Source: Rhizophagus irregularis | Lineage: Eukaryota | Reading direction: 5' to 3' | DNA: 64,000 bases | Assembly: GCF_026210795.1 (NCBI RefSeq) | Contig: NC_089430.1 | Span: 5,518,001-5,582,000 of the forward strand | Shown: piece by piece, positions 1 to 64,000 of the stretch | How the letters are laid out: each line of letters begins with the position of its first letter | Position numbering within the stretch: the first letter of the stretch is position 1 | The notes under the pieces: generated by a model | The model's input: only the letters and a program-made list of their open reading frames with translations | Databases searched by the model: none | What the model was told of the DNA's origin: nothing | Made by a program: the position numbers and the translations under genes

Positions 1-568
1 AAGATTAACCATTCAATAGAATAAACAAATGTGGGAAAGTAGGGTTAGGTTTTGTTTCTTTTTCTCGCCGGAAAAGAGTATGGGATAACCTAGTCAAGTG
101 AAATGGGAAATCTTTGCCTAGTATCGATTACATTTCCATCGAACGAACGAAGTTTAATTTGACTATACTTTTCTGATATTTCACTTTTTTTGATTGAATT
201 TATATATTTAATATTTTTGTGTTCACCTTAATGGGATTGTAATAATAGGAAAATAGTTAGTAATTGCATTATTAATGGAAATACACAAATTTCTGGGATT
301 ACGTTAATATAGCAAATAAATTTTTAGAAAAAATGTAGTCCATAGTATAAAATTAATAAGTAGTAGGCGTAGGCCGTAGGCGCCCTACTTCCGTTAATAG
401 ATAGAATAACCTGGTGTATATTAGTGTTATGCTTACTGTATTTTTTTTTCTTTATAAATGTATTCTCATTCTTGAATTCCATTATAATAAAAGGGAAATG
501 CGCGTTACTAACAAAAAAAATCGTCTTTGTATTAATATCTGAGTTATGCTTACGCTATATGGATATGT

Positions 569-1100
569 GTGAAAAATAATGGTGTCACTGAAATGGCTTT
601 ATTAAAAGAAAGTATCAATAAAGTGTTGTCCGATGATTTGAATGTCAACGAAGCGGCGAATCAACGTCCTGAATTTGAAGAACCAATTTTGGATGAAGCA
701 TCAACTAAATCTAACATAATGACCACGGCGGAAGGTTTAGTTAGAGAATTGACGAGAGGACTAATCAACGAAAATGGCTCAGAATATGTAAGACTGGTAG
801 TGAAAAATCATTGCTGAGATTGGTTCTGGACGAATACTTGACAAATATTCAAAAATTGATATGGATGGAACGATGCAACGAAACAATAGAATTAGAAAAA
901 CAAATGGGAATTTTTAAATATCTAGAGAGAAAAAAGAAGGGAGTTAAAGGTAGTAGTGACGAAGGAGAGAGAGATTTAGATAATATTGAAAATATTGAAA
1001 AACAAAAAAAAGAATAAAAAAAAAACATTTTAAAAATAGATTTAGCAGGAAAAACAAAGGAAGACGTATTTAGATTAGGCAATTCAGATCGATTTAAAAT
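569..1100 (+). mobile_element. Degenerate 3' fragment of a LINE ORF2
   Basis: ORFs 569-817 and 811-1017 give ELTRGLIN ... IWMERCNETIELEKQMGIFKYLERKKK, matching the C-terminus of the LINE ORF at 60092-63169 (DLIKGIIP ... IWIPRCSHLKEFERSMGLTRKKK). The paralogous duplicated segment has unrelated sequence at this point (~36500-36780). Confidence 0.5.
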
Positions 1101-1389
1101 AGCAAATCAGGTACATGTAATAGGTATTTAGTAAATACTTAGATTTATTTAGTTTATACTATATTAAAATCCAGGTGGATGTGTCTAAATTTTTTTAAAT
1201 ACTTTCTAATATGTAAATATATATATGAAGTTCAATGTATTAATTATAGTGACAAAATTTTCTTTTTGAAAAAAAAAGAATAATTTTATAATTAAACTTT
1301 GATATGATATACTATCAGCAAAAAATTAAATAAAGATATATAATTTAAAAAACAATACATTAATTACGGATGAAAACTGAAACGTTAAG

Positions 1390-1800
1390 TTAACTATTTT
1401 CATTAACGTTAATATTCAATTGAGAAATATTGATTTGTAAGGATTCTATTTAATAAATTAAGGCTTATTGTTAGTAATTGTGAACTAAGAGTATTTTAAA
1501 AATCGTTATATTTACCATTTTCATTAATATTCAATTGAGAAATGTTGATTTGTAAAGACTCTATTTAATAAATAATACTTTATATTATTAGTATTTTATA
1601 AACTAAGTGTTTTAAAGTCATTATATTTACCATTCTCATTAGTACTCAATTGAGAAAGATTACGCCGTAAAGATTCTATTTAATAAATTAATATTTTATT
1701 ATCAGTATTTATAAACTATGTATTTTTAAAGTTATACCACAGGTAAAATATTTACCATTCTTATCAATATTCAATTGAGAAAACCTAAGTTGTAAAGATT
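1390..1800 (-). repeat. Four tandem microexon+intron units (~120-bp period), each encoding ESLQ(I/L)xxSQLNxNEN
   Basis: Three 45-nt phase-1/phase-1 exons bounded by TAAATAG and GTAAAT, plus a terminal 56-nt exon. Confidence 0.75.
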
Positions 1801-4800
1801 CTATTTAATAAATTGAAGTTATTATTAGTATAATATTAACTAAATATATCTACAAAGTAACAATTAATAAATTGCTTTATTAATACCTGAAAATTCCTCG
1901 CTTATTATATTATCATTTTTCTCATAATAATCATCAGAATTTTTTGGTTCGGGAAGATTATTGAAATCAAGCGATCTACTTGTATAAATAGCTTCCGAAT
2001 GTGTTTTGTATGATAATCCTAATATAGTCTGCGTATTTTCAGTTAATAAAATATTATTTATTGCATCTGTTTTTTCAATTTGTCTTCGTAATTCTGTATC
2101 ATACAATAATTGAGATGGGTCTAACTTTTCATAGATTTCTTTTGCTGTTGGTCTATTTAATGGGTCTGCGTCTAAACATCTTTTAATTAAATTCACGATT
2201 AACTCGGGTACCTTAATATTAAATCTTGGTCTTAGCCCGTGACAAATTTTTATTGCTAAATGATTATTATGGCTCACATCATAATATGGAGGTAATCCAG
2301 AAATTACTTCGTACACTATTATACCAAAACTATAAATATCAGCAGCTTTAGTATAGTAATTCCTTCCTCTTAAAATTTCAGGAGCTATATAAGGTAAAAC
2401 ACCGTATGCACAGTTTTTTGTATTTTTTGATGCATTATAATTTGCAGGTTTACATAATCCCATATCAGTTATTTTTATGTATTTATTATTTACTAGTATA
2501 TTGCCAGTATGCAGATCTCGATGAATTAGTTCATTTTCATGAATGGTTCTAAGCCCAAATGCAATATCACATAAATATGTAATCTTATTGAACCAGCTTA
2601 ATTCATTAAATCTTGTATTTAAAAAATGCCGCAAACTTCCACTGTCTGCATATTCCAAAACCATAATATAATTTTTTGTTTCTGGATCTTGAGTTATTCC
2701 ATAAAATTTTATAACAATACCTCCACCTACTTTATTATGTAATTTAATCTATATATAGTGTTAAATAAAATAGTATTTTAATTATAGATAATAAATTAAA
2801 TTAGATTAAATATATGTACTATACCTCATTCATAAATTCCGATGTAACATTTTTTGAATTATTTAAACTTTTCAGAGCTACAAACATATTCTGATCTTCT
2901 CTTTTCCAATTTTGATTTTCATTATCCCATCTATTTCGGTACCTTATACATCCATCAATCCAATTTGCTTTATACACTTTACCAAACCCACCTTTTGCAA
3001 TATATTCAATATCATAAAATCTATTGTATGGTATCCATTCTATTACACTATATGTACGATTATGAGCTAACAACTGACTATCTTGAATGAATTTGTCAAT
3101 ATCATCATTACCACTAGTCCAATCTATGAATTTATGTTGAAAGTATATTGTATCACATATACTGTTACACTTTTTACATTTACTATTTGAAACTATTGCA
3201 TAATTTTTTGTTTTTGGATTTTGAGTTATTCCATAAAATTCATGATCAACTTTAATCTACAAATATATAATATTAGTAAATTTAAAAATTTCATAATTCT
3301 CATTAAATAATAAATTACCTTATTCATAAATTCTATTGATACATTTTTTGGATTAATTAAACTTTCTAAAGTTACAAACATATCCTGATTTAGTCTTCTC
3401 CAATTTTGACATTTATCATCCCATTTATGTATATATCCATCAATCCAATTTGCTCTACATACTCCAATTTTTCCAATATATTTAATACCATAAAATCTAT
3501 CATAAGGAATCCATTCTAGTGCATGTGATATTTCATCATCTTTATGGGTTGTTAGTTGAGTATCTTGAATAAATTTATCAATATCTTTATCACCACTAGT
3601 CCAATTTTCAAAATTTCGTTGAAAATGCATTGCATTACATGTATAATTGCATTTTTTACATTTATTATTCAAAACCATCATATAATTTTTTGTTTCTAGA
3701 TTTTGAGTTATCCCATAAAATTCATGATCAACTTTAAACTACAAATATATAATATTAGTAAATTTAAAAATTTCATAATCCTCATTAAATAATAAATTAC
3801 CTTATTCATAAATTCTATTGATACATTTTTCGGATTAATTAAACTTTCTAAAGTTACAAACATATCCTGATTTAGTCTTCCCCAATTTTGATATTTATCA
3901 TCCCATTTATATATTTTTCCATCAATCCAATTTGCTCTACAAAGTCCAATTTTTCCAATATATTTAATATCATAAAATCTATCATAAGGAATCCATTCTA
4001 ATGCATGTGATATTTCATTATCTTCATGAACTGATATCTGAGTATCTTGAATAAATTTATCAATATCTTTATTACCACTTGTCCAATCTATGAATTTATG
4101 TTGAAAGTGTATTGTGTTACATATATTGTTACACTTTTTACATTTATTATTTAAAACTATCATAAAACTTTTTGTTTCTGGATTTTGAGTTATTCCATAA
4201 AATTTATGACCAATCTACAAATATAATATATTAGTAAATTTAAAAATTTTATAATTCTTATTAAAAAATAAATTACCTTATTCATAAATTCTATTGATAC
4301 ATTTTTTATATTAATTAAACCTTTTAAAGTTACTAACATATCCTGATTTAGTCTTCTTAAATTTTGATATTTATCATCCCATTTATATATATATCCATCA
4401 ATCCAATTTGCTCTATATACTTCCATTTTTTCAATATATTTAATATTATAAAATCTATTATAAGGTATCCATTCTAATGCATGTGATATTTCATTATCCT
4501 TATGAACTGATAACTGAGTATCTTGAATAAATTTATCAATGACATTATTACTACTAGTTTAATTTTTAAAATTTTGTTGAAAATGTATTACATCACATAT
4601 AGAATGGCATTTTCTACATTTATCACTTAATACAACCATGTAACTTTGTGTTTCTGGATCCTGAGTTAAACCATATAGTTTAGGATTTCTTTTTATCTAT
4701 ACATATAATATAATGCATGTTAGTAAAAATTAAGTATGTAAAATTTTATTAAAATAAGGTTTTTACCTTATTTATTATAAATTCTAATGTAATTGCTTTT

Positions 4801-7800
4801 GAATTATTTAACCTTTTTATAGTCACAACCATATTTTGATTACATCTATCCCAATTTTGACTGTAATCATTCCATTCATCTATAAATCCATCAATCCAAT
4901 TTGCCCTATATACTCCAATTTTTTCTGCGTATTTAACATTATAAAATCTATCATAAGATATCCATTCTAGTGCATGTGATATTTCATCATATTTATGGAC
5001 TGATAACTGAGCATCTCGAATAAATTTATCAATATCCTTATTGCCACTAGTCCAATTTATGAAATTTTGTTGGAACTGTATTGCATAACATATGTGATTA
5101 CATTTTTCACATTTATAATTAAGAATTAACATATAATATTTTGTTTTTGGATCCTGAGTTATTCCATAAATTTCATGATCTTTTCTTATCTACAAGTAAA
5201 AAAAATGTATCAATAAAACTAAAATTCAAAATTTTCATTTTAATATGGTAATAACTAAATAAATCATAATATACCTCATTTATGAATTCTATTGTGATTC
5301 CTTTTAAAATAATTAAACTTTTTACAGTTACAAATGCATTTTGATTATACCTTGCCCAATTTTGAACATAATCATCCCACTCGTCTGTATATCCATCAAT
5401 CCAATTTGCTTTATATATTTTACCAAATTTATCTTCTGCAATAAATTCAATATTATTTAATCTATCATAATATATCCATTCTAATGCACCCAATAGTCCA
5501 TAATCAGTATGTGCTGATAGCTGCGTATCTTGAATAAATCTATCAATATCTTTATTACCGCTAGTCCAATTTATGAAATTTTGTTGAAAACGTATTGCAT
5601 TACATATGTAATCACATTTTTCACATTTATAATTCAAAACTATCATGTAATATTTTGTTTCTGGATTTTGAGTTATTCCATAAACTTCGTTATCTTTTTT
5701 TATCTACAAATATAATATATGATGTATTAATAAACTAAAATACAAAATTTTCATTTAATAATTAAATTAATTATACTGACTTCATTCATGAATTCTATTG
5801 CAATTTCTTTTGAATTATTTATACTTTTTATGGTCACAATCATATTTTGATTATATCTGCCCCAATTTTGATATTTGTCATCCCATTTATATATATATCC
5901 GTCAATCCAATTTGCTATATATACACCAATTTTTTCATTATATTTAATATTATAAAATCTATCATAAGATATCCATTCTAATGCTTTGCTCACATAATGA
6001 TGGGCTGATAACTGAGTGTATTGAATAAATTTATCAATATCTTCATTACCACTAGTCCAATTTATAAAATTTTGTCTAAAATGTATTGCATTACATAAGT
6101 AATTACATTTTTCACATTTATAATTCAAAGCCATCATGTAATATTTCGTTTCTGGATCCTGAGTTATTCCATAAATTTCATGGTCTTTTCTTATCTATAA
6201 ATATAATATCATAGTGTATTTATAAACAAAAATTCAAAATTTTCATTTAAAATTAAATTAATTATACTGTACCTCATTTAAGAATTCTATTGTAATTTCT
6301 TTTGAATTATTTAACTTTTTTATAGTTACAATCATATTCTGATTATGTCTGTCCCAATTTTGATTATAATTATCCCATTTATATATTTTTCCATCGATCC
6401 AATTTGCTCTATATACTTCAATTTTTTCAACATATTTAACATTATAAAATCTATCATAAGGTATCCATTCTAATGCTTTGCTCACATAATGATGGGCTGA
6501 TAGCTGAGTATCTTGAATAAATTTATCAATATTTTTATTACCACTGGTCCAATTTTTAAAATTTTGATGAAAATATATTGAATTACATATATATTCACAT
6601 TTTTTACATTTAGAATTCAAAACCATCATGTAATATTTTGTTTCTGGATCCTGAGTTATTCCATAAATTTCATAATCTTTTTTTATCTACAAATATAGTA
6701 TTATGTAATTATAAAACTAAAATAATTTTCATTTAATTATTAATAAACTAATTATACTGTACCTCATTTAAGAATTCTATTGTAATTTTATTTGAATTAT
6801 TTAAACTTTTTATAGTTACAATCATATTTTGATTATATCTATTCCAATTTTGATTATAACTAACCCATTCATGTATTTTTCCATCAATCCAATTTGCTCT
6901 ATATATCCCAGTATCTTCAATATAATTAATATTACAAAATCTATTATAAGGTATCCATTCTAATGCATGTGATATTTCATTAGCATTATGAACTGATAGC
7001 TGAGTATCTTGAATAAATTCATCAATTTCATTATTGCCACTAGTCCAATTTCTAAAATTTTGTTGAAAAAATATTGCATTACATATATTATACCATTTTC
7101 TACAGTAATCACCTGATACAACCATATAACTCTGCGTTTTTAGATCCAGAGTTATTCCATAAATTTTGTGATCTTTTCTTATCTACAAATATAGTATAAT
7201 GTATTAATAAAACTAAAATTTAAGAATTTCATTAGTAATTAAATTAAGCAAACTATACCTCATTCATGAAATCTGTTGTAATTTCTTTTGAATTATTTAA
7301 ATTTTTCATAGTTACTACCATGTTTTGATTAAATCTGTCCCAATTTTGATTATAATGATTCCATTTCAATATAAACCCATCAATCCAATTTGCATTAGTT
7401 TTATATATTTTACCAAACCTATCTTCTGCAATAAATTCAACATTATGGAATCTATTATAAGGTATCCATTCTAATATATCTGATGATCCATGATCAGTAT
7501 GTGCTGATAATTGAGTATCTTGAATAAATTTATCGATATCTTTATTACCACTAGTCCAATTAACAAAATTTTGTTGGTAATATATTGAATTACATATATG
7601 GTTACATTTTTCACACCTATTATTCAAGACCATCATATAATTTTTTGTTTCTGGATTTTGAGTTACTCCATAAAATTTATGATTAACTTTAATCTACAAA
7701 TATAATATATTAGTAAATTTAAAAATTTCATAATTCTCATTAAATAATAAATTACCTTATTCATAATAAATTCTATTGATACATTTTTTGGATTAATTAA

Positions 7801-10633
7801 ATTTTCTAAAGTTACAAGCATATCCTGATTTAGTCTTCCCCAATTTTGATATTTATCGTCCCATTTATGTATATATCCATCAATCCAATTTGCTCTATAT
7901 ACTCCAATTTTTTCAATATATTTAATATTATAAAATCTACTATAAGGTATCCATTCTAATGCATGTGATATTTCATTATCTTTATGAACTGATAGCTGAG
8001 TATCTTGAATAAGTCCATCAATTTCATTATTACCACTAGTCCAATTTATGAAATTTTGTTGAAAAAATGTTGCATTACATATATTATACCATTTTCTACA
8101 GTAACTGCTCAATACAACCATATAACTTTGTGTTTCTAGATCCTGAGTTATTCCATGAATTTTGTGATCTTTTCTTATCTATAAATATATATAGTATAAT
8201 GTATTAATAAAATAATTATATATTATAATTCAAGACTTTCATTAATGATTATATTAATCATACATACCACATTCATGAATTCTGTAGTAATTTCTTTTGA
8301 AATATTTAAATTTTTTATAGTTACAACTATATTTTGATTATATCTGTCCCAATTTTGATTGTAATCATTCCATTTCAATATAAACCCATCAATCCAATTT
8401 GCTTTATATATTTTGCCAAACCTATCTTCTGCTATAAATTCAATATTATAACATCTATCATAAGGTATCCATTCTAATGCATCTGATGATCCATGATCAG
8501 TATGTGCTGACAGCTGAGTATCTTGAATAAATTTATCAATATCTTTATTACCACTAGTCCAATTATCAAAATTTTGTTGAAAATATATTGAATTACATAT
8601 ACAATTACATTTTTCACATTTATTATCCAAAACTATCATATAATTTTTTGTTTCTGGATTTTGAGTTATTCCATAAAATTTATGATAAACTTTAATCTAC
8701 AAATATAATATATTATTAATAAATTTAAAATTTCCATATTTTTCATTAAATAATAAATTACCTTATTCATAAATTCTTTTGATACATTTTTTGGATTAAT
8801 TAAACTTTCTAAAGTTACAAACATATTCTGATTTAGCCTTCCCCAATTTTGACATTCATCATCCCATTTATATATTTTTCCATCAATCCAATTTGCTCTA
8901 TATACTCCAATTTTTTCAATATATTTAATATCATAAAATCTATCATAAGGTATCCATTCTAATGCATGTGATATTTCATTATATTGATGAACTGATAGCT
9001 GAGTATCTTGAATAAATTTATCAATATCTTTATTACCACTAGTCCAATTTATGAATTTATACTGAAAATGTATTGCATTACATATATAATTACATTTTTT
9101 ACATTTATTATTAAAACCATCATGTAGCATTTTGTTTCTGGATCCCGAGTTATTCCATAAATTTCATGATCTTTTCTTATCTATAAATATCATAATGTAT
9201 AAATATAGTAGTATAATGTATTAATAATTTTATTAATTATACTGTACCTCATTCATGAATTCTGTTGTAATTTCTTTTGAATTATTTAAATTTTTTATAG
9301 TTACAATCATATTTTGATCATATCTGTCCCAATTTTGATCATAATCATTCCATTTATATATTTTTCCATCAATCCAATTTGCTCTATATAATCCAATTTT
9401 TTCAATATATTTAATGTTATAAATCCTATTGTAAGGTATCCATTCTAATACATCTTTTATTTCATAGATTGAATGTGCTGATAACTGAGTAACTCGAATA
9501 AATTTATCAATATCTTTATCACCACTAGTCCAACTTATAAAATTTTGTTTAAAATGTATTGCATTACATATGAAAATACATTTTTCACATTTATAATTCA
9601 AAGCTATCATGTAACATTTTGTTTTTGGATCCTGGGTTATTCCATAAATGACATAGCTTTTTCTTATCTAAATGTATAATATATTAGTAAATTAAAACAT
9701 TAAAATTTTTTTCATTATATAATAAAATAGTTACTATACCTCATTTATAAATTCTGTTGTAGTAATTTCCTTTGAATTATTTAAATTTATTATAGTTACA
9801 ACCATATTTTGATTATATCTGTCCCAATTTTGATTATTATCATTCCATTTACTTATAAATCCATCAATCCAATTTGCTTTATATATTTTGCCAAGTTTAT
9901 GTTCTGCAATAAATTTAATATTGTTAAATTTATCATAAGATATCCATTCTGGTGCATTTGATGTTCCATATTTGGTATGAACTGATAGCTGAGTATCTTG
10001 AATAAATTTATCAATAACTTTGTTACCACTAGTCCAATTATCAAAATTTCGTTGAAAATATATTGAATTACATATATGGTTACATTTTTCACATATGTTA
10101 TCCAAAACCATCATATAATTTTTTGTTTCCGGATTTTGTGTTATCCCATAAAATTTATGATCAACTTTAATCTACAATAATAATATATTAGTAAATTTAA
10201 AAATTTCATAATTTCACATTAAATAATAAATTACCTTATTCATAAATTCTATTGATACATTTTTTGGAGTAATTATAACTTCTAAAGTTACAAGCATGTC
10301 TTGATTTAGTCTTTCCCAATTTTGATATTTATCATCCCATTTATATATTTTTCCATCAATCCAATTTGCTCTATATACTCCAATTTTTTCAATATATTTA
10401 ATACCATAAAATCTATCATAAGGTATCCATTCTAATGCATGTGATATTTCATTATCTTTATGAACCGATATCTGATCATCTTGAATAAATTGATCAATAT
10501 CTTTATTACCACTGGTCCAATTATCAAAATTTCGTTGAAAATATATTGAATTACATATACGATTACATATTTCACACATATTATTTAATTCTTCACTAAT
10601 GTAAGATAGCCTGATTGGTTTTTCCTTATCCAT
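1390..10633 (-). CDS. Kinase gene 1: TKL-type protein kinase with 16 tandem N-lobe-like exon modules, one C-lobe exon and 4 terminal microexons; two modules carry lesions (possible pseudogene)
   Basis: Exon 1 is 10633-10235 (MDKEKP...). Module acceptors at 10171, 9667, 9180, 8696, 8178, 7693, 7182, 6686, 6194, 5703, 5189, 4696, 4214, 3738 and 3256 are all AG|I/F-type and phase 0. The last module (3256-2825) has IAKGGFGKVY, VALK and EFMNE. C-lobe exon 2748-1887 has HRDLHTGN, DMG, APE and DIYSFG. Microexons are 1800-1756, 1675-1631, 1560-1516 and 1445-1390 (stop). There is a 1-nt frameshift near 9115 and an in-frame TAA at 4559-4561. Confidence 0.8.
2825..10633 (-). repeat. Tandem exon-intron array, 16 units of ~490-510 bp
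   Basis: Recurrent YGITQDPETKxYM, CxxCxxxC, WTSGNxxIDKFIQDTQLS, LEWIPY, ANWIDG and EFMNE/K|GT motifs at ~500-bp spacing. Confidence 0.95.
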
Positions 10634-10699
10634 TAATTTTATACTGAAATTTTTATAAAGGATATATTTGCAAGAGAAACCAAAATAAGAAAAAAATTA

Positions 10700-12480
10700 T
10701 TTATTTTTATTTATATTTATTTATTTATTTATTTTATTTTATGTAAAGTCGGAAGGACTATTCTAAGAGAGCATTAATTACAATAATTACGCCCAACATT
10801 TAGTCCATCATCTACCCATGGGCAGACCCAAACTAATTATTATATTCCATAGACTACTCCGACAACACGACCGATGAAGGAGCAGGACTGAGGAAGAAAT
10901 GACAATTAAATGACAAGCACCAATCCGTATCTTTCTTTCAGCCTACAAGGCTGCCACCTGTAAATACTGTAAGAGGTGGAATGATTTACACTATTTTAAG
11001 TTGTTAAAAATCTAACGTAAAAAACGAACTAAAATGCTAATAAGCATGTACAGATAGAAACTAATATATTAATAAATCGCTATATAAAAATTTGACTAAC
11101 GAGTACTTAGATAGTACGAGCAGACGAACTATTTCCTAAATCCTTCAAGGCGGATAATATACGAACCTTTTTATTTTTATGATAACTATAATGAGTATCT
11201 AAATTGCCATTATCACTGGCACGTCGTTTAAGCGGTCTGTCGTCCATAATGGCACAAGGCTGAAATGCCAAACCGATTTCACCCCTATAAGTTGACGGTA
11301 AAAATATTATCGTAAATGTTAACCCAAGAGCGTAACTCTTCTAAGATTTCAGTATCTTCAAGTTTTTTCCGTTCAATATCCTGTAATATTTGTAATCGAC
11401 GCTTTTCACGTTTTTTGCGTTCGCATTGTTTAAGTGGTCCAGATACGGTAGGTAATTCGGGTATTACTTGGGATGAGATTTCAAGTAATTTCATCTCATA
11501 ATTGTACTGAGCGTTGGTGACTTCCATTACACGATTACAAAGATCTTCCCGGTATTCGCCTTGATCGGGAGTGGTATCCCATTGTATTCCAGCATTAATT
11601 CTTCCTTGTTCATATTTTATCGTTGATACGTGATCATCATAGATCTCTTTCATGAGAGCAAGCCAGCCATCACTGCCAACTGCAAGTGGTTGTAATTTCT
11701 TTTTCGAAACTTTATGACGAGAAGGTTGATTCAATCGACCACCTTCGTAAACTGCATACTGAGGAATTAACGGAATATAATGTTCAGGTACATTCTCCCA
11801 ATTGTCAGTATTAGCTGGGGATATAGGATTATCATTCGATGTAGATGCGACAGAGCTAACGTTACAAATTGTCTCCACTAAAACAGGTACAGATACAGTC
11901 GTAGGTTCAGGAAATGGGATCGGAAAGGTGTAATAACCTTGTGATGGTTCGATGAATTTTTTCTTGTATCGAAGGTGTTTGACAGGAGTGGTGAATCTTT
12001 GATTTTCTTGAAATAATAATTTGTGACGTCGTGCAGCTCGGAGTTTATCTTCCGTTAGCGCATTATCATCCAGCTTGGCGTTATGAAAAGTATGCCTAAC
12101 CAAAGCATTAAAACGAGCTTCTTGTCTTTTTTTCACCTTTGGAGACGAACTGGGAGTAAATTGAAGATTCCCATATTTTTTGCCATAAATAAAATCAAGT
12201 CCTTTTGTAGTGACGACATTAGTGTTATACGCATGGTATGATGTGGTGAAAGAAATTCCTAATCGGTTCGAAAAATTCTGATGTATCTTCTTCTTAGCCC
12301 ATCTATTGTAGAGGCGGGTTGCGTGAAAATTTTTAAATGTTTTGCAATGACTGACGTCAGGAATTTTGTTATCCTTCGAGATGAAATATAGGGCTAGATT
12401 CTTATGGTGAATAATACAGGCATGACGGTGATTTGACATTATGAAAGGAACCGGAATGGAACAGGTCGCAATAGTATTGG
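10700..12480 (-). mobile_element. Retroposed-like insertion (~1.75 kb, GC-richer) in a T-rich tract immediately upstream of kinase gene 1
   Basis: Bounded by (TTTA)n tracts at ~10697-10741 and ~12483-12510, i.e. a (TAAA)n tail on the minus strand. It is absent from the paralogous upstream region of gene 3, which has a plain poly-T at ~48277-48290 followed by ATGCACAGTCACGTGA, matching ATGCATAGTCACGTGA at ~12527. Confidence 0.65.
11285..12439 (-). CDS. Intronless 384-aa basic hypothetical protein carried by the insertion
   Basis: Long ORF in AT-rich DNA (MSNHRHACIIHHK...SNRLGISF...). No domain recognised. A shifted frame continues ~60 codons (GEIGLAFQPCAIMDDRPLKRRAS...) to a stop at ~11107. 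Confidence 0.6.
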   Translation of the reverse strand: MSNHRHACIIHHKNLALYFISKDNKIPDVSHCKTFKNFHATRLYNRWAKKKIHQNFSNRLGISFTTSYHAYNTNVVTTKGLDFIYGKKYGNLQFTPSSSPKVKKRQEARFNALVRHTFHNAKLDDNALTEDKLRAARRHKLLFQENQRFTTPVKHLRYKKKFIEPSQGYYTFPIPFPEPTTVSVPVLVETICNVSSVASTSNDNPISPANTDNWENVPEHYIPLIPQYAVYEGGRLNQPSRHKVSKKKLQPLAVGSDGWLALMKEIYDDHVSTIKYEQGRINAGIQWDTTPDQGEYREDLCNRVMEVTNAQYNYEMKLLEISSQVIPELPTVSGPLKQCERKKREKRRLQILQDIERKKLEDTEILEELRSWVNIYDNIFTVNL

Positions 12481-14296
12481 AATTTATTTTTATTTATTTA
12501 TTTATTTATTAGAAGGTTGGTTACCGATGCATAGTCACGTGAAATGTGTAACCATTGATCGAATTTTGAACCTCAATAATTTTATATCTTATAATGGAAA
12601 AAAATTGGTAGATGTATTAATTATTATTTAATGTGATTTAAGATAAAAAATTTCATATCTAACAAACGAATCACTAATTAGCATATCTGTTTTCATTTCT
12701 ATTAATGATAAACAAGATGTTTGAGAAATAATTAAATTAGCTTATTTGATGGAGCTTATGTTACCGAAATGAATTCATTATTTTAGTACATAATATTGAT
12801 GTTGAACAATGCTGCGATTTCAATAATTCCGACGACTTCTAATGGATTCGATTTTCGACTAAATTTGATTTTAGTAGAATTACTTCCAATAGATAATAAT
12901 TTAAGTTGAACGACCAAATGTTACTCTAATGTGACATAGTTTTTATTGTTGCCACCTTTGATCTACAGAACACTTAGGCATGCATCAATTTATTTGATTT
13001 CACTATATATCAAAATAAATTCTTTTTAAGAAATTATTGTTTACTTATTATAATACGTATTTCAAAAAAAAAAGGTCATTGTAAATTTTCCAAATAAGTT
13101 TAGTAATTTTACGCCAAAATTTTACACCATAAAATTAGCCATTTGTAAATCTTTCCAAATAAGTTTAATAGAATGGGTTTACCTGATTTAGGATTTGCAA
13201 TCATAGTAATGCTGGCCGACATTAAATTTGGCCGGAATTTGCACGTGACCAAATTTTTGCAGATCACATCCAAAAATAGATAATAAAATTTACCGAAAAA
13301 GTATAATCAAACCCTTTACTTTTTTTGCAAGTTTACTTAGAAAAAAAATGGAGATTTTAAATATAATAATAAAATCAACTTTATTATAGAACTTAAAATG
13401 GCATTGAGTTATTCATTCAAATTTTCGATAAACTAACCTATCCATTTTTAGATATGATCGGCAAATTGAAGATCCTTCCTTTTTTCAACAATCCAGGCGA
13501 AATTACGTAATTCTCGCCCTGATGAAATAATAGTAAATATGTGCCGAACTACAAATTTTCATCAAGTATATTATTGCACAAGTACAGTATATTGCCCGGA
13601 AATAAGTCACCAGTCACCTACAAAGTATTATGATTATTGCGCAAATATTCCCCTATGTAAACTTTTTTTTATTATTTATTAACTTATCTTTTGTGATTAA
13701 GTAAATGATCCTCAAATTCAATTGCAGCCACTATTGTTATAATTAAGATTTAATAAACTTTGTTTTTTAATAAAATTATTTGTCATAATGTATATTGTAT
13801 TATTATATACTGTAAGTTAAGGAAAATATTTATTATCTATTAATTGTAATAAATTATTAAACTAAAGAACAAATTATGATCTTGAAATTTGGTTATGATT
13901 AAAAGTTTTAAATCTTCAAGTAATTTTTTTTTCTAAAAAAATTTAGATCGGATTTAAAAAATTGGTAAAAATAATCTGCAAAATGACCGACAAGCCAGTT
14001 AAGTCTTGCACAACGTGCTAATTATTTCTCTGGTTTTTATGATAGATAAATAAAATAAATAAAAATACAACCTAATTATAATTTTACTAACTGAATAATC
14101 TGACATTTGATTTGTTAATATTATTTGATCAACACAGAGTTATGATTAATCAATAATGAAACTTTATATGAGTAACTGCGTATCTTTTCCATTTGTGTCA
14201 TCATATATTTTTTTTTATTCCGGAGTTAAAGTTTTACTTCCACAAAGTTTATCTGTTATAGTAAAACGCGTATATTAATTTTCACCAAAAAAAAAA

Positions 14297-15823
14297 ATGA
14301 CAACAACTTTTTATCCTAGTCTTTCAAATGACTTTTCCTTAATATTAAATGATAGTGATGATTTTAATGTCATTATTCAAGTTGGTGAAAACCAAAATAT
14401 GAAAGAATTCCAAGCACACTCAACAATTTTACGTGCTCGTTCTCCTTATTTTAAAAGTGCTTTATCAACTAGATGGGTTACAAAGAAGAATAATATAATT
14501 ATGTTTTATAAACCAAATATCACTCCAATAGTTTTCGAGATGATTTTAAAGTAAGTTACTGTATATATCTTTAAGGTTTTTTTAAAATTAAGTTGATTCC
14601 TAAATTTCGTAATTTCTCTTTTTTTTAAAAGATATATTTATACAGGTGTGCTTGATTTATCAGAACAGTTATGTGAAGATATTCTTGGACTTTTAGCAGC
14701 ATCTGACGAATTACTTCTTGAAGAATTAGTAGAATATTTACAAGATTACTTAATTGGACAAAAAAAAAATTGGGTTCAACAAAATTCCGTTTTGATTCTT
14801 AATAACTTTGCGAGATGCAAGAAATTACAAAATTTTTGTTTTGAAACTATTTGTGAAAATTCTCAGCCATTTATTACCTCAAAAACCTTTTTCTCATTAA
14901 ATAAAGATATTCTCTATAGTTTACTTGAACGAGATGATTTTCAGATTGAAGATGATGTCGCTTGGGATTGTTTAATTAAATGGGGTATTGAACAAACACC
15001 CGGTTTGGGAAATGAAAATAGTGTTAAATCCAATTGGAATGATGAAAATTTTGAGGCATTAAAAAAAACTTTGAATCAATTTATTCCTCTTATTCGATTT
15101 GTAGGAATCTCTCATATTGACTTTTTAAATAAAGTCCAACCTTATAAAGATATTTTTCCTGATAATATTTATAAAGAAATTGAAGATTTTTATTTTAAGG
15201 GTGTTTTACCAAAAATAACAATTTTACCACCTAGAATAGGAATATTTGAATCAAAGATTATCAAGCCAAAACTTGCCAATATAATCGTTAATTGGATTAA
15301 TAAAAAAGATTATCGTACTATAAATGATTCTTATTATAAGTTCAAACTTATTTATCATAATACATATCATAATAGAATTAATAATCATTCATTTAAAAAT
15401 AAATGTAATGGACAAGTAGCAAGTTTAGTTTTGATTAAACCTTTGTTTTCGAATAGAGTCTTTGGTGGGTATAGTTCTGTTGGATTTAACTCAATAGGAG
15501 ATAATAATTTTATATTAAAAGATGATGATGATGAGTATTATTATTCATCAGATAACTTTATTTTCTCATTTAAAAATGGCGAGGATACTCAAAATATGAA
15601 AATAAGTCGTGTATTAAATCATTCTAAAGCTATATTGGATGAATATAATTGTGGATTTAATTTCGGTGGTTCATTATATATGAAAAATGGTAATTTATGT
15701 GTTAATAATAAGTGTGGTAATTATAAATATAATTTAGATGGTAATGGAAATTATACGATTAAGGAAATTGAAACATTTATTGTAGATAAACAGTTCATTC
15801 ACTTATCGTTATTGAATCAATAA
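14297..15823 (+). CDS. BTB/POZ-BACK-TLDc domain protein (481 aa, 2 exons)
   Basis: Exon 1 14297-14550, GT-AG intron 14551-14631, exon 2 14632-15823 give an open frame through ILK|YIYTG. BTB motifs are DVIIQVGE-like FNVIIQVGE, FQAHSTILRARSPYF and LLAASDELLLEEL. BACK-like LIKWG and IRFVGIS follow. The TLDc-like region has FKNKCNGQ, VFGGYS, FIFSF, FNFGG and IKEIETF. Confidence 0.9.
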
Positions 15824-16531
15824 TAATATTATAACAATGCAATGAAAATTGTAAATTGTAATTTATCTGCAGTAATCTCAAATTAGAAAAGTTCGCGATT
15901 ATTATTAATATTATTATTATTAATAATCAAAAAAATTAATTTTAAAAAGGAATGGCTGCATGTAACAAGTATGTAACAGATAGTGTGGATTTCGCTACTA
16001 AAATCGAGAAAATTTTATAAAATAATTTTTCCATTTATACTATGATTTGCTCAGTATATGTTAAAAAAATATTAAATTGATAGTCATAGAAAAGAAATGA
16101 AAGCTATTGTACAAGTTAAACAACCAATGATTTTGCGTAGAAAACTGACGCTAATAATCTTATTATATCTTCCGCTTGTTTGAAATAATATCCTCTTTTT
16201 TTAATATTGTATATAAGATTATGTCAGTAAAAATATTGTTCCCATAATATAATCAATAATTAATTTTTGATAATGTTGATAAATCCTAATAGTTTTATAT
16301 TGATTTCACATATTATTTTAAACTGAATAAAATCTAAAAAAAAATTTGTACTGTATTTATTTGTTTCAATATCATGAAAAATACTGCGGAAATCATCTAT
16401 TTAATTTTTTACGAATAGAAAAATATTTTTACAAAATTTCAAAATTGTTATGTTATAATGTTTATAACTATACATAATGATAAATTGTCACGTTAGTATT
16501 TATATTCTATGAAAATTCTTATAGTGGAAGT

Positions 16532-16955
16532 TAGGGATGGCAACGGTCACGGTCATTAACCGGTTATGACCGGTCATGACCGTGACCGATATCGGTCGGT
16601 CAAAGACCTCTGACCGACCGTTTGACCGACCGGTTTGACCGACCGGTTAACCGACCGTTTGACCGACCGTTTAACCGATCCTGAAAACGTTTGCGAAACG
16701 TAATTTAATAAAAAAAATGTTTCGCAAACGTTTTTTTAATTATTTTAATAGAAAACGTTGCGAAAACGTTTTTTATTAAGTATTTCAATTAAATTACGTT
16801 TCGCAAACGTTTTCAGGATTGGTTAACCAGTCGGTCAAACGGTCGGTTAACCGGTCGGTCAGACCGGTCGGTCAAACGGTCGGTCGGTCGGTCAAAGGTT
16901 CTTGACCGGTTATGACCGACCGATGACCGACCATGACCGACCGTTGCCATCCCTA
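16532..16955. mobile_element. hAT-type MITE (424 bp)
   Basis: TIRs TAGGGATGGCAACGGTC...GACCGTTGCCATCCCTA. Perfect 8-bp TSD GTGGAAGT at 16524-16531 and 16956-16963. Near-palindromic interior with GACC/GGTC subterminal repeats. Confidence 0.95.
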
Positions 16956-17899
16956 GTGGAAGTACTTGAGTAATTACTTTTTCTAAGTTTATATATTTGA
17001 ACTTTTCTACGAAGAGAAACATTCTCATACGAATTATTACTGCGCATGCGCCATTCATAACGATTTCTGAAGTCAATCGAATGCGAACTTGTGATTTTTT
17101 TTTCATTAATTGCGTTGATTTATTACGTTGATTTATTATATTGTTAAAATTATTAATTATTATTCAAATAGAAAGAATAAAAAAATTTGAAACAAAATAA
17201 TTTGTTCAACAAATTGTTTGTCGAACCAATTTAGGTATGACCGAGACTCGAATTAAATTTTATAATTTTATTGTACATCGTCTTATTAACAATACACGAA
17301 TATCAAACATAATAATACGGCAACATAGTAAAGAACATCTAAAAAAAGAAATTTTATAAAAAGGTTCGGATAACAGAATTTTGTAATGGTATTGCGCTAT
17401 AAAAAGTTTCAACAAAGAATGTATTTATATTACAACAATCAAATATTCAACCAAAGAATAATGTATTCCTTGTTAAATTGTTGTATTAAATTAATTGTCA
17501 AGAACTACTATTTTTTAGTCTATTTTTGGATTAATTTGATATAATTCAAAAAAAAAATTTTAAAAGCCTATATTCTTTATAAAATTACCATTTATCATTG
17601 AGAAAAAACCTGAAAATAAATTTCCTCAAAATAAATTTCTCATTATTAAATTATTGTGGCTGAGGTCCAATTTTTTAAGCAAAAAGAACATATAAATTAA
17701 AATTGGCAAAAAATTTGCATGCATTGCAACGCATGTGGAGCATATGGAATATAGCGTAACGCCGTAACGATCGAAAAAGGATGGTTTTCTGCGGATAATG
17801 ATATCATATTATAAATTTTAGGTTATATAAAGATTTCAAAAATTATTATTATACTTCGAAGAAAAAAAAGAAAAAAGAAAAAAAAAGAATTTTTTATAA

Positions 17900-18750
17900 G
17901 GATAGAAAATGATCAACCGATGAAGAAAATTTTTTAAAAAATAGTTTATTAATAAAAGGTTTTTATCATAAAATCATTGAAATTAATACATTTTAATAAT
18001 TTTGAAACCATTCTAAATGAATGGATAAATAATAAATTTGAAAATGATTATAAAAATCCAAAAATTATTTTAAAAATAATGAAAAATGATCATGAAAAAA
18101 GTAAAATTTGGTTCTCAAGTTTAATTGGTTTAGGTTGTGATATTAATAAAAAACTAACTTTAGACTTTTACCTTTTGGCTATTAATAATGAGATTGAAAT
18201 TGATAAATTATACCGAAGTTTCAGATAGTTTTGGTATAATTATATATGAAGTAATTTCTGGATTACCTCATATCAGCCATGATCAATATTTGGCAATAAA
18301 AATTTTTCAAGGACTTAGACTAAGGTTTAAGATTAAAGTACTCAATTTATTGTTAATTTGCTTAGATACAAACCCATTAAATCGACAAACAGCAAAAGAA
18401 ATTTATAAAATTTTTGACCTATGGAGTTTATAAACAGGATTACGAGAACAAATTAGAAAAACGGTCGGAATAAACAACAATTGATCAAATAATAGAATAC
18501 CTTAGGATTATCGGATTATACTATAAAATACATTCGGAAGCCGTTTATGAAAGTCATTAACTGAGAAATTCTGATGATTATTATGAACGAAATGATAATA
18601 TAATTAGACATTAATTAACACGAAATTGCCAGGTATTAATTAAGCACTTTTAATATTATAATTTATAATAATCATACTAATAATTAAATTTTAATTTATT
18701 AAACAGAATATTTACAAATTAATATTTCTTAATTAATAATAATTAAAATG
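17900..18750 (+). pseudogene. Degenerate kinase pseudogene (Sel1-kinase-like N-terminal fragment fused to a C-lobe remnant)
   Basis: KNPKIILKIMKN...WFSSLIGLGCD...FYLLAIN is followed directly by SDSFGIIIYEVISGLPH...LAIKIFQGLRLRF...CLDTNPLNR, then remnants of YKxHSEA, DDYYE and an E(S/Y)LQINIS microexon at ~18708. Multiple deletions and stops. Confidence 0.7.
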
Positions 18751-19707
18751 GTTATATAATATCTTTAATTTATTTTTCTTTCATACTTGAATGTTAAAAT
18801 AGCGAATATTATGCAAAGAAAAATCTTAGAATAAAATTATAATTTTCTATTAGGCTATTCCCAAATATTTTTTATTGGCAAATTTGTTGTTAAATCAAAA
18901 GTTAAATGAGTAAATATACCAAAAAAGCCGTATTTACAAATAGAAGAAAAACTATAAATTATTATATTTTATTGCTAGAATTTCTTAATTTACAGAGTGT
19001 TCATACACATATCACGTGACTTTATAAAATAATTTATGTAAAAAATTTTTTAATAAATATAATTTTAATTTTAAATGAAACATATGATATGTGTATTTTG
19101 TTCTGCGAGTTTACTTAAAGCGTCAAAGTCGGTTTAAATGATCTGGTTTTTCGTTAATTTAACTGTTAATGCGATTTATAACTGCCCAACATTAAATGAT
19201 CAGCATAGAAAATTTACTTTTTGTGTTTGAAACACCCCGAAATCGATAAATACACGTTCATGCTAGTATATTATAAACTAGTATTTTAAGTTAATAAATA
19301 AAATCATGTGTTAATTGTGTTACATGATCAATAAAATTTCAATCTTTTCACGAATGAGTATTTCTTTTATTATTATTAATCTTACCATCAACGTCAGTAT
19401 ATCATCGAGTTGACCAAGGCTGATAAATTCTTTTTTGAAGTAAAAAAGATAAAATTCACATAGAAATCTAAAATTAATGATGTTTGTTTTATTTTATTCT
19501 ATTTATTTATTTATTATTTTTTTTTCCTTTTTTTTTATGACGTTAATTAGATGAAGGCGAAGTGGATATCAGGGCTTTTTAGGAGGTTCTGTTTTTTTTT
19601 TAATCTAGTTTTTTTTTGGTCAGCCTGCTGTGAGTCATGTATACACACGAACCATGACTTAAATTACTATGTCATCAATTTTTTATTGATATATTATGAG
19701 TAGGTGA

Positions 19708-19985
19708 TAGGGATGGAAAAAGCTCCAAATGGAGTGATTTTCGAGGGCAGAACAGCTCAAGTGGAACGAACGGCTTGACGACTCTGAAAGCTAAGCCGGT
19801 CACGTGACGTTATAGAAATTCCAAAAAAGGAAATTTTGCACAGATCATATAATTCCGGCCGGAATTATGAATAACAGAACTGGTTTCTAAACTCTGCTCC
19901 AAACCAGTTTTTGGAGTCAGTTCCACAAATTTGGTTCAGTTCAACTCGTTCCGGTTCGTGGAACTGAAACCGAACCGGTGCAAAA
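19708..19985. mobile_element. Truncated hAT-like terminal fragment
   Basis: Begins TAGGGATGG like the two complete MITEs and has GAAC/GTTC subterminal repeats. No matching right end was found. Confidence 0.4.
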
Positions 19986-20394
19986 TATTCATATGTCAAT
20001 TCATTGGTAATTTTTTTTTGATACCCAATTTTCATGCTTAACATATTTTAATACATAATATTTATTCTAAAGTTTTAAATAGTTTCAGTTACTTTTTACA
20101 ATGGTTTTCACATAATTTTTTACTTTTATTTAACGTCACCCATTTTCTAATTAAATCAAGGAGATGAATATGATTGGCTCTTTTTCAAAATGATCGCCAG
20201 AAGTGATACCATTACACCGCATTTCTTTTGTTATCCGGATTTAGTTTTGTTTTACTAATATTGCATTATATATAATTAGTTCTTATGCTGAGATAAAAAT
20301 TTTTTTTCTTACTCCACTTTTTTTTTATTAGTATTTATTATTAATTACTTATTTTACTTTTAATCAATTCTTATTGAATTTCAAATGAGTCAAA

Positions 20395-23300
20395 ATGATG
20401 AGGAAATTATTATTGTCATTTCGTAATGACAAATGTGAAAGTTGCGGAAATGATCATTGTTATGTAAAACATTTTCAGAAAAATTTTATAAGTTGGACCA
20501 GTGGCAATGATAATATTGATAAATTTATTCAAGATACTCAGCTATCAGCTCATAATGATGTAAGGAGAGTATTAGAATGGATACCTTATGATAAATTTCA
20601 CAATATCAAACGTATTGCAAAAGGTGAATTTGGAAAAATATATATAGCAAATTGGATTGATGGACGTATAGATAAATGGGATTTTGAAAATCAAAATTGG
20701 AAAAGAGATAATCATAATATGTTTGTAAATTTGAAGAGTTTAAATACTCCAAATAATCTTACATTAGAATTTATAAATAAGGTAGAATAAAACTTATTAA
20801 CTTATTAACAAGATTATAAGTATTTTATTTTTCTAACCGAACATATTATTACATTTGTAGATTAAAATAGATCATGAATTTTATGGAATAACTCGGGATC
20901 CAAAAAAAAAAAATTATATGATGGTTTTGATTGATATATGTGGAGAGTGTAGTAAAATATGTAATTCAATACATTTTCAACAAAATTTCAAGAATTGGGC
21001 TAGTGATAATGATGATGTTGATAAATTTATTCAAGATACTCAGCTATCAGCTCATTATAATGTGAAGAAAGCATTAGAATGGATACCTTATAATGGATTT
21101 TACAATATCAAATATATTGCAAAAGATGAATTTGGCGAAATATATGAGGCAAATTGGATTGATGGAAATATACATTATTGGGATTATGTAAATCAAAATT
21201 GGAAAAGATATAATCATAATATGTTTGTAAATTTGAAAAGTTTAAATATTCCAGAAAATCTTACATTAGAATTTATAAATAAGGTATGATAAACTTATAA
21301 CTTGTTAACAAGATTATAAGTATTTTATTTTTCTAACATATTATTACATTTGTAGATTAAAATAGATCATGAATTTTATGGAATAACTCAGAACCCAGAA
21401 ACAAAAAATTACATGATGGTTTTGAATAATATATGTGAAAAGTGTGATGAAGTATGTAATTCAATATATTTTCAACGAAATTTCAAAAATTGGACTAGTG
21501 ATAATGATGATATTGATAAATTTATTCAAGATACTCAGCTATCAGCTCATTATGATGTAAAGAAAGCATTAGAATGGATACCTTATGATAAATTTCACAA
21601 TATCAAACATATTGCAAAAGATGAATTTGGCGAAATATATATAGCAAATTTGATTGATGGAAATATAAGTTATTGGAGTTATTGGGATTATGCAAATCAA
21701 AATTGGAAAAGAACTAATCATAATATGTTTGTAAATTTGAAAAGTTTAAATACTCCAGAAAATCTTACATTAGAATTTATAAATAAGGTATGATAAACTT
21801 ATTAACTTATTAGCAAGATTATAAGTATTTTTTTTCTAACATTATTGTTACATTTGTAGATTAAAATAGATCATGAATTTTACGGAATAACTTGGGATCC
21901 AAAAAAAAAAAATTATATGATGGTTTTGAATAATATATGTGAAGAGTGTAATAAAATATGTAATTCAATATATTTTCAACGAAATTTCAAAAATTGGACT
22001 AGTGATAATGATGATATTGATAAATTTATTCAAGATACTCAGTTATCAGCTCATAATTATGTAAAGAAAGCATTAGAATGGATACCTTATGATAAATTTC
22101 ACAATATCAATCATATTGCAAAAGGCGAATTTGGCGAAATATATATAGCAAGTTGGATTGATGGAAATATGAGTTATTGGGATCATGCAAATCAAAATTG
22201 GAAAAGAGATAATCGTAATATGTTTGTAAACTTGATGAGTTTAAATACTCCAGAAAATCTTACATTAGAATTTATAAATAGGGTATGAAAAACTTATTAA
22301 CTTATTAACAATATTATAAGTATTTTTTTTTTCTAACATATTATTACATTTGTAGATTAAAATAGATCATGAATTTTATGGAATAACTCGGAATCTAGAA
22401 AAAAATAATTATATGATGGTTTTGAATAATATATGTGAAGAGTATAAAGAGTGTAATAAAATATGTAATTCAATATATTTTCAACGAAATTTCAAAAATT
22501 GGACTAGCGATAATGATGATATTGATAAATTTATTCAAGATACTCAGTTATCAACTCATAATGATATAAATAAAGCATTAGAATGGATACCTTATGATAA
22601 ATTTCACAATATCAAACGTATTGCAAAAGGTGAATTTGGAAAAATATATATAGCAAATTGGATTGATGGACGTATAGATAAATGGGATTTTGAAAATCAA
22701 AATTGGAAAAGAGATAATCATAATATGTTTGTAAATTTGAAGAGTTTAAATACTCCAAATAATCTTACATTAGAATTTATAAATAAGGTATAATAAACTT
22801 ATTAACTTATTAACAAGATTATAAGTATTTTATTTTTCTAACTGAACATATTATTACATTTGTAGATTAAAATAGATCATGAATTTTATGGAATAACTCG
22901 GGATCCAAAAAAAAAAAATTATATGATGGTTTTGATTGATATATGTGGAGAGTGTAGTAAAATATGTAATTCAATACATTTTCAACAAAATTTCAAGAAT
23001 TGGGCTAGTGATAATGATGATATTGATAAATTTATTCAAGATACTCAGTTATCAGCTCATAATGATATAAATAAAGCATTAGAATGGATACCTTATGATA
23101 AATTTCACAATATCAAACGTATTGCAAAAGGTGAATTTGGAAAAATATATATAGCAAATTGGATTGATGGACGTATAGATAAATGGGATTTTGAAAATCA
23201 AAATTGGAAAAGAGATAATCATAATATGTTTGTAAATTTGAAGAGTTTAAATACTCCAAATAATCTTACATTAGAATTTATAAATAAGGTATAATAAACT

Positions 23301-25225
23301 TATTAACTTATTAATAAGATTATGAGTATTTTATTTTTCTAACTGAACATATTATTACATTTGTAGATTAAAATAGATCATGAATTTTATGGAATAACCC
23401 GGGATCCCAAAAAAAAAAATTATATGATGGTTTTGAATAATATATGTGAAGAGTGTAATAAAATATGTAATTCAATATATTTTCAACGAAATTTCGAAAA
23501 TTGGACTAGCGATAATGGTGATATTGATAAATTTATTCAAGATACTCAGCTATCAGCTCATAATGATGTAAATAAAGCATTAGAATGGATACCTGATGAT
23601 AAATTTCACAATATTAAACATATTGCAAAAGATGAATTTGGCGAAACATATATAGCAAATTGGATTGATGGAAATTTAAGTTATCGGAGTTATTGGGATC
23701 ATGCAAATCAAAATTGGAAAAGAGATAATCGTAATATGTTTGTAAATTTGAAAAGTTTAAATACTCCAGAAACTTTTACATTAGAATTTATAAATAATGT
23801 ATGATAAAATTTTTGACTTATTAACAAGATTATAAGTATTTTATTTTTCTAACATATTATTACATTTGTAGATTAAAATAGATCATGAATTTTATGGAAT
23901 AACTTGGGATCCAAAAAAAAAAAATTATATGATGGTTTTGAATAATATATGTGAAGAGTGTCATAAAATATGTAATTCAATATATTTTCAACGAAATTTC
24001 AAAAATTGGACTAGTGATAATGATGATATTGATAAATTTATTCAGAATACTCAGCTATCAGCTCATAATGATGTAAAGAATGCATTAGAATGGATACCTT
24101 ATGATAAATTTCACAATATCAATCATATTGCAAAAGATGAAGTTGGCGAAATATATATAACAAATTGGATTGATGGAAATATGCATTATTGGAATTATGT
24201 AAATCAAAATTGGAAAAGAAAGAATCATAATATGTTCGTGAATTTGAAGAGTTTAAATACCACAGAAAATCTTACATTAGAATTTATAAATAAGGTATGA
24301 TAAACTTATTAACTTATTAACAAGTTAAGTATTTTATTTTTCTAACATATTATTACATTTGTAGATTAGAATAGATCATGAATTTTATGGAATAACTTGG
24401 GACCCAAAAAAAAAAATTTATATGATGGTTTTGATTGATAATAAGTGTAAAAAATGCAATTATGCATGTAATGCAATACATTTTCAACGAAATTTTGAAA
24501 GTTGGACTAGTGGTAATAAAGATGTTGATAAATTTATTCAAGATGCTCAATTATCAGTTCATAAAGATGATGAAATATCACACGTACTAGAATGGATACC
24601 TTACGATAGATTTTATGGTATTAAATATATTGTAGAAAATAATATATACAAAGCAAATTGGATTGATGGATGTATAGATAAGTTGGATGATGAAAACCAT
24701 AAATTGAAAAGGTGTAATCAAAATATGTTTGTAACTTTGAAAAATTTGAATAATTCAAATAATGTCACATCAGAATTTATGAACAAGGTAATAAATATAT
24801 GCTATTATTTAATAAAATTCATTTTTACTAATATATTATATTTTTAGATTAAAATAGATCATGTGTTTTATGGAATAACTCAGGATGCGGAAACAAAAAG
24901 TTATATGATGGTATTGGAAGATATATGTGAAAAATGTAATTATGTGTGCAATGCAATAAATTTTCAAAGAAATTTCAACAATTGGACTAGTGGTAATAAT
25001 GATATTGACAAGTTTATTCAAGATACTCAGCTATCAGCACATTATAATACTGAAGCATTAGAATGGATACCTTATGATAAATTCCATGATATCAAATATA
25101 TTGCAAAAGGTGGACATGGTAAAGTATATAAAGCAGTTTGGGTCGATGGAAAATATCAAAATATGCTTGTAGCTTTAAAAAGTATAAATAATTCAAAAAA
25201 TATTACATTTGATTTTATGAATGAG
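20395..25225 (+). repeat. Tandem exon-intron array, 10 units of ~500 bp
   Basis: Same module motifs as gene 1. Units 1-8 share locus-specific features (NHNMFVNL, NLTLEFINK-type ends, WTSD/WASD in units 2-8, near-identical introns). Confidence 0.95.
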
Positions 25226-26476
25226 GTATTACAATGTATTCATTTTTTTGATTTGAATATTTAAAATTTAATTTCCAATTGACATTTTTTTTTATACTTA
25301 GATTGCAATACATAGTAAATTTAGTGATTTTGAAAATTTTACTATCGGGTTTTATGGAATAACTCAAGATCCAAATACAAAAGATTATATTATGGTTTTA
25401 AAATATGCGGATGATGGAAGCTTACGAAATTACTTAAATACAAATTATAATAAATTAAATTGGAATAGAAAAATTAGTCATTTACTTGAAATTGCACGTG
25501 GACTTGATTATATTCATGAAAATAAATTTATTCATCGAGATTTACATAGTGGAAATATTCTAATGTCTATAATTAAGGTATGGATAGCTGATATGGGATT
25601 ATGTAAACCAGCAGATTATAATCCATCGGAAGGTGCAAAAAATAACATATATGGCGTTTTGCCTTATATTGCTCCTGAAATTTTAAGAGGACAAAATTAT
25701 ACAAAAGCTTCAGATATCTATAGTTATGGTATAATTATGTATGAAATAATTTCTGGATTACCTCCATATCATGATATTGGTCATGATGAAAATTTAGCTA
25801 TAAAAATTTGTAAAGGACTCAGACCGAGGTTTAATATTAAAGTACCTCAATTGATTGTTTATTTAATTAAAAGATGCTTAGATGCAAATCAGATAAATAG
25901 ACCAATGGCAAAAGAAATTAGCGATATTTTATACAAATGGCAGTATAAAAGAAGTGATAGTCAAACAGTTGAATTACAAAAACAAATTAAAGATGCAGAA
26001 GGAATAAATAACAATTCAACAAAAGATAGTATTCCTTTGACTAATTTAGGATCATCATATAAAACACATTCCGAAGCGATTTATACAAGTAGACTACTTA
26101 AGTTTAATAATCTTCCCGAACCAAAAAATTCCGATGATTACTATAAACATACTGATAACATAATAAGTTTAGAATTTTCAGGTATTTTTAACGAAAAAAA
26201 AAATATTTAGAATAATTATTAAAGAATGTTACTAAAATATTACTTATTATTAAATAGCATCGTTGTCTCAACAAATTGATGTTTCTCAATTGAACATCAA
26301 TGATATTAATCATAAATCAAAAGATTTTAATTTTGAACAAAATGATGACATAACGAGCATGGAATATTCAGGTATTAATTTAATACTTACAAATTAGTAA
26401 GATTTATAAATACTAACCTAATTTTATTTTGTTAATTTGTTAAATAGAATCATTACAAATTGATATTTCACAATAA
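20395..26476 (+). CDS. Kinase gene 2: TKL-type protein kinase with 10 tandem N-lobe-like exon modules (~1,700 aa if all are spliced)
   Basis: Exon 1 is 20395-20781 (start uncertain). Acceptors at 20861, 21356, 21860, 22356, 22866, 23367, 23872, 24365 and 24848 are all in frame and phase 0. The last module has IAKGGHGKVY and VALK and ends at 25225. C-lobe exon 25302-26181 has HRDLHSGN, DMG and APE. Terminal exons are 26258-26371 and 26448-26476 (ESLQIDISQ*). Confidence 0.88.
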
Positions 26477-27505
26477 GATACTAACGATGATTATGCGATA
26501 TAAAATAAAATACTACTGATATAAGACATTTGTTTTTATTTTTTATTTAGTCTCGTTATTTTTAATTTTTTTCTTTTTATTTTCGTTATTTGTTTTATTT
26601 TTTTATTTTTGTTATTTTTTACCTTGTTATTTTTTTTCCTACTTTCTTATTTTGTCATTTTTTTTTTATTTCATGTATTATTTTTAAGAATTTTTTTCAC
26701 ATTATAATTTGGTTCTATTTAACGTTTAGTTTTTCTTACAAAAAATTGTGATTTTAAATATTTTTTTATTCTTTATTGCAAACTAAATTAGAGGAATGGC
26801 TATTGAAGAAGAAAGATATAAGAGTAAATTAAAAATTTCAATTTAAATTCGTAATTGTAAAATATGATTATACGAACTTGAAAGTAACTTGAAAGTGACA
26901 TGTGTATGCAATGATTTCACTTTCATTACATCTGTCATCCAATCTTTATCCTATGAACAATATGATTCCATAATATCAGTAGGAATCTAGTAACTTTAAA
27001 TCTTATTTCAATAAAATTCCTCCATCCTTTAGGAACACCGTTTTCAATAGTATTATGTCGATTTTTGCGGACTATTTTTCTGTGGTACAGTATATTATAA
27101 TTAATAGGAAGGGTATTTTTGATTTGAATAGGTTAAAAAGATTAAACCAGATTTCATAAAAAATATTTGTTGCATAGTAAACAATAAAATCATTTTTTTT
27201 TTCCTTTAGAAACATATTAAAGTTTAGCTGACTGTACAGTACAGTTTATCTATCTACCTCGTAAAAGGAGACTAAATTCAAATTAAATTAAGAGGAAAAA
27301 AATACTGAGGTCATAATTATAAAAAAAAAATTCTTACATTAATAGATAATAAAATATATTAATATTTACTAGAAAATTTTTGCGTAAAACACGTCTTCAG
27401 TTGGAGATAAATTATCGATAACCTATAAAAGGCATACTGACGAAATTATTTCAGCTAATCATAACTCATTGTATACTTTTCAAATTTTTTTATTTAACAT
27501 CTAAC

Positions 27506-27733
27506 TACCCTAGCGTTACCGGCCATTACCCCACTGGTGGCGGAATTATGCGCTGTCACGTGAACAGTACGGTGACAAATAATGTGTGACGAATAAGTTT
27601 TTACCAACTCAAAAAAAACGTCCCTCAGATAAATATAAACAATGAAAACACTGAGGAGTGTGACGGATGTGATGATTTTTTACATGGGCACGTGACCAGT
27701 GCTTTTTTTGGGGAAACGCCGGTAACGCCGGTA
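27506..27733. mobile_element. Possible small MITE
   Basis: Imperfect inverted ends GCGTTACCGGCCATTACCCCA and TGGGGAAACGCCGGTAACGC with internal CACGTG motifs. A 17-nt low-complexity direct repeat lies at 27480 and 27734. Confidence 0.4.
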
Positions 27734-27898
27734 TCAAATTTTTTTATTTATCGTACAATAAAATCTGATTGGTGAGTTATCACTTTGTACAGTACAGTTT
27801 AGCTAACCGTACAGTACAGTTATATGTATACTCCTTTTTACGTGATATTGTTATTTTTTTTTACTGGCAACATCAGGAAATTTTACAGGTGATATATA

Positions 27899-28302
27899 TA
27901 GGGATGGGAAAGTAACGGTTAATTATAAATTTGGTTAATTAACTGGTTAATTAACGGTTAATTAACGGTTAATTAACCTATAGTTAACTAATATATTGAT
28001 TTTTTATAAATAATAAAATAAAACAATGAAATTTATTTATTTATTAAAATGATTATAATAAATCTTATATATTTTATTTATTCTTCATCATCTAAACTTA
28101 TTACATTTGATTCAAATTCAAGTATAGTACTATTATCACTATCACAGACTATACCATTTTTTACCAATAATTATCAAATTATAATTAAAATCACATGACT
28201 TAAATTCTGCATTTTTATTGGTTGATTTAAAGTAACGGTTAATTAACCATTTTAAACTAATTATAAGTAACATAATTAACGGTTAATTAACGCCCATCCC
28301 TA
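27899..28302. mobile_element. hAT-type MITE or internal-deletion derivative (404 bp)
   Basis: TIRs TAGGGATGGG...CCCATCCCTA. Perfect 8-bp TSD GATATATA at 27891-27898 and 28303-28310. AACGGTTAATT subterminal repeats. The minus-strand remnant LVKNGIVCDSD...LDDEE* resembles a transposase acidic C-terminus. Confidence 0.92.
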
Positions 28303-29559
28303 GATATATAGCGATATATATCACTTTATCGATATATATCCCATTTATTTATAAAATGTGATATATATCGATAATAATCGCACTCGTCGATTATTAACGA
28401 TGTGATTAAATCAACAACTATCGATCATCACTAACGATTATTATCTTATGGTAAAATAATGTTAGATTATTTATTGTATTAAATAACAATATATTATTTA
28501 TTGTTAGATAACATTAAATTACTTTATTGTTAAATGTGGTTCAGTTTTATTATCATATCAATAAAATACATTTGAATTCTATGCTAAATCTATACTAAAT
28601 TCTATACTAAAACTATACAAATCTATTATGTATCTAATTGGATCCCAATGATACCCTACTAATCTTATTGTAATATCGTTCATTTATAAAGGTCTGAACC
28701 CACCTACAAAACGTTTTGATAAAAGAAATAGTACATTACCAACTCTTTTCTACCTTTACTGAAATCCACCTCTAGAGATTTGATGTACCGATCACCTAAA
28801 AAAGAAAAGTAACGAAATGTTAATAATCATTTCGTTAAAAGGATATAACTTTTTTTAAAAATATAAAAACTGATATCCACCTTAAATCATCACAAATTAT
28901 AAAGTTTCACCGATGTTCATTGACAAATTGGTCTCGTGATTGTGGCAAATTGTAATTAATATTGATAATAGGTCTTTCATCCTAACAAAAATCCACATCC
29001 AAGGGGATTCGAGAAACTGGTCTCCTAAAAAAAAGAAAAATAATGAAACCTTAATATCGTTTCATTAAAAAAAAATATTTTTTTAAAATGAAAACCCGAT
29101 ATCTACCTTGAGATCTGATGAACCTGATCACGATCACATGAAAAAAAAGAAAATAATGAAATAATAATGATCGTTTCATTATTTTTTAAAAACAAATCTG
29201 ATAACTACCTTAAAAAAAATACTGATACCCTTCCTTCGAAATCCAAAGAACTGACCTTCTACAAAATAAAGAAAAAGAACTGTTAGTAAAGTTCGCTAAA
29301 ATAATAAAAAAATTAAAATAAAAAAAAACAATTGTCTTTATACCAAAATGGTGAGTCTAAGGAAATTCAAAGGCAAAAGATTTACCAGTGAGTTGAATAT
29401 TGCGATAAGGGATACTTCTGTCGAGTACACCTTCATATTGGGGCCCAAATATTTCTTCTTCAATGGTAAATGGAACACACGGAGGGGTGTTATTAAATCT
29501 TTCTGATTCTATTAGTAATTTTTGACCGGAATGTGCATCTAAAGAGACCGAAGAATGCC

Positions 29560-30510
29560 TAGAAAAAGGGAAAGGGAGGAAGAGAGAAGGAGCAAAGAGA
29601 AAGGAAGACGAGTAAGAGAGGGATATGGGAAAAAAGGAAAGAAAGGGAGGGGAAAAAACGAAAAAGGGAAAGGGAAAAAATGAAAGAAAGGGAAAGGGAA
29701 AAGAATGAAAAGGAAAAGGAAAAGGAAAATTTACGAAAAAAAGTTTAAACTAAAAAAAGCTTAAGCTTTAATGCTAAAATAATCAAACTGCCAATAAAAA
29801 AAAACAGAAAAAAATGAAATGAAATGAAAGGTGAAAATGAAAAAAAAAGAAAAGGGAAAGCGTAAAAAGGGGTGAAGTGGGTGAAAGGGAAAGTGTAAAA
29901 GAAAGATGGGTGAGAGGGGGAAGGAAAAAGAAGGGTAGAAGAATGTGAATGGGAAAGGGCGAAAGTAATGTTTAATTAAACTTTTAAAAAAAAGTTTAAA
30001 AAAATAAACTTATCGCGTCGCGTTTTAGTAGTTAATCAATGGAAAGTTGTGTCACATGATATGATACACGTGATTGTTAAATAGCCTCGTAGTAACTTAT
30101 TTAACTTATTTTTAATTAATTATAATATTATGTTACACTAACAATGGAGTAATGGAAAGTAATAGAGGAAACAAAAAGGAGAAATAGGACATGATGAGAG
30201 ACGAAAAGAAGTGATGAGAGACAAAAGGGAGTGATGGGAGACGAAAAGAAATGATGGGAAACAAAAAGAAATGATGGGAAGATGAAGAGAAGGTGAAAAT
30301 GAAAAAAAAAGAAAAAAGAAAGCGTAAAAAGGTGAAGTGGGTGAAGGGAAAAAGAAGGGTAGAAGAGTGTAAATGGGGATGGGCGAAGGAAATGGTTAAT
30401 TAAACTAAAAAAAAAGTTTAAAAAAAATAAACTTATCGTCGCGTCTTAGTAGTTTAACTAACGGAAAGTCGTGTCACATGATATAATGCACGTGATTGTT
30501 AAATAATCTC
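29560..30510. repeat. Purine-rich low-complexity region with an imperfect direct repeat (~29830-30085 vs ~30290-30505)
   Basis: GTGAAAATGAAAAAAAAAG...GCGTAAAAAGG...GGGTAGAAGA...AAACTTATCG...GTGTCACATGAT...CACGTGATTGTTAAATA occurs twice. Probably part of a decayed transposon. Confidence 0.7.
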
Positions 30511-31049
30511 GTAATATAATATCATGTTACATAACGCAAATCTATACAGGATTGATAAATTATCACTACAGAAATTTATTGATAAAATTAAACATGCATT
30601 TAATATCGATATTTATCCTCCAAAAAAATTTCCCGATGAAATAAATTAAATTAATTTAGAAAAATTCCACTTATTTACACTATCGTATTTGATTTTGTGA
30701 TGTTGCTATTTTTTTTCTTTTTTTTTCTTTTTTTTTTTGAAAAATTGCCGCATTTCTTTTTTGAATATTTATTGTTTTATCATTAGTTTAAGATTAAAAA
30801 AAAAATTATTTTCTAAAAAAAGGAATGAGTTTCCTTCTTTGCTAATAATAATAATTATAATTATAATAATAAAAAATAATAATAATATAAAATAAATAAT
30901 TTCTTGTATCAATTATCAAAAAAAAAAAAATGTAGTACTTAGTACAAGAATGAAAAAAAAAATCTATTTATTTACTTTTAAAATGAAAGATAAAAGTATG
31001 AGACACATAAAATCATACGATGCGGTAAAAATTTATAAATCATTACATC

Positions 31050-31490
31050 ATTGATAAAAAATTATTATATCAATACCACGTACTTTATTTTGACAAAATA
31101 TATTTTAAATCATAATGTTCACCACCTCGTAAATAAAGCTAACTCAATTAATTATGTCAAAAAATACAATCCTCAGGTTGCATTGCTGGATGATTGACAA
31201 TTGATTGAATTTCACTTTCTGTAATGCCAGTTATAGCGTTATATAAATCTGGATGGAAATTCTTGTTATTAATATCTTGAGGACGACGTATTTAGAATAC
31301 AAGTTAATATGACGTGTAATTGTGAATCTTGCAGCTTTAATTAGTAATCTTTTCCTGCTGCTTGCATGAAACCAAGAATAATACAAGCTGCTGGTGCTCT
31401 AATTCTTCTTTAGTCAATTTTGCCTGACCAAGCTTGCAATTCTTTTATTAAAGTTATATTACTATCCATCTCAAACATACTGTAGACATT
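31050..31490 (-). pseudogene. Possible remnant of a Crypton/DUF3504-type tyrosine recombinase
   Basis: Minus-strand fragments FHPDLYNAITGITESEIQSIVNHPAMQP and LRGGEHYDLK, broken by stops and frameshifts. LRGGEH recalls the catalytic-Arg motif of this family; recognised by eye only. Confidence 0.4.
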
Positions 31491-32423
31491 TATGATTAAA
31501 AAAAATATTGCTATAAAATGTCACGAGAGGGCACGTATTGTATGGACCGATAAAATAGAGTATAGGCCGCAATAAAACTAGAAAATTGAAACCGTTGAGT
31601 CCGAAGCGATAAATTCTATTATCTTATTTATCTGTATATCACAAATTTTATTTTTTATTTTATCTTAGTTATATTTTTTTTATTGATGTAGCTCAAATAT
31701 CAAGTGATGTAATGCATCCGGACAAACGGACTTCGCAACACATAAGCATAATTATATAGACCTTCAGATAATAATATTTTTCACAATTCTCACCCCAGTA
31801 TTTAGTATTTTGCGTGTTTTTCCACATAATATTGCTTTATTGTAGTTTATTCTACTATTTTATTACTTTATTTTGTTGTAAAAAATAAAAACGAGTTTTT
31901 ATATATTAAATATAAATTTTTAAAAATTTTTTGCAACCTTGAAAGTATAAAGGTGAACTATCAAGTTTTGAAAGAAGAATTTCATTATAAAAATTATCTT
32001 TTTATTAACAATTATTACATAGTTAATATAAAGATTTATTTCTAAAATTAGTACAAATAATTTATTTTTTTAAAAAAAAAACCAAACCGTTAAATTTTAT
32101 AAAGTAAAAAGAATTATATAAAATATTTTAAATAAACGTTTCTTTGCAAATATTTTTTCAAGATAAATATCTCTTGCTCTATTATTTCTCTTAAAACAAA
32201 ACTACAAATTTTTCTAAGACAAAAATCTAAAATTTTTTGTGACGCAGCAAATATTATACGTCTTTTTTTTAAAAATCAAATAAGGAAAAGTTGGCGTGAT
32301 AAATAGACAAATATAGCAATTTTTCAGAATTTGTTCGTGATAATCACAAATAAACAATCTCTTTAGAAATTCAAGAAAAATTTTCTATCCTCGAAAATCT
32401 TTGAAATATATTGAGATAAAAAT

Positions 32424-34793
32424 ATGAAAGATGATACAATCACACCGGATGAAGGAAATCTTCGTTCATCTAGAGCTAGTGGAAGTGAAATTTTAAACAA
32501 TATTAATTCAGGTATTATTATTGTTATCATTTATTATATTATTATTACGATATTTTTTTTTTTTTTTATAAATATTTATAAAGTTTAAACATATCTTTAA
32601 TATTTTTTTTTCAATTTTACTACAATAAATCGACTAGTACTGAGAAATAGACAACGTCAACCTTCTGTACAATCTCAACCTACTGTTTATAACCAATTTA
32701 TTATACAAATTGATCAATATAAACACAAAATATATACTTACGGAAAATTACCATTTTTGATTATTTTAATTCCCGTAATAGCATATGTAAGTAATTATTC
32801 TTGATACGCGAAAACTTTAATAATAGTTCGTATTAATTTTCATTAATAACTGATATATTTGAATTTACCTCAAAGATATTTTACAGATTCAACACCCCGA
32901 AGCCGTCTCAATTACCATTATCGGATATTAACGCACCAGCCATACTCTTAATCGGAAAAGCGGGTATGCCTTGATATCATTGTCTTTCTTTTCAATGAAT
33001 TAACTTTTTTTTTAATTGAAAATATACTTTACATTTGCTTGAAAGGCGCTGGCAAAAGTACATTAGGAAATTTATTGTTGGGAACCTATGAAGATGAAAA
33101 ACCGACTTTCAATTTCTCTGATAGCTTTGTAAGTAAAAAAAAAAATGTATTCGAGTTTAAATAATTTCATTTACATTAGTTTCTAATTTTAAATGATTAG
33201 TCAACGGTTACTCAGAACTCTAGCTTTGCGAGGATTCAAATTGGTGATGAAAATTATAACATTGTCGATACGCCAGGAATTTTTGACACTGATAACCCCA
33301 ACGAAGTTGTCCTAGAAAAAATTTCTCGAACCATCCAAAAATGTGCTTATGGGATTAAAGCCATATTATTTGTAATTGGTGTGTGAGAATATAGAATATA
33401 CATAATTGCATTCATGATAGAGAGTATAATATATTTAAAATATTTAAAATGTTGTTTATATAGAAGCAAAACGGTTCACGATAGAACAAAAGGAAATGGT
33501 CGACAGAATAAAATTATTTCTAGGAAAAGAGTCTCTCCAATACATGATTTCTGTCTTTTCCCATTGTAGTCGTAAGCAGACCGAAGATCTTGAGTATTTT
33601 AAAAAGTTTTCTTGGAATCAGGAAATAAAGGCTTTCGTCAATTCCATGGGTAGTCGGTGGGCCATTTCTCCGAATCCAGAAAGTTACCCACCTAATAATC
33701 CTGTACGTAAGCAACGCCTCGAAGATTTAAAAAATCATATCGTCTCTATAGATGGAAAATATACGAATGAATTGCTCGAAAAGGTACGGGAAAAACAAGA
33801 AGAAAATGAAAGAAAAACGAGAGAAGAGGAAGTGAAACGACAAAAAGAATACGATGAAAGTAAAAAGAGAGAAGGCGAAGCTATTGCAAGGAAAAATTAT
33901 GAGAAGCAGAGAGCAGAAGATGAGAGAAAAGCAAATGAAAGACGAAAAATGGAAATAAAAAATATTAAGGATACTTTACTTATACAAATAAATATCCTAA
34001 GTGAGAAGGTGGCTAATCTAACCAAGGATAATGAGAGCCTTAATGAGAAAGTGGCTAATCTTACCAAGGAACACGAAAGGGGAGAACACGAAAAGGCTGA
34101 ACACGAAAAGGCTAAAGAGAATCAAAATTGTTTTGGGCTTGAGACACAAGTCGAACTTGAATCAGGAAGGATTATTCAAATGTCAGAACTTAAAACAGGA
34201 GATCGGGTGTTATCAAACATAAGAAATGGTATTGCTGAATACTCTGAAGTTTGTCTTATTGCTCATATTGGTAAACTCGAACATGAAGAGGAATTTGCTA
34301 AAATCAGCTTTACTAGACCGGATGGATCTAAAGGCATTTTATTTATTAGATTTATTGTGATTTACTAAAGAATAAATTGTTTACTTATTTTATCCATTTT
34401 CACATTTTTTAGGTCAATTACGGCTTACAACTACTCATTATGTCTTTGATGAAAATTTATCGATCATACTTGCCAAAGATCTGCGTCCCGGAGAAACAAA
34501 AATATTGGTATCAAATGATAACAATAAGCTAGTTTCAGTCTTTGTGGATGATGTAACAATCGTAAGTTTTAATCTATTTTTAAAATTATTAATACTGTAA
34601 AAGTTATTAATCACCTTGATATTTTAAACAGGAATTGCATGATAAGTACATTCGTTTCCACACACGAGCTGAGTCAGTTATCGCCGATGGTGTACTTTGT
34701 TCCTGTTATGACCAATGTCCACCGTCTCAAACGCTCATGGATTTGGTTTTTTTACCGATACGTTTGTGGACTTATTTTATACCAACCAAGTAG
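32424..34793 (+). CDS. GIN1-like protein: N-terminal transmembrane helix, AIG1/GIMAP GTPase, coiled coil, Hint (Hedgehog/intein) domain; 8 exons, 588 aa
   Basis: Exons 32424-32511, 32638-32786, 32876-32963, 33046-33128, 33201-33378, 33464-34333, 34413-34561 and 34632-34793 splice to an open frame (intron 6 is GC-AG). Motifs: LPFLIILIPVIAYIFY (TM), ILLIGKAGAGKSTLGNLLLG (G1), STVT (G2), VDTPG (G3), RFT, then CFGLETQV...GDRV, LTTTH and VIADGVLCSCY (Hint). The architecture matches the described AM-fungal GIN1; orthology is not established. Confidence 0.85.
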
Positions 34794-36960
34794 AACGACT
34801 TCATCCATATGTTAAATTCTTTGAGACTATATACCTTTCATTTATAAGTTATGGAAAAAGGCAAACGAACTTATTAAATACTAGATCTAGATTAGGAGGA
34901 TCAAAAATATAAATAGATTTAGTTTAGATGATAATATTTTCTTTATTAGAATAAGATAACCTGTTTAACCTACAAAATGAACTAAATAATGATATTTTGT
35001 CAATAAATTGGGAATAATTTGGTTTATTATTGATAGTAAGCAGCTCCTATATAAATAAAATAGAAAAGACTTTATTAAATACGTCGTAAAATTTAGTAAA
35101 TGTATCATCTATCATATTCCAAATTAACCGGGTGAATCTGATTATGTTGATTTGATATGCCGAAATCACAATAAATGGCTTGTTAATCATGATGATAGTG
35201 TATTAATTATTAAAGTACTTATTATAGCCTCTGAGCCTTGGCAAAAAAAAAATAACGTGTGTATTTAATTAATAAATATGATAATCAAAAACTTGTAATT
35301 TATATAAAACTCGATGATGAACTAAATAATGTACTAAATAATTATTCCTTTTGAGTGTTAAAAATGATTAAAGTTGTTAACTAAGAAATTTTAATCGACT
35401 CAAAAAGTTGAGTTCGTGATCGATCAAAATTCAAAAATCGATTAACCTTGATTGATCACGTACAATCGATTTTTTACTCAATTTAAACGATTGAACATTG
35501 AAAACGTTGCACATTTTTACAATAATTAATTTATTTTATTATAATATTTTTTATTAATTCATTATTTTATTCATTTACTATAATCAAAGTATCTTCTATA
35601 CCTCTTCTATACAGATTTATTTATGTACCATATCATGATCGATCGTTCAATTTTAATCGAGGCCAAATTGTTTGATTGATATCAAATCAATGATTGATAG
35701 TTAATTGGTTCAATTAAGAACCTTATGCTAGAATTGAAAACATAACTTAAAAGAAGAGTAGTTAACAATATCATTATATTTTCCGTGATCATCTATATTA
35801 TATTATACATCTGAATTTTGTTCCAAAGATGTTTTCACATTATGTGCAAACACGTTTCTTCCTTTATTGATATTTTTACGAACGTCGTCTAGATACCAAA
35901 AAGTTTATGATCAGTAGATTGGAATTATTTTTAGGATGTTAGTTTCAGTACAAAGCACAGGTCAGCCTTGATCTATCATCACGGCTCTGTCGTAGTAATT
36001 CAATAAAAAAGAAGGAAGAAAAAAAAATATGCGATGGTAATAAATAAGAATTAATTTTACTTTTATCAGAGGTTAATTTAAAATTAATTCACCAAAGGTG
36101 AATTTAAATTTTTTATTGTTTATTTTTAGTACTAACGTATTACTCAATTTCGGAGCAATCACGCTATCAGTAATAATTTGGAAAAATAGATTGAAGTCAC
36201 CATTTTAAATACAAGTAAATTAATACATTTGCATTTTTTAAAGGTTAGTCAGTAAGATATCTTTTTTATGCATTTCTGATTTTAATCAATTTAAATGTAC
36301 TAAATTCATCTTTTTTCATTCTATATCAGTATTTTAATAACAACAGTTTCTAAAGAACTTCTTAAATCATCAGATAATTGCATTCGTTAATAAAAAAATA
36401 TTACAATCGTAAGATATCACCAAGTTAATTTATAAATTTGCAATAATAAATCGTCTTTGTATTTATGCTATCTGGGTTATGTTCACACTACATGGAATTT
36501 TATTATTTTATCACACTCCTTTAAAATTTTAAATCGTTATTTATTTGAAAAAAAAAAAAAATTGATGCAAACATAAATATGAAATCATTACAACTTAAAA
36601 TTCTACCTAACATTATTCCCAGTTTCCCATCTATTTTTAACCATATATATAAAAACAAAAAAAAAATTGCAATTCAAATAACTATAGAAAAGCAAAAAAA
36701 AAAAATCATTTAAAAATAATTAGACCCGTCCATCTGGATTTTAAGGTTAAGCAGAATTTTAAATTGTAATAACAAAAAGAGTAATTTTATAGTAAAACTT
36801 TGATATAGTAGCAGAAAGATATATAATTATACTATTATTCTAATCTAATCTTCTAATCTAATTTTTTTTCTTTTACCTTCAGCTTCGTTATTTTGACCTA
36901 AGAAAAAAATAATACATTAAATTACAAATGAAAACTGAAATATAAAGTTATTATATAAAA

Positions 36961-37367
36961 TTAATATTTACTATTTTCATTAATATTCAATTGAGAAATA
37001 TTGAGTTGTAAAGAATCTATTTAATAAATTAAGACTTATTGTTAGTATTTATGAATTAAGAATATTTTAAAGTCGTTATATTTACCACTCTCATTAATAT
37101 TCAACTGAGAAATGTTGATTTGTAAAGACTCTATTTAATGAATAAATATTTATTATTTGTATTTTATAAACTAAGTATCTTAAAGTTATTATATTTACCA
37201 TTCTCATTAGTACTCAATTGAGAAATATTACGCCGTAAAGATTCTATTTAATAAATTAATATTTCATTATCAGTAATCATAAACTAGGTATTTTAAAGTT
37301 ATACCACAAGTAAAATATTTACCTTTCTTATTAATATTCAATTGAGAAAACCTAAGTTGTAAAGATT
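36961..37367 (-). repeat. Four tandem microexon+intron units, orthologous one-to-one to those at 1390-1800
   Basis: ESLQLRFSQLNINKK, ESLRRNISQLSTNEN, ESLQINISQLNINES, DSLQLNISQLNINENSKY*. Confidence 0.75.
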
Positions 37368-40300
37368 CTATTTAATAAAAAGTTTATTATTAGTATAATA
37401 TTAACTAAATATATTTACAAAAGTAACAATTAATATATTGCTTAACGGTAATACCTGAAAATTCCTTGCTTATTATATTATCACTTCGCTCATAATAATC
37501 ATCAGAATTTTTTGGTTTGGGAAGATTATTAAAATTAAGCAATCTACTTGTATAAATAGCTTCCGAATGTGTTTTATATAATAATTCTAAACTAGTCTGC
37601 GTATTTTCAGTTAATAATTTATTATTTATTACATCTGCTTTTTCAATTTGTCTTTGTAATTCTGTATCATATGATAATTGTGATGGGTCAAAAATTTCAT
37701 AAATTTCTTTTGCTGTTGGTCTATTTAATGGGTCCGAGTCTAAACATCTTTTAATTAAATGCATAATTAACTGTGGTACCTTAATATTAAATCTTGGTCT
37801 AAGCCCGTGACAAATTTTTATTGCTAAATGATTATTATGGCTCACATCATAATATGGAGGTAATCCAGAAATTATTTCGTACACTATTATACCAAAACTA
37901 TAAATATCAGCAGCTTTAGTATAATAATTCCTTCCTCTTAAAATTTCAGGAGCTATATATGGCAAAACACCATATGCACAGTTTTTTTTATTTTCTGATG
38001 CATTATAATTTGCAGGTTTACATAATCCCATATCAGTTATTTTTATGTAATTATTATTTATTAGTATATTGCCAGTATGCAGATCTCGATGAATTAGTTC
38101 ATTTTCATGAATGGTTCTAAGCCCAAATGCAATATCACATAAATATGTAATCTTATTGAACCAATTTAATTCATTGAATCTTGTATTTAAAAAATGCCGC
38201 AAACTTCCACTGTCTGCATATTCCAAAACCATAATATAATTTTCTGTTTCTGGATCTTGAGTTATTCCATAAAGTTTTATAATAATACCTCCACTTACTC
38301 TACTATGTAATTTAATCTATATATAAATGTAAATAAATAGTATTTTAATTATTAATAATAAATTAAATTGAATTAAATAAATGCACTATACCTCATTCAT
38401 AAATTCCGATGTGACATTTTTTGAATTATTTAAACTTTTCAGAGCTACAAACATATTCTGATCTTCTCTTTTCCAATTTTGATTTTCATCATCCCAACTA
38501 TTTCGGTACATTATACATCCATCAATCCAATTTGCTTTATACACTTTGCCAAACCCACCTTTTGCAATATATTTAATATCATAAAATCTATTATACGGAA
38601 CCCATTCTATTACATTATATGTGCGATTATGAGCTAACAACTGGCTATCTTGAATAAATTTGTCAATATCATCATTACCGCTAGTCCAATCTATGAATTT
38701 ATGTTGAAAGTGTATTGCATTACATATATTGTTACACTTTTTACATTTATTATTAAAAACCAACATATAATTTTTTGTCTCAGAATCCTGAGTTATTCCA
38801 TAAATTTCATGATCTTTTCTTATCTACAAATATAGTATATTTATTAATAAACTAATTAAAAATTTCATTTAATAATTAAATTAAAAATACTGTACCTCGT
38901 TCATGAATTCTATTGTAATTTCTTTTGAATTATTTAAACTTTTTATATTTAAAACCATCTTCTGAATTTTTCTGTTCCAATTTTGATACTTATCATCCCA
39001 TTTACATATTCTTTCATCAATCCAATTTGCTCTATATACTCCAATTTTTTCAATATATTTGATATTATAAAATCTATCATAAGGTATCCATTCTAATGCA
39101 TGTGATATTTCATTATCTTCATGGACTGATAGCTGAGTATCTTGAATAAATTTATCAATATCCTTATTACCACTGGTCCAATCTATAAATTCATGTTGAA
39201 AATGTATTGTATTACATATGTAATCACATTTTTTACACTTGTTGTTAAAAATCATCATGTAATATTTTGTTTCTAAATCCTGAGTTATTCCATAAATTTC
39301 ATGATCTTTTCTTATCTACAAATAGTATAATTATTAACTAAAATTTAAAATTTTCATTTAAAAATTAAATTAATTATACTGTACCTCATTCATGAATTCT
39401 ATTGTAATTTCTTTTGAATTATTTAAACTTTTTATATTTACAACCATTTTCTGAAAATTTCTGTTCCAATTTTGATATTTATTATCCCATTTACATATTC
39501 TTCCATTAATCCAATTTGCTCTATATACTCCAATTTTTTCAATATATTTGATATTATAAAAGCTATCATAAGGTATCCATTCTAATGCATTTGACATTTC
39601 ATTATCTTTATGAACTGATAGCTGAGTATCTTGAATAAATTTATCAATATCTTTATTACCACTGGTCCAATCTATAAATTTATGTTGAAAATGTATTGTA
39701 TTACATATGTCATTACATTTTTTACATTTACTATTAAAAACCATCATGTAATATTTTGTTTCTGGATTCTGAGTTATTCCATAAATTTCATGGTTTTTTC
39801 TTATCTACAAACGTAGAATAATTATTAATAAACTAAAATTCAAAATTTTCACTTAATACTAATAATAATTAATTATACTTTACCTCATTCATAAATTCTA
39901 TTGTAATTTCTTTTGAATTATTTAAACTTTTAATGTTTACAACCATATTTTGATTATATCTGTTCCAATTTTGATATTTATCATCCCATTTATATATTTT
40001 TCCATCAATCCAATTTGCTCTATATACTCCAATTTTTTCAATATATTTGATATTATAAAATCTGTCAAAAGGTATCCATTCTAATACTTCTTTGAATACT
40101 TCATCATTATTATGCATTGATAGCTGAGTATCTTGAATAAATTTATCAATATCTTTATTACCACTAGTCCAATTTTTAAAATATTGATGAAAATATATTA
40201 AATTACGCATGTATTTACATTTTTCATATATATAATTCAAAACCATCGTGTAACATTTTGTTTCTGGATTCTGAGTTATTCCATAAATTTCATGATTTTT

Positions 40301-43300
40301 TCTTATCTACTAACATAGTACAATTATTAGTAAACTAAAATTCGAACTTTTCATTTAATAATTAAATTAATTATTCTGTACCTCATTCATGAATTCTATT
40401 GTAATTTCTTCTGAATTATTCAAACTTTTTATATTTACAATCATATTTTCATATCTGTTCCAATTTTGATTATAACTATTCCATTCATATATTTTTCCAT
40501 CAATCCAATTTGCTCTATATTCTCCAATTTTTTCAATATATTTGATATTATAAAATCTATCATAAGGTATCCATTCTAATGCATTTAACATTTCATTATT
40601 TTTATGAACTGATAGCTGAGTATCTTGAATAAATTTATCAATATCATCATTACCACTGGTCCAATCTATGAATTTATATTGAAAGTATATTACATTACAT
40701 ATGCTACTACATTTTTTACATTTATTATTAAAAACCATCATGTAATATTTTGTTACTGGATCCTGAGTTATTCCATAAATTTCATGATCTTTTCTTACCT
40801 ACAAATATAGTACAATTATTAATAAACTAAAATTCAAAATTTTTATTTAATAATTAAATTAATTAAACTGTACCTCATTCATGAATTCTATTGTAATTTC
40901 TTTTGAATTGCTTAAACTTTTTATATTTACAACCATTTTTTGAACATTTCTGTTCCAATTTTGATATTTATCATCCCATTTACATATTCTTCCATCAATC
41001 CAATTTGCTCTATATACTCCAATTTTTTCAATATACTTGATATTATTAAATCTATCATAAGGTATCCATTCTAATGCATTTGATATTTCATTAATGTTAT
41101 GAACTGATATCTGAGTATCTTGAATAAATTTATCAATATCATCATTACCACTAGTCCAATCTATGAATTTATATTGAAAGTATATTGCATTACATATGCT
41201 GTTACACTTTTTACATTTATTTTTAAAAACCATTATGTAATATTTCGTTTCTGGATCCTGAGTTATTCCATAAATTTCATGGTCTTTTCTTATCTACAAA
41301 TATAGTATAATTATTAATAAACTAAAATTCGAAATTTTCATTTAATAATCAAATTAATTATACTGTACCTCATTCATGAATTCTATTGTAATTTCTTTTG
41401 AATTATTTAAACTTTTTATATCTACAACTATATTTTGATTACATCTGCTCCAATTTTGATTATGATTATCCCATTTAAATATTTTTCCATCAATCCAATT
41501 TGCTCTACATGCCCCAATTTTTTCAATATATTTGATATTATAAAATCTATCATAAGGTATCCATTCTAATGCATCTTCAAATACATAATTATAATGTGTT
41601 GATAGCTGGGTATTTTGAATAAATTTATCAATATCTTTATTACCACTGGTCCAATCTATGAATTTATATTGAAAGTATATTGCACTACATATGCTATTAC
41701 ACTTTTTACATTTATTATTAAAAACAATCATGTAATATTTTGTTTCTGGATCCTGAGTTATTCCATAAATTTCATGGTCTTTTCTTGTCTGCAAATATAG
41801 TATAATTATTAATAAACTAAAATTCAAATTTTTCATTTAATAATTAAATTAATTATATTATACTGTACCTCATTCATGAATTCTATTGTAATTTCTTTTG
41901 AATTATTTAAACTTTTTAAACTTACAACCATATATTGAACATTTCTGTTCCAATTTTGATATTTATCATCCCATTTACATATTCTTCCATCAACCCAATT
42001 TGCTCTATATACTCCAATTTTTTCAATATATTTTATATGATAAAATCTATCATAAGGTATCCATTCTAATGCATGAAACATTTCACTATCTTTATGAACT
42101 GACAACTGAGTATCTTGAATAAATTTATCAATATCTTTATTACCACTGGTCCAATCTATAAATTTATGTTGAAAATGTATTGCATTACATATGTAATTAC
42201 ATTTTTTACATTTATTATTAAAAACTATCATGTAATATTTTGTTTCTGGATCCTGAGTTATTCCGTAAATTTCATGATTTTTTCTTATCTATAAATATAG
42301 TATAATTATTAATAAACTAAAATTCGAAATTTTCACTTAATAATTGAATTAATTATATTGTACCTTATTCATAAATTCTATTGTAATTTCTTTTGAATTG
42401 CTTAAACTTTTTATATTTACAACCATATTTTGATCAAATCTACACCAATTTTGATTATTTCCTTCATCCCATCCTTCTATTTTTCCATCAACCCAATTTG
42501 CTTTATATACTCCAAATTTTTCAATATATTTGATATTATTAAATCTATCATAAGGTATCCATTCTAATGCATTTGACATTTCATTATTATCATGTGCTAA
42601 TAACTGAGTATCTTGAATAAATTTATCAATATCTTTATTACCACTGGTCCAATCTATAAATTCATGTTGAAAATGTATTGTATTACATATGTAATCACAT
42701 TCTTTACATTTATTATTGAAAACCATCATGTAATATTTTGTTACTGGATCCTGAGTTATTCCATAAATTTCATGATCTTTTCTTATCTACAAATTTAGTA
42801 TAATTATTAATAAAATAAAACTCAAAATTTCATTTAATAATTAAATTAATTATATTGTACCTCACTAATGAAATCTATAGTAATTTCTTTTGAATTATTT
42901 AAACTTTTTATATTTACAACCATATTTTGATCATATCTGTCCCAATTTTGATTATGGCTATCCCATTCATATATTTTTCCATCAATCCAATTTGCTCTAT
43001 ATTCTCCAATTCTTTCAATATATGTGATATTATAAAATCTGTCAAAAGGTATCCATTCTAATACTTCTTTGAATACTACATCATTATTATGCATTGATAG
43101 CTGAGTATCTTGAATAAAATTATCAATATCTTTATTACCACTGGTCCAATCTATGAATTCATACTGAAAATATTCTGTATAATATATGTAATCATATTTT
43201 TCACATTTATAATTAAAAACCATCATGTAATATTTTGTTTCTGGATCCTGAGTTATTCCATAAATTTCATGATCTTTTCTTATCTATAAATATAGTATAA

Positions 43301-46300
43301 TTATTAATAAAATAAAATTAAAAATTTTCATTTAATAATTAAATTAATTATACTGTACCTCATTCATGAATTCTATTGTAATTTCTTTTGAATTATTTAA
43401 ACTTTTTATATTTACAATCATTTTCTGAACATTTCTGTTCCAATTTTGATATTTATCATCCCATTTACATATTCTACCATCAACCCAATTTGCTCTATAT
43501 ACTCCAATTTTTTCAATATATTTTATATGATAAAATCTATCATAAGGTATCCATTCTAATGCATGAAACATTTCACTATCTTTATGAACTGACAACTGAG
43601 TATCTTGAATAAATTTATCAATATCTTTATTACCACTGGTCCAATCTATAAATTTATGTTGAAAATGTATTGCATTACATATGTAATTACATTTTTTACA
43701 TTTATTATTAAAAACTATCATGTAATATTTTGTTTCTGGATCCTGAGTTATTCCGTAAATTTCATGATTTTTTCTTATCTATAAATATAGTATAATTATT
43801 AATAAACTATAATTCAAAATTTTATCTAATAATTAAATTAATTATACTGTACCTCATTCATAAATTCTATTGTAATTTCTTTTGAATTATTTAAACTTTT
43901 TATATTTAAAACCATTTTCTGAACATTTCTGTTCCAATTTTGATATTTATCATCCCATTTATATATTCTTCCATCAACCAAATTTGCTCTAGATATTCCA
44001 ATTTTTTCAATATATTTGATATTATAAAATCTTTCATAAGGCATCCATTCTAATGCATTTGGCATTTCATTATCTTTATGAACTGATAGCTGAGTATCTT
44101 GAATAAATTTATCAATATCTTTATTACCACTAGTCCAATCTATGAATTCATGTTGAAAATGTATTGTATTACATATATAATCACATTTTTTACATTTATT
44201 ATTAAAAACCATTATATAATATTTTGTTTCTGGATCCTGAGTTATTCCATAAATTTCATGATCTTCTCTTATCTACAAATATAGAATAATTATTAATAAA
44301 TTAAGATTCAAATTTTCACTTAATACTAATATTAATTACTGTAATTATACTTTACCTCATTTATGATCCCTATTGTAATTTCTTTTGAATTATTTAAACT
44401 TTTAAAATTTACAATCATATTTTCATATCTGTTCCAATTTTGATTATAATTATTCCATTCATATATCTTTCCATCAATCCAATTTGCTCTATATACTCCA
44501 ATTTTTTCAATATATTTGATATTATAAAATCTATCATAAGGTATCCATTCTAATGCATTTGACATTTCATTATTTTTATGAACTGATAGCTGAGTATCTT
44601 GAATAAATTTATCAATATCATCATTACCACTGGTCCAATTTATAAATTCATGTTGAAAATGTATTGTATTACATATGCTATTACATTTTTTACATTTACT
44701 ATTAAAAGCAATCATGTAATATTTTGTTTCTGGATCCTGAGTTATTCCATAAATTTCATGATCTTTTCTTATCTACAAATATAGTATAATTATTAAATAA
44801 ATTAAATTCAAAATTTCATTTAATAATTAAATTAATTGTACTGTACCTCGTTCATGAATTCTATTGTAATTTCTTTTAAATTATTTAAACTTTTTAAATT
44901 TACAATCATTTTCTGAACATTTCTGCTCCAATTTTGATATTTATCATCCCATTTATATATTCTTCCATCAGCCCAATTTGCTCTATATACTCCAACCTTT
45001 TTAATATATTTGATATTATAAAGTTTATCATAAGGTATCCATTCTAATGCATTTGATATTTCATTATCTTTATGAACTGATAGCTGAATATCTTGAATAA
45101 ATTTATCAATATCATCATTACCACTGGTCCAATCTATGAATTTATATTGAAAGTATATTACATTACACATGCTATTACATTTTTTACATTTATTATTAAA
45201 AGCAATCATGTAATATTTTGTTTCTGGATCCTGAGTTATTCCATAAATTTCATGATCTTCTCTTATCTACAAATATAGAATAATTATTAATAAACTAAAA
45301 TTCAAAATTTTCATTTGATACTAATAATAATTAATGATACTTTACCTCATTTATGAATCCTATTGTAATTTCTTTTGAATTATTTAAACTTTTTATATTT
45401 ACAACCATATTTTGATAATATCTGCACCAATTTTGATGATAATCCCATTCACACATTTTTCCATCAACCCAATTTGCTATATATACTCCAATTTTTTCAA
45501 TATATTTGATATTATAAAATCTATCATAAGGTATCCATTCTAATGCTACCTTAAATACATCATCATAATCATGTGCTAATAACTGAGTATCTTGAATAAA
45601 TTTATCAATATCTTCATTACCACTGGTCCAATCTATGAATTTATATTGGAAGTGTATTGCATTACATATGTAATCACATTCTTTACATTTATTATTGAAA
45701 ACCATCATGTAATATTTTGTTTCTGGATCCTGAGTTATTCCATAAATTTCATGATCTTTTCTTATCTACAAATATAGTATAATTATTAATAAACTAAATT
45801 CAAAATTTTCATTTAATACTTAAATTAATTATACTGTACCTCGTTCATGAATTCTATAGTAATTTCTTCTGAATTATTTAAATTTTTTATATTTACAACC
45901 AAATTTTGGTAAAATCTACACCAATTTTGATCATACCATTCACACATTTTTCCATCAACCCAATTTGCTCTATACACTCCAATTTTTTCAATATATTTGA
46001 TATTATAAAATCTATCATAAGGTATCCATTCTAATGCTACCTTAAATACATCATCATTATTATCATGTGCTAGTAACTGAGTATCTTGAATAAATTTATC
46101 AATATCTTTATTTCCACTGGTCCAATCTATAAATTCATGTTGAAAATGTATTGTATTACATATGTAATCACATTTTTTACATTTATTATTAAAAATCATC
46201 ATGTAATATTTTGTTTCTGGATCCTGAGTTATTCCATAAATTTCATGATCTTTTCTTATCTACAAATATAGTATAATTATTAATAAATTAAAATTAAAAA

Positions 46301-48213
46301 TTTTCATTTAATAATAAAATTAATTATAATGTACCTCATTTATGAATTCTATTGTAATTTCTTTTGAATTATTTAAACTTTTTATATTTATAATCATATT
46401 TTTATATCTGTTCCAATTTTGATTATCATTATTCCATTCATATATTTTTCCATCAATCCAGTTTGCTCTATATACTCCAATTTTTTCAATATATTTGATA
46501 TTATAAAATCTATCATAAGGTATCCATTCTAATACATATGATATTTCATTATCTTCATGAACTGATATCTGAGTATCTTGAATAAATTTATCAATATCTT
46601 TATTACCACTTGTCCAATCTATGAATTCATGTTGAAAATGTATTGCATTACATATGTAATTACATTTTTTACATTTATTATTAAAAACCATTATGTAATA
46701 TTTTGTTTCTGGATCCTGAGTTATTCCATAAATTTCATGGTCTTTTCCTATCTACAAATATAGTATAATAATTAATAAACTAAAATTCAAAATTTCATTT
46801 AATGATTAAATTAATTATACTGTACCTTATTCATGAATTCTAATGTAATTCCTTTTGAATTATTTAAACTTTTTATATTTATAACCATATTTTTATATCT
46901 GTGCCAATTTTGATTATAATTATTCCATTCATATATTTTACCATCAATCCAATTTGCTATATATACTCCAATTTTTTCAATATATTTGATATTATAAAAT
47001 CTATCATAAGGTATCCATTCTAATGCATGTGATATTTCATTATCTTCATGAACTGATAGCTGAGTATCTTGAATAAATTTATCAATATCATCATTACCAC
47101 TGGTCCAATTTATGAATTCATGTTGAAAATGTATTGTATTACATATGTAATTACATTTTTTACATTTATTATTAAAAACCATTATGTAATATTTTGTTTC
47201 TGGATCCTGAGTTATTCCATAAATTTCATGGTCTTTTCTTATCTACAAATATAATATAATTATTAATAAACTAAAATTCAAAAATTCCATTTAATAATTA
47301 AATTAATTATACTGTACCTCATTCATGAATTCTAATGTAATTTCTTTTGAATTATTTAAACTTTTTATATTTATAACCATATTTTTATATCTGCTCCAAT
47401 TTTTATAATAATTATTCCATTCACATATTTTTCCATCAATCCAATTTGCTCTATATACTCCAATTTTTTCAATATATTTGATATTATAAAATCTATCATA
47501 AGGTATCCATTCTAATGCATTTGACATTTCATTATCTTTATGAACTGATATCTGAGTATCTTGGATAAATTTATCAATATCTTTATTACCACTGGTCCAA
47601 TCTATGAATTTATATTGAAAGTATATTGCATTACATATGCTGTTACACATTTTACATTTATTATTAAAAACCATCATGTAATATTTTGTTTCTGGATCCT
47701 GAGTTATTCCATAAATTTCATGGTCTTTTCTTGTCTGCAAATATAGTATAATTATTAATAAACTAAAATTCAAATTTTTCATTTAATAATTAAATTAATT
47801 ATATTATACTGTACCTCATTCATGAATTCTATTGTAATTTCTTTTGAATTATTTAAACTTTTTAAACTTACAACCATATATTGAACATTTCTGTTCCAAT
47901 TTTGATATTTATCATCCCATTTACATATTCTTCCATCAAGCCAATTTGCTCTATATACTCCAATTTTTTCAATATATTTGATATTATAAAATCTGTCATA
48001 AGGTATCCATTCTAATGCACTTGATTTTCCACATTTGGTATGATCTGATAGCTGAGTATCTTGAATAAATTTGTCAATATCTTTATTGTCACTGGTCCAA
48101 TTTATGAAATTTTGTTGAAAACGTATTGCATAACATATGTAATTACATTTTTCACATATATTATTTAATTCTTTATTAATATAAGACGGTTCAATTGGTT
48201 TTTTTTTATCCAT
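36961..48213 (-). CDS. Kinase gene 3: intact TKL-type protein kinase with 20 tandem N-lobe-like exon modules, C-lobe exon and 4 microexons (~3,100 aa if all are spliced)
   Basis: Start 48213 (MDKKKP...). Acceptors at 47734, 47242, 46751, 46259, 45765, 45266, 44772, 44272, 43778, 43283, 42786, 42288, 41788, 41293, 40798, 40306, 39804, 39315 and 38823 were each checked in frame with the listed ORFs. The last module has IAKGGFGKVY and VALK and ends at 38392. C-lobe exon is 38316-37455. Microexons are 37367-37323, 37243-37199, 37130-37086 and 37016-36961. Confidence 0.9.
38392..48213 (-). repeat. Tandem exon-intron array, 20 units of ~490-500 bp
   Basis: 20 recurrences of the module motifs with highly similar ~75-80-nt introns. 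Confidence 0.95.
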
Positions 48214-48529
48214 TGGATTTATATAGTAATTTTATAAAGCATCGATGTATTTGTAATAAAAACCAAGTATAAAAAATTTTTTTTTTTTTTCAGCCCGAGA
48301 CGATTAAATGAACAATATTAATGCACAGTCACGTGATAAGCGTAATAGTGTCACTACTATCACGTGACTTATAATATAACTAAACGATCGTTGATTGAAT
48401 TTCCTTTCTGAAAATTAGTGTAACATTGTGTAACTAATTCGGATAAAATTTCTTTTTTGGAATTGTGTAAAAGTCACGTGATATAAACAAAGTTGACACG
48501 GTAGAATTTAGTAATTCAGGCCGGCATTA

Positions 48530-48730
48530 TAGTTTCGATTTTTTTATTCGATAATCGAGTAAAATCGATTCTGATTCAATTCGATTTTGGTAGAATCAAC
48601 TCCAATCCCTATGCATAATATTTATGTTGATCAATGCTTTTTTAGCAATTTCAATAATTCTGACGTTACTTTAACAAGTTATGGAACATAATAATCGATT
48701 CTAATGGATTAGAATGCTTCCAATCCCTAT
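48530..48730. mobile_element. Fragments of hAT-like right ends
   Basis: TCCAATCCCTA at 48601-48611 and ~48719-48729, preceded by ATCGATT/TTCGATT repeats. No left end seen. Confidence 0.35.
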
Positions 48731-50114
48731 TTCGAATAGTTAATTGATCTACATTTACATATCGGTATTCTTCAAATATTGTTGTATCGAAGGTTGACTA
48801 CTGTAGATCTCATCTTTCTATTTAAAAAATTCTTTTATGTAATCAATTCAGAGACTTACACTAAATAAGGCTTAGATATTAATTTGAATGGCCAAATGTT
48901 ATTCTAACCCAACAGGACGCTTAAGTATGCATCAATATATTTGATTCCACTCTATATAATAAAAATAAATTTATAATTTTTATTCAATATAAAATTATTA
49001 TTTACTCATTATAACATAAGAAGTTCTTAGAATTAATAATAAAAACTTTGATACAAGTATAATACGTATTTCAAAAAAATAGATTTCTACAATGCATTGT
49101 AAATAAGTCTAGTAATTTTGCGCCACAGAATAATAAATTAAATACAAAAATATAAATTGGATTTCGAGAAATATACAAACAGGTAATAATAGAGTTTGTG
49201 TGGAATGATTTTGCGTCACAGAATTTCACGGGAAATCGCAATCATCGTAATGCCGGCTGACATAAATTTGGCTGGAATTTGCGAATTGTAATGTTGGCTG
49301 ACCATGTACAAATCACAGAATTAACTTTTATTACTGACAGAACTCGTCCCTAATCTGTCCAAAAATAATGTGTAGATCCTTTAATAATTTGGTTTTTTTT
49401 TGTCAGCTCGTGAGCTAAAGTAAATAATTTGAGCCAAATTGCGTACTATTATTGACCCATGTTAACAATATTTAGGAATTTAAGTCTGAAATAACCTAAA
49501 CTGTGACTAATAATTTTGTTTGAAAAAGTGGATGAACAATATTGCTTAAACAAGATATTTTTGGATGAAAACATTATTTATACAAAATAAACTCGTAATT
49601 TAAGTCGCAAACTTTGCTATGAGATTATACTATTTGACAAAGAAAGAGTATCGCGAGTGTACGATTAAGTGGATGATTACAATTCTGATATTGGGAAAAA
49701 TTAATCGGATTAAAAATATGACATGGATTAACAAACGATCAACATTATTTTTTTAAAATAATTTTTTTTTTAAATTAACTAGATTCTTCAGTCATACTTA
49801 ACCATAGTTAAGTTTAGCAATTTTTATGCATCATGAAATAATTAACATGACAAAATAATCATTTTAATAAACTTTTCATAGTACTTTTATATATAAACTT
49901 TTTTAAACTGTTATTAAAAAAGCTAAACAATAATACGGCTATTGAAATAATCTGCGCCACAAAGTGACACAAAAACTGTATAATTTTTATCAACATTCCG
50001 TGCAAAAAAAAAAAATTATTTGTTACACAATTCGGAAAATGCATATTTTAGGTTATTCAGCTGCCTTTTTTACTTATTCTACTAACCTGAATTCATTATA
50101 ATTTAAAGATTTTA

Positions 50115-52050
50115 ATGGATTTTTACACCAAAGATATTAATCTAATTAAGTCATCATACGTCGATGAGAGTTGTAAAAATGTAATTATACATGTAACGCA
50201 ATACATTTTTAGAAAAATTTTGAAAATCGGATTATTGGTAATAGTGATAATGATGATGAATTTATTCAAAAAACTCAGCTATTAACTCATTTATATGATG
50301 TAAAAGAAGTATTAGACCCTATAAAAAAATTGGATACATTTTTTATAAAGTTTTTATACGATTTTTTTTCCTTAGAAATAACGTATCATAATAGGATACG
50401 GAAAAATGCACAATTCCGTATCACTAAAAATATGGTTTGGATACGGAATTTGCACGGGATTTATATGGAATTTACATGATTTGATCACTGATTTTATCAC
50501 GAAATTTATACGATTTGGTCACTGAATTTACTATTTGTATTACAGTTTACTATAATTGTATTTACATAAATCTAATTTTACTTTGTTTATTTTTTATTTT
50601 TTTATTTAATTTAATAAAGTACAAATACATTATGAAAATTCCCTCCTTATTAAAACCACCTATTGCAACCAAAATTATCTATAAGTTCAGATTCATTTGG
50701 AGTCAAACAACCTAAAAGAACAAAAAAAAAAATTGGAAACAAAACCCCCATATAGTATCTGCAATCGTCCAAGTCACCAAAGGTCAGCATTCCTACAAAA
50801 AAAGAAAGAGAACTCCAGAATGTCTGACCTACATAAAAGAAAAGAATTATGAGGCGTCTAATGAAAAGAAACCAAAACAACAAAATAAATCCAAAACTGA
50901 CCTACAAAAAGAGAAGACTCTGAAGCAACAAAACTGAAACAACCTACATAAAGAAAAGAATCTGAACCCAACTTACAAAAAAAAGAAAATTTGAACTGAA
51001 CTAAAAAAAGAAAAAAAATCCTGAATCATCCTACAAAAAAAAGGACTCCCAAACTGATCTACAAAAAGAAAAAAGTAACTGAATATTCTCACAAAAAAAA
51101 ATCTGCTGGCCTATGAAATTAAATATAAATAAAAAAGAAAGGGGAATAAAGAATAAACCAAAAAAAAACATTTTTTTAAAAAGAGGGGTAACGAAGTTAG
51201 GAAAGTTAAAAAAAAATTTTTTTTTTAAAGGGAGGACGTCAAAGTTAGAAAAATAAAAAATTTTTTATAAAGAGGAAATAGAAATAGAAAGAAGAAATTT
51301 TTTTAAAAAAAAAGAAGAGTGGGAATAAAAGAAAAAATTTTTTTTTAAGGGAGTGACGAAAAAAAATTTTTTTTCAAAGGAGAGTGACGAAAAAAAAATT
51401 TTTTTAAAGTGAGGTACGAAAAAAAAAATTATTTTTAAAAGGGGGTGACGAAGAAAGAAGAAAAATTTAGAAAAAATAACAAAAATAAGACAAGAGAAAG
51501 AGAAAGGAAAGGAAAGACAGAAAGGAAGATCGGAAGATCAAACTCATCAAAGTAAGGGTTTATATAAAAAACAAAAAACGTATCATAACAAAACAATAAA
51601 CAATCATGTGATCTCGTGTTATGATACGGAATTTTTGTAAAATTATCTTCTAAAAATATTAAGTTTAAAAATTCCGTATACATTCCGCATGATTAATTTT
51701 TTCCGTATACATTTCTTATACATTAGTTTTTTTAAAAAATGTTCAACAATGAATTGCTTATTAAATATACGGAATTTGTATACGGAATCTATAGAAACGT
51801 ACAAAAAATGTATACAAAACGTATCCTTTCCGTATACATATTTCTTATAGGGAGAATGGACACCTTATAATAGATTTCATAATATTAAATATATTTGAAA
51901 AAAAAGGTATGAAGCAAATTGGATTGATGGATATATTATTTATTGGGATAGAGTATATCATAATTGGTAAAGGAAAGATTGTAATATGTTTGTTAATTTG
52001 AAAAGTTTAAACAATTCAAAAATATTGCATTAGAATTTATGAATGAGGTA
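50115..52050 (+). pseudogene. Single degenerate first-module exon of a fourth array-kinase gene, interrupted by a transposon
   Basis: 50115-50316 encodes decayed CNYTCNAIHF...FIQKTQLLTHLYDVKEVLE. 51853-52047 resumes EWTPYNRFHNIKY...ANWIDG...MFVNLKSLNNSK...EFMNE|GT. Frameshifts and stops are present and no downstream C-lobe exon was found. Confidence 0.8.
50317..51852. mobile_element. Non-autonomous CMC (CACTA/Mirage/Chapaev-like) DNA transposon, 1536 bp
   Basis: Ends are CCCTATAAAAAAAT and ATTTCTTATAGGG. The 3-bp TSD AGA duplicates part of the L-E codons of the interrupted exon. TACGGA/TCCGTA subterminal repeats occur at both ends. No transposase ORF. Confidence 0.85.
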
Positions 52051-53909
52051 TAATAAATTTAATTATTTAGATGTATTGTAAATTAATGGATATTATTGTC
52101 TTTTATTAATGTTTAATACATTGTTTATTTTTTATTACGTCCAAAATACGGATTTAAAAGTTCAGAGAAAGTTTTAGTCTAACTACAAGTTGTATTACTA
52201 GTATAAATATATAATTATTAGTACTATTTTTTAAGAACTTTTTTTTTATATCATTAACGTTAGTTTTTTAACATTAAATTATACATTATTTATTTTTATA
52301 CTTATTGATTAATAAATTATTAAAATTTTAAGCAAATATAAGACGCGAAAGAACTTGAAAATTAACTCAATTTTTATTTATTATTTAAATGCGACTTGAA
52401 ATACGTAATGTTTTATTTGATCTAATTTAAAAATTAAAATCTTTTTAAAATAATTTTATAAATAAATATATTTGTGTGTTCTGGATCTTTCTAATATTGA
52501 AACTTAGTTTAATTTCTCTGACACTTAGTTGTAATCTCAATATGTTTAACGATTCATAAATAGATTCGATTTAATAATGAATTATGATCATTGTAAATAT
52601 CGCGTGAGCTCTATTGTACAGATTTAGAATAATAATTTATTTTATTTTTATTTTCATTTTAATTCTCAAAATGAACAAAGTTACAGTAAAGATTAGAATA
52701 ATAATTCATCACGCATGTTGCATTCCATAATAATTTCTAATGTAAGTCACGTTAGCTTAGTCTATTTTTCATTCCTCCAACACCAAATTTATTATTATTC
52801 AGATTTAAACGTATATAGACTTATTATGATACAAAAATGTTACAAATATTTTTTGTCAATTCTTTTTTTACCTTTTAAATGTTTACTGTTAATGATTAGA
52901 GACGAGATCAAAAATTTTAGTTTGATTCTATTATTATAATATCAACGATTAAAATATTTGAAGTGTTAATATTGTAATGGCCTAAAATATTCCATTGCAC
53001 AAAGCGGTAATTCTTATATCATATAGTGTAAATATTTTATAAATCTTTGCAGTTACTTTATTAATAATAAAAAAAAAAAGGAAATTTTTACATCGGTCTG
53101 CTGTTTCAAGCAATATTCTATAGTTTAATTTCAACGACTCGACTATCTATTAAATTAAATACGTTAGAACATTATTAATAATTTTGAAATTAAAAAAATC
53201 ATGCACAACATTTCATTGTTTTTTTTTTAAAAAAAAAATATCCTTTTTGCTTATTTAAAATACAATTTAATTATTAATTTATTAACGCGAAATTGTGGTT
53301 CTAAAATGAATTATTACTTGGTAACATGTTTATATTTGTCTTTTTCGATACTATGTCAAAAGATATATCGAAACATTAATTCACGTGATTTATAATTGAC
53401 GTCAATCGTCAAGTGTAACTCCAGTTTATTAATTTATAACTTTAAATTTTTCAAAATAAATTTTGTTCATATTTAATTTGAAGGCGTAATACATATTTCA
53501 TTAAATAAATAATCAAAATAAAGTCAAAAATTATTATTAACATTTTCTCAATTATATTACTTTAGTTTGATGTTTGAAAGGATTAATTATTTTTTTTTTT
53601 TGCCCACTGCCCACAATCATTTCCAATTAAATATATGTGGAAATTATTTTACGTAAACCGGTTGTTGTAAAGACATTGAGAAATTTCATTGGAGGGAAAA
53701 ACTCTATATTTAGTTAGCACATATTTTAGAACGTTTTCTCTTCACTGCACTAATCAGAACATCCTCTTTGTATAAATAACTAGAATATGCGATTTGCCAG
53801 GGGACTTCGTCCCCCAAACATAACATTTATAATTAAAAAAATTTTTTGATATAAATAAATTGAATTGTATGTAAAATATTACCAAATAATAAAATTTTAT
53901 TATAATTAA

Positions 53910-54200
53910 ACCTATAAAAAATCATGTTTTTAATAAGGTTTTATACAATTTTTTCTTAAAAATAATGTTTCTAATCTATATAGGGATACGGAAAAATGCA
54001 CAATTCCATATCACAAAAATGTATCATTTTGCATGATTTGACCATAATTTATGCCGAATTTATATTGATTTGATCACAGAAATTACATAATTTAAGCATA
54101 GAATTTACACGATTTGGTTAATGAATTTACTGCTTAAATTACAATTATTAATATTAGTTGCATTTATATGAATTTGATTTTAATAATATTTTACTAAATT
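53910..54200. mobile_element. Left end of a second, diverged copy of the CMC-like element
   Basis: CCTATAAAAAAT...GGATACGGAAAAATGCACAATTCC(A/G)TATCAC...GAATTTACT is colinear with ~50317-50590. Right end not found. Confidence 0.6.
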
Positions 54201-54339
54201 ATTAAATCAAATATAAAATCCTTAGTATCATGTGATTATAATTAGCCAATAATATAAATTAATTCTTATTATTTAAAATAATGACGTAAGTTGTAATAAG
54301 TGTTTTAAAGTTAATACAGCTACAAAAAAATAAAATTTT

Positions 54340-55643
54340 ATGAAAATTAATATTCAAGTGCTTTTAACCTGCCTGAACAACTTTCAATTAATAAATAAAG
54401 TTGATTTCATTTGTCCAAAGTGGAGATATTACGCTCTAAATTAAAGAAAAATAGAAAAGAGAGTTAATATCATCAAGAAAAATGCAATCTTCTTTAAGCA
54501 CTACACCTACATTCATGAAAATTAATATTCAAGTGCTTTTAATCTGCCTGAACAACTTTCAATTAATAAATGAAGTTGATTTCATTTGTCCAAAGTGGAG
54601 ATATTACGCTCTAAATTAAAAAAAATAGAAAAGAGAGTTAATATCATCAAGAAAAATGCAATCTTCTTTAAGCACTACACCTACATTCATGAAAATTAAT
54701 ATTCAAGTGCTTTTAATCTGCCTGAACAACTTTCAATTAATAAATGAAGTTGATTTCATTTGTTCAAAGTGGAGATATTACGCTCTAAATTAAAAAATAG
54801 AAAAGAGAGTTAATATCATTAACAAAAATGCAATCTTCTCTAAGCACTACACCTACATTCATGAAAATTAATATTCAAGTGGTTTCAACCTGCCTGAACA
54901 ACTTTCAATTAATAAATGAAGTTGATTTCATTTGTCCAAAGTGGAGATATTACGCTCTAAATTAAAAAAATAGAAAAGAGAGTTAATATCATCAACAAAA
55001 ATGCAATCTTCTCTAAGCACTACACCTACATTCATGAAAATTAATATTCAAGTGGTTTCAACCTGCCTGAACAACTTTCAATTAATAAATAAAGTTGATT
55101 TCATTTGTCCAAAGTGGAGATATTACGCTCTAAATTAAAAAATAGAAAAGAGAGTTAATATCATCAACAAAAATGCAATTTTCTCTAAGAACTACACCTA
55201 CATTCATGAAAATTAATATTCAAGTGGTTTCAACCTGCCTGAACAACTTTCAATTAATAAATGAAGTTGATTTCATTTGTCCAAAGTGGAGATATTACAC
55301 TCTAAATTAAAAAAAAATAGAAAAGAGAGTTAATATTATCAAGAAAAATGCAATCTTCTTTAAGCACTACATCTACATTCATGAAAATTAATATTCAAGT
55401 GGTTTCAACCTGCCTGAACAACTTTCAATTAATAAATGAAGTTGATTTCATTTGTCCAAAGTGGAGATATTATGTTCTAAATTAAAAAATAGAAAAGAGA
55501 GTTAATATCATCAACAAAAATGCAATCTTCTCTAAGCACTACACCTACATTCATGAAAATTAATATTCAAGTGGTTTTAACCTGCCTGAACAACTTTTAA
55601 TTAATAAATAAAGTTAATTTCATTTGTCCAAAGTGAAGATTAT
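54340..55643. repeat. Tandem repeat (satellite), ~173-bp unit, 7.5 copies
   Basis: ATGAAAATTAATATTCAAGTG recurs at 54340, 54515, 54689, 54861, 55034, 55206, 55381 and 55553. Units are near-identical and differ in length mainly at an A-run. Confidence 0.97.
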
Positions 55644-56209
55644 AATGTATTTGGAAAAGAAGTTTAATTTAAAAAAATTTTATATAAAAAAAATGTAATA
55701 TGAAAATTAAGAACTGAGTTGACAAAAATTTGAAATAACATGAATTTTAAATTAATTCTTTCATTAATTATAAATTCAAGTAGTTTAAAATAAAAATAGT
55801 AAGAAAAAATATTTTTTATGAAATATCACATTATTTTCTAAAAGAAAGTCTTATAAATTTAATTTGTAATTATGTAATATCCAAATATTTAATCTTACAA
55901 ATAGAAAAAAAATGTAAAAAAAATTTATGATGTTTTATAAAAAAAGAAAAAATTTTAAATTTTTGAAAAAAAATTTCGTCTAACACTTTTTAATTGATTA
56001 TCACAAGATCTGCATGATCATCTACACGTTTTAATTTTTTTAACGAAAAAAAGAAATATATTTGAATATTTTATTTCTTTGTAAATCAATAACGATCAAC
56101 AAAATTAAATACAAATATAAAACTTATTGCTTGATGCCGCAAGTTAATATGTAGTAAAAGTGGCACAAAAATGAATATTTTGTAATTTTATTCTAATGAT
56201 ATCAAAGAA

Positions 56210-56347
56210 GCAATATTGCAATATTGCAATATTGCAATAACAACGTCTATAGCTATAGCTATAGCTATAGCAATAGCAATAGCAATAGCAATAGCAATAG
56301 CAATAGCAATAGCTATAGCTATAGCTATATAGCTATATAGCTATAGT
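56210..56347. repeat. Compound microsatellite (GCAATATT)n / (GCTATA)n / (GCAATA)n
   Basis: Directly visible. Confidence 0.95.
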
Positions 56348-56539
56348 ATAAGATTCAACTACGAAGTTCACATGGTGCATTCCCAAAAAGATGAAAATCT
56401 GCATGAAGATCAGAGGACAAACTACAAATTAAGCGAAAAAGTGAATGAATAAGGAAGGTCATGCAGGATGATCACCACTTCAAAATCATACTATCGCCAA
56501 TTAAATTTGTTATGCATTGGTGTAATAATTACAAATCGA

Positions 56540-57150
56540 CAATCTCTTTAGAATTCACTTTCAAAGTATTTTATCCTTGAAATTTAATTATCTTTGAAAA
56601 TTTAAATAAAAAAATGATTCGTGAAAATATAATAATAACAGTTAGAAAAAATCTTTGTTCACCAAAAGCTAGCGGAAGCGAAATATTCGATACCCATAAT
56701 TCAGGTATTGTTATTTTGTTACTAGTATTATGATTTTATTTAGATGTATAAAGTTCAAATATACTTTTAATATAATTTTTTTCAACTAGAAACAAGAAAT
56801 CGACAACATCAACCTTCCGTACAAGCTCAACCTACAGTTCAATTGGCTAATCAAATTAGTCAAAATAAAAGTAAAATATTTACTTATGGAAAACGGTCAA
56901 TTTTAATTATAGTTATTGTTCAGTCGATTAGGAATATGTGGGATTTTACTGACCAATATTTCTATGAGACATCCAATGTTGAAATCAGTATTAGTAGCAT
57001 TAATTCCTATTAGTCACCGCAATATTCCTAATGACCGAACTATAAGTCTATAACTATTTATTATAATTCTTGTATTCAAACATGTAAGAAATTATTCTTG
57101 ATGTGATGCTCAAATTAATTTTTATTGATTAATAACTAATATCTTTAAAT
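56540..57150 (+). pseudogene. Truncated paralogue of the 5' end (upstream region, exons 1-2) of the GIN1-like gene
   Basis: ACAATCTCTTTAGAA, KASGSEIF...NS|GT and NRQHQPSVQAQPTV...KIFTYGK match 32354-32790. Exon 2 is interrupted by an insertion and no GTPase exons follow. Confidence 0.75.
56910..57056. mobile_element. Small MITE-like insertion (~147 bp) in exon 2 of the GIN1-like fragment
   Basis: Ends are TAGTTAT...ATAACTA with internal inverted GTTCAGTCGATTAGGAATAT / ATATTCCTAATGACCGAAC. The TSD is imperfect (TTTAATTA vs TTTATTAT). Absent from the intact paralogue. Confidence 0.55.
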
Positions 57151-58285
57151 TTAAGTTATTTGTACAGTATATCGTTGCATAATACATTAATTTAACTACT
57201 CTTTCTCTAAATATTAATATTTATTTATATGTATTGGTAACTTCTACTTCTAACTTCTGATTAAGAACCTTTACTCTTTAATAAATCAATTATTTCTATA
57301 ATCAAAATAAATTATGGCAGAAAATGTGTAGTATTTCACGTTAACCAATATAAATACAACACCGTACAATAACTGATATTTACAGATCATGCTCAATATT
57401 CAATATTGTACGCAAATAAATATCAATATTGTACGCAAATAAGCTATTAATATCAGTATTGTACGATAATTACGATAATGAAAATATCGGTCAAGTAAAA
57501 TCAACATGATCCTATAAGGCCGTGCGAGATAATATAAAATTAAAAGGTATAATATGTTAAGCACTTTTTGGAATTTCTAGCACTGCTCATATCGTACAAG
57601 TTATTATTGTATCTTGACAAATACGTAAATACACTTATTTATGGTGGGCTCAACAAGGGTGGCTGAACTTATTTATCTATTTTTAAAACTTTTATCTTTG
57701 TCATTATCATACTAATATATTGTTAAAGCAAAAGTTCGGCACTAGCCAAAGAATTCTCGATGCATATTTATTATCCCATGATTCCTAATAGTATTAACAT
57801 TCTTACGGTTGATTGATTATTTAAAAAGATGGATAAAAAAGCCTATCAATATTGGTTAAAAAAATAATGGTGTAAAATGGAGCCGAATTCCTGATTGCCG
57901 ATCATCCGGACTCGGTTTAATCGCAAAAAATCCCCGGAATTCCACGACGATCTACGCCTGAGCCGGGTCCAGATCACGTTGCGGCTAATTATTTTTCGTT
58001 TAACTCCCTTACAATAAAAAATCCACCCCAGCCAAATGATCGGCATAGTTTCTAAGCTAAGTGGGCGTGCACTACATCCTAGCTTATAAACTGCCCATGG
58101 GCCAGATTAGCCCACGAGATCTGATTGGTCCAAACAACTTACCAACATTTAATTACAAATAAGGCAATTTTATAACTTTTGACCGGATATTTACTTATAA
58201 ACTCATGGTCAAGGATTGCATTAATGTACATTTTGTACCACCTTGTAACTATAAAAAAGGCAAAAAAATTTTCAAGGTTACACAT

Positions 58286-58460
58286 TAATTTGGCCAGAAT
58301 TAAGATAATTTCGCCCAGCAAAATTTGGCCGGAATTATAAAACGGACATAAATGTCCGTTTGCAAATTTGGCCAGAATTATAAAAACGGACATAATTTGG
58401 CCGGAATTATAAAAACGGACATTAATGTCCGTTTTTGTAAATTTGGTCAGCATTATAAAT
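58286..58460. repeat. Short direct repeats AATTTGGCC(G/A)GAATTATAAAA(A)CGGACA, ~5 copies
   Basis: Directly visible. The same core occurs at ~13225, ~19855 and ~49265; probably subterminal repeats of a dispersed element. Confidence 0.7.
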
Positions 58461-58979
58461 GCAAATATTATAAATTGCATCAATTTATCATAATCCAGTG
58501 ATCATAGAAAAAATAAATTATAACTTGTTAGCTTTGTCTCATCAAGACATGTTAAATTGTTAAATTGTGATTTCTATCATCAATAGATGGAAAGTTATTG
58601 GCATTTGGAAATATTTAAGAATTCAAAAAAATTCTTTTCAAACAATGTAAATATCTTATTATTTATTAATCCTAAAGGTATAAAACTCCTACCATTTAAT
58701 ACATCTCAATACAATCCAACAAGCTGTGTATTATTTTTTTACAATTACTTGATAACAAGTTAATGCAATTTAACTTTTAGCAATTTGGTATATTTTAACC
58801 AAAAAAAAATTTTTTTATTGTAAATTTAAGTTATTTAACATTTAAAAAATGATTTTTTGTTTTTACTTTTTACTATTAAATACAAATTATTTCAAAAATG
58901 CAGAAAATTAAATCTTTTAATTATTATTTAAAAATTATGCTATTAAATAAAACATTAATTTTTTTGTTTTTTATTTACT

Positions 58980-59580
58980 TTTTTATTAGATCTAAAAATT
59001 GTCAGAAATTTAAATCCTTCAATTATTAATACATTACATATTTATGGAAGTTAAATAAACATACTTATTTAATGTAATTTAGCAATTAACATTGATTAAT
59101 TTTGATTTTATTAATTTTTTTTTATTTGATGATTTTGATCCAAATTATTTCAAAAATTAATAGAAAATTAAATGATTTGGCTCTTTTAATTATTAATACA
59201 TTACATATTTATGGAAGTTAAATAAATATACTTATTTATTAATCTATTTAATGTAATTTAGCAATTAACATTTTATTTTATTTTTTTATTGATCCAAATT
59301 ATTTAAAAATTAATAGAAAATTAAATGATTTATTTGGCTCTTTTAATTATTAATATATTATATATTTATAGAAGTTAAATAAACATACTTATTTAATCTA
59401 TTTAATGTAATTTAGCAATTAACATTGATTTTATTTTAATTTTATTTTATTTTTTTATTTGATCTAAATTATTTAAAATTTGATAGAAAATTAAAGGATT
59501 TGATTCTTAATTATTAGTACATTATATATTTATGGAAGTTAGATAAACATACCTATTTAATAATGGAATTTAATATTTAA
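58980..59580. repeat. AT-rich imperfect tandem repeat, ~160-bp unit, ~4 copies
   Basis: AATTATTAATACATTACATATTTATGGAAGTTAAATAAACATACTTATTTAAT variants at ~59021, ~59188, ~59345 and ~59509. Confidence 0.75.
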
Positions 59581-59789
59581 AATTATTTTATTAATATAAA
59601 ACTTAATTTTTGTTTTGTTTTTATTTACAGTATTTTTTTATTTTTTTATTTTTATTTATTTTTTATTAGATACAAATTATTTTAAATATTGTTAGAAATT
59701 GGATCAACAAAATCATTTATTAAAAAAATTTGGATTTGCAAATATTGGAGTAAATGTTTATCAGTACATTTCGCAAATCCAAATTTTTA

Positions 59790-62700
59790 TTTTTATTTTT
59801 ATTTAACAGTAATAGTTAGCGAATACAAATTTTATAAACATATCAAAAATAATGAAAAAGTAAAATAAAAAAATGAACTAAACTATCAGAAGAATCTACT
59901 TCGACGGTGGGGCAATTAAACACGAAACTATTAAAGATATAACCAACTACACCTAAAAACCATTTCTTTAATTAACCCACTACCTCCCATACACTAGCCG
60001 AAACTTGGTAAGTTGAAGCCCGCCCTGCAGAAGAAAGTAAAATTGACCTTATAAAATTATATAAATCAAACTACTAAAATCTACGATGGCGCTACGAAGT
60101 AAGATTAGTATAAAATTCTATTATATTTTTGCCAAAATAAATATAATTCCTAACACTATCTAAAGAATCATAATGAATAATAGTATTATTACTAGAATTA
60201 TTACTAGGTAATGAACGAACGCTTTTGAATTCTAATTTTTTCTTTCTTGTTAACCCCATAGAACGTTCAAATTCCTTCAAATGCGAACACCTTGGAATCC
60301 AAATTTCTTCAAATATTTCATTAAAAATAAACTGCCTCATTTGAACTAAAACATCTACAACGTTTTTCTTTGTTGTCCAAGAACTCAACAATTCTGAAAG
60401 TGACATAGGTATAATTCCTTTAATAAGATCGATAAAAGTAAATACGTTAGGATCATAAGATATATCCCATATATCAAGCGCCATGAGAGCATTGAAATCT
60501 TGTATATTATCATTATATTCTAATATCCAAGTCAAGAGATGATTAATAGTTTTATCTCTAATATTGTGAATGATATCATAATGACCACTACACATCCATA
60601 CGTGAGTAAAGGTTTCGTCATGTAATCCACATATAGGGCACATCCATCCATCATATAAGTCAAGCAAGGATTTCTTCATCTGTTCAATTGTAGGAATTTC
60701 TTCAATTAACAAGTGAACTTTTTGAGCTTTCGTTTTAGAAGAAGAAACAGAAGTTTCATTGTTATTTATATCACAATTTAAACAATTAAATGTGGATGTC
60801 CAGTCAACTTCTAATGTGCGATATTTAGAATTTCTATTCAAATTAATAAATTTCTCTAAACCTTTATAGTTGCATATGTTTTTCAAAAATGAGCGCAGCT
60901 TATTTTCAATAATAATTCCGTTCCAACAAGGAAGAACTTTCATCATACAAGCATCCTGTCTAAAAACTATATAGCGATCTTGATCAGTATGCGCAATTTT
61001 CGCTAAATTATCTACATAATTATTGCCCATATCATCACCATGAGCAACAACCTTAAACATTTCCACATGCAGGTTCAATGTTAATATGATTCTACATAAA
61101 ATAGCCCATAAGAAATTATTATTAGCCTTAAAGTATTCACGTGAAGTTTGAGAAAATCTTGATTTCTTTAAATTTTCAAATTGAGTAATTACGTTAAGCG
61201 AATCTGTATTAATTCTAACTTTACTATTTTTTGGAACAACGCTTAATGCTAAAAGAACAGCTAATAATTCTCCTCTATACGCAGAAGGCCATTTATCAAT
61301 AGTAAAATAAAATTCGACATGAGGTATATCAAATAAATCACTAATCTGAGCAAACGCGCAACTGATACTACACTGCTCAGTACCTAAATCTATTAAAGAT
61401 CCATCAGTGTAAAATTCAAAAATATAATAATTGTTGTTATCAAAAGGAGCTAATGTTCGTTGTATAACTAACAAGTCATTTCTTGAAGTCGAAGAATTTA
61501 ATAAATCCAAAATTATATTATCTTGCAATTGTGAAGAAATCACGTGATTTTGCGTTAACGCTTGATGTATAATATCATATTTCTTTTTTGCAAAATCAAA
61601 AATGTCAAAAATATTAAATTCTATTAAGTTAGTAAGTTGACTAGGCGCAAATTGAGAATCTGTTAACAATGGTACTAAACATTCCCAGTCAGCAGAAAAC
61701 GTACAAGGTGATCGTGTTGATAATGATGCATTAGCAGCACATCCATATTCCATACATTGATATATATAAGTATGTGTATCAGTACATCTAATCATATCAA
61801 TATGAAAATGTTTAATAATAGGTCGTTGTGTTTCATCTAGACCTTGAATTTTACCAATAACTACAGAGTTAAATTGTGAATTATAAACTGCTATTAAAGA
61901 TCTATTCTTTTTAGTAATATCATATGATCGAGTCTCTTCCACATTATCAACACGAGTGCCAAATAATTGTTTTATATTATGATTCAAATGAACACCATCT
62001 GAAGTAAGTAAATTTCTAATATCTGAATACCATTTTGTTTCTTTCCGTTGTGAAAAAATAGGAATATAAGCCTTAATAAGAATTTCTTTCCATAATAATA
62101 AACGAGATTTATCACCTGAAATAATTTGATCTAAAAATAAAATATTCTTTTCACGAAGTCTCTTCCTATGTTTAGAATAATATGCATTATCTACCACGTC
62201 TTCCAAAGGAATTTTACCTCCTTTAATTAATGGAAAAGTATTATCATCTAAAGTTTTTAACGAAATATTATTATCATAGCATAATAAAAGCATATTAAGA
62301 ATATAATTATTTTTTCGTGTATGCGGAACACGATTATAAGGAAGTTTTTCTAGCAATGGACGCGATGTCCATAGTTGATCCTGTAAGGATTTTAAACGAA
62401 TTTCAGTAACTTTTCCTAATAGACCATTGTTGTTAAGTTGAATACAAAAATCCGTAATTTTGGCTTGAAGTTGATTATCATAAAAATCTCTATATCCATA
62501 TATGTAGGGATTATCAAGTATAGCGTTAGGCGCAGAGCGAGCAAATTTCAGTTTGTTTTTAAACATCCTTCGAAAAGGAATAATTAAAGCTTCTGTCTGA
62601 GTTTTTGATAAAGCCATAACTTGAGACCAGTATTCAACTCTAGGAACGATAATTCTATTAAATATATATAAAATATGTTTATCAGTAATCTTCTTTTTAT

Positions 62701-64000
62701 ACATAAGATTAACTAAATGGTCTATTTCATTCTTGATCTTGAACATTAAATAATTTCCATCATGTTCAATATTAAAATACACTCCCAGGATACGCATAGG
62801 TTCGTGTGGATGTTTGGCTTTAATATTAATTACTTTACGACCAAACTTGATTGAAATTTTATCATTGTAATTATGAGAGTATTTACGCTTCTCAGTAGTA
62901 GTCCTCATCATAAGCTCAGATTTTTCTTTGTTGATTTGAATATCGTTAAGACGATAAAATGTATCAGCGATGTATAACATCTTTTCCAATTTTGATTTTT
63001 CATCAGTAATCCATTGAGTATTATCCATATACGCCATAATGGAGACATTTTGTTGATTAATAACACCTTCTTCTTGAACAACTGATTTTGATATGCAAGA
63101 AATATTATATCCTAATTGTTGTTTATCAATTTCTGCTAAAAGAGGATCGTAATAAATACACCAAAGCAACGGTGAAATTACTTCTCCTTGATCAATTCCT
63201 GTAAGAACATCATAAGGTGCAGTTTTTCCATATGCAGTGATTACTTGATTTTTTCTATCTTTAAAAGTTCTAAAATGAGGGATGAAAAATCGTTAGGAAT
63301 TTTAATTCTATCCATTGCTTTTTTGAGTTGAAAGATGTTCACACGATCATAAGCCTTTTCCATATCCTGAGAGAGTATCCATAATTCATTATTATTATCG
63401 ATTGAATCTTGAATAACTTCGTTCATAATCCTTATCGGTTCAAATGTTGATTGTTTAGGCAGACCAGCGAATTGGTTTGCCTTTAATACATTATTATCTT
63501 TCAAAATAATTGCTAAACGACGATTTAGCAAGGAAATGAGTGCTTTTCGAGTGGTTTCTAAAAGAGTAATAGGGCGAGAGTTTGATAATTCACAATTAAA
63601 AGGTTTAGGTTTAGCAATAGGAAAGACCGTCGCTTCTTTCCATTGTTTTGGTAAATATCCCAATTCTATAATCTTACAAATCAAATAATATAAAATATGA
63701 TTACAATCATCACTTAAATGTTTCAACATTTCATTCGACACGCCAGAAGGTCCTGTTGCTTTTCCATTAGATAATTGTCGAATAATATCTAACCATTCAT
63801 CAAAAGATGGAGCGTCCATAATGCTAGAATATATATTTTCGTTAACATGAGGCTGTGGTTTATATTGATCTTTCCATCTGCCTTGTATTGGTTTCTTTCT
63901 ATTAACAGAGCCTGCTACAGTTTGAAAATGATGATTTGTTTCTTCCATCACCTGATACTCATCTGTAATTAAAACTTCATTACCATTATGATCTTTCTTA
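59790..64000 (-). mobile_element. Non-LTR retrotransposon (LINE) with RT, RNase H and C-terminal zinc finger; disabled; 5' part lies outside the window
   Basis: RT motifs KATGPSG, SRPITLLE, QFAG, DMEKAYD, GIDQGEVISPLLW and YMDN. RNase H motifs YTDGS, GELLA, TDS and GNNYVD. Zinc finger CPICG..ETFTHVWMC. A 1-nt frameshift near 63265 separates ORFs 63241-63951 and 60092-63169. A 3' UTR and (TAAAAA)n tail lie at ~59784-59804. Confidence 0.95.

What the first reader, a model, noticed from the sequence alone, without database searches (positions are those of the whole stretch)
36961..48213. Giant kinases built from tandem arrays of an isolated kinase N-lobe module ('poly-N-lobe' kinases)
Seen: in three genes a ~140-aa exon is repeated 20, 16 and 10 times before one catalytic C-lobe exon. 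Read across the intron, each repeat is a Cys motif, a WTSGN-IDKFIQ linker, beta1-2 (EWIPY..F..I..I...G.YxANW), beta3 (VxIK/VxLK), alphaC (EFMNE), then beta4-5 (YGITQDPETKxYMMV). That is a whole protein-kinase N-lobe with no C-lobe. Only the last copy in each gene keeps the full KGG(F/H)GKVY loop and VALK, while upstream copies delete or acidify the loop (IEKIGVY, AKDEFGEIY). Established: AM fungi have hugely expanded TKL kinases, and repeat-domain sensors coupled to a signalling domain are typical of non-self recognition. Inference: the N-lobe has been co-opted as a repeated interaction or decoy domain, giving a variable sensor-kinase. I do not know of a description of this architecture but cannot search for one.
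Basis: partly seen in the sequence, partly recalled or inferred. Interest (0 to 1): 0.92.

Follow-up and report, generated by a model that had tools for sequence, protein, structure and literature searches.

The report
Fungal kinases with stacked half-kinase repeats
Root-symbiotic (arbuscular mycorrhizal) fungi carry kinase genes in which the front half of the kinase is repeated up to twenty times before the one complete enzyme domain, and these disarmed half-kinases likely serve as a row of protein-binding baits that would control the enzyme, an architecture I found no description of.

Summary
Confirmed. The window, from a Rhizophagus fungus, holds three kinase genes with 20, 16 and 10 tandem ~140-aa modules before one C-lobe exon. 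Genes A (about 3,150 aa) and C (1,732 aa) are intact; B is broken. In models of close relatives, each module folds as a kinase N-lobe (best RIPK2, Z 8.2, rmsd 2.6) behind a Cys/helical extension. The ATP loop survives in 65 of 66 last modules but in 3 of 280 upstream ones. Module cores are under purifying selection (omega about 0.5). RNA-like contigs splice module exons and the last module to the C-lobe; no full-length transcript was seen. The architecture occurs in Rhizophagus, Acaulospora, Ambispora and Gigasporaceae. A tree rejects one origin of the upstream modules, and the junction falls at the end of beta5 in the lineages inspected. The closest precedent is the single partial kinase duplication of wheat RWT4, which binds a pathogen effector. 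A bait or sensor role is inferred only; diversifying selection was not robust. Ten literature searches found no description. The scan earlier noted a similar-sounding fungal locus on other DNA and judged it non-coding.

The parts
36845..48213 (-). Gene A: poly-N-lobe TKL-type kinase, 20 modules plus C-lobe plus tail, open frame of about 3,150 aa
47815..48213 (-). Gene A exon 1: start codon, Cys motif, helical hairpin, beta1-beta3 and alphaC of module 1
38896..47734 (-). Gene A exons 2-19: 18 phase-0 exons of 417-423 nt; each holds beta4-beta5 of one N-lobe and the extension, beta1-beta3 and alphaC of the next; all have a degenerate Gly loop
38392..38823 (-). Gene A exon 20: last module with KGGFGKVY and VALK (N-lobe of the catalytic domain)
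   Evidence: PF07714 positions 5-51, E 0.025, below the curated cut-off
37455..38316 (-). Gene A catalytic exon: beta4-beta5, hinge, C-lobe with HRD, DMG, APE
   Evidence: PF07714 E 3.6e-41; spliced joint 38316/38392
36972..37367 (-). Gene A: four 45-nt phase-1 mini-exons repeating a 15-aa tail motif
36845..36897 (-). Gene A: likely last exon with a basic, NLS-like motif, matched by the tails of 4 of 80 catalytic homologues
   Evidence: splicing of this exon not observed
1409..10633 (-). Gene B: paralogue with 16 modules, last module 2825-3256, C-lobe exon ending at 2748; broken by a frameshift in module 4 (near 9165) and a stop at 4559-4561; the part after the stop reads the same as annotated protein P0063 (compared by eye)
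20395..26476 (+). Gene C: paralogue with 10 modules (last 24848-25225, lacking the beta2-beta3 hairpin), C-lobe exon 25302-26181, open frame of 1,732 aa

Best explanation
Gene A is a spliced fungal kinase gene whose first 19 repeats are copies of the kinase's own N-terminal extension and N-lobe that lack the ATP-binding loop and are predicted to fold as N-lobes, and these copies likely act as a row of non-catalytic protein-binding baits that would switch the single terminal kinase on or off. Shown by sequence and tools: the exon architecture, the open frame, the loss of the Gly loop and the VAxK Ala in upstream copies only, intact HRD/DxG/APE motifs in the C-lobe, purifying selection on the module core, and splicing of module exons in RNA-like contigs. 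Predicted: the N-lobe fold of each module and a zinc site in the extension (three Cys plus a His here, four Cys in other lineages). Inferred history: a duplication joined the end of beta5 to the start of the Cys motif, which yields a symmetric phase-0 exon that unequal crossing-over can multiply; this happened, or was renewed, separately in several Glomeromycota lineages. Inferred function: each module displays the N-lobe surface shared with the fungus's very large single-module kinase family. Proteins that target that surface (kinase-directed factors of endobacteria, viruses, mycoparasites or the plant, or partner kinases) would bind the array with avidity and trigger or release the terminal kinase, as the partial kinase duplication of wheat RWT4 does for a pathogen effector.
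For: Architecture and open frames. Fold: in an AlphaFold2 model of P0063 (pLDDT 74.6), the upstream modules repeat the secondary-structure pattern of the catalytic N-lobe. A model of P0074, which has no C-lobe (pLDDT 81), matched only kinases in Foldseek (best E 2.2e-3, about 100 columns). In a search of 48,161 chains, both of its complete modules matched N-lobes (RIPK2 Z 8.2, rmsd 2.6, 74 aa, model 3-95; MLKL Z 8.1, rmsd 2.9, model 144-235), and all 50 listed rows are kinases or kinase-fold enzymes, judged by title and my own knowledge. Polarity: GG[FYH] loop in 65 of 66 last modules against 3 of 280 upstream; VALK in 55 of 66 against 5 of 280 (66 of 120 homologues could be scored). Constraint: core omega 0.48, 0.53 and 0.39 for genes A, C and B, each below 1 at p<0.003, and 0.53 in a stricter subset. 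There are 0 stops in 18 exons of A where roughly 60 are expected if neutral; 6 of 6 exon gap lengths are multiples of three, against 2 of 9 in the introns. Recurrence: modules of four lineage groups each form one side of a branch with their own last modules, and an AU test rejects one clade of upstream modules (p 1e-73, 41 rows). In the proteins listed, beta5 runs straight into the next module's extension (usually its Cys motif) instead of the hinge. Zinc: the His is present in 469 of 498 three-Cys modules and in 1 of 266 four-Cys modules (not independent events). Precedent: RWT4 KDup and the decoy model for tandem kinases. Endobacteria of these fungi hold host-derived kinases, and one such protein has the same extension (P0340).
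Against: No ligand, binding or regulation was shown. Omega above 1 in the loop after the His (2.14, p 1.4e-4) and in the beta2-beta3 hairpin (1.54, p 0.015) of gene A fell to 1.3-1.5 and 1.0-1.2, not significant, once 6 modules with uncertain alignment were dropped and local trees were used. It was not significant in C and below 1 in B. Core omega near 0.5 is weak constraint and could reflect only the need to fold. Gene B in the same window is broken, and many database homologues lack a C-lobe (catalytic motif found in 77 of 120). No contig spans more than one or two exons, so one mRNA from module 1 to the C-lobe is not shown. The runs are only guessed to be RNA, and paralogue B (91-94% identical in this part) could supply the spliced joint. 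The models are of relatives, not of gene A, and a top Z of 8 is near the background of that search (note).
Confidence: 0.42

Rival explanations
1. Self-scaffold or autoregulator: the modules fold, but their partners are the fungus's own kinases, or the terminal kinase itself. The array would set dimerisation, clustering or autoinhibition through N-lobe surfaces such as alphaC, as pseudokinase domains do in JAK, with no role in sensing foreign proteins.
For: The beta3 Lys is mostly kept in upstream modules (184 of 224), and the alphaC Glu is kept in most window modules. Diversifying selection is not robust. In Rhizophagus subfamily 1, upstream modules of different genes form their own group (33 of 36 rows, SH-aLRT 98), which suggests an old, stable role. 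The closest structural rows (RIPK2, MLKL, RIPK3, JAK2 pseudokinase) are regulated by kinase-kinase contacts (my own knowledge).
Against: A fixed regulatory role does not obviously need copy numbers from 2 to 20, or rapid turnover of modules within genes (modules mostly group by gene). The predicted fold of the whole array is not rigid (pTM 0.56-0.58).
Confidence: 0.25
2. Tolerated amplification: a symmetric exon is multiplied by unequal crossing-over in a repeat-rich genome. The copies are kept in frame and foldable only because the terminal kinase must still be translated, and the ATP loop decays because it is unused.
For: High-copy kinase genes in this fungus lie in methylated, gene-sparse, transposon-linked regions (PMC8647823, passages). 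Whole-module omega is high, 0.64-0.82 by counting, and loops evolve near omega 1. Gene B is broken, and decayed remnants lie nearby. An earlier scan note (e1-9917726, unchecked) reports a fungal locus of about 19 kinase front ends judged non-coding.
Against: Amino-acid constraint in the core goes beyond keeping the frame open. The same domain-respecting junction and the same loss of the ATP loop recur in separate lineages. An upstream-specific group is shared across genes and species. Arrays of 17-18 modules are annotated as single proteins in R. clarus and R. irregularis.
Confidence: 0.23
3. The long protein is not made: transcripts skip most module exons or stop early, so the products are short kinases with a few modules and kinase-free module chains (a cassette-exon system).
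For: All module exons are phase 0-0, so skipping keeps the frame. One RNA-like contig joins the exon-1 donor to the exon-5 acceptor (46259/47815, 27 letters on the short side), and three runs skip three tail mini-exons (37016/37455). No annotated protein matching the whole of gene A was listed.
Against: The exon-1/exon-5 joint is ambiguous, because module ends are near-identical and paralogues exist. All 20 exons are intact and under constraint, so all are translated in some product. Skipping would not exclude a bait role.
Confidence: 0.1

Closest known systems
Wheat RWT4/WTK3 tandem kinase with its integrated kinase duplication (KDup) (bioRxiv 10.1101/2024.04.30.591956, passages)
   Same: A partial copy of the kinase's own N-terminal part, lacking catalytic capacity, sits in front of an active kinase. 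In RWT4 two KDup residues are needed to bind the fungal effector AvrPWT4.
   Different: RWT4 has one partial copy that stops before the active-site Lys, and it also has a full pseudokinase; the paper says no other resistance TKP has such a domain. Here the unit is a complete N-lobe through beta5 with a Cys/helical extension, repeated up to 19 times, in a fungus, with no pseudokinase and no known ligand.
Plant tandem kinase proteins (Rpg1, WTK1-4, Sr62TK) (PMC8761531 passages; 10.1101/2024.08.30.610287 passages)
   Same: Disarmed kinase-derived domain fused to an active kinase, proposed as decoy and regulator. In Sr62TK a variable hairpin of the N-lobe is the predicted effector site.
   Different: Those are whole kinase or pseudokinase domains, two in number. 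The Sr62 finger extends the last two N-lobe strands, whereas the extra hairpin here lies between beta2 and beta3.
JAK pseudokinase-kinase pairs, MLKL, EGFR kinase-domain duplication (rows; mechanism from my own knowledge)
   Same: Duplicated kinase-fold domains in one chain with one catalytic output.
   Different: All keep both lobes; none of the listed solved structures has free N-lobes in series.
Expanded tyrosine-kinase-like kinases of Rhizophagus irregularis (PMC8647823 and PMC10234402, passages)
   Same: The terminal domain is a member by Pfam PF07714; public records label these proteins simply as kinase-domain proteins.
   Different: The passages seen treat them as a high-copy family (2,533 members) and do not mention the repeated N-lobe; upstream modules have no Pfam match.

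Membership tests
Protein kinase, PF07714 / TKL-like (terminal domain) | Kinase profile match above the curated cut-off | tested here: met
   C-lobe exons of A and C score 141.6 and 135.1 bits against a cut-off of 23.1; model of P0063 best matches RIPK1/RIPK2
Protein kinase, PF07714 / TKL-like (terminal domain) | Gly loop, VAxK, alphaC Glu, HRD, DxG, APE present | tested here: met
   Seen in A, B and C; HRD in 74 of 77, DxG in 71 of 77, APE in 68 of 77 homologues with a catalytic motif
Protein kinase, PF07714 / TKL-like (terminal domain) | Phosphotransfer activity | not testable with these tools
   needs an assay
Kinase N-lobe fold (upstream modules) | Five-stranded sheet plus alphaC superposable on solved N-lobes | tested here: met
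   predicted models of relatives: (Z 8.2, rmsd 2.6, 74 aa on RIPK2 8-97)
Tandem kinase proteins (TKP) | Two whole kinase or pseudokinase domains in one chain | tested here: not met
   one C-lobe only; a single PF07714 stretch in each of five array proteins scanned
Tandem kinase proteins (TKP) | Direct binding of a pathogen effector and immune output | not testable with these tools
   no ligand known
RWT4-type integrated kinase duplication (KDup) | Partial duplicate of the protein's own kinase N-terminus upstream of an active kinase | tested here: met
   upstream modules group with last modules of their own lineage
RWT4-type integrated kinase duplication (KDup) | Duplicate ends before the active-site Lys; single copy; fused to a pseudokinase | tested here: not met
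   modules run through beta5, 184 of 224 keep the Lys, up to 19 copies, no pseudokinase
Variable non-self receptor (NLR-like repeat sensor) | Diversifying selection on exposed repeat positions | tested here: inconclusive
   omega 2.1 and 1.5 in gene A but 1.0-1.5 and not significant in the stricter test
Zinc-binding module | Four metal ligands in suitable geometry | tested here: inconclusive
   Cys3+His against Cys4 exchange; weak zinc-ribbon Pfam hits below cut-off in P0168 and P0208; coordinates could not be inspected

The most novel reading that the evidence does not exclude
The kinase N-lobe has become an autonomous, zinc-capped repeat domain, and mycorrhizal fungi have repeatedly built from it a family of variable intracellular immune receptors: arrays of baits that mimic the fungus's own thousands of kinases and fire a terminal RIPK-like kinase when a kinase-targeting protein of an endobacterium, virus or other invader binds. 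This would be a fungal counterpart, arrived at independently, of cereal tandem-kinase resistance proteins.
Probability: 0.3. Interest if true: 0.92.

Novelty: new variant of a known kind. Interest (0 to 1): 0.76.

Why it matters
Kinase N-lobes are normally treated as half of an inseparable two-lobed domain. Here they appear to be kept on their own as a repeat unit, up to 19 in a row, across several genera of mycorrhizal fungi. That is a new domain architecture which current annotation misses. It gives structural biologists a natural free N-lobe. It also gives a concrete, testable handle on an open question: what the huge kinase expansion of arbuscular mycorrhizal fungi is for, and whether these fungi have kinase-based immune receptors.

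Tried and rejected
Assembly artefact: rejected, because copies differ, short-read contigs of several runs match many stretches with no differences over 100-260 nt, and similar arrays are annotated in other species and on megabase contigs. Chain of separate whole-kinase genes: rejected, because there is one C-lobe per gene and the frame is continuous. Single origin of the upstream modules: rejected by an AU test (quick tree, LG+G4, 41 selected rows). The careful 125-row tree did not finish in two runs, so the quick tree is quoted. Positive selection: seen, not robust; two attempts to read omega from IQ-TREE failed and were replaced by my own codon model. Three Diversispora hits are near-identical duplications with intact Gly loops and were not counted as this architecture. 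No whole genome was held, so arrays per genome could not be counted. No RNA holder was on record in the run search. A second, finer laying of RNA contigs on module junctions and a silent control stretch was not obtained, so module-to-module splicing rests alone. The complex predictor was not available, so module-kinase docking is untested. No annotated protein equal to the whole of gene A was listed among 130 hits of 1,038-3,306 aa (120 shown). The Atlas search returned only Mucoromycota kinase clusters. PMC5982333 and PMC8778642 (passages) had nothing on this architecture. Scan look-ups by sequence, genome and a second word set found nothing relevant.
Full report
Observation. Six-frame translation and splice-site modelling confirm three arrays: gene A (- strand, 48213 to about 36845) with 20 modules, gene B (- strand, 10633 to about 1409) with 16, and gene C (+ strand, 20395-26476) with 10. 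In gene A the module exons are 417-432 nt, separated by phase-0 GT..AG introns of 69-83 nt. The 24 introns of the 25-exon model are all GT..AG, and the frame is open for 3,145 aa, or about 3,160 aa with a likely last exon at 36897-36845. Gene C is open for 1,732 aa. Gene B has a 1-nt frameshift in module 4 and a stop in module 13. Pfam matches the C-lobe exons strongly and the last modules weakly; the three upstream exons scanned had no match at E up to 1. The best 120 of 506 longer homologues are all named Rhizophagus irregularis, R. clarus or R. diaphanus, and the 3' part of gene B reads the same as one of them, P0063 (compared by eye), which places the window in Rhizophagus.

What a module is. 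The exon is a circular permutation of the domain: it starts with beta4-beta5 of one N-lobe and continues with the Cys motif, two helices, beta1-beta2, an inserted hairpin, beta3 and alphaC of the next. I could not fold gene A itself and used annotated relatives. The model of P0063 (82 sequences, pLDDT 74.6, pTM 0.58) gives the upstream modules the same strand and helix pattern as the catalytic N-lobe, and its kinase best matches RIPK1 and RIPK2. The model of P0074, which has no C-lobe and is 81% identical to a gene A module (70 sequences, pLDDT 81.0), hit only kinases in Foldseek, though none at E below 0.001. In an exhaustive comparison with 48,161 chains, both complete modules aligned to N-lobes (RIPK2 Z 8.2, rmsd 2.6, 74 residues; MLKL Z 8.1; RIPK3 Z 7.9; JAK2 pseudokinase Z 7.7). 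All 50 rows shown are kinases or kinase-fold enzymes by title and my own knowledge. Z 8 alone is near that search's background; the unanimity of the list and the sequence motifs carry the assignment. The extension probably binds zinc: modules with three Cys carry a His after the second helix in 469 of 498 cases, modules with four Cys in 1 of 266 (200 modules fitted neither pattern). This is one evolutionary exchange, not hundreds.

Only the last N-lobe is armed. In the window 0 of 43 upstream modules and 3 of 3 last modules have the GG(F/H)G loop and VALK. Among the 120 homologues, 77 had a catalytic motif and 66 could be scored. The loop is in 65 of 66 last and 3 of 280 upstream modules, and VALK in 55 of 66 and 5 of 280; the beta3 Lys survives in 184 of 224 upstream modules where beta3 was located. 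HRD is intact in 74 of 77 C-lobes.

The array is translated and constrained. Gene A exons carry no stop where roughly 60 are expected under neutrality (a rough estimate with kappa 7), and their 6 gap lengths are all multiples of three, against 2 of 9 in the introns. A codon model gives core omega 0.48 (A), 0.53 (C) and 0.39 (B), each below 1 at p<0.003 (last modules, first exons and B's two broken exons left out). The loop after the His and the beta2-beta3 hairpin gave omega 2.14 and 1.54 in A. With 6 of 18 modules of doubtful alignment removed and local trees, these fell to 1.3-1.5 and 1.0-1.2, not significant, while the core stayed near 0.5. So purifying selection is firm and diversifying selection is not shown. 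Module halves often have different closest partners, which suggests recombination.

Transcription. No run was on record as RNA. Three runs guessed to be RNA (X13, X16, X18; two studies) have contigs that skip the 75-nt intron between the last module and the C-lobe exon, with 47-60 letters on the short side. The fourth run, X2, lacks this joint and has a contig reading through that intron. Several contig pieces with no differences end exactly at module splice sites (X18 at 41293 and 42288; X13 at 44847 and 45840), and X18 has three 200-263-nt pieces with no differences in the C-lobe exon. Limits: these are short contigs, the 92% likeness floor admits paralogue B (94% and 91% identical in these exons), no silent control stretch was laid, and a full-length mRNA is not shown.

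Distribution and origin. A full HMMER scan found 1,749 representatives at E up to 0.001 (150 listed). Thirty were looked up, chosen for being divergent: 18 Rhizophagus, 5 Acaulospora morrowiae, 3 Diversispora epigaea, and one each of Ambispora leptoticha, Dentiscutata erythropus, Racocetra fulgida and Gigaspora margarita; none lay outside mycorrhizal fungi. Degenerate upstream modules before an armed one are seen in Acaulospora, Ambispora, Dentiscutata and Gigaspora. Racocetra has a five-module fragment; the Diversispora proteins are near-identical duplications with intact loops and were not counted. Arrays of 17-18 modules are annotated in R. clarus (2,709 and 3,061 aa) and R. irregularis (2,533 aa), and of 12 in Acaulospora. 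In a 125-module quick tree, two Rhizophagus subfamilies, Acaulospora and Ambispora each form one side of a branch holding both their upstream and their last modules (support 97, 49, 100, 90). An AU test on 41 rows rejects a single clade of upstream modules (p 1e-73). Thus the arrays arose several times or were renewed from each lineage's own catalytic N-lobe. In the proteins listed, beta5 runs directly into the next module's extension, usually its Cys motif, where the catalytic copy has its hinge, so the domain boundary is respected; some array proteins have lost the Cys part altogether.

Mechanism. The most likely reading (0.42) is a row of non-catalytic baits that control one kinase; the rivals are a self-scaffold or autoregulator (0.25), tolerated amplification (0.23) and cassette splicing without a long protein (0.10). 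The bait model rests on analogy. In wheat RWT4 a single partial duplication of the kinase N-terminus is required to bind a fungal effector (10.1101/2024.04.30.591956, passages; restated in PMC13600239, one passage). Pseudokinases of tandem kinases are modelled as decoys and regulators (PMC8761531, passages). A variable N-lobe hairpin is the predicted effector site in Sr62TK (10.1101/2024.08.30.610287, passages). Mollicutes-related endobacteria of these fungi have taken up host kinases (PMC10507103, passages), and one such LRR-kinase carries the same extension (P0340), which puts this kinase family at a host-microbe interface but proves nothing about the arrays. For tolerated amplification, these kinase families lie in methylated, transposon-linked regions (PMC8647823, passages), and an unchecked scan note describes a fungal locus of about 19 kinase front ends judged non-coding (e1-9917726); genes A and C differ from that in being intact and constrained.

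Novelty. Ten full-text searches and passages of nine papers gave no description of repeated N-lobes in these fungi; the phrase 'isolated N-lobe' occurred in none of the 20 listed papers. The library lacks most subscription journals, and I opened no supplements, where genome papers could list such domain architectures. It is not a tandem kinase protein by definition (one C-lobe), and it differs from KDup in extent and copy number. I file it as a new variant of a known kind (kinase with an integrated kinase-derived domain), with a new repeat unit. Interest 0.76.

Noticed in passing
window 36972-37367 (-) and 1409-1847 (-): A second, smaller tandem exon array at the 3' end of genes A and B: four mini-exons of about 45 nt with a period of about 113 nt. 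Three RNA-like runs join the C-lobe exon directly to the fourth mini-exon, which is either skipping or a paralogue.
   Followed up: partly
window 36845-36897 (-): Likely last exon of gene A with a basic NLS-like motif, similar to the tails of 4 of 80 catalytic homologues; hints at a nuclear isoform.
   Followed up: partly
window 32952-34812 (+): Gene with AIG1-type GTPase (E 1e-5, just under the cut-off) and Hint (above the cut-off) matches, lying between genes C and A.
   Followed up: no
window 14279-15820 (+): Gene with a BACK domain match, probably a BTB-BACK protein of the expanded families of this fungus.
   Followed up: no
window 60095-64000 (-): Reverse transcriptase and RNase H reading frames of a non-LTR retroelement, in two frames.
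   Followed up: no
window 18164-18720 (+) and about 50170-50330 (+): Decayed remnants of a kinase C-lobe exon and of one module.
   Followed up: no
window 48326-48371: Perfect 12-bp inverted repeat whose arms each contain TCACGTGA, upstream of gene A; 10 such motifs in the window, three within 300 nt of gene A's start and one about 600 nt before gene C.
   Followed up: no
window 54340-55640: Tandem array of 7.5 copies of a 172-nt unit at 96% matches.
   Followed up: no
protein P0340: LRR plus kinase protein from a Mycoplasmataceae metagenome bin that carries one copy of the same Cys/WTSGN extension and N-lobe as the fungal family.
   Followed up: partly
window 11288-12493 (-): 402-codon open frame without a Pfam match next to the start of gene B.
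   Followed up: no
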